Shown here: piece by piece, positions 1 through 26,969 of the stretch
Layout: the number at the start of each line of letters is the position of its first letter
How positions within the stretch are numbered: position 1 is the first letter of the stretch
Assembly (NCBI GenBank): GCA_013334845.1
Contig: JAAXWV010000001.1
Location: 1-26,969 of the forward strand
Direction of reading: 5' to 3'
Source: Candidatus Roizmanbacteria bacterium
GTDB taxonomy: Bacteria > Patescibacteriota > Microgenomatia > UBA1406 > GWC2-37-13
Length of the DNA: 26,969 nucleotides
Program-made: the position numbers and the translations under genes
Notes under the pieces: model-generated
Seen by the model: the letters and a program-made list of their open reading frames with translations, nothing else
What the model was told of the DNA's origin: nothing
Database searches by the model: none

Positions 1-5
1 TGGAT

Positions 6-34
6 TTGATGATTCAAGTTATTTTTGATACAAT
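6..34 (+). promoter_or_regulatory. sigma70-type promoter of the tRNA
   Basis: TTGATG(6-11), 17-nt spacer, TACAAT(29-34) preceded by TGa; the tRNA starts 8 nt later. Confidence 0.6.
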
Positions 35-1807
35 AATGTAATGCGCGAGTGGTGGAATGGTAGACACGCTAGCTTTAGGAGCTAGTGCCTCCGGGCGTGA
101 AGGTTCAAGTCCTTTCTCGCGTACCAATGAAACGGTCTCAGTGTGTGACAGCTTAAAAAGCTCATTCACCCCTGGGACTTTTTCTATGTTTGTGATTCCA
201 CGAGCCAATTCTGCATATGACGGTACTTCATCGAAAATCACACCAAAATAACGAGCTTTTAATATCGGATTACAGTGGTCAATGAGTAGATCCTTCATGT
301 GTTCCACAAAGTATTTGAGATATGTCAATATTGTTGGCATATCGACTGTTTTTTGATTCATTTCTTCATCCTTTCTTGTGTCTAAATCGTTGACTTGCTG
401 TTCGAGTTCGATTAATTCCTCCTCCATGTATTTAATAGCTGTTTGTGAGCTAACTAGTTTCATCTTATCGACAATGACTCGCATTTGAGACTCGATTTCA
501 ATGCGCCTGTTCTCTCGTATCACGGCATTGTCTTGAACTTTTACATTTCGTCCTTCCCATACTTTAATGACCGCTTGCGCAACTTCGTCAAAACGCTCGG
601 GGCTTATCATGATACGTTCAACAAACGAATTAATTGTTGCATCGAATTCGTCCTTCGGTACGCGGAAATAATGACCGTGATGAGCGCAATGATACGCAGG
701 ATAATATTTGCCCAATCGACCACGCGAGGCGCTACCTAATAGCGGATTATTGCAATGCGGGCATGTTATTGCTTTGCGATATGGAAATTCTTTGTTATAG
801 ACATTCTTTTTAGCAAATTTCTCTTGTTTTGGCGCACTTCCAACTATCGGATGGTCGTGATCATCTGAATCTAGTGTTATGTGAAGTTTGCCACGATTTG
901 CCTTGTTAAACAAATCAATAGATACCAGTCCGTTAAACTTACACCTAACTGGCTTATCGCCAGTCCATTTTTCGGTATTTACTCCTGCATATATTGTTTT
1001 CGATATATATGCACGCAATAACTTACCAGTCATTCGCTTGCCACCGATGCGTTTAACAATTTTAGTGCGATTTATCTTATCGCGAACAACCTTAATTGGT
1101 GTTCTAAAACCTAAACGATTCATTTCTTCTGATATTTGATCGTCACTATGCAACCCCGATGCTCGCATTTCGTACATTCTGCGTATAATAGTAGCTTCAT
1201 CTGATTTTTCTACTAAAATAACACGTCTACCATTAACCGTTTCAATTTTTTCTGTCTTGTAGCCATAACGAGCGCTGCGAGACCAATAACCAATTTGAGT
1301 GTAACGAATCTCCGAACCAATCATTCGAGTTAGGATGTCTCTCACTTCATCCTTGGCGCGTTCAGCCTCAAGTAGTTCTGTTTTGCGCGTAGGCGTATGA
1401 ACGCTCCATTTATACTTCATGCCAAGATGCTCAAGAGTGTTTACTTTGACATTACTAATTACACCATACATGTCCTCTAGCACTACGCCGTGCGGTTCTA
1501 GTTGGCGTTTTAAAAGGTCATAGGTAGTTGATCCGCCGCGTGTAAAACGATCAATCGATTTAATGAGTACGACATCAATCTCATTTTTAGGATCAATGGC
1601 ATAATCAATAACATGTTGCATTGGCTGATTGTCGCCGGCGGCTGACTCAAGATAAGTTAAAATCTTTGTAATATTAATACCATGAGTTGGCGCATAGCGT
1701 TTACCTTGCTCAATCTGGGCTTCGGGCGAGTCGCCATCAGTCCCTTGCCCGACCGTTGAAACACGGACAGCAAGCACACCGTTACGCAATAATCTGTTTT
1801 GTTCCAT
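14..1807 (-). CDS. Large serine recombinase (integrase), 597 aa, with a C-terminus encoded antisense to the tRNA
   Basis: Catalytic RVST and SIDRFTR motifs, recombinase domain (YGY...IIRRMYEM), zinc ribbon CPHC...YHCAHH, coiled coil; adjacent to the tRNA. Confidence 0.93.
   Translation of the reverse strand: MEQNRLLRNGVLAVRVSTVGQGTDGDSPEAQIEQGKRYAPTHGINITKILTYLESAAGDNQPMQHVIDYAIDPKNEIDVVLIKSIDRFTRGGSTTYDLLKRQLEPHGVVLEDMYGVISNVKVNTLEHLGMKYKWSVHTPTRKTELLEAERAKDEVRDILTRMIGSEIRYTQIGYWSRSARYGYKTEKIETVNGRRVILVEKSDEATIIRRMYEMRASGLHSDDQISEEMNRLGFRTPIKVVRDKINRTKIVKRIGGKRMTGKLLRAYISKTIYAGVNTEKWTGDKPVRCKFNGLVSIDLFNKANRGKLHITLDSDDHDHPIVGSAPKQEKFAKKNVYNKEFPYRKAITCPHCNNPLLGSASRGRLGKYYPAYHCAHHGHYFRVPKDEFDATINSFVERIMISPERFDEVAQAVIKVWEGRNVKVQDNAVIRENRRIEIESQMRVIVDKMKLVSSQTAIKYMEEELIELEQQVNDLDTRKDEEMNQKTVDMPTILTYLKYFVEHMKDLLIDHCNPILKARYFGVIFDEVPSYAELARGITNIEKVPGVNELFKLSHTETVSLVREKGLEPSRPEALAPKASVSTIPPLAHYIIVSKIT
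43..126 (+). tRNA. tRNA-Leu, anticodon TAG, CCA encoded; integration target
   Basis: Acceptor stem GCGCGAG/CTCGCGT, discriminator A123, CCA at 124-126, D-loop GG, anticodon stem CTAGC/GCTAG with loop TTTAGGA, long variable arm, GGTTCAAGTCC T-arm. Confidence 0.97.
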
Positions 1808-1976
1808 GTACGGCCTTTATTTTTTTAAGCAAGACAAAGTCTTCCGCTTCATCTGCGGCGATACGGTCAGCAATTAGATTTGCGATAAACTCAATACGCT
1901 CCTGCGTACTCAATAAAACAGTTTCAGGCACCGCTAGTGCTTGTTTTGCTGTCTTGTTGTCTTGCTGATTCGACAT
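1782..1976 (-). CDS. 64-aa hypothetical protein overlapping the integrase start
   Basis: GGAGG 4 nt before the ATG; overlaps the integrase start by 26 nt; co-oriented. Confidence 0.7.
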   Translation of the reverse strand: MSNQQDNKTAKQALAVPETVLLSTQERIEFIANLIADRIAADEAEDFVLLKKIKAVHGTKQIIA

Positions 1977-1989
1977 ATACCCTCCATTA

Positions 1990-2018
1990 AGAGGTTGTCA
2001 CGTTAGCAATCCGGCTGG
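1990..2018. repeat. Left copy of a 29-bp imperfect inverted repeat (partner at 2432-2459)
   Basis: AGAGGTTGTCACGTTAGCAATCCGGCTGG vs the reverse complement of 2432-2459, AGAGGTTGT-ACGTTAACAATTCGGCTGG: 26/29 identical. Confidence 0.9.
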
Positions 2019-2222
2019 TTATTTATCCCAAGGGCGACCTGGTTTTGGTCGCTCTTTTAGTTCTTTGTCTATAAGCTGCTTTAATTCTTTGTCGCCAGTT
2101 TTAGCAAGTAGTGTTAATACTAGCTCACTTAAGGTAAGATCATGCTTTCTGGCAACTTCCTTAGCACGAGCTCGTATAGGTTCGGTGACTCTAATTTGCA
2201 TTTTTATAATCTCTCTAGGCAT
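2019..2222 (-). CDS. Ribbon-helix-helix (Arc/MetJ/CopG-like) DNA-binding protein, 67 aa
   Basis: Beta-strand MQIRV followed by helices EPIRARAKEVARKH and TLSELVLTLL. Confidence 0.7.
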   Translation of the reverse strand: MPREIIKMQIRVTEPIRARAKEVARKHDLTLSELVLTLLAKTGDKELKQLIDKELKERPKPGRPWDK

Positions 2223-2256
2223 TTGCCATTATTTTACAACAATTGGCAATATCTCG

Positions 2257-2409
2257 CTACTGACCGCAAATCTCACATGGTATTAAGTGATTAATTAACG
2301 CAAGCAAGTCTTCGTCAGAAGTCTCTTCTATGGTATCTGCTAAGTCGTAATATCGGCATTCGCAAACTTCATCAATCGCTTGTTTTTCTAGTGTTTCGCG
2401 CTTTTCCAT
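2257..2409 (-). CDS. 50-aa acidic Cys-rich protein (not in the ORF track): MEKRETLEKQAIDEVCECRYYDLADTIEETSDEDLLALINHLIPCEICGQ
   Basis: Translated by hand; GGAGG 4 nt before the ATG; CxC and CxxC motifs; lies directly downstream of a predicted promoter. Confidence 0.65.
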   Translation of the reverse strand: MEKRETLEKQAIDEVCECRYYDLADTIEETSDEDLLALINHLIPCEICGQ

Positions 2410-2431
2410 ATATCCTCCATAATAACTTTAT

Positions 2432-2459
2432 CCAGCCGAATTGTTAACGTACAACCTCT
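2432..2459. repeat. Right copy of the 29-bp inverted repeat; predicted first 28 nt of the leftward transcript
   Basis: CCAGCCGAATTGTTAACGTACAACCTCT, complementary to 1990-2018. Confidence 0.9.
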
Positions 2460-2465
2460 ATATAA

Positions 2466-2494
2466 ATAGTACCACTAATTAAAACAGTAAGCAA
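2466..2494 (-). promoter_or_regulatory. Leftward promoter for the 50-aa/RHH/64-aa/integrase cluster
   Basis: Minus strand TTGCTT, 17-nt spacer, TACTAT with an extended TG; +1 predicted near 2459. Confidence 0.6.
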
Positions 2495-2615
2495 TACTTT
2501 TTATGGCTATTTTTACATAAAATATATGGAATTCCGGTATTTGCTATATCTACCCTTAATTACTACTGTTAACTATTGCTATTATTCTCTCTTTCTTATA
2601 TATAAATATATAGAA

Positions 2616-3452
2616 ATGAATGATAGATCAAGTATAAACATCAAAGATGGTCGGTCAACTATAAAACAACCTCAAATAGACACATTAGAAGTACTGTATA
2701 AATATCGGTTTGGTAGTAGAAAATTAATTGCTAATTTACTTAAAGTCAACGAAAAAACATTATACAAAAAACTCATAGTATTAGTAAAACATGGTCTTAT
2801 TGGTAGTAAATTAGATAACAAATCTAAAATAAAAGGTTTGCCGGTTGCATATTACCTGGCGCCTAAAGGTCTAAAGTTTCTTCAATCACTCGAAAAACAC
2901 ACACATATCACTGACAAGATTATAAAGAGCAGTTACCGTGATAAATCCGCCTCCGAAACTACTATCGTACATTCTTTCGATGTCTTCTCGCAGATTCTTG
3001 CATTGATACAACCTTATCCGCTTCTCAAGGCCTATCTGCGTCGTGATATGAGCCGGTTTAGCTATTTCCCAAAAACTCTACCAGACGCCTTCTTATCGTT
3101 GTCTGACGGCAATACTACTAAGCGCTTTTTCTTTGATTACATTTCAGATAGCCAAGAGCGTAAAGCATTCTTTCAAAGAGTGTATACCTATATCGATTTT
3201 TTTGACCAAGGCGGCTGGAATATAACAAATACCGAAACACCCGTCCTGTTGTTTGTTGCCGAGAAAGCTAGTACCGAACGTCGAATTAGACGTCTTATAA
3301 AAGGCGTTATTAGTAAAATGGATTTAAGTGAAGAGATCGCTGCTTACACCACGACGAAAAAAGCCATCGAACGCATAGACAGTGACGCGGCAATATGGAC
3401 AAGCATTGACGAGCCGGACGAACTCATCTCATTAGTTGCGTGTGATACTTGA
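2616..3452 (+). CDS. Replication-relaxation (Replic_Relax, PF13814-like) protein, candidate relaxase; start at 2616 preferred over 2526
   Basis: LYKYRF N-terminal motif, YYL..KG, conserved His region, PDAF and RFFFD motifs; the first 30 codons of the longer ORF are AT-rich intergenic-like sequence. Confidence 0.72.
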   Translation: MNDRSSINIKDGRSTIKQPQIDTLEVLYKYRFGSRKLIANLLKVNEKTLYKKLIVLVKHGLIGSKLDNKSKIKGLPVAYYLAPKGLKFLQSLEKHTHITDKIIKSSYRDKSASETTIVHSFDVFSQILALIQPYPLLKAYLRRDMSRFSYFPKTLPDAFLSLSDGNTTKRFFFDYISDSQERKAFFQRVYTYIDFFDQGGWNITNTETPVLLFVAEKASTERRIRRLIKGVISKMDLSEEIAAYTTTKKAIERIDSDAAIWTSIDEPDELISLVACDT

Positions 3453-3476
3453 GCCTTTTTTGGTCTTGCTCAGGAC
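3450..3476 (-). repeat. 27-nt repeat copy 2, pseudoknot-like (GTCCTGAGCAAGACCAAAAAAGGCTCA)
   Basis: 24/27 identical to 3689-3715; overlaps the relaxase TGA stop on the opposite strand. Confidence 0.85.
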
Positions 3477-3484
3477 ATATCGGA

Positions 3485-3661
3485 TTACTCTTCGACAACA
3501 ATATCTTTGGTCAAACCAATGTGCGATACGCTATCGGTCACGCTACCGGTTTTATCAATCCAAACCTGTACGTAGAATGGTTCAACGTACCAACCGTTTG
3601 CTTTGGCTATCTTAGCCCAAAATGCTCGGTTCTTTTCAATCTCTGTTCGTAATACTTTCAT
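3485..3661 (-). CDS. 58-aa hypothetical protein (not in the ORF track): MKVLRTEIEKNRAFWAKIAKANGWYVEPFYVQVWIDKTGSVTDSVSHIGLTKDIVVEE
   Basis: Translated by hand; AAGGAG SD; co-oriented with the DUF3768 gene. Confidence 0.7.
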   Translation of the reverse strand: MKVLRTEIEKNRAFWAKIAKANGWYVEPFYVQVWIDKTGSVTDSVSHIGLTKDIVVEE

Positions 3662-3688
3662 AACTTACTCCTTTACGATTAATTTTGA

Positions 3689-3715
3689 TGAGCCTTTTTA
3701 CGTCTTACTCAGGAC
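3689..3715 (-). repeat. 27-nt repeat copy 1, pseudoknot-like (GTCCTGAGTAAGACGTAAAAAGGCTCA)
   Basis: 24/27 identical to 3450-3476; 239-bp period. Confidence 0.85.
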
Positions 3716-3723
3716 GAAAAAAT

Positions 3724-4032
3724 CTAATACTCCTCGGCCAACATGACCGTAAGTACTCGTTCACATTCCGGATGTAATGGATCGCACCACATCTCGAAAG
3801 ACGGATCGTAGTAATCTATCTTCCAGAAAACCGTCTGGTTTTCCCAAGTTAGCTTTCCAAAATCATGTTCGCCATGAGGATCGTTATCCTCATTAAACCT
3901 GTCATAACTACGAATAGTTCTAATCAAGCCCAAGGTATCTCTAAACTCGAATATGCCTCGAGTCAGGCTCATAGTCTCGACCTTGCGAAACTCATCGTTA
4001 CGCTTTGCTACCTTTTCTGCGACTTCGTTCAT
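3724..4032 (-). CDS. DUF3768-like protein
   Basis: NDEFR, DNDPHGEHDFG, FWKIDYYD and RVLTVMLAEEY motifs; AAAGGAG SD. Confidence 0.8.
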   Translation of the reverse strand: MNEVAEKVAKRNDEFRKVETMSLTRGIFEFRDTLGLIRTIRSYDRFNEDNDPHGEHDFGKLTWENQTVFWKIDYYDPSFEMWCDPLHPECERVLTVMLAEEY

Positions 4033-4088
4033 AAAGAACTCCTTTCGATTCGAGTGGTGCTAATACCGACCACTTCACAGGAAGGACG

Positions 4089-4171
4089 CAAAGCAATATA
4101 GGTTCGTCAAGGTGGAGCGCCCTTGACGTTTACCAAAGGACGAACGACCTTGATGGTTCTAGATTGCTTTG
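4089..4171. other. Nested inverted repeats (candidate oriT or ssDNA element)
   Basis: CAAAGCAAT(4089-4097)/ATTGCTTTG(4163-4171) enclose CGTCAAGG(4105-4112)/CCTTGACG(4121-4128). Confidence 0.45.
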
Positions 4172-4289
4172 TATAATGAGAAGACAGTGGGAGGAAAGAA
4201 AAAATAAACAAGTCAGTAACTGATAAGTACACGGGTTGTCAGTATATATTCCAATCAAGTGCTGATTATAATACGAGTATAATTAATCC

Positions 4290-5741
4290 ATGAGTAGTGG
4301 ACCGAGATCAGGAAAGCGAAGGAAGCCCAGCAAGATTGGGCGTAATGACCCTTGCTTCTGCGGAAGTGGTCTAAAATATAAAAAATGCTGTCTTTTAAAA
4401 GGTATAAACTTACCTAAAGCTTTAGAAATTCCGCAAGAAGTAATTGACAAAGAACGAGGAGCTGCGCGACGTAGAGAAGAGTACCTACAGAGCAAGGGTA
4501 TATATATTAGCCTTCCGAATACCATACATTTCAAAGGTAAGACTATGTTAGCTGTTGGGAATAAGGTGATGGTTGATGATAACCCCCATGCGACTTTCCA
4601 TCAACTTCTATTTAGAAACCTGCAGCAATCCTTGGGCGAACAATGGTGGAACGAACAGAACGATAAAACAGACACAGAAAAGCATTACATTAAGATTTGT
4701 TTTGAAAACCTGAAAGGCTCTGATACAAGAACTGACCTCGACGTAGCGCAGATTGACGAGAATACACGCTCTATGCTTACCACGGGCGACACCCAGTCAT
4801 TATTAAGTCTTGCTTTTGATGTTTGGTTACTGGCGCAAAAAGGATATCTTCGTGACGACTGGTTGAATAGGCTTCGTGACAGGAATCAATATCAAGGTGT
4901 TCGTTATGAAATCGGTGTCGCATCCATGTTTGTTCGTATGGGGTGCGAGCTTGAATTCTACGATAATGATCGCATTGAAGAAGACGGTAATCCGCCTAAG
5001 AGGGCTGAATTTATTGCCGTACATACCGAGACGGGAAATCGTGTTGCGGTTGAGGCAAAAAGTAGGCATGTGCACGGAGTTATACATACTCCTGGCACGC
5101 CCAACTATCGTGATGCACTAAAGGGCGATATTACTGAACTCTATAAAAAAGCATTAAAAAAGGTGACCGATGGCTTGCCGCTGGTAATATTTGTGGATGT
5201 CAATTCGCCTACCGAAGCAATGCAAGCCGCCCAAGATACGAAATGGTATCAAGACGTGCGACGCTCTTTTGATAGTAGACCGACACCAACGGAAGAGAAT
5301 CCTGATAAATATGCGGCTCTATTCGTTACGAATTTCTCGCCTCATTATCAGGGTAATGGAATCTCTGCGGGCGGACAATATCTCTTCATGGGTAGCCTGC
5401 ATTCGGAAAATTCGTTTACCGATGGTCATTATGGTGGATTTATGAAGAAACTAATTCGGTCTGTTAGTAACTACGGCTATACCCCTCCAAGTATGGATAA
5501 TGACAAGTTGGGCGTGTATGAGCAGGCATCTGGCCTAAATAAGGCAAGCTTTGAAAGAAAGATACGCGAGCTCACTATGCCGACTAGTGATGATCCAGAA
5601 TTTGACCGTCGAAAAATGGAATCGGATAATCTTGTTGAGATGCTAATTTGGGATACGACACAAAAAAGTGGCGGGGGTTGGGATAATAAGGTGGCGGCCG
5701 ATAACTACATACAGTTTGAGTGGTTATTCAAGCAGGCATAA
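4290..5741 (+). CDS. SEC-C motif protein with a putative PD-(D/E)xK nuclease-like domain
   Basis: KIGRNDPCFCGSGLKYKKCC at the N-terminus; AEFIA...AVEAKSR resembles a restriction-fold catalytic motif. Confidence 0.7.
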   Translation: MSSGPRSGKRRKPSKIGRNDPCFCGSGLKYKKCCLLKGINLPKALEIPQEVIDKERGAARRREEYLQSKGIYISLPNTIHFKGKTMLAVGNKVMVDDNPHATFHQLLFRNLQQSLGEQWWNEQNDKTDTEKHYIKICFENLKGSDTRTDLDVAQIDENTRSMLTTGDTQSLLSLAFDVWLLAQKGYLRDDWLNRLRDRNQYQGVRYEIGVASMFVRMGCELEFYDNDRIEEDGNPPKRAEFIAVHTETGNRVAVEAKSRHVHGVIHTPGTPNYRDALKGDITELYKKALKKVTDGLPLVIFVDVNSPTEAMQAAQDTKWYQDVRRSFDSRPTPTEENPDKYAALFVTNFSPHYQGNGISAGGQYLFMGSLHSENSFTDGHYGGFMKKLIRSVSNYGYTPPSMDNDKLGVYEQASGLNKASFERKIRELTMPTSDDPEFDRRKMESDNLVEMLIWDTTQKSGGGWDNKVAADNYIQFEWLFKQA

Positions 5742-5774
5742 TACTTCAAAATAAACCAGAGGGCATAAGAATGG

Positions 5775-5945
5775 CTAGTTTTTAGCTTCGTGTTGTACTT
5801 GTTGTTTGTGTCGCTCTTTGGCTATCATAAAGCGTATGATTGCTATTCCCGACTCTTGCGCTTCTTCGACGGTATAATCATTACCCGTCTGCTCTTTGAG
5901 GAGTTTTTGTAATTCTTTGATACGTTTCGGGTTTATTTTTGTCAT
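5775..5945 (-). CDS. 56-aa helical hypothetical protein (not in the ORF track): MTKINPKRIKELQKLLKEQTGNDYTVEEAQESGIAIIRFMIAKERHKQQVQHEAKN
   Basis: Translated by hand; fills the intergenic gap; TATAGT 6 nt before the ATG. Confidence 0.6.
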   Translation of the reverse strand: MTKINPKRIKELQKLLKEQTGNDYTVEEAQESGIAIIRFMIAKERHKQQVQHEAKN

Positions 5946-6008
5946 TCTTCAACTATATAGCAGCCAAGTATTGCTTTAATGTAGCTATGATTATCCTTGA
6001 ATTGTTGT

Positions 6009-7298
6009 CTATAAATAGAGCTTTCGATTCTTGTAGAACTTATCCAGTATGGAATCTTCTACGCCAAGATTTTTTAGCAGAGAATATTCCAACAGAAATA
6101 CCATTCTATTGGCGTTGATGTATTTATCGTTATAATCCATTACGCTGGCCTCGTCTTTTGCCTGAATCTTCACGTGAGATAACTTATTTCTCGTGATTCG
6201 GATTCGATTATAGTCTTTTGGGTCTATAATTCTTTCAGCTTTCGGGAAGACTTCATTTAATGTCTTTACGGCTTTGTCTGGGGATACCTCAAATTTGCCA
6301 GTTTCAACACTTACATACCCCTCTAATGCACTCACAACGTCCTTGAAATAGTTGTTTATATTTTTGGGAGAATTGGATCTGATTGAAGAAAATAAGTCAA
6401 ACATGTCGGTGTGTTTGTTCTTGTCGCTAAACCACTTGTCAAAGATTTTCTGACTATCCTTTTTAATGTCAGCAAATACAAAACTCATTTCGTGTTGGTG
6501 TATATTTTTCTTCTTAACATTATCCTTTGACTTCGTAACCATGGTGACATATTTCTTTTGTCTGCCTCTGCCCACTAGCACCCTAAAGTTAGTAGGCTCA
6601 ACATCTCTACCTATTGCAATAGATAAAAATCTTCGTATATGTGCGTAAGTTTCTTGGGCGGCAGATAATTCTATACCCTTGGCAGATTCTATTTTCACAT
6701 TGCAGCCCTGTGATATATGGATGTCCGTTGATGGCGACATCGGCATTGAACCTCTGTATATAGTGAATGCTAGCTTAAAGTCTTTACATTTATAGGCAAT
6801 AATATCTTTGGGAGACCTTATTTCAACTTTGTTTGTGATGTCATTCTTCTTTAACTTCTTACCTTCTTTTGGAAAGATAGTCGTGATAGTTATGATTCCG
6901 TCGCCAATCCAATTGAAGACATTCGGATATTCAACATAGTATTTTTTGAACTTGAGATTATCTATTCTGTCAAAGTGTTCCCCCTCAAAGATTCTACCAA
7001 GACTGTATGTATCTACTTTGTATCCATAATCAGCATTCATAGTCAAAGTGGTCGCAGGGTTAGCAAAATACTCAAGTGTGTATCGTCTGCTTCCGCTACG
7101 AGATACCCCTATGATTGTTTTATCTTGAATTGGACGCACTAGTCCTGGTGTGATTTTGCCGTATACGCCAGGCTTGAACCCCTCGAAACTTCCATTAAGC
7201 TCCAATTTACCATCATCAACTAATAAGTCGCCAGGCACTTTATTGTTAGGGTTATCGGACATCCACCACATGCCTGATATGCGGCTAGAGTCTGTCAT
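6009..7298 (-). CDS. ApeA-like HEPN-domain protein (putative anti-phage RNase)
   Basis: N-terminal GMWW..DNP...VPGDL.....LELNG (ApeA NTD-like), ALEGY, and the HEPN RxxxxH motif RNKLSH. Confidence 0.78.
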   Translation of the reverse strand: MTDSSRISGMWWMSDNPNNKVPGDLLVDDGKLELNGSFEGFKPGVYGKITPGLVRPIQDKTIIGVSRSGSRRYTLEYFANPATTLTMNADYGYKVDTYSLGRIFEGEHFDRIDNLKFKKYYVEYPNVFNWIGDGIITITTIFPKEGKKLKKNDITNKVEIRSPKDIIAYKCKDFKLAFTIYRGSMPMSPSTDIHISQGCNVKIESAKGIELSAAQETYAHIRRFLSIAIGRDVEPTNFRVLVGRGRQKKYVTMVTKSKDNVKKKNIHQHEMSFVFADIKKDSQKIFDKWFSDKNKHTDMFDLFSSIRSNSPKNINNYFKDVVSALEGYVSVETGKFEVSPDKAVKTLNEVFPKAERIIDPKDYNRIRITRNKLSHVKIQAKDEASVMDYNDKYINANRMVFLLEYSLLKNLGVEDSILDKFYKNRKLYL

Positions 7299-7316
7299 AT
7301 ATTAGAATTCTCAACC

Positions 7317-7334
7317 ATACTTACTAGTAAGTAT
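7317..7334. promoter_or_regulatory. Perfect 18-bp palindrome ATACTTACTAGTAAGTAT (operator candidate)
   Basis: Self-complementary; overlaps back-to-back TATACT hexamers (minus 7330-7335, plus 7332-7337). Confidence 0.6.
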
Positions 7335-7570
7335 ACTATGGAACAAGTATCACAGGTATGTACGACTGTCTATCCAAGACTGATGCAACCTTGCTACATT
7401 AAAGTTATAAACTTCTTTATCATATGGTGTCTTTTAGGACCATGCCCAGGTTGCGTGGCTGGTCGAGATTCTTTTCGATTACCTCGACCCAACTAATACG
7501 GTCAAAGGCGCAATAAAGCAAATCTTGCCAAAGGACGATATATATTTGAAAAATATCATATAATATCATT

Positions 7571-8626
7571 ATGTCGAAAGGAATAAATACAAAGATAATT
7601 AGATACCCTCACAGTACGTCGATAATATTAGACTCTAATATTTATATTGCTGATTTCCATCGAAGGTCTAAGGCATTTGAGGGTTTAAACAGGTACCTGA
7701 AACTAACAAGTTCATTGGTATATATACCCGAAGTAGTTTATAAAGAAGTATTAAATACTTACGAGACAGGTGCCGCTGAATTCATTAAATATATCAACAA
7801 GCAGAAACGTAATTTTTCTAGTGCTGTATCAACAGTAAAGACACCCCAAGCTTTAATTGAAGAGTATAAAAGAGCATGGGATTTTGATATAAAGTACGAT
7901 CACCATTACGAAATAATAGGCAGCGAGGCAATAAAGCTAGATAAGCTTATAGATAAGGCGATTAAAAAAAGTAAGCCCTTTAGTCCTTCGGGTACCGGTT
8001 TTAGGGACGCGGTGATATGGGAAAATGTTGTCAACCTTGCCGCTTCATCAAATGAGCAAGTTGTATTCATTTCAAATAATGGCAAAGATTTCGGTCATGA
8101 AAAACTTGATGAGAATTTATTTAATGAAGTTAGCATATACAAGAATCCTGTTAAATACTTCAGTGATATCGCAGGTTTCTTGCAAGAGTACGCATCAAAT
8201 CTGGAATTTTTGAGCAAAGAGACTGTTCAAGGTTGGATTGATAATGTAGACGAATTGTTTACAATAGAGGCGACCGATTTACTAAGTGAAGAATATGAGT
8301 ATATCTTTAATTTAGATAAACATGACTTTCCTATACCGCTTGAGTATACAAACTATGACTTTTTAGATACCGAATATCTTACTTCAGATTTAACTGATTA
8401 CTATATATATCGAGAAGATGACGACTATTATTATATTGAGGTTATAGTGTCAATTTATATAAAAACTACCTTAGTATATGAATACACAGTAATGGGTGTG
8501 GGTGGTAATAATGTAAATAAAACAGATGGCGAAGATTTGTATGGATCAAAATTAAGCACAATACAATTTAAGGTTAATAAAATCACTCATGAAAGTAAAC
8601 TGTTTATAGATAAAAATACCCTTTAA
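7571..8626 (+). CDS. PIN-domain protein (DUF4935-like)
   Basis: IILDSN, IPEVVYKEV, KPF...GFRDAVIWE and FISNNGKDF acidic PIN motifs. Confidence 0.82.
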   Translation: MSKGINTKIIRYPHSTSIILDSNIYIADFHRRSKAFEGLNRYLKLTSSLVYIPEVVYKEVLNTYETGAAEFIKYINKQKRNFSSAVSTVKTPQALIEEYKRAWDFDIKYDHHYEIIGSEAIKLDKLIDKAIKKSKPFSPSGTGFRDAVIWENVVNLAASSNEQVVFISNNGKDFGHEKLDENLFNEVSIYKNPVKYFSDIAGFLQEYASNLEFLSKETVQGWIDNVDELFTIEATDLLSEEYEYIFNLDKHDFPIPLEYTNYDFLDTEYLTSDLTDYYIYREDDDYYYIEVIVSIYIKTTLVYEYTVMGVGGNNVNKTDGEDLYGSKLSTIQFKVNKITHESKLFIDKNTL

Positions 8627-8739
8627 GTTTAACCCATCGGCACACCTTCCTGCCCATTACGTATAATGAGGAGATATGTAAATGGAAGGATAGTTAATAA
8701 TCAAAAGCAAAAATGTGATGTGTTTCTTGTAATTATTAC

Positions 8740-10473
8740 TTATTTTTCTGCACGACTCTTACGTTTAGACCTATCGTGAAAAGCCTGTATCCTTTTTAAT
8801 AGCTCGACTATTTCTAACACCATCTCCTTCTTCACCTTACTTAGATCCGATGATGAGCTATTAGATATCGCCATTAAAGAACTGGTTATAGTGTCGATGT
8901 CCCATCGTTTATTAAATTTGTCATAAAACATAGTAGCAAGCAACCTAGCCACGTTATCTATTAGGCTTGTAGATTGCAATACGTCGGCATATGAATCATT
9001 CCTCAATTCTCTTAGTTTGATGTCGATCATTATGTCCATTGGTCTCGATTTCATAGTGTAGAAATAGAGTACGGATTCATAGCTGTCTAAACCTTCGATA
9101 TTGAGCATAAACCAATAAAAATTTGACATAGCAACTTCATCTGTATCGGGGAATACAAATTCAGTAACATAATCTATTCTTTCAAAATCAACACTATCGA
9201 TCTCATCGAATTTATTGAATATCCACGACTTATATATCTGTACCACAACAAGACCTAAAGACTTTTTTATGCAAAGATCATAGTGCTTCACCCTCCACTC
9301 AACCATAGTAGAATCTGTAATAAATATACTATCAAATTCATCTTCAGTTGAGATTGATCTTGTACCATCAAATATTGAGTCGAAGGTTGTAAATAAAAAG
9401 TTACGCATCATCGAGTAAGCGTGCTTATTTTTATCTGTTCCGAGAAAGTTAATATTCACATCAGTACATCTGGTATGAAAATCTCTCATTAACTCGAATA
9501 CATTAGTGGAGAATTCATCTTTGGAACTATCAATGAAGATTTTTTTTGTAATTTTTAGCAGTAATTCGGAAATTTTAGCATACAAGTCAGCATAGGTAAG
9601 GTCGCTGCTATCTAGCATTACCTCGTTATTATAAAACATATCCAAGAAACGCTCTAAATAGTAGCTTAAATATACTGGCTTTTGTGAATACCTATTGACT
9701 ATATATTTTTCGTACATTTTTAGCATATCAATAGAACGACTAATCGCCCTAAGATCGTCAATATGACTTAGATTGTCTGTCAAGATAGATAAAAAATAAT
9801 CATGTAATTCATCTTCAAAATCAAATGGCAATCTTGGCTCTCTCCATATTGAGTTCCATGGTCTGACGTCATCAGACTTTACTAATGCGAATACTACTCT
9901 AGCGAACCGATATGAACTACCGGCTTCAAAATATCCATCCTCTTTAGTGTTCAGATCGGTTACAAGATCAGTTAGCCACAGATATGACCTGAATAGAGAG
10001 CCGATAAAAAATACCCAAGCGAGAATAATCGCTGGCGAAAGATACAGTTTAAATATTCCATTTGGTATAAGTGCGTAGGCTAAAACAAAAACTGTTGCGA
10101 TCACCAAACCCTTTAGGCGTATAACATATTTAACTAGGGTCATTCGCATAAAAACTATTCTACTGTCATCAATTAGAGATATGGCTACAGGTATAAAGAG
10201 TGATATTAAAACAGCAGTAATACCTATGGCGTGATCAGAAAAGCTATCTCCAAAAAAAGCATGGGGAATATTATCTGGGTTCCATATCAGTAACAAAAAT
10301 AATAAAATAAATAGTAACAAATACCCAACTGTGATTGTTAGTCTTGATAACAATTTCTGTTGATTAAATCTATAAATAAACGGCCCCGAAGAGTAATATC
10401 TATCAATAGAATAAGAGGGGTGTATATATGGATTTTTTGAAATATTAATTATCTTCTTGAGGCGAGACCACAT
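8740..10473 (-). CDS. Hypothetical membrane protein (about 4 N-terminal TM helices plus a long helical cytoplasmic region)
   Basis: Hydrophobic stretches such as TVGYLLLFILLFLLLIW and AIGITAVLISLFIPVAISL; 577-aa ORF with a promoter-like upstream sequence. Confidence 0.7.
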   Translation of the reverse strand: MWSRLKKIINISKNPYIHPSYSIDRYYSSGPFIYRFNQQKLLSRLTITVGYLLLFILLFLLLIWNPDNIPHAFFGDSFSDHAIGITAVLISLFIPVAISLIDDSRIVFMRMTLVKYVIRLKGLVIATVFVLAYALIPNGIFKLYLSPAIILAWVFFIGSLFRSYLWLTDLVTDLNTKEDGYFEAGSSYRFARVVFALVKSDDVRPWNSIWREPRLPFDFEDELHDYFLSILTDNLSHIDDLRAISRSIDMLKMYEKYIVNRYSQKPVYLSYYLERFLDMFYNNEVMLDSSDLTYADLYAKISELLLKITKKIFIDSSKDEFSTNVFELMRDFHTRCTDVNINFLGTDKNKHAYSMMRNFLFTTFDSIFDGTRSISTEDEFDSIFITDSTMVEWRVKHYDLCIKKSLGLVVVQIYKSWIFNKFDEIDSVDFERIDYVTEFVFPDTDEVAMSNFYWFMLNIEGLDSYESVLYFYTMKSRPMDIMIDIKLRELRNDSYADVLQSTSLIDNVARLLATMFYDKFNKRWDIDTITSSLMAISNSSSSDLSKVKKEMVLEIVELLKRIQAFHDRSKRKSRAEK

Positions 10474-10601
10474 AAATATATCTTAGCATTAATTAGTGTG
10501 AATAGGGACGGTTACTTCATCTATTGCTCTAATGATGAAAGTTTGAACATCCATCCACATATTTTTGAATCCGCTCTTGCTTATCATGCTATAATATGGT
10601 C

Positions 10602-10982
10602 ATGAAACAAATAACACAAGAATATGGACTACAAAATCAAGGTGGATTTAGCGATACACGTTTAAGATTTTTCGTGCTTGGGTTTATGAGTTTAGGTCTA
10701 ATCATGACACCATTTTTAGGAATGTTAGCGTCATTTATCGTGATGTTAATTTTTGCAATATTTACTGCAGTTAAAATCAATGAGTTTCAACAAAGTAATC
10801 AAGAGTCTATTTTGCTTCATCGTCAAGCTATGGATCGAATGTATAATTACGGTGCCAAAGCTGAGTATTATAGGATGCTGCTAAAACCATACGAAAAGAA
10901 AGCAATTAATCGAGCCGCTAAATCTCGAAAAGCCAATCAAATTAATCATATAAACAGTTTAAATCTAGCATTAAGTAGATAG
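10602..10982 (+). CDS. Small membrane protein; start at 10602 preferred over 10596
   Basis: Two-TM hydrophobic block; TGcTATAAT lies 6 nt before ATG 10602. Confidence 0.6.
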   Translation: MKQITQEYGLQNQGGFSDTRLRFFVLGFMSLGLIMTPFLGMLASFIVMLIFAIFTAVKINEFQQSNQESILLHRQAMDRMYNYGAKAEYYRMLLKPYEKKAINRAAKSRKANQINHINSLNLALSR

Positions 10983-10993
10983 GCGTAAACCTT

Positions 10994-11446
10994 TTATGCT
11001 GGTACTGGGAAAGACTCGCCAGATAATAACTTTCTCAGTTCATCAGTGGTAACAATTTTCATACCAGTAAGAATTTTTTCTAATTCTTCGCGTTTCCCGT
11101 TTGAAGATGGATCATTTCTGATATCACGAATGAAATCTTTTGGGTTATTTGTCACAAAATACTCACATTTCGCATGATAAGCAGAGTACAAATGTGCCAA
11201 GTCAAATCTGTCACTAACTTTATTTGGATGCATTATATCTTCTATGTCATCAATATCGTCGCCCGCCAAATAATCTCCTCCACCGAGAGTAGATACGCCT
11301 AGCATGAACACGCCCGGTATACTGTCGGCATGGCGGAGTTTTTGCTCGTAGTGACCTACATGCACCACCTCTAAATCATGTAGTCTTTTAAGATTTGTGA
11401 TTTTCTTTCGATCGACTCCTTGATCTATATACACCTTAGTACTCAT
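10994..11446 (-). CDS. Small PIN-like protein (TTG at 11452 is an alternative start)
   Basis: VYID at the N-terminus; D..HLYSA....CEYFVTNNPKDF is typical of the PIN C-terminal motif. Confidence 0.6.
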   Translation of the reverse strand: MSTKVYIDQGVDRKKITNLKRLHDLEVVHVGHYEQKLRHADSIPGVFMLGVSTLGGGDYLAGDDIDDIEDIMHPNKVSDRFDLAHLYSAYHAKCEYFVTNNPKDFIRDIRNDPSSNGKREELEKILTGMKIVTTDELRKLLSGESFPVPA

Positions 11447-11452
11447 GCTCAA

Positions 11453-11764
11453 CTAGACCTTACTGTTTTTAACTGCATCAAGTACCTCACGATGGCGTAA
11501 TTCATCACGTTTATTCTTGCGCGATCCGCGTCGCCAGAGACGAAATGGAATAAATAAGATACCGAACAATACGTACATCACAAAATACCAAAGCATAACG
11601 AACATCCATGCGATACAAACCAAACAAATAGCAATTGGTATAAGAACCGCCCATTTCAATATCATATTACCTGTTTCAGTAATTTCCCAAATTCTCTGGT
11701 AAGAACCTGCAAATGAAAGAGGTGCTGAAATTACTATTTTTTCCGACGCTAGCTTATTAGACAT
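11453..11764 (-). CDS. 103-aa membrane protein with a basic C-terminal tail
   Basis: Long hydrophobic segment, then RRGSRKNKR; starts 2 nt after the REase stop. Confidence 0.7.
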   Translation of the reverse strand: MSNKLASEKIVISAPLSFAGSYQRIWEITETGNMILKWAVLIPIAICLVCIAWMFVMLWYFVMYVLFGILFIPFRLWRRGSRKNKRDELRHREVLDAVKNSKV

Positions 11765-11766
11765 AG

Positions 11767-13557
11767 TTACCAGACTGATACTAACTCTTTAAGATTTTCT
11801 TGCCACTGCGTAGAGTCTGTATGTGCAGCAACCGTGCCACTAAGGTTGCTAACTAGATCCTCTAGAGTTGCATTCCCAAGACTGCCAGATACAATCCTGC
11901 TGCGTGCACTTTTTAGGAAATCTACGAATTGCTCAATAGTTAGAGGAAAAATATTTTGAGGTCTGCCCTCAAATTCATACTTATTACTTATCCAGAATGT
12001 GTTCAAGGTATCTCTATGTATGTGTGGTGCAACAAATAAGCAAAACGCCTTCTTTTTAGGAATTGTATTTTCGAAATCACGTAAATGTCGCATCACAGGT
12101 TGACCTTCTGCGGTCCACTGATCGCGTCCGCAAAGTAGAGTTACCTCTACTGTCATGCCAAAGTTATCATACTCACATTCGATATCTGAAAGATTACCCC
12201 TAAAGCCTGTTGGTAGACCGTCGTCGCCAACCTTATAGCTTGGTTCGATACGCAATGCATCATTTAATACCATCATAGCTCTAGATACGTACCATTCAAA
12301 ATCCAGCGATGGCCTAGAAGTGACTGGTTCATATCTACTACTAGAAATGATTGATATTTTATGGATAGCTTCATCCAGTGCGCTGACATCATGACGTAAT
12401 AAACGTAATTTTTCGATCCTAACATCATTAATCTTTTCCTGCAGTATGTCCACCTGTTTTACTAGAGTCTTGCCGATAATATCCGAATTATCGATTGCCA
12501 CAGAAACTTCTTTTGCTTCGCTGTCGAGTATCTCAGTAAGATTATCGGTAATTTTCTGTAAGTCTTTTTCATTTTGCCATGGCAGATCGTATGATAAGTC
12601 ACCGAGGTATTCAAGATAAGCTTCTGCCGTCGTAAAATCTAGAGACTGGATAGACACTGATTCCACGATGCTCATAGCCTCAGCCATTTTGTCTTTTGCG
12701 ATATCTACGTGTCTGCCAGCGCCTCGCAGTGCTATCAAACCAGATATTCGGAAATACCTAAGAGATGAGTCTGCATAATCTCTCAAACTTCCGATCTGCC
12801 TTCTAAGATTATCCTCATTTGAGTAACCATAAATAGCTATGACTCGTTGACGTTCGAAATTGCTGATAAAATCGCTTCTTTCCTTGCCAGACAAGTTGTG
12901 AGATTTTTGTCTGAATGCAATTATCTGCGTTGTTGCCAACTCGATAGAATTTTTTGACTTAAGAGAAAGCGCGAAAAGTCGGTACTCTCCCTTGGACAAA
13001 CCTACTGGCTGATTGCCGAGTTGTTGCCATGCGTCATTTACGCCTTTTATTAGACGTAAAACTGCGGGGAAGGGTTTTATATCAAATTCATTATATCCAG
13101 ACTCAATTGGGTTTGGGTATTGCCAACGGAGAAGAAACCTAGTAAAAAGTTCTTCGTCATCAATCTCACCACTTAGCCATTTTTTTCCAAGAGGAGTAAT
13201 AATAACCGAGCTATGCGACTGTAGGGCGATACATAACCCGAATCTATTCAATACAGCAACAGACGTACGGCCTCGACCAGCACTGTCGACACTCCCTCTA
13301 TATTTATCTATTATCCGATTGACGGTATTATCATCAATGTCTTCGTTCGGATCGGAGTCATAGACTGCGCTTGAAAGATCATCCCCGAGCGTGGCTCGCG
13401 TCGGTGTATAAAATCGCTTCTTAATTTGCAAGCCAAAAAAATGCTCTTGGCCACCGGCGTCAAAAGTAGTGCCCTCCATATCACTCAAGATACGAAGCAG
13501 GTTTTCCATTCGTTCTGGATTACGTACTGTAGTATTAAAACTCCATACTTCTGCCAT
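11767..13557 (-). CDS. AlwI-family type IIS restriction endonuclease
   Basis: WSFNTTVRNPER N-terminus, LLRWQYP, DYADSSLRYFR, DIEC...VEVTL...Q...EGQPVMRH; adjacent to a double methyltransferase. Confidence 0.85.
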   Translation of the reverse strand: MAEVWSFNTTVRNPERMENLLRILSDMEGTTFDAGGQEHFFGLQIKKRFYTPTRATLGDDLSSAVYDSDPNEDIDDNTVNRIIDKYRGSVDSAGRGRTSVAVLNRFGLCIALQSHSSVIITPLGKKWLSGEIDDEELFTRFLLRWQYPNPIESGYNEFDIKPFPAVLRLIKGVNDAWQQLGNQPVGLSKGEYRLFALSLKSKNSIELATTQIIAFRQKSHNLSGKERSDFISNFERQRVIAIYGYSNEDNLRRQIGSLRDYADSSLRYFRISGLIALRGAGRHVDIAKDKMAEAMSIVESVSIQSLDFTTAEAYLEYLGDLSYDLPWQNEKDLQKITDNLTEILDSEAKEVSVAIDNSDIIGKTLVKQVDILQEKINDVRIEKLRLLRHDVSALDEAIHKISIISSSRYEPVTSRPSLDFEWYVSRAMMVLNDALRIEPSYKVGDDGLPTGFRGNLSDIECEYDNFGMTVEVTLLCGRDQWTAEGQPVMRHLRDFENTIPKKKAFCLFVAPHIHRDTLNTFWISNKYEFEGRPQNIFPLTIEQFVDFLKSARSRIVSGSLGNATLEDLVSNLSGTVAAHTDSTQWQENLKELVSVW

Positions 13558-13578
13558 ACTTGAGATTATATCAAACTA

Positions 13579-15582
13579 TTAGTAGTTAGTAACTAACACT
13601 TCTCGTGTAATATTATTTTTTGCGTTTGATTGATAGTTTGAGTTTTTATAATCGAAGTTCAATATGTGCATATTTAACCCTAGTCGCTCGACCCACTTTT
13701 GGAGAATAGCATTCTTTGTGCCCTTATGTTCGATAACATTAGAGAGTGCGAATCGTATTTTTTGTTTATTCAGACTAGTCAACACATCATAGAGGTCGTT
13801 TTCGTCTTTTTCGGACCATCCACCGCTCTCGTTGTATGCAGCCAAGCCAAGTAGATATGGCGGATCTAGGTATACAAAATCTTTACGGGATAACTTGTAA
13901 TTAAGAAGATCCCTAAAATCCCCGGTTGTAAATTCAATATTTTTATCATTTGCAGCTTGGTTAAATTCGGCAAGATTGCGTCGTAAACTACCGTTATAAT
14001 CACGTTTTCCAACAGGTAAGTTAAATTCTCCTTTTGAGTTAAAGCGGATCTGATTATTAAACGAATACATCACCAGTACTAACAGTAGCAACGTTTTCTT
14101 TCTTGAAGTTTTTGTTTTATTGTACGCAGCTCGTAACGACAGGTAGCGTTCTTTGTTGAATACACCTAGTCCTTTTGAACTTTCTGCGCCATATGCGTCA
14201 TAACCATTTACATAGCTTTGGCTTAATCCATGCTCGTTTACGACTTCTAGTATTTCTTGGTGTAGCTCCTCAAAATTAGTGGATTTCATCAAACTTAGCA
14301 AGTGAACTACGTTATCGTTCTTGTCAACACAAACTACGCTTTTACTATGTGCATTAACGCCTACGTTCGCACCTCCGCAGAATATATCGTAGAAGGTATC
14401 TATGTCTTTAGGTATGTGTTGATTAATTTGTGGCATTAACTTGTGTTTACCACCCGTGTAGTTAAGCGGTGATTTTACAAACTCACGCTTAGATGCATTT
14501 TTATGGGTGGTGATTGTAACTGGTGTTGTTCTTATTTTATTCTCCACACGACAGAAAAATATACGCTCCATTAAGTCGTTCTTATCCGATTTGCCAGTAG
14601 TGAATTGCTTGAAAGTCTTTTCGTATATTGTCAATTTTCCTCGACGTTCCAGCGCAGATACTATTTCATGATCCGTAAGTCGCGACTGTGAACGAGCATT
14701 GCCATGGTCACCCATATCGTTATATGAAACTAAGATATATTTAGTATCTAATTTATCTATTAGGTCGCTAAACGCTTCTCCTGCTGACTTAAGACTGTAC
14801 CTGCTCTTTATGTGGGATCTATCAATTTTTTTTGCGACACCGTAAACTGGATGTTTTCCCCATGATGCGATGTTTTCTAGTAAGTGATACGCATCTGAAT
14901 ATTGACGCGAATTATATGGGGGGTCTATATAGACAACGTCGGCTTTTATCGTTTTAACTAATTCATTTGCATCACATTTATATATATGACTGGAGTGCCT
15001 TGTTTTGATCAAGTTAAGAGGTCGTAGCACTAATTCTTTCTTCGGGATTTCAATTTTTCTGTATGCATCATAGTGCCCAACAGTGTTAGCTATACGATCT
15101 AAAGAATAAATTAGTGATGTGACTAGATAAGCCTTTTCGCGTTCACTTATTTCTCCCGATGTGTACAGATTTTCAATATTCTCTCGTATTGCCCCAATCC
15201 GCTTTGAATTATCGTGATCGAAGTATGTATTTGAAAAGTTACTTGAGAAATAATTTTCATCAAGCATAGCAGCATCTATGGAATTGTATTCATTTATTTT
15301 CGAAAGTGTAACATCAAGTCGAATAGGTTCTTTACCAAAAAAAGCAAGATATGTAATATAGTTAGAATCTAAGATGTCATTAACGATTATGTTAGTCTTG
15401 TTATAGAAATGATGTGCCACTACCCCCGTGCCTGCGAAAATGTCAGCAAACGATTTATATACTACGCTCTCTTGCTCTAACGTCTCTTCAATGAATTTCA
15501 ACAATCTTGTTTTACTTCCAAGATAGCGTCGTTGATTTATCTTTACGAATGAACTTTTATTTCCAAAACCTGCATCAATCAT
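13579..15582 (-). CDS. Fused double N6-adenine DNA methyltransferase (D12/Dam class, M.FokI-like architecture)
   Basis: Two sets of motif I (FADIFAGTG, FYDIFCGG) and motif IV (DPPY twice); RRYLGSK and KSPLNYTGGK domain starts. Confidence 0.93.
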   Translation of the reverse strand: MIDAGFGNKSSFVKINQRRYLGSKTRLLKFIEETLEQESVVYKSFADIFAGTGVVAHHFYNKTNIIVNDILDSNYITYLAFFGKEPIRLDVTLSKINEYNSIDAAMLDENYFSSNFSNTYFDHDNSKRIGAIRENIENLYTSGEISEREKAYLVTSLIYSLDRIANTVGHYDAYRKIEIPKKELVLRPLNLIKTRHSSHIYKCDANELVKTIKADVVYIDPPYNSRQYSDAYHLLENIASWGKHPVYGVAKKIDRSHIKSRYSLKSAGEAFSDLIDKLDTKYILVSYNDMGDHGNARSQSRLTDHEIVSALERRGKLTIYEKTFKQFTTGKSDKNDLMERIFFCRVENKIRTTPVTITTHKNASKREFVKSPLNYTGGKHKLMPQINQHIPKDIDTFYDIFCGGANVGVNAHSKSVVCVDKNDNVVHLLSLMKSTNFEELHQEILEVVNEHGLSQSYVNGYDAYGAESSKGLGVFNKERYLSLRAAYNKTKTSRKKTLLLLVLVMYSFNNQIRFNSKGEFNLPVGKRDYNGSLRRNLAEFNQAANDKNIEFTTGDFRDLLNYKLSRKDFVYLDPPYLLGLAAYNESGGWSEKDENDLYDVLTSLNKQKIRFALSNVIEHKGTKNAILQKWVERLGLNMHILNFDYKNSNYQSNAKNNITREVLVTNY

Positions 15583-15588
15583 AATACG

Positions 15589-15617
15589 ATTGTATTGTGC
15601 TTGTGCTGTTTTGTAAA
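15589..15617 (-). promoter_or_regulatory. Promoter of the R-M operon, leaderless configuration
   Basis: Minus strand TTTACA, 17-nt spacer, TACAAT, 6 nt, ATG; no SD. Confidence 0.65.
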
Positions 15618-15708
15618 TGCTTATTGTTATTGTATTTTTATAATTTTTATAATTAGCAATTTTTAATTGTATTGGGCTTATGTTTAACTATACTTTGCAA
15701 TGAATTAG

Positions 15709-15738
15709 TTGACAAGTCAAATATATTAGGGTTACAAT
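15709..15738 (+). promoter_or_regulatory. Conjugation-operon promoter
   Basis: TTGACA(15709-15714), 18-nt spacer, TACAAT(15733-15738); AAGGAG SD at 15768-15773. Confidence 0.7.
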
Positions 15739-15783
15739 GCCCTCAGTGCAACATATATTAGCGTAGTAAGGAGTCCATGCCCT

Positions 15784-16125
15784 ATGACGAAGCGAAATAT
15801 TAACCTAATTGTAATATTGTTTGTGGCGATCCTGTCACCAATAGTGCTATCTTCAGACGCCTTTGCGGTAAGTGCAAACGTCACTCAAGTCGAGAACTTC
15901 ATTCGAAGCGTCATCCAAGTCATTGCGGGTCTAGCCGGTCTAATAGCGACCGGATTTTTTGTTATTGGAGGCTTCGGATATATTACCAGCTCTGGAAATC
16001 CAGAGCATTTGGATCGCGCCAAAAGAACATTACTTTGGTCTGGAATAGGTCTGGCTATTGTTATAGCCGCATTCGTCATTAGTAATATTATCGTTGAAAT
16101 AGCGACAAATTCTTTCGGGAGTTAA
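15784..16125 (+). CDS. VirB2/TrbC-like pilin
   Basis: Signal-like N-terminus and two TM helices around GGFGYITSSGNPEHLDRAK; first gene of the operon. Confidence 0.75.
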   Translation: MTKRNINLIVILFVAILSPIVLSSDAFAVSANVTQVENFIRSVIQVIAGLAGLIATGFFVIGGFGYITSSGNPEHLDRAKRTLLWSGIGLAIVIAAFVISNIIVEIATNSFGS

Positions 16126-16134
16126 TTAAACAAT

Positions 16135-17676
16135 ATGATGAGCCATCTAACCATGAGTCTGCGTCTCATGGCAGACTCATCTAGTGCCATCACGGTGGTG
16201 CACAATTATGTTACGCCTACGATGCAGGCGTTAATCGCTATTGCCTCGATAGCCAGCGTGTTTTTCATTATGTATGGCGGCATACTATACATGACTAGTA
16301 GCGGTCGTCCAGAAAAGTTAGATCAAGCCAAGGTAGTGCTCAAGAATACTCTAATTGGCGTAGCATTAATAATCGGGGCCGGTGCTTTGACGGCTATTTT
16401 GAGCGGCGCCATGACACAAACAGTCTCTCCGAGTAATGCGGTGCTACCAAGCATCGAAGCGATTCAACCGTCAAGTTCGAGCAATGGTCTGATTGACATA
16501 CTAATCGGGGCAATTACTGGTCTTTTGAATAACATAATCCAAACCATAGCGGCGCCATTTATCGGAGCTCTCGATTTCTTTACAAAACAAACACCAAGCA
16601 TGGTGGATAATAGCGCCGTTTTTAACCTGTGGTTAGTAACGGTTGGTATAACCGATGCACTCTTTGTGGTTGTCATAGGACTGGTTGGTTTTCATGTTAT
16701 GAGTGCGTCTACGTTCGGTTTTGATGAAGTGGATATTAAACAACTATTACCAAGAATCGCTTTAATATTCCTACTCGTAAATACTTCGATCTTTGTAATC
16801 GACGCAATTATTGAGCTATCGAATGTTTTAATAGCGGCCATTCAACAAATTTCCGGTAGCAATACAGTCTGGCATACTTTAACTTCGGTTGTACAGGCGG
16901 CCGGTGGACAGAGTGTAGCGGCACTATTAGTCATGTTGGTATTTTTGGTGTTCTCGTTTATATTGCTTTTGTATTATGTCAGTCGTTTAGTGACGTTATA
17001 TATTGGAGCGGTTCTATCGCCACTGATATTTTTAATATGGTTGATCCCTGGATTTCGAGACTTCTCGGAAACAGCAATTAAAACCTACATAACGACAGTA
17101 TTTGTCATGTTTATACATGTCGTTATTTTATTGCTGGCATCGTCTTTATTCACCGGAATGGCGGCGGCTGGACTAGCTGGAGATGTGCCTAATGTTCTGA
17201 CTTCAATGATAGTCGGACTATCCACGGTAATTATTCTACTCAAAACCCAAGGTGTCATGATGCAATTTAGTTACGTTAGCCTAGGAGCTCGTTCAACTCG
17301 CCAACTGGGTACGCAATTCGTCAACGGCGTGAGTTTCTTGGCAGGACACGGCAAGTCTGCATACCGTTCTGCATCAGACAGTATCGCAAACAGCCGTTCA
17401 TCTTCATCATCGAGCTCAGGTAGCAGTAGAAGCTCGTCAGGATCTTCGGGCGGTAGTAAACAATCTAAATCAAAACCAAAGCCGATACAACAAGTTGGTT
17501 ATCGTCGACCAAGATCTGGTGGCGTTACGGTAACGAGAGTTCCGGCTAATAAAACCGGCACAACATACAAGGCGCCATCCCCCGGACTAACACCACGACA
17601 AACAGCCAAAGAACAAGTTATGAATTCTGTCAGTAAAAGCAAGACTAAGACGAAAGAAGGAGGTAAAAAGTCATGA
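16135..17676 (+). CDS. VirB6/TrbL-like polytopic membrane protein with an N-terminal pilin-like repeat and a Ser-rich basic tail
   Basis: Multiple TMs, YVSRLVTLYIGAVLSPLIFLIWLIP; position between the pilin and PrgI genes. Confidence 0.75.
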   Translation: MMSHLTMSLRLMADSSSAITVVHNYVTPTMQALIAIASIASVFFIMYGGILYMTSSGRPEKLDQAKVVLKNTLIGVALIIGAGALTAILSGAMTQTVSPSNAVLPSIEAIQPSSSSNGLIDILIGAITGLLNNIIQTIAAPFIGALDFFTKQTPSMVDNSAVFNLWLVTVGITDALFVVVIGLVGFHVMSASTFGFDEVDIKQLLPRIALIFLLVNTSIFVIDAIIELSNVLIAAIQQISGSNTVWHTLTSVVQAAGGQSVAALLVMLVFLVFSFILLLYYVSRLVTLYIGAVLSPLIFLIWLIPGFRDFSETAIKTYITTVFVMFIHVVILLLASSLFTGMAAAGLAGDVPNVLTSMIVGLSTVIILLKTQGVMMQFSYVSLGARSTRQLGTQFVNGVSFLAGHGKSAYRSASDSIANSRSSSSSSSGSSRSSSGSSGGSKQSKSKPKPIQQVGYRRPRSGGVTVTRVPANKTGTTYKAPSPGLTPRQTAKEQVMNSVSKSKTKTKEGGKKS

Positions 17677-18182
17677 AAGCTACAATAGTGCCGGCTGAGG
17701 TCACATCGGTAGAAGATAAAATAACCGCTAATCTTAGTATGTCGCAATTAATACTATTTGCCATGCCTATGTTTATCGGGGCATTAATGTATTGGATATT
17801 GCCCCCTAGCATGGATTTTAGTCCATATAAGTTAGTTGTTATCGGACTGATTGCGGTGACTAGTTTTATCTTGGCTATAAGAATTAACGGAAAGATTGTC
17901 TTGTTATGGCTGATCACGATATCTAGGTATAATCGGCGACCAAAGTTCTACTTGTTTGACAAACGATCAATCTATGCGCGCGAAGATTATCCAGAGGTTA
18001 AGCAAGAAGCGAGGCAGAAAGTTACTACGACGAAACAGACTGGTCTTAGCTCATTGCCAAAGCTTAGTATCAAGGAGTCAGATTTCGTTTACTCTGCTCT
18101 GAATAATCCGATTAAAAGATTAAATTTTGAAACCAACAAGAAGGGAGAATTAAATGTTCGCATTACGGAAGTCCAAGGCTAG
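17673..18182 (+). CDS. prgI: PrgI-family (VirB3-like) membrane protein
   Basis: VP..V..EDKI...LS..QL start and two TMs; ATGA coupling to the previous gene. Confidence 0.75.
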   Translation: MKATIVPAEVTSVEDKITANLSMSQLILFAMPMFIGALMYWILPPSMDFSPYKLVVIGLIAVTSFILAIRINGKIVLLWLITISRYNRRPKFYLFDKRSIYAREDYPEVKQEARQKVTTTKQTGLSSLPKLSIKESDFVYSALNNPIKRLNFETNKKGELNVRITEVQG

Positions 18183-18795
18183 ATCCAGTAGTCGCAGTCA
18201 GATTGGCATCAAGGGTATTAATGATGGTATTTTGATTTTACCGAATAACAGTTATCGAGCAGTCTTGGAGGTGTCATCGGTCAATTTTGAGCTGAAAAGC
18301 GAAGACGAGCAGGACGCAATTATCGAGACCTATGAAAGCTTTTTAAATTCGGTCGGTACTTCTTTGCAGATATTAATCAGAACTCGTGAAATCGACATGG
18401 ATAAATACCTGAGCGACCTGAAAGAGCGTCTGGAAAGCGAAGCTGAACCGGTCTATATGGAACAGCTTAAAAATTACGAGGAGTTTATCAAATCGCTGAT
18501 TTTATCGAATAAGATACTAACTCGTAGGTTTTACGTAATAGTGCCGTATAGCAATGTCGGCAAGCTGGATTTTGAATTGATTAAAGAACAGCTAGGATTA
18601 ACGGTTGACGTTGTAGCTAAAGGTATGAACAGGCTTGGTATGCAAGTCAGGCAATTATCTAGTATCGAAGCGCTTGATTTGTTTTATAGCTTCTATAATC
18701 CGCAACAAGCCAAAATACAACCACTGACAGAAAAAGCGATTCACATGATTTATACTGCCCTGATCCAAAAAGAAGAGAAAGGAGCGAAATTATGA
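18154..18795 (+). CDS. VirB4-associated protein resembling the N-terminal non-ATPase part of TraC/VirB4
   Basis: YRAVLEVSSVNFELKSEDEQDAI...FLNS...QILIRTR; overlaps both neighbours. Confidence 0.6.
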   Translation: MFALRKSKARSSSRSQIGIKGINDGILILPNNSYRAVLEVSSVNFELKSEDEQDAIIETYESFLNSVGTSLQILIRTREIDMDKYLSDLKERLESEAEPVYMEQLKNYEEFIKSLILSNKILTRRFYVIVPYSNVGKLDFELIKEQLGLTVDVVAKGMNRLGMQVRQLSSIEALDLFYSFYNPQQAKIQPLTEKAIHMIYTALIQKEEKGAKL

Positions 18796-20513
18796 AACTG
18801 GCGTTAAAACGCAAGTCTAAAAAGAATAAAGCTGATGAATTAAACTTGGCTTTTGGCGAGCAAGACGCGCTTGATTTAATGTCATATGCCGGTCTAGAAG
18901 AAAATATCGACCATTTAAATATTGACGGCATATATATGCGGACACTATTCATATCCGGCTACCCGTTTGTGGCTTCAAGTGGTTGGTTGGACAGCCTAAT
19001 TAACTTCAACCACGATGCGGATATTAGCTACCATTTACATGAAGTTAACGCACTTAGCGCTTTGCCTAAATTACATCGTAAAATTACAGAGCTCGAGTCA
19101 ACTAAACGCGCCATGATTAGGGCTGGCAAGATTATTGGATCAGAAATTACCGATCCGTTAGATTCGGCTATCGAACTTCGAGATAAGATTCAACGTGGTC
19201 AAGAAAAGTTGTTCCAGATTTCGATATATGTTTGCGTAAGGGCCGAGAGTTTAGAAGAACTAAATAAAACTACAAAATTACTTGAGACTACTCTTTCATC
19301 TAGGTTGTTTTACAGTAAAACTGCTCGTTACCAACAGCTAGAAGCTTTGCAATCGATTTTACCAAGAGCCGAAGATAAACTGAACCAAAAACGTAATTTA
19401 GATAGTAGTTCGGCGGCACTCACATTCCCATTCATGTCATCCGAACTGGTGCAAGAAACTGGTATTTTGTATGGGGTCAATAAATCCAACAACTCACTGG
19501 TCATCTTAGATAGATTCAGCCTGCATAATGCCAACAGCATCGTATTCGCTCAATCCGGTAGCGGCAAAAGTTACGCCACTAAGGTTGAAATATTAAGACA
19601 GTTAATGCAAGGTACGAAAGTTATCGTAATTGATCCAGAGCGTGAGTATAAGCGTCTGGCTGATTCGGTCAATGGCACGTATATAAAAATATCTTCAACT
19701 AGCAAACAAAAGATAAATCCGTTCGATCTTACGACTACATTTAGAAAAATTAATGACCTTTCCGAGCATGTTCAAGATCTGACGGAAGTCATTGGGTTGA
19801 TGTCTGAGGGTTTATCATCGAGAGAGAAAGCAGCCGTAGATAAAGCTATTCTAAAAATATATAAGAAAGCAAAAGATACGCAACCATTATTAGAGGACTT
19901 ATATAGTGAATTGCAAAAACTCGGACAGCTCAAGCTATGTGAACGACTTGAAAAGTATATCTCAGGATCACTGGCCGAGGTGTTTAATTCCCAGACTAAT
20001 ATCAATTTAGAGAATCGCTTGGTTATTTTTGATATCAAAGACCTGCCGGAATCGTTAAGGCAAATCATGATGTTAATAGTCTCCAATTTCGTACAGAACC
20101 AGGTTAAGGCACGGCCAGAGAGACGACTACTGGTTATCGATGAAGGTTGGATGTTGCTCGAACATGAAGAAAGCGCCAGATTCGTATCGGGTCTAGTACG
20201 TCGAGCCAGAAAGTATTATTTAGGAGTGTCGATAATCACCCAGCAAGCGAATGACTTTTTACATAATGACTATGGCCGGGCTATTGCCTCGCAAAGCGCT
20301 CTACGAATATTAATGAAACAAGATACTACTACCATTAAGAACGTGGCTAGTGAGTTTAATCTTAGTGAATACGAAGAAAGTTTTCTGCTGACATGCGAGC
20401 GTGGTGATGCATTAATTATTGCCGATCAGAACCACGTTGCGGTTAAGATTGTTGCTTCCGACAAAGAACACCCGTTAATAACAACTAATCCGGCTGAGTT
20501 ATATCATCTATGA
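18792..20513 (+). CDS. virB4: VirB4-like conjugation ATPase
   Basis: Walker A AQSGSGKS, VIDPEREY, Walker B LLVIDEGW, RRARKY...ITQ. Confidence 0.9.
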   Translation: MKLALKRKSKKNKADELNLAFGEQDALDLMSYAGLEENIDHLNIDGIYMRTLFISGYPFVASSGWLDSLINFNHDADISYHLHEVNALSALPKLHRKITELESTKRAMIRAGKIIGSEITDPLDSAIELRDKIQRGQEKLFQISIYVCVRAESLEELNKTTKLLETTLSSRLFYSKTARYQQLEALQSILPRAEDKLNQKRNLDSSSAALTFPFMSSELVQETGILYGVNKSNNSLVILDRFSLHNANSIVFAQSGSGKSYATKVEILRQLMQGTKVIVIDPEREYKRLADSVNGTYIKISSTSKQKINPFDLTTTFRKINDLSEHVQDLTEVIGLMSEGLSSREKAAVDKAILKIYKKAKDTQPLLEDLYSELQKLGQLKLCERLEKYISGSLAEVFNSQTNINLENRLVIFDIKDLPESLRQIMMLIVSNFVQNQVKARPERRLLVIDEGWMLLEHEESARFVSGLVRRARKYYLGVSIITQQANDFLHNDYGRAIASQSALRILMKQDTTTIKNVASEFNLSEYEESFLLTCERGDALIIADQNHVAVKIVASDKEHPLITTNPAELYHL

Positions 20514-21061
20514 GCCCAGTCCTCGTTATAAGTATGCTAAACGGCAATATCAGGAAGTATGCTATCGCGGCGGCCTTAACTGTCACGTTCGTCCTTATGA
20601 TGCCGCTACTAGCGATATTATCTTTAGGCGAGGACGCAATGAGCTTTTTGGCCGGCAGTGCGAGTGCTCAGTCGGCCGAAGAACAAGGTTTTTATATGGG
20701 TGCGGCAGTTCCAGGTGATACCTATGCTTGGGGTAATTGCACTTATTGGACATTTGCTATGAGGTTATGGGCAGATAAACCGATCCCAACTACTTGGGGT
20801 AATGCCAATACTTGGGATGAAAATGCCGTTTTAGATGGTTATGTAGTTGATCATGTGCCAGCCGTAGCAACTATTATGCAGACGGATGACGGTGATCTTG
20901 GCCATGTGGCTTTCGTAACGACAATCAATGCCGAGACCGGACAGTGGACGATATCCGAAATGAATGCACCGAGGTTCAATGTAGTTAGTACTAGAACTTT
21001 CGATAAGTCATCAGCTATATACTACGATTTTATTCACGACAAGATGGAGCCAACTCCATGA
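20510..21061 (+). CDS. CHAP-domain peptidoglycan hydrolase with an N-terminal membrane anchor
   Basis: YAWGNCTYW (catalytic Cys), WGNANTW, GHVAFV (catalytic His), ISEMN. Confidence 0.88.
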   Translation: MSPVLVISMLNGNIRKYAIAAALTVTFVLMMPLLAILSLGEDAMSFLAGSASAQSAEEQGFYMGAAVPGDTYAWGNCTYWTFAMRLWADKPIPTTWGNANTWDENAVLDGYVVDHVPAVATIMQTDDGDLGHVAFVTTINAETGQWTISEMNAPRFNVVSTRTFDKSSAIYYDFIHDKMEPTP

Positions 21062-23553
21062 TAATCGAGGCATTTAATCGCAAGCATCTGAAACAACGCC
21101 AAATGATCTGGTTGGAGGTAACGCCGCCATCATCAATTGCAAAAACCCCGGAGTCCACCGAACAACTTTTCTCTGTCATACACGGGATGCATTCTACTCG
21201 TCGATTGAAAGACAAACTTTTATCACGATCGCCAGTAATGAGCTTTGAAATTGTATCAACCAAGAAAGATGGAATCCGATATTTGATTCAAGTAGAAAAG
21301 CCCAGCTCAGAAACGATTCAAAAAGCCATCACAGCGTACATACCAGACGCTAAAGTTAAAGAAATTAACCAACTAACTCACACCTGTTCTCATATCGTAG
21401 ATTTTAAAGCAACCGGACATTTTGTTTTGCCGCTAACCCTTGCGTCCGCGTTTGATCAACACGATCCATTGTCTTATGTAACTGGTGCTATGACAAAACT
21501 AGATGAAGCTGAGCAAATAAGCCTGCAAATTGTGTTATCGCCTATAAAATTGCGCGAAGCTAGTAAGCTGGCTCGAAAAATACTAAGTAATGAGGATATA
21601 CTATCTAAAGTCAGCGCTGGAAAGTTTGTGTGGTTGCAACAAGCAAGCAACGTATTAAATAAAATAGCCTTTGGCCTAACTGATTTAACAGGCGAAGTAT
21701 ATAACAATTCATCATCTAGCTCGTACACTATCCACACAGATAAACAAGATATTTCATTCAAATCTCAAGTTGCAAAACGCGAGCGACCAGCGAGAACACT
21801 GAGTAGCTTTGAGCAAGAATTAATGCAATCAATGCACCAAAAAGTAACTCAGCCACTATTTAAAGTTAGCCTGAGGGTATTAACTAGCGGAACAAATGCC
21901 AAAGAGCATGCACGGGCTATCAGGAATGCCCTAAATGGATACAGCGTACCGCTTTATCAATCACTAAAAGCAAAAACTAATCTGTCATATCTTCGTAATC
22001 ATAGACGCAAGTTAGCAAATTCAAGATTACCGGCATTATATTGCCATAGTTCTATGATATTGTCGGCTGCAGAAGTTGCCGGACTATATCATTTCCCGTC
22101 AAGCCGAATTAGCCGAACCGATAATCTGATTACATCGCTAAGCAGAACTCTACCGGCGCCGACATCACTTAAAAATAATCCAAAATTAGACGTAATTATT
22201 GGTGAAAACGTACACCACGGTGTAGTAACTCCAATTGGGTTAACCGAACAAGAGCGCCAAAAACACTTATACGTTATTGGCGGGACTGGTAATGGTAAAA
22301 CTACTACCCTGCAGTATCAAATAGTACAAGATATACAATCGGGTAAAGGCTTGGCGGTTATTGATCCGCACGGTGACATGGCAGAGACACTACTGGGTTA
22401 TGTACCAAAGAATCGTATTATAGATGTTATATATTTCAACCCCGATGATCTTGAATATCCAATAGGATTAAACCTACTAGAACTAACAGACGAATTAAGT
22501 GGTAACGAGTTACTTCGCGAAAAAGACATAATCACAGAGTCAGTCATATCTATATTTAGGAAGATATTTTCGGATGAAGATAGCGGCGGACACCGTATCG
22601 AATACATACTGCGAAATACTATTCAAACAGCACTAACCATAAAAGACGCCACATTATTCACAGTGTTTGATTTACTAAACGACGGAAAATATCGCAAGAC
22701 AATCATAAAAAGCTTAACAGACAAAAATCTAATCAACTTCTGGAATAATGAGATTGGTAAGGCTGGTGACATGCAGAAAGTAAAAATGGTCGCTGGTATC
22801 ACAGCCAAGATCGGACGTTTCTTGTTTTCAGCATCAGCAAAACAAATCCTTGAACAGCCAAAATCCACAATCGATTTTGACGATATAATTAACAGTGGCA
22901 AAATCCTCATTTGCAACTTTTCTAAAGGTTTAATTGGCGAAGATACGTCAGAACTATTTGGAATAAAAGTGCTAGCAAAACTACAGCTTGCTAGCTTACG
23001 TCGAGCTCGCATTAAACAAAGTGAGCGTCGAACATTTTATATTTATGTTGATGAGTTTCAAAACTTCGCTACGACATCATTCGTGCAAATGCTCTCGGAA
23101 GCCAGAAAGTACCGAATATATATGGTCATGGCCGAACAGTCTACCTCACAGCAAGATGATCAACAAATGGTAAACATTATTCTTGCTAACGTTGGTACGG
23201 TATTATGTTTCAGAACCGGCAATCCTCGCGATGAACAGATATTACTACCACTTTTTAGCCCTTACATCGGTCCAGGCGAGATAAGTAATCTACCAGCCTA
23301 TTGCTTTTATGCGAAACTATCTGCTGTACAACCTCAAGAGCCATTATCGGGACAAACATTACTGCTTGAAAATGATGGCGATGACAAAATTGCCGAAAAG
23401 GTTATGATAGCTTCTAGGTTGTATTATGCTATGAAACAAAAGCCTTCAGAAACCAATAAATCGAAAAAGACACCTAATACCAACAAAGATAATCAACAAA
23501 CAGCAACGTCAGCTACCACAAGCTCTGGTGAGGCGATGATCGATGAGACCTAA
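21058..23553 (+). CDS. virD4: VirD4/TraD-like type IV coupling protein
   Basis: Walker A GGTGNGKT, VIDPHGD, Walker B YVDEFQNF, SEARKY, ANVGT..CFR. Confidence 0.88.
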   Translation: MIIEAFNRKHLKQRQMIWLEVTPPSSIAKTPESTEQLFSVIHGMHSTRRLKDKLLSRSPVMSFEIVSTKKDGIRYLIQVEKPSSETIQKAITAYIPDAKVKEINQLTHTCSHIVDFKATGHFVLPLTLASAFDQHDPLSYVTGAMTKLDEAEQISLQIVLSPIKLREASKLARKILSNEDILSKVSAGKFVWLQQASNVLNKIAFGLTDLTGEVYNNSSSSSYTIHTDKQDISFKSQVAKRERPARTLSSFEQELMQSMHQKVTQPLFKVSLRVLTSGTNAKEHARAIRNALNGYSVPLYQSLKAKTNLSYLRNHRRKLANSRLPALYCHSSMILSAAEVAGLYHFPSSRISRTDNLITSLSRTLPAPTSLKNNPKLDVIIGENVHHGVVTPIGLTEQERQKHLYVIGGTGNGKTTTLQYQIVQDIQSGKGLAVIDPHGDMAETLLGYVPKNRIIDVIYFNPDDLEYPIGLNLLELTDELSGNELLREKDIITESVISIFRKIFSDEDSGGHRIEYILRNTIQTALTIKDATLFTVFDLLNDGKYRKTIIKSLTDKNLINFWNNEIGKAGDMQKVKMVAGITAKIGRFLFSASAKQILEQPKSTIDFDDIINSGKILICNFSKGLIGEDTSELFGIKVLAKLQLASLRRARIKQSERRTFYIYVDEFQNFATTSFVQMLSEARKYRIYMVMAEQSTSQQDDQQMVNIILANVGTVLCFRTGNPRDEQILLPLFSPYIGPGEISNLPAYCFYAKLSAVQPQEPLSGQTLLLENDGDDKIAEKVMIASRLYYAMKQKPSETNKSKKTPNTNKDNQQTATSATTSSGEAMIDET

Positions 23554-23559
23554 TATTTA

Positions 23560-23585
23560 TATAAGATATTCATGACTATCTTATA
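23560..23585. other. 9-bp AT-rich inverted repeat after the conjugation operon
   Basis: TATAAGATA-ttcatgac-TATCTTATA; no U-tract. Confidence 0.4.
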
Positions 23586-23661
23586 CAGATAGAATAATAA
23601 CTAACTGTAAGTTGTGCGCTTAGAGGTAGTATAATAGAAGTCGAGATGGAAGTTTACAATA

Positions 23662-25689
23662 ATGAAGAAGATTGATCTTCATATACACACTGTGGCTACT
23701 ATTTTTGATGCCGACTTCATTTTTGATATGGCAAAGTTGTCTGAATATGTAAGCGTGATGGGATTAGACGGAATTGCCATAACAAATCATAACATGTTTG
23801 ATAGGTCTCAGTTCGACTCAATATCAAATACCTTAGATATCACGGTACTGCCAGGAATTGAGGTTAGTCTCGGATCGGGTCCAGGCCATATGTTATTGAT
23901 ATCTGATCGTACAAATCTAGATGATTTTACTGCAAAGTGTGCAAAAATATCAGACCAAATAAAGACCGGTAATGATGCTATAGATATTGCACAATTAACA
24001 AGGATATTTGGTGACTTATCAAAATATTTATTGATACCACATTATGATAAAAAGCCCCCTTTAGATCAAATTAGCTTGGATGCACTGGGGACGAATTTTA
24101 TAGTCGGAGAGGTATCTAGCGCAAAAAAATTTATTTATGCGCTTAAAAACAATGAACTTCCAACTCCGTTATTGATGAGTGATGGGCGCGCAAAATCCGA
24201 TTGGGAGTTTAAAACTCGTCAGACATATATAGATATCGGGACCATCGACATCAGATCTATAAAAATAGCTCTCGCCGATAAAACAAAACTATCTCTTTCA
24301 GATAAGGACGGGAGTGAGCTAATTCAAGTCACGCCTAGCGGTATTACAATATCCAGCGGATTAACAGTAATTTTGGGAGGAAGGTCGTCTGGGAAGTCCT
24401 ACACTCTTGATGAAATCAGCAAATATAATGACCATGTAAAATACATCAAACAATTTGACCTTATTGAAATAGATCCAGAAAAAGAGGCTCAAGCCTTTAA
24501 TGATCGCGTCGGCAAGCGACAACGACAATATGGAGACAGTTATCTTGAGAAATTTAAGGACGTTGTCAATGATGTAAGAAATATATCTATTGATAAAGAC
24601 GAGCGTAGAGTAAATGAATACCTCGAATCGTTGATGAAATATGCCGCCGATACCGAGAGACAAGATGCGTTTTCTAAAGCAATAATCTTCTCAGAGTCGG
24701 AGTTGCATATTGATTATGGTGAAAAATTAGAGAAGATAATTGAAGCCACAAAAACCTTACTAAACCCCGGAAAATATTCAGATATCTTAGAGCCACATTT
24801 AAATCGCGACGACTTAATTGGTTTATTGCACGATTTGATTATTCGGTATAGAAGCGAGGCTACAATCATAAAAAAACAAGAGATAGCTAATGATCTAGTA
24901 GCATCTATTAAACACCGTTTAGGAGCCATGTCGGCAATTTCACCAATAAAAGATGTTGATCTGCTTGAGATTGCACGCAATAAGGCTAAAATAGTGAAGT
25001 TTTCTTCCATTGTTAAGGAAATCCAAAAACCTAGAACCATAACCACAAATGTGGTAGGAAAATTCAAAATAGAGCAAAGAAGTATACCAATAAAAGGGGC
25101 CCAAGACCTAAAAGACATTAGCGGTAAAAAATTGGGTTTTTCTGACGCATTTCCTCATTACAACAACCCTTACGGTTTTCTGGAGGCACTCAAATCGATA
25201 GATGGTGTCGATCCCGAGACTTACTATAAATATTATACAAAAATCGAATACAACATACTTAATCAGTATGGAGTGCCAGTTTCGGGCGGTGAACGTGCAG
25301 AATTTAGGCTAATTAATGAAATAGGTACCGCAACTAGCTTTGATATGCTGTTAATTGATGAGCCAGAGTCATCATTTGATAACATTTTTTTGTCATCAGA
25401 TGTCAATGAGACTATTAAAAATATAGCTAAAAATACTCCTGTTGTAATCGTGACACACAATAACACAGTTGGCGCATCGATAAAGCCAAATTACTTAATT
25501 TATACAGAACGTAATATAGTAGAAGGAAGCCCGATATATAAACTCTACTCAGGTAGGGCCACTGACAGGTCATTAGTCAGTGATAGCGGTGATACTATAA
25601 GCAATAGTGAGGTTACTCTAAAATACCTAGAAGCTGGTAAAAATATATACAACGAAAGAGGTCAAATATATGCAATGCTTGAAAATTAA
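23662..25689 (+). CDS. PHP phosphoesterase fused to an ABC/SMC-type ATPase (Ppl/TrlF-like putative defence protein)
   Basis: IDLHIHT, AITNHN, PGIEV, LIPH; Walker A GGRSSGKS, signature SGGER, Walker B LLIDEPE, H-loop VTHN; central coiled coil. Confidence 0.82.
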   Translation: MKKIDLHIHTVATIFDADFIFDMAKLSEYVSVMGLDGIAITNHNMFDRSQFDSISNTLDITVLPGIEVSLGSGPGHMLLISDRTNLDDFTAKCAKISDQIKTGNDAIDIAQLTRIFGDLSKYLLIPHYDKKPPLDQISLDALGTNFIVGEVSSAKKFIYALKNNELPTPLLMSDGRAKSDWEFKTRQTYIDIGTIDIRSIKIALADKTKLSLSDKDGSELIQVTPSGITISSGLTVILGGRSSGKSYTLDEISKYNDHVKYIKQFDLIEIDPEKEAQAFNDRVGKRQRQYGDSYLEKFKDVVNDVRNISIDKDERRVNEYLESLMKYAADTERQDAFSKAIIFSESELHIDYGEKLEKIIEATKTLLNPGKYSDILEPHLNRDDLIGLLHDLIIRYRSEATIIKKQEIANDLVASIKHRLGAMSAISPIKDVDLLEIARNKAKIVKFSSIVKEIQKPRTITTNVVGKFKIEQRSIPIKGAQDLKDISGKKLGFSDAFPHYNNPYGFLEALKSIDGVDPETYYKYYTKIEYNILNQYGVPVSGGERAEFRLINEIGTATSFDMLLIDEPESSFDNIFLSSDVNETIKNIAKNTPVVIVTHNNTVGASIKPNYLIYTERNIVEGSPIYKLYSGRATDRSLVSDSGDTISNSEVTLKYLEAGKNIYNERGQIYAMLEN

Positions 25690-25981
25690 TGATAGCAAGG
25701 GGCAATTCTCTGTAGATGGAACGTCTTTTAAGCCCGTGGACGAGATGAAAAAGGAAGATATTTTATCAATTATTGATACTATTTTAGACCCTAATCAGGA
25801 AGTTGAGATGGACGAGTACGACGCCAATCTCATTTTAAACCCAGCACAAAAAATCATTTATGACGGATTATACACAAAGTTCATAGAACTACAAAACAAC
25901 AAAGCTCAATTTAATAGTGAAATTAATGAGCTATATGATGATGAACTTGAATCCTACAAACAAGAGGGGTCTGAAGAATAA
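25670..25981 (+). CDS. 103-aa acidic protein coupled to the PHP-ATPase
   Basis: 20-nt overlap with the upstream gene; same strand. Confidence 0.7.
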   Translation: MQCLKINDSKGQFSVDGTSFKPVDEMKKEDILSIIDTILDPNQEVEMDEYDANLILNPAQKIIYDGLYTKFIELQNNKAQFNSEINELYDDELESYKQEGSEE

Positions 25982-25997
25982 TATTCTGGATTAATTA

Positions 25998-26222
25998 CTA
26001 ATCGTTCGATTCATTTTTGTTGAATTTATTATACAGATCCTTTAGTTCTCCGTCACTCGATACATGCCCCATTTCATGAAAACGTTTCGAGTAGTGCTCC
26101 AAAAATGCGATTGCATTTTCTGGCGTGGCGTTCTCTGGATCAATAGTTTTTATGTATGCGATAACCTTATCGATATCAGCTTCGCTAATCTGGTATTCTT
26201 CAAAATTATTTGTATCCGTCAT
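25998..26222 (-). CDS. 74-aa acidic hypothetical protein
   Basis: AAGGAG SD; starts 9 nt after the PLD stop. Confidence 0.7.
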   Translation of the reverse strand: MTDTNNFEEYQISEADIDKVIAYIKTIDPENATPENAIAFLEHYSKRFHEMGHVSSDGELKDLYNKFNKNESND

Positions 26223-26231
26223 ACAGACTCC

Positions 26232-26756
26232 TTATCTTAAATATCTTTTTAAGCCAATAAATGTTAGTAGTTCTTCGGCAAGTAATACTGACGTAATCCT
26301 TCTCATTATCTCACAACTATCATTAAACGATAGGATATTCAGACTACCTTCCCAAGTTATGCCTCTATCAATGATAGCTAGTTTGCGATGGTGCCCTACA
26401 GTGTACAGCACCTCTATGCCCAACTCATGCATATCATAGATAGCATTCAATGCCTGTTCTCGGTATATGTCTTCGTGATCGTCTGGATTACGAGTGTTAA
26501 TGATAATGTGGACATTACGCCGTCTGAGCTTTTTGAATACAGGCAGCAAAGTTTCCATACGTCTTGTCGTGATAAACGGGCTTTCTACTATCAACTCATC
26601 ATGACACGCACGCAAATCTCGCACAAATGCCTTATAAAATGTATTCTGGTCATAGAGCGACGAGCCTAATAGGTTTTCAGCCTTCTGTCTATGTAGCAGC
26701 TTAAACATGGCGCATACTCTTTTCTGTTTCCGGTTCAATGACTTCAATTTGACCAT
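26232..26756 (-). CDS. Single-domain phospholipase D-family (HKD) nuclease-like protein
   Basis: HRKLAIID (HxKxxxxD) followed by GSLN; ESPFIT; alternative ATG at 26708. Confidence 0.82.
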   Translation of the reverse strand: MVKLKSLNRKQKRVCAMFKLLHRQKAENLLGSSLYDQNTFYKAFVRDLRACHDELIVESPFITTRRMETLLPVFKKLRRRNVHIIINTRNPDDHEDIYREQALNAIYDMHELGIEVLYTVGHHRKLAIIDRGITWEGSLNILSFNDSCEIMRRITSVLLAEELLTFIGLKRYLR

Positions 26757-26858
26757 TAATACTTACAAAGCCCAGTTGGACTAGCTTATCGTACACAAGG
26801 TATAAACTGCCCTCAATCTGATTCCACGACAGGTCGATGTGGTGTACCAACTAAAGAC

Positions 26859-26881
26859 GAGACCATCAGTGGTCTCTTTTT
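26859..26881 (+). terminator. Intrinsic terminator-like hairpin near the right end
   Basis: GAGACC-atcagt-GGTCTC followed by TTTTT; A-rich 5' side, so possibly bidirectional. Confidence 0.6.
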
Positions 26882-26913
26882 AGTATATTTGACTATATAA
26901 TTATATTAGTTTA

Positions 26914-26969
26914 TTATATGCATAGTAGCCTGTTGTAGGCTAGAATTTTTATAATTTGGTTCGTTAATC
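26914..26969 (-). other. Probable attR arm encoding an alternative integrase C-terminal tail (LTNQIIKILAYNRLLCI*)
   Basis: Window ends TTTGGTTCGTTAATC, resembling the tRNA T-arm GGTTCAAGTC; the frame is open for 17 codons in the integrase register. Confidence 0.6.

What the first reader, a model, noticed from the sequence alone, without database searches (positions are those of the whole stretch)
1981..2494. Long-range 29-bp inverted repeat that may act as an RNA (or DNA-inversion) switch for integrase expression
Seen: 1990-2018 and 2432-2459 are 26/29 complementary and flank exactly the 50-aa ORF plus the RHH gene (413 nt). A TTGCTT-17-TACTAT promoter puts +1 at about 2459, so the transcript would begin with one repeat copy. 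The other copy ends in CCUCU, which can form a local hairpin CCUCU-UAAU-GGAGG (1981-1994) over the SD of the 64-aa ORF that overlaps the integrase start. Pairing with the leader would free that SD. The RHH gene has no SD, and TAAAAT lies 8 nt before its ATG inside a TTGCCA/TGGCAA inverted repeat, suggesting a second promoter whose transcripts lack the leader. Inference: the short transcript gives repressor only, while the long transcript switches integrase translation on. Alternatives: an RNase III processing stem, or an invertible 413-bp segment.
Basis: partly seen in the sequence, partly recalled or inferred. Interest (0 to 1): 0.8.

Follow-up and report, generated by a model that had tools for sequence, protein, structure and literature searches.

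The report
Leader-spacer RNA switch gating integrase
The two repeat copies are the two halves of a conserved long-range RNA helix in the messenger RNA of a Saccharibacteria conjugative element, and it most likely lets only transcripts from the upstream promoter translate the small gene and integrase that follow.

Summary
The inverted repeat is real: 1990-2018 pairs with 2432-2459 at 26 of 29 positions with one 1-nt indel, and it is the best inverted repeat in the window. It is also conserved. About 30 related elements (25 distinct arm pairs) carry it, in Saccharibacteria conjugative elements whose serine integrases are as little as 48% identical.

In all of them:
- Arm A sits just downstream of a promoter-like site.
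- Arm B fills the gap between the stop codon of a ribbon-helix-helix (RHH) gene and the Shine-Dalgarno (SD) sequence of a 64-aa ORF that overlaps the integrase start.

The outer arm parts covary. Mismatches favour G.U in the sense RNA (37 versus 10 inferred changes). This points to RNA pairing rather than a DNA site.

The RHH gene has a conserved leaderless-type internal promoter in 38 of 38 distinct loci, so short transcripts lack arm A. In the window's subfamily, free arm B folds over the SD and AUG of the 64-aa ORF, and arm A relieves this.

The enclosed segment has the same orientation in 46 of 46 loci, which argues against DNA inversion.

All evidence is computational. RNase III cleavage of the helix is a live rival. 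The scan's first readers had noted the same repeat in two other genomes.

The parts
2466..2494 (-). Predicted upstream promoter P1: -35 TTGCTT (2489-2494), 17-nt spacer, -10 TACTAT (2466-2471). The predicted start is about 2459, the first base of arm A.
   Evidence: Read. The hexamers and their spacing are kept in subfamily relatives. L077 has a different promoter sequence (TTGATA-18-TATAAT) at the same distance from arm A. The site falls below the consensus-scan threshold. No transcription start data exist.
2432..2459 (-). Arm A, the 5' strand of the long-range helix. It includes the nearly invariant core TTAACAATTCGGCTGG (2432-2447).
   Evidence: On its own it is unstructured (-3.9 kcal/mol, z 0.05).
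2257..2409 (-). 50-aa Cys-rich ORF with a GGAGG SD, inside the loop.
   Evidence: Homologues occur in 11 loci, always on the integrase strand. No family match.
2223..2249 (-). Internal promoter P2 for a leaderless RHH mRNA: -10 TAAAAT (2231-2236), 8 nt before the ATG, inside the palindrome TTGCCA/TGGCAA. The palindrome is a candidate operator.
   Evidence: A TAnnnT hexamer starts at -12 to -15 in 38 of 38 distinct loci, mostly at -13 or -14, and an SD-like sequence appears in only 2 of 38. The palindromes differ between elements.
2019..2222 (-). 67-aa RHH-like gene, the presumed repressor, inside the loop. Its stop codon abuts arm B.
   Evidence: Weak DUF6364 and RelB/DinJ matches. AlphaFold model pLDDT 82, and the top Foldseek hits are almost all RHH proteins, though with non-significant E-values.
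1990..2018 (-). Arm B, the 3' strand of the long-range helix. It fills the spacer between the RHH stop codon and the SD of the 64-aa ORF.
1962..2009 (-). Alternative hairpin of arm-A-less RNA, in three tiers. CCUCU (1990-1994) pairs with the SD GGAGG (1981-1985). UGACA (1996-2000) pairs with UGUCG (1971-1975), which covers the U and G of the AUG at 1974-1976. UUGCU (2005-2009) pairs with AGCAA (1962-1966).
   Evidence: -16.4 kcal/mol, z -1.9. Opening energy is 13.1 kcal/mol, against 8.8 +/- 2.7 for shuffled arm B, and 3.6 with arm A present.
1782..1976 (-). 64-aa ORF of unknown family. It overlaps the integrase start by 26 nt. A recombination directionality factor is possible but not shown.
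   Evidence: Homologues always lie between arm B and the integrase gene (order kept in 23 of 23 loci). No family found.
14..1807 (-). Large serine recombinase (integrase) of the element. Its 3' end runs into tRNA-Leu (43-126, plus strand).
   Evidence: Resolvase domain and phrog_95 integrase. tRNA.

Best explanation
Setting. The window is a conjugative element of a Saccharibacteria genome integrated at tRNA-Leu. Its regulatory operon reads on the minus strand in this order: promoter P1, arm A, a 50-aa ORF, internal promoter P2, the RHH gene, arm B, a 64-aa ORF and the integrase.

The helix. The two repeat copies pair as RNA. Arm A is the first ~28 nt of the P1 transcript. Arm B is the spacer between the RHH stop codon and the SD of the 64-aa ORF.

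The switch.
- Transcripts that start at P2 are leaderless RHH mRNA and lack arm A. In them, arm B folds back on the SD and AUG of the 64-aa ORF. These transcripts yield repressor but little 64-aa protein or integrase.
- Transcripts that start at P1 carry arm A. It captures arm B as soon as arm B is made, giving a helix of ~28 bp and about -43 kcal/mol. This leaves the initiation region open.
- The helix therefore works as a sensor of which promoter fired, and gates translation of the recombination genes.

Status of the steps. Shown by computation: conservation, covariation, strand bias, the conserved P2 and the alternative folds. Inferred: the two transcription starts, the in-vivo folds and the effect on translation. 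RNase III would probably also cut such a helix. This may add to or modify the outcome.
For: 1. Conserved position. Arm A follows a -10-like hexamer, and arm B lies 0-6 nt after the RHH stop and 0-10 nt before the SD. This holds in about 30 loci (25 distinct arm pairs). The loops range from 237 to about 1050 nt and have different gene content.

2. Covariation. The outer arm segments differ completely between subfamilies yet stay complementary. On a local-region tree there are 36 switches between different Watson-Crick pairs. RNAalifold recovers a 20-bp long-range helix in two independent alignments, and some of its pairs show compensatory changes on both sides.

3. Strand bias. Transitions that keep G.U in the sense RNA outnumber those that would keep it only in the antisense RNA. 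The raw counts are 47 versus 17 (p = 2e-4). As minimum parsimony changes they are 37 versus 10 (p = 1e-4). The sense duplex is more stable in 15 of 22 pairs, by 4.8 kcal/mol on average.

4. Folding. The full-length RNA folds with the helix in 23 of 24 distinct loci. The window's minimum-energy and centroid folds both contain it, with z = -3.9.

5. Promoter P2. It is conserved in 38 of 38 distinct loci, and an SD-like sequence appears in only 2.

6. Occlusion and release. In the window's subfamily the SD-to-AUG region costs 11.7-18.8 kcal/mol to open without arm A. Shuffled arm B gives 5.8-9.1, and 0-8% of shuffles reach the native value. With arm A the cost falls to 1.8-6.1. One member, L011, is an exception at 7.7 kcal/mol.

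7. Two occluding solutions. Most members pair GUGACA with UGUCAC. L077 and L081 pair GCGUAUA with UAUAUGC. The extra base in arm B, which forms the bulge in the A:B helix, is needed for the first of these.

8. Arm A alone is unstructured, so it is free to capture arm B.
Against: - No transcription start, structure-probing or expression data exist. All available runs are assembled DNA contigs.
- The P1 hexamers are weak matches to consensus.
- For the window itself the occluding hairpin is only marginal: z = -1.9, and 8% of shuffles reach its opening energy.
- Over all loci, accessibility of the SD alone does not differ from shuffled arm B (p = 0.49).
- A sister subfamily (arms of the GGCUCC type) keeps the helix, but arm B does not occlude the initiation region there. 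The helix must therefore have another or older function.
- A near-perfect 28-bp duplex should be an RNase III substrate, which could change the outcome.
- The 16-nt core of arm A is nearly invariant. Pairing alone does not explain this.
- The folding calculations ignore ribosomes and folding kinetics.
Confidence: 0.55

Rival explanations
1. The helix is mainly an RNase III processing or mRNA-clamp stem, like the leader-trailer helices of rRNA operons or the phage lambda sib site. Cleavage of P1 transcripts would separate the RHH part from the 64-aa/integrase part and set their stabilities. Under this reading the effect on the SD is secondary or specific to one lineage. This rival is compatible with the RNA pairing and partly with the best explanation.
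For: - Every locus has a near-perfect duplex of 20-38 bp.
- The helix persists in the subfamily where arm B does not occlude the initiation region.
- An RNase III domain (PF00636) is found in 39 of 41 related genomes.
- Earlier unchecked notes of this scan describe long-range helices bracketing other Saccharibacteria operons.
Against: - RNase III was not found in the window's own genome bin, which is 85% complete.
- No cleavage data exist.
- It does not explain why arm B in the window's subfamily is also complementary to the SD and AUG, with two alternative solutions.
- It does not explain why arm A starts at the predicted +1.
Confidence: 0.25
2. The arms are two DNA operators for one protein: the RHH repressor, the Replic_Relax protein or the integrase. 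One operator would lie at the start of the P1 transcript and one in front of the 64-aa/integrase unit. The covariation would then reflect co-evolution of protein and site.
For: - The 16-nt core is nearly invariant in arm A and occurs only at the two arm positions in 624 kb of related loci.
- The repeat is found only in elements with this type of RHH gene.
- The RHH protein has an invariant C-terminal PGRP tail that could contact the AATT in the core. This last point is inference only.
Against: - A DNA site does not predict the strand-specific G.U bias.
- A 1-nt indel is conserved between the arms.
- Arm B is markedly less conserved than arm A.
- The core is invariant while the RHH beta-strand and the palindromes at P2 change between subfamilies. 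The palindromes are therefore the better operator candidates.
- The distance of arm A from the -10 varies from 6 to about 28 nt.
Confidence: 0.12
3. The arms are crossover sites of a site-specific DNA inversion. Flipping the 413-bp segment would remove the RHH gene and P2 from the path between P1 and the integrase.
For: Inverted repeats flank a promoter-bearing segment, and a serine recombinase gene lies next to it.
Against: - The RHH gene is on the integrase strand in 46 of 46 loci, and the 50-aa ORF in 11 of 11.
- No strand-changing joints appear in contigs of four runs, including the likely source sample. This is weak evidence, because contigs drop rare variants.
- The arms differ by an indel and by mismatches, and show an RNA-type strand bias.
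- No small invertase gene is present.
- From general knowledge, large serine integrases normally recombine unlike attP and attB sites, not two like sites.
Confidence: 0.03
4. The arms are terminal inverted repeats of a small mobile cassette that carries the RHH gene, or a chance repeat.
For: The content of the loop varies between elements, from no extra ORF to two extra ORFs.
Against: - The position is fixed relative to stop codon, SD and promoter across elements whose integrases are as little as 48% identical.
- No target-site duplication is seen at the arm ends.
- The core is not found elsewhere in the genome beyond chance.
- The repeat is highly significant against shuffles.
Confidence: 0.02

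Closest known systems
hok mRNA of plasmid R1: the tac/fbi long-distance 5'-3' helix with alternative ucb/dcb pairings (summarised in PMC9841398)
   Same: A long-range helix closes several hundred nucleotides of one mRNA. Which partner a segment pairs with decides whether an SD is sequestered or free. In both cases phylogenetic covariation is the main support for the fold.
   Different: In hok the long-range helix locks the OFF state, and 3' trimming switches translation on. Here the helix is predicted to give the ON state, and its presence is set by which promoter fired. There is no antisense RNA partner, no toxin and no sequence similarity.
Phage lambda sib retroregulation of int (own knowledge)
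   Same: Integrase expression depends on which promoter made the transcript, because only one transcript class contains both halves of an RNA duplex.
   Different: sib lies downstream of int. It acts by RNase III cleavage and 3' decay, and so gives a negative effect. Here the duplex lies upstream and is predicted to open the initiation region. RNase III involvement is untested.
IS10/IS50 fold-back inhibition of transposase translation in read-through transcripts (own knowledge)
   Same: An upstream segment is present only in transcripts from an outside or upstream promoter. It pairs with the region around the initiation site of the recombinase gene, so the origin of the transcript sets translatability.
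   Different: The sign is opposite: there the extra 5' segment blocks translation. That system has two elements, whereas this one has three (arm A, arm B and the initiation region).
State-dependent promoter switching and 5'-UTR stem-loops controlling int in ICEKp1 (PMC13023037)
   Same: A conjugative element integrated at a tRNA gene uses alternative promoters and leader RNA structure to tune integrase expression.
   Different: ICEKp1 has a tyrosine integrase. Its local stem-loops act as an attenuator, and its promoters switch with the excised or integrated state. It has no long-range helix and no SD switch.
5'/3'-UTR helix of B. subtilis hbs mRNA (PMC5737220) and the leader-trailer stems of rRNA operons
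   Same: The ends of a transcription unit pair over hundreds of nucleotides and enclose coding or structural RNA. The helix interacts with ribonucleases.
   Different: Those helices control RNase access or processing, not the choice between two folds at a downstream SD. Here the 3' arm is internal to the operon, not at the mRNA end.

Membership tests
Cis-acting long-range RNA helix or three-element translational switch (hok tac/fbi-like logic) | Both complementary segments lie on one transcript of the same strand. | tested here: inconclusive
   Arm A is downstream of a conserved -10-like hexamer in all three arm types. No terminator-like site lies between the arms on the minus strand. No transcription start data exist.
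Cis-acting long-range RNA helix or three-element translational switch (hok tac/fbi-like logic) | Pairing is kept through compensatory changes in relatives. | tested here: met
   RNAalifold predicts the helix in alignments A2 and A3, and some of its pairs change on both sides while staying paired. There are 36 Watson-Crick to Watson-Crick switches on a local tree. Columns next to the core show up to four pair types, with 17-25 of 25 pairs complementary.
Cis-acting long-range RNA helix or three-element translational switch (hok tac/fbi-like logic) | Mismatches are tolerated as G.U on the transcribed strand only. | tested here: met
   47 versus 17 cells, and 37 versus 10 parsimony changes.
Cis-acting long-range RNA helix or three-element translational switch (hok tac/fbi-like logic) | One strand has an alternative partner that covers the SD and start codon. 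| tested here: met
   Met in the window's subfamily: 9 of 10 distinct loci, with 0-8% of shuffles reaching the native value. Not met in the sister subfamily.
Cis-acting long-range RNA helix or three-element translational switch (hok tac/fbi-like logic) | The switch changes translation in vivo. | not testable with these tools
   Needs reporter fusions, toeprinting or structure probing.
RNase III processing stem | A duplex of about two helical turns or more. | tested here: met
   The minimum-energy fold has 17-39 A:B pairs in 23 of 24 distinct loci.
RNase III processing stem | The host encodes RNase III. | tested here: inconclusive
   PF00636 is found in 39 of 41 relatives but not in the own bin, which is 85% complete.
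RNase III processing stem | Processed RNA ends lie inside the stem. | not testable with these tools
   No RNA reads were available.
Site-specific DNA inversion switch (Hin/Gin/Fim type) | Both orientations of the segment occur in populations or relatives. | tested here: not met
   One orientation in 46 of 46 loci. No strand-change joints in contigs of four runs.
Site-specific DNA inversion switch (Hin/Gin/Fim type) | Like crossover sites and a dedicated invertase. | tested here: not met
   The arms differ by an indel and two mismatches. The only recombinase is a 597-aa large serine integrase that targets tRNA-Leu.
RHH operator pair | The site sequence co-varies with the DNA-reading beta-strand of the repressor. 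| tested here: not met
   The core is invariant while the RHH N-terminal strand differs: MQIRVT versus RFQIDAS. The palindromes at P2 do vary.
RHH operator pair | No strand asymmetry, and fixed length of the two sites. | tested here: not met
   G.U strand bias. A conserved 1-nt length difference between the arms.
Any Rfam family | A match to a curated covariance model. | tested here: not met
   Only the tRNA matched in window 1-4500 at E <= 1.

The most novel reading that the evidence does not exclude
Something reads the nearly invariant 16-nt core of arm A (TTAACAATTCGGCTAG) sequence-specifically. Candidates are the invariant PGRP tail of the RHH protein, the neighbouring Replic_Relax protein, or a double-strand RNA-binding factor. 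The same short sequence would then work both as a protein-binding site and as one strand of the RNA switch. This would let the element's regulator directly set, or sense, whether the integrase message is open.
Probability: 0.12. Interest if true: 0.75.

Novelty: new variant of a known kind. Interest (0 to 1): 0.6.

Why it matters
How conjugative elements keep their integrase silent yet ready to fire is known for only a few model elements. Nothing is known for the ultra-small, uncultivated Saccharibacteria.

This module suggests a compact design. One repressor gene has its own leaderless promoter, and a three-part RNA switch makes translation of the recombination genes depend on which promoter fired.

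About 25 natural sequence variants with covariation are in hand, so the element is well enough defined for a new RNA family. It can be tested directly with reporter fusions in a standard host.

It also adds a case with a readable logic to the long-range mRNA helices that this scan keeps finding in Saccharibacteria.

Tried and rejected
- DNA-level search of 189 genomes of the same family with window 1750-2550 gave only short chance matches. Relatives had to be found through the integrase protein.
- A scan of viral contigs for the exact core gave 36 hits, about the chance number. None encodes the integrase, RHH or 64-aa homologues.
- Rfam gave nothing but the tRNA.
- Laying contigs of four runs showed no inversion joints. 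It showed only a graph branch at arm A caused by a co-occurring variant element. All runs are DNA assemblies, so no RNA ends could be read.
- My first test of the anti-SD idea used the unpaired probability of GGAGG alone against shuffled arm B. It was not significant over all loci (p = 0.49). The signal appeared only when the whole SD-to-AUG region was scored and the two subfamilies were separated.
- A promoter inside arm A (TTAACA-17-TATTAT) was rejected because the -10 is not kept in relatives.
- The 64-aa ORF could not be assigned to any family with Pfam, PHROGs, NCBIfam or the Atlas.
- PF14622 was not found in the own genome bin.
- The profile search of solved structures with the RHH alignment gave only weak antitoxin hits.
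- The integrase tree proved unsuitable for counting arm changes, because regulatory modules are shuffled between integrase lineages. A local-region tree was used instead.

Full report
**Context.** The window is a whole 26,969-bp contig of a Saccharibacteria (TM7) genome bin. It carries the following genes, in order:
- tRNA-Leu at 43-126;
- a 597-aa large serine recombinase, 1807 to 14 on the minus strand;
- a 64-aa ORF (1976-1782) that overlaps the integrase start by 26 nt;
- a 67-aa RHH-like ORF (2222-2019);
- a 50-aa Cys-rich ORF (2409-2257);
- a divergent Replic_Relax gene (2526-3452);
- defence genes (ApeA-HEPN, PIN, an AlwI-type restriction-modification system);
- a monoderm-type type IV secretion gene set.

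It is therefore an integrative conjugative element, and the finding lies in its regulatory corner. The RHH assignment rests on three things: weak family matches, an AlphaFold model with pLDDT 82, and a Foldseek hit list made almost only of RHH proteins such as Arc, PutA, AtaR, ParD and NikA. The Foldseek E-values are not significant for so short a protein.

**Observation.** The repeat is as described. Window 1990-2018 and the reverse complement of 2432-2459 align with 26 matches, two transitions and one 1-nt indel. The 413 nt in between hold exactly the 50-aa ORF and the RHH gene. It is the highest-scoring inverted repeat in the window at 50-1000 nt spacing. A degenerate 19-nt arm pattern occurs only at these two places, against 0.01 expected.
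- the TTGCTT-17-TACTAT hexamers;
- the CCUCU-UAAU-GGAGG hairpin;
- TAAAAT 8 nt before the SD-less RHH ATG, inside the TTGCCA/TGGCAA repeat.

**Related elements.** DNA searches in the same family found nothing. I therefore collected loci through the integrase protein: 28 from species-representative genomes and 80 from metagenomes. The gene order is widely kept: Replic_Relax (divergent), an optional small ORF or two, RHH, the 64-aa ORF, then integrase.

In about 30 loci (25 distinct arm pairs) the sequence right after the RHH stop codon is complementary to a sequence 237 to about 1050 nt upstream. Most of these loci have 0 to 1 of 100-200 shuffles reaching the native score. They include elements whose integrases are only 48-50% identical to the window's. 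Arm B always begins 0-6 nt after the stop codon and ends 0-10 nt before the GGAGG of the 64-aa ORF. Arm A always follows a -10-like hexamer.

The repeat is absent from loci without this RHH gene. It is also absent from one subgroup with a different RHH and no recognisable 64-aa ORF.

**RNA or DNA?** Four observations favour pairing in the sense-strand RNA.
- *Covariation.* The outer arm parts differ completely between subfamilies yet stay complementary. Three types start with AGAGGUUGUACG, with GGCUCC and with GGUGCC. RNAalifold predicts a 20-bp long-range helix in two separate alignments, and some of its pairs change on both sides while staying paired. Columns next to the core show up to four different Watson-Crick pairs, with 17-25 of 25 pairs complementary. 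A parsimony count on a tree of the flanking region gives 36 switches between Watson-Crick pairs.
- *Strand bias.* Transitions that leave G.U in the sense RNA outnumber those that would leave G.U only in the antisense RNA. The counts are 47 versus 17 cells (p = 2e-4) and 37 versus 10 minimum changes on the local tree (p = 1e-4). The sense duplex is more stable in 15 of 22 pairs. A protein-binding DNA site or a recombination site predicts no such bias.
- *A conserved 1-nt length difference between the arms.* A bulge is harmless in RNA but awkward for two copies of one DNA site.
- *Orientation.* The enclosed segment has the same orientation in 46 of 46 loci. No strand-switch joints appear in contigs of four sequencing runs, though contigs would miss rare forms.

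Thermodynamic folding of the full-length RNA contains the helix in 23 of 24 distinct loci. In the window it appears in both the minimum-energy and centroid folds, with z = -3.9.

**Two promoters.** The RHH ATG is preceded by a TAnnnT hexamer starting at -12 to -15, mostly at -13 or -14 and often with TG upstream. This holds in 38 of 38 distinct loci, and an SD-like sequence appears in only 2. By contrast the 50-aa and 64-aa ORFs carry GGAGG.

This is the layout of a leaderless mRNA, so the RHH gene very likely has its own promoter (P2) inside the loop. The -10 sits in a palindrome whose sequence changes between elements, which makes it a good operator candidate.

Upstream of arm A, the window's subfamily keeps TTGCTT-17-TACTAT ending 6-7 nt before the first paired base. 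L077 has an unrelated TTGATA-18-TATAAT at the same distance. P1 transcripts would therefore begin with arm A, and P2 transcripts would lack it.

**What the helix does.** In arm-A-less RNA of the window, arm B is the 5' strand of a three-tier hairpin (1962-2009, -16.4 kcal/mol):
- CCUCU pairs with the SD;
- UGACA pairs with UGUCG across the AUG;
- UUGCU pairs with AGCAA in codons 4-6.

The same design is found in nine of the ten distinct loci of the window's subfamily. Opening the SD-to-AUG region costs 11.7-18.8 kcal/mol without arm A. Shuffled arm B gives 5.8-9.1, and 0-8% of shuffles reach the native value. With arm A present the cost falls to 1.8-6.1. There are two solutions. Most members pair GUGACA with UGUCAC. 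L077 and L081 pair GCGUAUA with UAUAUGC. The extra base that forms the bulge in the A:B helix is part of the first solution.

Arm A alone is unstructured. Arm B is transcribed before its local partner, so capture by arm A is kinetically plausible (inference).

P2 transcripts would give repressor only. P1 transcripts would open translation of the 64-aa ORF and, through the 26-nt overlap, of the integrase.

**Limits.**
- The window itself is a marginal case: z = -1.9, and 8% of shuffles reach its opening energy.
- Scoring the SD alone gave no overall signal.
- The sister subfamily (GGCUCC arms) keeps the helix, but its initiation region sits in its own small hairpin that is independent of arm B.

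The helix is therefore older than the SD switch, or does more than that. A 20-38 bp duplex is a natural RNase III substrate, and 39 of 41 related genomes encode the enzyme. It was not found in the 85%-complete own bin. Processing or stabilisation of the enclosed RHH message is thus the main rival and may coexist with the switch.

One feature is unexplained. The 16-nt core of arm A is nearly invariant across all subfamilies, while arm B's copy drifts, mostly by G.U-compatible changes. The core occurs nowhere else in 624 kb of related loci. Something reads arm A by sequence. The core does not change when the RHH beta-strand does, so it is unlikely to be the RHH operator.

**Comparison with known systems.** The logic resembles four cases:
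- the tac/fbi long-distance helix and alternative pairings of hok mRNA (PMC9841398);
- lambda sib retroregulation of int (own knowledge);
- IS10 fold-back inhibition (own knowledge);
- the promoter switching with leader stem-loops recently described for int of ICEKp1 (PMC13023037).

It is not a member of any of these. The sign, the position of the segments and the promoter-of-origin input all differ, and no Rfam family matches. I rate it a new variant of a known kind. First readers of this scan had noted the same repeat in two other genomes, and follow-up agents had described long-range mRNA helices elsewhere in Saccharibacteria. Those notes are leads, not evidence.

Noticed in passing
window 2030-2056 (+ strand): A terminator-like hairpin followed by a T-run lies on the plus strand, inside the 3' end of the RHH gene. 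It faces transcription that would read in from tRNA-Leu, antisense to the integrase and the 64-aa ORF. Its stem pairs are nearly invariant in relatives, so they give little covariation evidence either way.
   Followed up: no
window 2019-2045 (C-terminus of the RHH ORF): The RHH protein ends in an invariant PGRP motif within KPGRPWDK. It resembles an AT-hook and is kept even where the N-terminal beta-strand differs. It could contact the AATT in the invariant arm core. This is speculation.
   Followed up: no
L013, L050, L052, L009 upstream of arm A (for example L013:3040-3075): The P1 regions of relatives carry perfect palindromes over the -35/-10 spacer, such as TAATACATGTATTA, GTAGTACATGTACTAC and AGTATT-N19-AATACT. 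These look like operators and differ between elements.
   Followed up: partly
L038, L039, L050 just upstream of the 64-aa ORF: In the sister subfamily the initiation region forms its own hairpin. GACAU pairs with AUGUC and the SD sits in the loop, independent of arm B.
   Followed up: partly
trees: The integrase tree and the tree of the regulatory region disagree. For example, L038 has an integrase close to L009-L012 but arms of the other type. Regulatory modules are therefore exchanged between elements.
   Followed up: partly
window 2442-2505 and 3717-3814: In the likely source sample the assembly graph branches at arm A. A second contig, at about twice the depth, shares 2442-2505 and 3717-3814 but has about 1.46 kb of different sequence in place of 2506-3716, which includes the Replic_Relax gene. 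A related element therefore co-occurs in the sample.
   Followed up: no
window 10577-10606 and 11145-11176: This is the second-best inverted repeat of the window (score 20, with a 12-nt exact core TGCTTATCATGC). One arm overlaps the TGcTATAAT promoter of a leaderless 128-aa gene. The other lies inside the neighbouring PIN-like ORF.
   Followed up: no
window 14-127: The integrase ORF runs antisense into tRNA-Leu, and homologues keep a tRNA-antisense-like tail (VSLVR.RGLEP in the consensus). This agrees with the earlier report that the integrase gene spans its own recombination site.
   Followed up: partly
window 15784-23553: A survey of Patescibacteria type IV secretion systems found relaxases in few genomes and suggested non-conjugative roles (PMC12102498). 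Here the same kind of gene set sits on a tRNA-integrated element with a serine integrase and a Replic_Relax protein.
   Followed up: no

What the first reader, a model, noticed from the sequence alone, without database searches (positions are those of the whole stretch)
3450..3726. Pseudoknot-like 27-nt repeat exactly 8 nt after two consecutive stop codons
Seen on the minus strand: GUC-C-UGAG(C/U)-AA-GAC-N2-AAAAAG-GCUCA follows both the DUF3768 TAG (3724) and the 58-aa ORF TAA (3485) with an identical 8-nt spacer. It folds as an H-type pseudoknot: stem 1 GUC/GAC, stem 2 UGAG(C/U)/GCUCA, A-rich loop 3. The one variant position in stem 2 keeps pairing (C-G to U-G) only on the gene strand, and the other two differences fall outside the shared stems. 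A stop plus 8 nt plus pseudoknot is the geometry of the MuLV readthrough signal, but an in-frame TGA comes 4 codons later in both copies, so productive readthrough is unlikely. Inference: a 3'-end protector, a ribosome termination/reinitiation element, a protein- or ligand-binding RNA, or a DNA repeat that makes the 239-bp unit an exchangeable cassette. I do not recognise it as a named family. Stem 1 is only 3-4 bp.
Basis: partly seen in the sequence, partly recalled or inferred. Interest (0 to 1): 0.72.

Follow-up and report, generated by a model that had tools for sequence, protein, structure and literature searches.

The report
Stop-codon-anchored RNA pseudoknot ending gene cassettes
The two repeats are real copies of a tiny (28-base) interlocked RNA fold, found in no RNA catalogue, that phages, plasmids and this conjugative element place a few bases after the stop codon of small genes; it probably marks and shields the end of each message, and gene cassettes are gained and lost at it.

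Summary
Observation confirmed. GTCCTGAG(C/T)AAGAC-NN-AAAAAGGCTCA lies on the minus strand at 3450-3476 and 3689-3715, each 8 nt after a stop codon (0 chance matches expected).

It is a genuine H-type RNA pseudoknot, 28 nt long. Both stems covary strongly across more than 140 phage, plasmid and bacterial loci. G.U pairs form only on this strand, and all copies within a locus share one strand.

Rfam 15 gives no hit even at E<=10, and no paper was found. Earlier notes of this scan describe what is very probably the same fold in phages.

Nine relatives of this Saccharibacteria conjugative element carry one pseudoknot after every gene in the slot between DUF3768 and the convergent relaxase gene (1, 2 or 3 units, with different cargo ORFs). 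Contigs from other metagenomes differ from the window by a whole 542-551-nt unit inserted exactly at the pseudoknot edge.

MuLV-type readthrough, frameshifting, preQ1 riboswitch, attC and HDV-like ribozyme membership all fail.

Function is inferred, not shown. The most likely role is a 3'-boundary or end-cap module of each cistron, whose conserved 28 bp also serves as a crossover point. Phage tRNA genes often start 1-8 nt after it, which suggests that RNase P cutting leaves it as the terminal structure.

The parts
3689..3716 (-). Pseudoknot copy 1 (28 nt): stem 1 is 3716-3713 with 3704-3701; loop 1 is C 3712; stem 2 is 3711-3707 (UGAGU) with 3693-3689 (GCUCA); junction AA; 7-nt A-rich loop 3
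   Evidence: covariance model 43.5 bits, E 1.5e-8; pairing scheme from family covariation
3450..3477 (-). Pseudoknot copy 2 (28 nt), same layout; stem 2 is UGAGC/GCUCA; the outermost stem 1 pair is a U.C mismatch
   Evidence: 41.2 bits
3724..4032 (-). DUF3768 gene (102 aa), first cistron of the slot; stop TAG at 3724-3726
   Evidence: Pfam PF12599, E 6e-24; 153 homologues, mostly in Saccharibacteria-type contigs
3717..3723 (-). 7-nt spacer between the DUF3768 stop codon and the first stem base of copy 1; relatives carry a 542-551-nt extra unit at this point
   Evidence: read laying joints 3716|3717 and 3716|3724
3662..3688 (-). Leader of the 58-aa ORF with Shine-Dalgarno AAGGAG; conserved together with copy 1 in relatives that carry a different cargo ORF
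   Evidence: blastn homology with L141 runs through copy 1 and the leader and stops at about 3659, just inside the cargo ORF whose ATG is 3659-3661
3485..3661 (-). 58-aa cargo ORF (no Pfam family); stop TAA at 3485-3487. An orthologue lies in L148; other relatives have 69-, 76-, 92-, 103- or 159-aa ORFs here
3478..3484 (-). 7-nt spacer between the TAA and copy 2
2526..3452 (+). Convergent Replic_Relax (relaxase-like) gene; its stop TGA (3450-3452) is the complement of the last three bases (UCA) of copy 2
   Evidence: Pfam PF13814; the same 3-nt overlap occurs in L141, L155, L156, L157 and L158 (gene tables against model hits)

Best explanation
Both repeats are transcribed as part of the DUF3768 operon of an integrative conjugative element. 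Each folds into a compact 28-nt H-type RNA pseudoknot: stem 1 of 4 bp with an invariant C-G at the junction, a one-base loop 1 (invariant C), stem 2 of 5 bp, an AA junction and a 7-nt A-rich loop 3.

The fold is a portable 3'-boundary module. Every cistron in the variable slot ends with stop codon + 5-9 nt + pseudoknot. This places the folded RNA just beyond the mRNA channel of a ribosome that is terminating, so it can stay folded.

Inferred mechanism: the pseudoknot, probably stiffened by loop-3 adenines docked in the stem 1 minor groove as in luteovirus pseudoknots, defines and shields the 3' end of the upstream message. It would block 3'-to-5' exonucleases after termination or after an endonuclease cut downstream (RNase P where a tRNA follows), and it would insulate neighbouring cistrons.

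As a by-product, its near-invariant 28 bp, present after each gene, gives the homology at which whole gene-plus-pseudoknot units are inserted, lost or swapped.

Shown here: the fold, the strand, the anchoring to stop codons, the wide distribution and the unit-wise polymorphism. Inferred: the triplex, the exonuclease block and the recombination mechanism.
For: Fold:
- In 66 unique 28-mers recovered with a pattern that left stem 1 free, 65 have Watson-Crick pairs at each inner stem 1 position, with 4 and 3 pair types. Partner shuffles give means of 38 and 31 and a maximum of 47.
- In a 110-sequence alignment, 94.6% of cells pair against 76.7% when shuffled, and the covariation score is 0.536 against 0.199 (0/500 shuffles reach it). 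Sliding the partners gives at most 37% paired.
- Stem 2 shows UGAGC/GCUCA, UAAGC/GCUUA, UGAAC/GUUCA, UAAAC/GUUUA, UGGGC/GCCCG and UAGGC/GCCUA, plus 47 G.U cells that would be A.C mismatches on the other strand.

Strand and place:
- All copies lie on one strand in 60 of 60 multi-copy loci.
- Neighbouring genes are co-oriented in 118 cases and convergent in 26, against 11 divergent and 7 opposite.
- The distance from the stop codon to the first stem base peaks at 5-7 nt (27 of 93; stop-triplet peak at 6), while the distance to the next start codon is broad at 17-65 nt.
- G is almost absent at +1 and +2 after the fold, at 1% and 3%.

This element:
- In 9 relatives (DUF3768 69-93% identical) the model finds one pseudoknot after every gene of the slot: 1 gene/1 copy in L157; 2/2 in L141, L145, L148, L156 and L158; 3/3 in L155. 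The cargo ORFs are unrelated.
- The DUF7995 unit measures 542-543 nt from pseudoknot to pseudoknot, which equals the 542- and 551-nt inserts that other metagenome contigs carry exactly at 3716|3717-3724. One contig shares only the 28 nt 3689-3716 with the window on the downstream side of the insert.

3'-end role:
- Copy 2 has no downstream gene; it abuts the convergent relaxase stop codon.
- In phages the fold lies 1-8 nt before 10 of 12 tRNA 5' ends, directly before sigma-70-type promoters (L120), or before convergent genes.

Distribution:
- It is present in at least 94 IMG/VR contigs with one restricted pattern and in MAG contigs of Geobacteraceae, Desulfobacterota, Hyphomicrobiales and Saccharibacteria.
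- Close matches lie in unannotated intergenic stretches of cultured phages of Streptococcus, Streptomyces and Vibrio (sequences read) and of three plasmids (plasmid hits not inspected).
- It was not found in 100 genomes of the host's own family.
Against: - No RNA data: no 3' ends, processing sites or half-lives were observed.
- Nine base pairs are few for an exonuclease block.
- In three Desulfobacterota loci a conventional terminator hairpin follows within about 10-20 nt, which would make a protective cap redundant.
- In at least 6 loci the stop codon is the UGA or UAA inside stem 2, so the ribosome must melt the fold.
- Sequence conservation of loops and junction is higher than a mere roadblock seems to need, which hints at a specific partner or chemistry.
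- Minimum-free-energy folding of the nested parts is not better than shuffles (z -0.9 to -1.5), although that method cannot model pseudoknots.
- Cargo ORFs shared by relatives are no more similar than the backbone, so recent horizontal cassette transfer is not shown, only gain and loss.
Confidence: 0.45

Rival explanations
1. Translation-level element. Sitting at the entrance of the mRNA channel when the stop codon is in the A site, the fold would tune termination, stop post-termination ribosomes from sliding or scanning into the next cistron, or gate a weak Shine-Dalgarno (AAGG) that lies inside loop 3 and stem 2.
For: The sharp 5-7 nt spacing from stop codons is the spacing used by recoding pseudoknots. 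In Vibrio phage 1.238.A the next ATG starts 3 nt after the fold, so the only Shine-Dalgarno-like bases are the AAGG inside it. Other start codons lie 9-12 nt after it.
Against: The fold also lies directly before tRNA genes, promoters and convergent genes, where no translation follows. Most downstream genes have their own Shine-Dalgarno 17-65 nt away. Spacers of -8 and 18-22 nt also occur.
Confidence: 0.2
2. RNA-processing signal. The fold would be a recognition site for a host or element endoribonuclease (RNase P, E or III type), or a new minimal self-cleaving RNA, that cuts polycistronic transcripts into single-gene messages and frees tRNAs.
For: It occupies gene-boundary and pre-tRNA positions like those of phage RNase III sites and small ribozymes, with 10 of 12 tRNAs starting 1-8 nt after it. 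Loop and junction bases are invariant: C3, C4, A10, G12, A18-A20 and G23. Small pseudoknots with a 3' RCCA can be RNase P substrates (PMC12710915, seen).
Against: 28 nt is far smaller than any known natural self-cleaving ribozyme (own knowledge). No RCCA is conserved after it. Rfam ribozyme families gave no hit in 142 kb of pseudoknot-rich loci. The 31-33 nt before the fold in the tRNA array are AT-rich, with no obvious helices to my eye, so it is not part of an HDV-like theta ribozyme.
Confidence: 0.15
3. Aptamer or decoy. The fold would bind a small ligand (riboswitch) or a protein, for example a host defence nuclease or an RNA chaperone, and mobile elements would carry it for regulation or counter-defence.
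For: The architecture resembles preQ1-I-type pseudoknot aptamers. Loop and junction bases are extremely conserved across phyla. It is enriched on phages, plasmids and a conjugative element, and absent from 100 genomes of the host family.
Against: Neighbouring genes are unrelated (no shared protein family), and several copies have no downstream gene to regulate. There is no match to any riboswitch family at E<=10. Up to 7 copies occur per 10 kb.
Confidence: 0.1
4. DNA-level site. The repeat would be a recombination site (attC-, dif- or res-like) or a protein operator, with the RNA fold incidental.
For: Units are gained and lost exactly at its edges, and the element encodes a large serine recombinase.
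Against: Covariation includes 47 G.U cells that are mismatches on the other strand. Orientation follows transcription. It occurs singly in operons and before tRNAs in unrelated genomes with no shared recombinase nearby. It has none of the attC R''/L''/L'/R' architecture.
Confidence: 0.05
5. MuLV-type stop-codon readthrough signal or -1 frameshift stimulator.
For: Stop codon + 8 nt + compact H-type pseudoknot is the MuLV geometry. The fold resembles 28-nt luteovirus frameshift pseudoknots.
Against: An in-frame TGA lies 4 codons on. There is no conserved extension ORF or slippery heptamer. The spacer varies, so the frame relation is not kept (spacers of 5, 6 and 7 nt all common). It also precedes tRNAs.
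Confidence: 0.02

Closest known systems
Luteovirus/enamovirus compact H-type pseudoknots (BWYV, PEMV-1, ScYLV -1 frameshift stimulators)
   Same: Size (about 28 nt), H-type topology, a very short loop 1 containing an invariant C next to the helical junction, and an A-rich loop crossing the minor groove of stem 1. The fold starts 5-8 nt after the codon in the ribosomal A site.
   Different: There is no slippery heptamer and no overlapping -1 ORF. It sits after stop codons, before tRNAs and before promoters, in DNA phages, plasmids and bacteria. Stem lengths are 4+5 bp rather than 5+3 bp. The structural resemblance is from my own knowledge of the BWYV structure and was not tested.
MuLV gag-pol readthrough pseudoknot
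   Same: Stop codon followed by an 8-nt spacer and a pseudoknot.
   Different: The MuLV element is about twice as large and is followed by a long in-frame ORF. Here a second stop codon follows after 4 codons and the spacing is not fixed.
REP/BIME extragenic palindromes of enterobacteria
   Same: Repeated, strand-oriented structured elements just after stop codons. They stabilise the upstream cistron against 3' exonucleases and act as recombination hot spots.
   Different: REPs are plain GC-rich hairpins, species-specific and present in hundreds of chromosomal copies. This is a cross-phylum pseudoknot carried by mobile elements and was not found in 100 genomes of the host's family.
PeSL (promoter-early stem-loop) cassettes of T4-type phages (Arbiol et al. 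2010, PMC2839356; lead from an earlier scan note, paper not read here)
   Same: A conserved short structured repeat flanks small accessory ORFs in a hyperplastic region and serves as a crossover point for modular shuffling.
   Different: PeSLs combine a hairpin with an early promoter and are confined to one phage group. This fold contains no promoter and follows genes rather than preceding them.
MALAT1/MEN-beta triple-helix 3' end made by RNase P cleavage upstream of a tRNA-like structure
   Same: A compact A-rich tertiary structure lies immediately upstream of a tRNA(-like) 5' end, so RNase P cutting would leave it as the terminal, exonuclease-resistant structure.
   Different: That is a eukaryotic nuclear lncRNA with a U-rich/A-rich triple helix of a different fold. 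The analogy is functional only and untested.
preQ1-I riboswitch (RF00522)
   Same: A minimal H-type pseudoknot with an A-rich 3' tail.
   Different: There is no covariance-model match at E<=10, no queuosine-related genes nearby, and many copies have no downstream gene.

Membership tests
Any Rfam 15 family | Covariance-model match at the gathering score, or at least at E<=10 | tested here: not met
   Whole window at gathering score: only tRNA-Leu. Window 3380-3780 at E<=10: no match. 142 kb of pseudoknot-rich phage loci: only tRNAs.
MuLV-type readthrough signal | Leaky stop codon followed in frame by a long ORF that is expressed as a fusion | tested here: not met
   An in-frame TGA follows 4 codons after both stop codons. 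No extension ORF exists in any locus.
MuLV-type readthrough signal | Fixed spacer of about 8 nt between the stop codon and the pseudoknot | tested here: not met
   Spacers to the first stem base are 5 (6 cases), 6 (13), 7 (8), 8-9 (4), -8 (6) and 18-22 (22).
-1 programmed frameshift stimulator (luteovirus type) | Slippery heptamer X XXY YYZ 5-9 nt upstream and an overlapping -1 ORF | tested here: not met
   The upstream 12 nt show no conserved heptamer, only an A-rich bias. Stop codons lie there instead.
-1 programmed frameshift stimulator (luteovirus type) | Compact H-type pseudoknot with an A-rich loop over stem 1 | tested here: met
   Both stems covary. Three adenines of loop 3 (motif positions 18-20) are invariant. 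The triplex itself is not testable with these tools.
Integron attC site | Imperfect palindrome with R''/L''...L'/R' cores (GTTRRRY), 57-141 bp, with an IntI integrase nearby | tested here: not met
   The unit is 28 nt with no GTTRRRY cores. No tyrosine integrase is in the window; the recombinase is a serine type. The G.U pairs are strand-specific.
HDV-like / theta ribozymes (Kienbeck 2024, PMC10879173) | Nested double pseudoknot (P1, P1.1, P2, P3) with a catalytic C, and a cleavage site at the 3' end of a tRNA | tested here: not met
   Only two helices are present. The fold lies 5' of tRNAs, not 3' of them. The flank towards the preceding tRNA is AT-rich with no obvious helices. No Rfam ribozyme hit.
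Type III antitoxin RNA (ToxI-like) | Tandem 34-45-nt repeats directly upstream of a ToxN/AbiQ-type endoribonuclease gene | tested here: not met
   Copies are 239 nt or more apart and separated by ORFs. The flanking genes are DUF3768, small ORFs and a relaxase. No PADLOC scan was run.
Intrinsic (Rho-independent) terminator | GC-rich hairpin followed by a U-tract | tested here: not met
   The terminator scan of 3300-4320 found none. Only 18 of 204 copies have at least 6 T in the next 9 nt.
Stop-anchored phage gene-boundary pseudoknot (family named only in earlier notes of this scan: e1-5348825, e1-3410594) | A 27-28-nt covarying H-type pseudoknot a few bases after stop codons, several copies per phage, uncatalogued | tested here: inconclusive
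   All described features match what I found. The notes show no sequence, so identity of the family could not be checked.

The most novel reading that the evidence does not exclude
The fold is a self-sufficient RNA end-cap for prokaryotic mobile elements. It would be a 28-nt triple-helix pseudoknot that becomes the 3' terminus of each message after termination or after RNase P (or another nuclease) cuts just downstream, and that blocks 3' exonucleases. This would be a bacterial and phage counterpart of the MALAT1/PAN triple-helix ends, and it would double as the crossover point of a cassette system that needs no integrase. A bolder variant is that it is the smallest natural self-processing RNA.
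Probability: 0.3. Interest if true: 0.85.

Novelty: new variant of a known kind. Interest (0 to 1): 0.75.

Why it matters
A 28-nt RNA with two covarying helices and eight invariant bases, shared by phages, plasmids, a CPR conjugative element and chromosomal operons of several phyla, must meet a strong and general constraint. Yet it is absent from Rfam and from the literature I could search.

If it is a portable message end-cap or insulator, three things follow:
- It would explain how compact mobile elements that lack conventional terminators (none was found around this slot) set the stability of single cistrons.
- It would give a tiny, host-independent part for synthetic operons.
- It would show how an RNA-level constraint creates DNA homology that drives integrase-free cassette exchange.

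For annotation, a covariance model of it marks true gene ends, including those of very small ORFs, in phage and CPR sequence.

Tried and rejected
- Rfam at gathering score and at E<=10: nothing.
- Full-text searches for the motif letters and for descriptive terms: only primer coincidences and unrelated papers. The 10,006-candidate phage RNA survey (PMC10690425) does not mention it, and its supplements are not held.
- Nested MFE folding of either strand: not better than shuffles. The method cannot model pseudoknots.
- Window 2400-4300 against plasmids: no match.
- The GTC/GAC form of the motif with 3 mismatches in 60 relatives and 400 genomes of the phylum: none. That pattern wrongly fixed stem 1, so a model search of 100 same-family genomes was run as well, and it also found none.
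- E. coli genomes: only chance 20-mers inside traH.
- A protein family shared by the neighbourhoods: none.
- A third partial copy at 4123-4144 suggested by the repeat finder: not supported by the model.
- A sigma-54, ECF or phage-polymerase promoter, an oriT nick site (TCCTG), a serine-recombinase crossover at the 'NN', a SECIS, and 16S complementarity (GCUCAGGAC) were all considered from the sequence. They were dropped once stem covariation, G.U pairs and unrelated contexts were seen.
- An HDV-like/theta ribozyme reading was checked on the tRNA array of L037 and rejected.
- Horizontal transfer of the DUF7995 cargo: its identity between relatives (0.64-0.65) is not above that of the backbone (0.70-0.73), so transfer is not shown.
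Full report
**1. The observation**

On the minus strand the 27-mer GTCCTGAG(C/T)AAGAC-NN-AAAAAGGCTCA occurs at 3689-3715 and 3450-3476. None of 100 dinucleotide-preserving shuffles gave a match. The first copy lies 8 nt after the TAG of a DUF3768 gene (3724-4032; PF12599). The second lies 8 nt after the TAA of a 58-aa ORF (3485-3661). Both stop codons are followed in frame, 4 codons later, by the TGA inside the motif. The assembly (1.84 Mb, 396 contigs) holds no other copy.

**2. Setting**

The window is an integrative conjugative element next to tRNA-Leu (43-126). It carries the following genes:
- a large serine recombinase (14-1807);
- a Replic_Relax relaxase-like gene (2526-3452, plus strand, convergent on the DUF3768 operon);
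- defence-type cargo: ApeA-HEPN, PIN and an AlwI-type restriction-modification pair;
- a type IV secretion set: pilin, PrgI, VirB4-like and coupling protein.

Relatives of the host genome are 0.6-1.6 Mb, and the close DUF3768 homologues that carry a source name are labelled Saccharibacteria or Saccharimonadales. The host is therefore a CPR bacterium.

**3. The motif is a family, not a local duplication**

An exact scan of one genome per species found the 25 specified bases in 11 MAG contigs. These come from Geobacteraceae, Desulfomonilaceae, Thermodesulfobacteriota, Hyphomicrobiales and Saccharibacteria, and their flanks are unrelated. The same pattern hits 13 IMG/VR contigs. Close matches lie in unannotated intergenic DNA of Streptococcus phage Javan119, Streptomyces phage ClubPenguin and N4-like Vibrio phages. 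They also lie in plasmids of Streptomyces, Spirosoma and Klebsiella (not inspected further).

**4. Structure**

The freed positions pair.
- Among 66 unique 28-mers that were not selected for pairing, 65 are Watson-Crick at each of the two inner variable pairs (GC, AU, UA, CG). Shuffled partners give 38 and 31 on average and never more than 47. The junction pair C-G is C-G in 65 of these 66, and in all 110 rows of the alignment below.
- Freeing the inner stem 2 positions gave UAAGC/GCUUA, UGAAC/GUUCA and UAAAC/GUUUA, plus G.U intermediates.
- Orthologous copies after DUF3768 in relatives read UGGGC/GCCCG, UGGGU/GCCCA and UAGGC/GCCUA.
- On a 110-sequence alignment the pseudoknot notation gives 94.6% paired cells (76.7% shuffled) and a covariation score of 0.536 against 0.199 (0 of 500 shuffles reach it). 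Slid partners give at most 37% paired. That alignment was pre-filtered for pairing, so the unbiased counts are the stronger evidence.
- Forty-seven cells are G.U, which would be A.C on the other strand.
- Invariant bases are C3, C4 (loop 1), A10, G12, A18-A20 and G23. They cluster at the helical junction and in loop 3. G is almost excluded from the two bases after the fold (1% and 3%), which would prevent loop 1 C4 from pairing.
- This pattern resembles the junction triples and minor-groove adenines of the 28-nt luteovirus pseudoknots. That comparison rests on my own knowledge and was not tested.
- A second loop 3 subclass (..AAACU instead of ..AAAAG) is common.

**5. Where it sits**

- All copies of a locus are on one strand (60 of 60 multi-copy loci, up to 7 copies in about 10 kb).
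- With crude gene calls, the neighbours are co-oriented on both sides in 118 cases, convergent downstream in 26, divergent upstream in 11 and opposite in 7.
- The distance from the end of the upstream ORF to the first stem base peaks at 5-7 nt (27 of 93). Smaller groups lie at -8, where the ORF stops at the UGA or UAA inside stem 2, and at 18-22, where a small extra hairpin intervenes. The distance to the next start codon is broad. The fold is therefore anchored to the upstream stop codon and not to the downstream gene.
- Spacers of 5, 6 and 7 nt are all common, so the in-frame TGA in the window is a consequence of its 7-nt spacer and not a conserved feature.
- What follows the fold is heterogeneous: the next gene's ribosome-binding site, a sigma-70-type promoter (L120), a T-run (18 of 204), a convergent gene, or a tRNA.
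- Ten of 12 tRNA genes in pseudoknot-rich phage loci begin 1-8 nt after a copy on the same strand. These include three consecutive tRNAs in L037. Six of the ten may come from related phages.

**6. The window's locus in relatives**

Nine distinct relatives (DUF3768 69-93% identical) share this layout: DUF3768, then 0-2 small unrelated ORFs (58, 69, 76, 92, 103 aa, or a 159-aa DUF7995), then the convergent relaxase gene and the serine recombinase.

The covariance model finds one pseudoknot after every gene of the slot: one in L157, two in L141, L145, L148, L156 and L158, and three in L155. Spacers are 5-9 nt, or 14-19 nt after DUF3768 in the more distant relatives.

Homology between the window and L141 runs through copy 1 and the 27-nt leader and stops at about 3659, just inside the cargo ORF. 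It resumes at copy 2.

Contigs of other metagenomes laid on the window show two things:
- a 551-nt insert replacing 3717-3723 in a relative with roughly 90% or more identity to the window (89 differences over about 1,290 aligned bases);
- a variant in the probable source sample with 542 nt inserted at 3716|3717 and unrelated sequence beyond 3689, so that downstream of the insert it shares only the 28 nt of copy 1 with the window.

The pseudoknot-to-pseudoknot period of the DUF7995 unit in L141 and L155 is 542-543 nt, so these inserts are most simply one extra unit.

The relaxase stop codon TGA is the complement of the last three bases of the terminal pseudoknot in the window and in five relatives. 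This leaves 32 nt between the convergent stop codons and no room for a conventional terminator (none was detected).

**7. What it is not**

- It matches no Rfam family.
- It is not a readthrough or frameshift signal: there is no extension ORF, no slippery site and no fixed frame.
- It is not a preQ1-type riboswitch: there is no model match, the neighbours are heterogeneous, and several copies have nothing downstream.
- It is not an attC, dif or res site: the pairing is strand-specific, no shared recombinase is present, and single copies occur in operons such as the Geobacter P-type ATPase loci L003 and L013.
- It is not part of an HDV-like theta ribozyme.
- It is not an intrinsic terminator.

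**8. Most likely mechanism (inferred)**

The fold is a portable cistron-end module. It is placed as close to the stop codon as a terminating ribosome allows, so it can remain folded during translation. It becomes the terminal structure of the upstream message after transcription ends or after a cut just downstream (RNase P where a tRNA follows). It then limits 3'-to-5' decay and insulates neighbouring cistrons.

Its near-invariant 28 bp after every gene provides the homology for unit-wise gain, loss and exchange of small cargo genes. This parallels what REP elements and T4 PeSLs do in their hosts.

I give this about 0.45. That the fold itself is real, RNA-level, widespread and uncatalogued I hold at about 0.9.

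Rivals, in order:
- a translation termination or reinitiation insulator;
- a processing signal or minimal ribozyme;
- an aptamer or decoy;
- a DNA site;
- recoding.

The high conservation of unpaired bases is the main fact that the end-cap model does not fully explain.

**9. Earlier notes of this scan**

Two earlier follow-ups (e1-5348825, e1-3410594) and e1-3598929 describe a 27-28-nt uncatalogued H-type pseudoknot a few bases after phage stop codons. This is very probably the same family, found before on other DNA. I could not compare sequences. New here are:
- the occurrence in a CPR conjugative element and in chromosomal operons;
- the one-pseudoknot-per-gene rule across nine relatives;
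- the unit-sized insertions at the pseudoknot edge;
- the tRNA adjacency.

Noticed in passing
window 4089-4171 (between DUF3768 start 4032 and the SEC-C gene start 4290): A long imperfect inverted repeat (36-nt arms, 75% complementary). It folds at -39.7 kcal/mol, z -3.96. Parts of it recur twice in relatives (L145, L149) and it has raised depth in other metagenomes. A plus-strand promoter-like site lies at 4150-4177. It could be an oriT, an operator or a 5' leader module of the cassettes.
   Followed up: partly
window 3450-3452; L141, L155, L156, L157, L158: The convergent Replic_Relax gene ends with a TGA that is the complement of the last three bases (UCA) of the terminal pseudoknot. The two convergent stop codons are only 32 nt apart and no terminator is detectable.
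   Followed up: partly
L007 ~5262-5330, L009 ~3131-3199, L012 ~3226-3294 (motif-oriented coordinates): In three Desulfobacterota MAGs a short Cys/His-rich ORF (..AHCSEGC..RS) with a good Shine-Dalgarno ends at the UGA inside the pseudoknot and is followed by a terminator hairpin. It may be a small metal-binding peptide or a leader peptide.
   Followed up: no
L003 (motif-oriented 4366-4390) and L013 3078-3102: Two Geobacteraceae genomes carry the pseudoknot 31 and 9-19 nt upstream of homologous P-type ATPase genes (the L003 product starts with a heavy-metal-binding GMDCxxC motif). L006 has it right after an ORF whose C-terminal residues look to me like those of an RND efflux pump (no domain search was run). 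These are chromosomal, metal-efflux contexts.
   Followed up: no
L037 6408-6809; L051, L061, L063, L076, L089, L095, L102: Phage tRNA genes start 1-8 nt after a pseudoknot on the same strand (10 of 12 tRNAs examined). In L037 three consecutive tRNAs each have their own copy.
   Followed up: yes
alignment A2 (columns 22-23): There are two loop 3 subclasses, ..AAAAG and ..AAACU. In the second, U22 could pair with A10 and lengthen stem 2 to 6 bp. No covariation with position 11 was seen.
   Followed up: partly
L017, L018, L019, L042, L050, L065, L080 and others (18-22 nt spacers): A small extra hairpin with its own compensatory changes (e.g. TTTGACTA/TAGTCAAA against TTTGGTTA/TAACCAAA) sits between the stop codon and the pseudoknot in one group of phages.
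   Followed up: no
window 6009-15582: The element's cargo is rich in defence-type genes: ApeA N-terminal + HEPN (6009-7298), PIN_12 (7571-8626), an AlwI-family endonuclease (11767-13557) and a fused D12-class methyltransferase (13579-15582).
   Followed up: no
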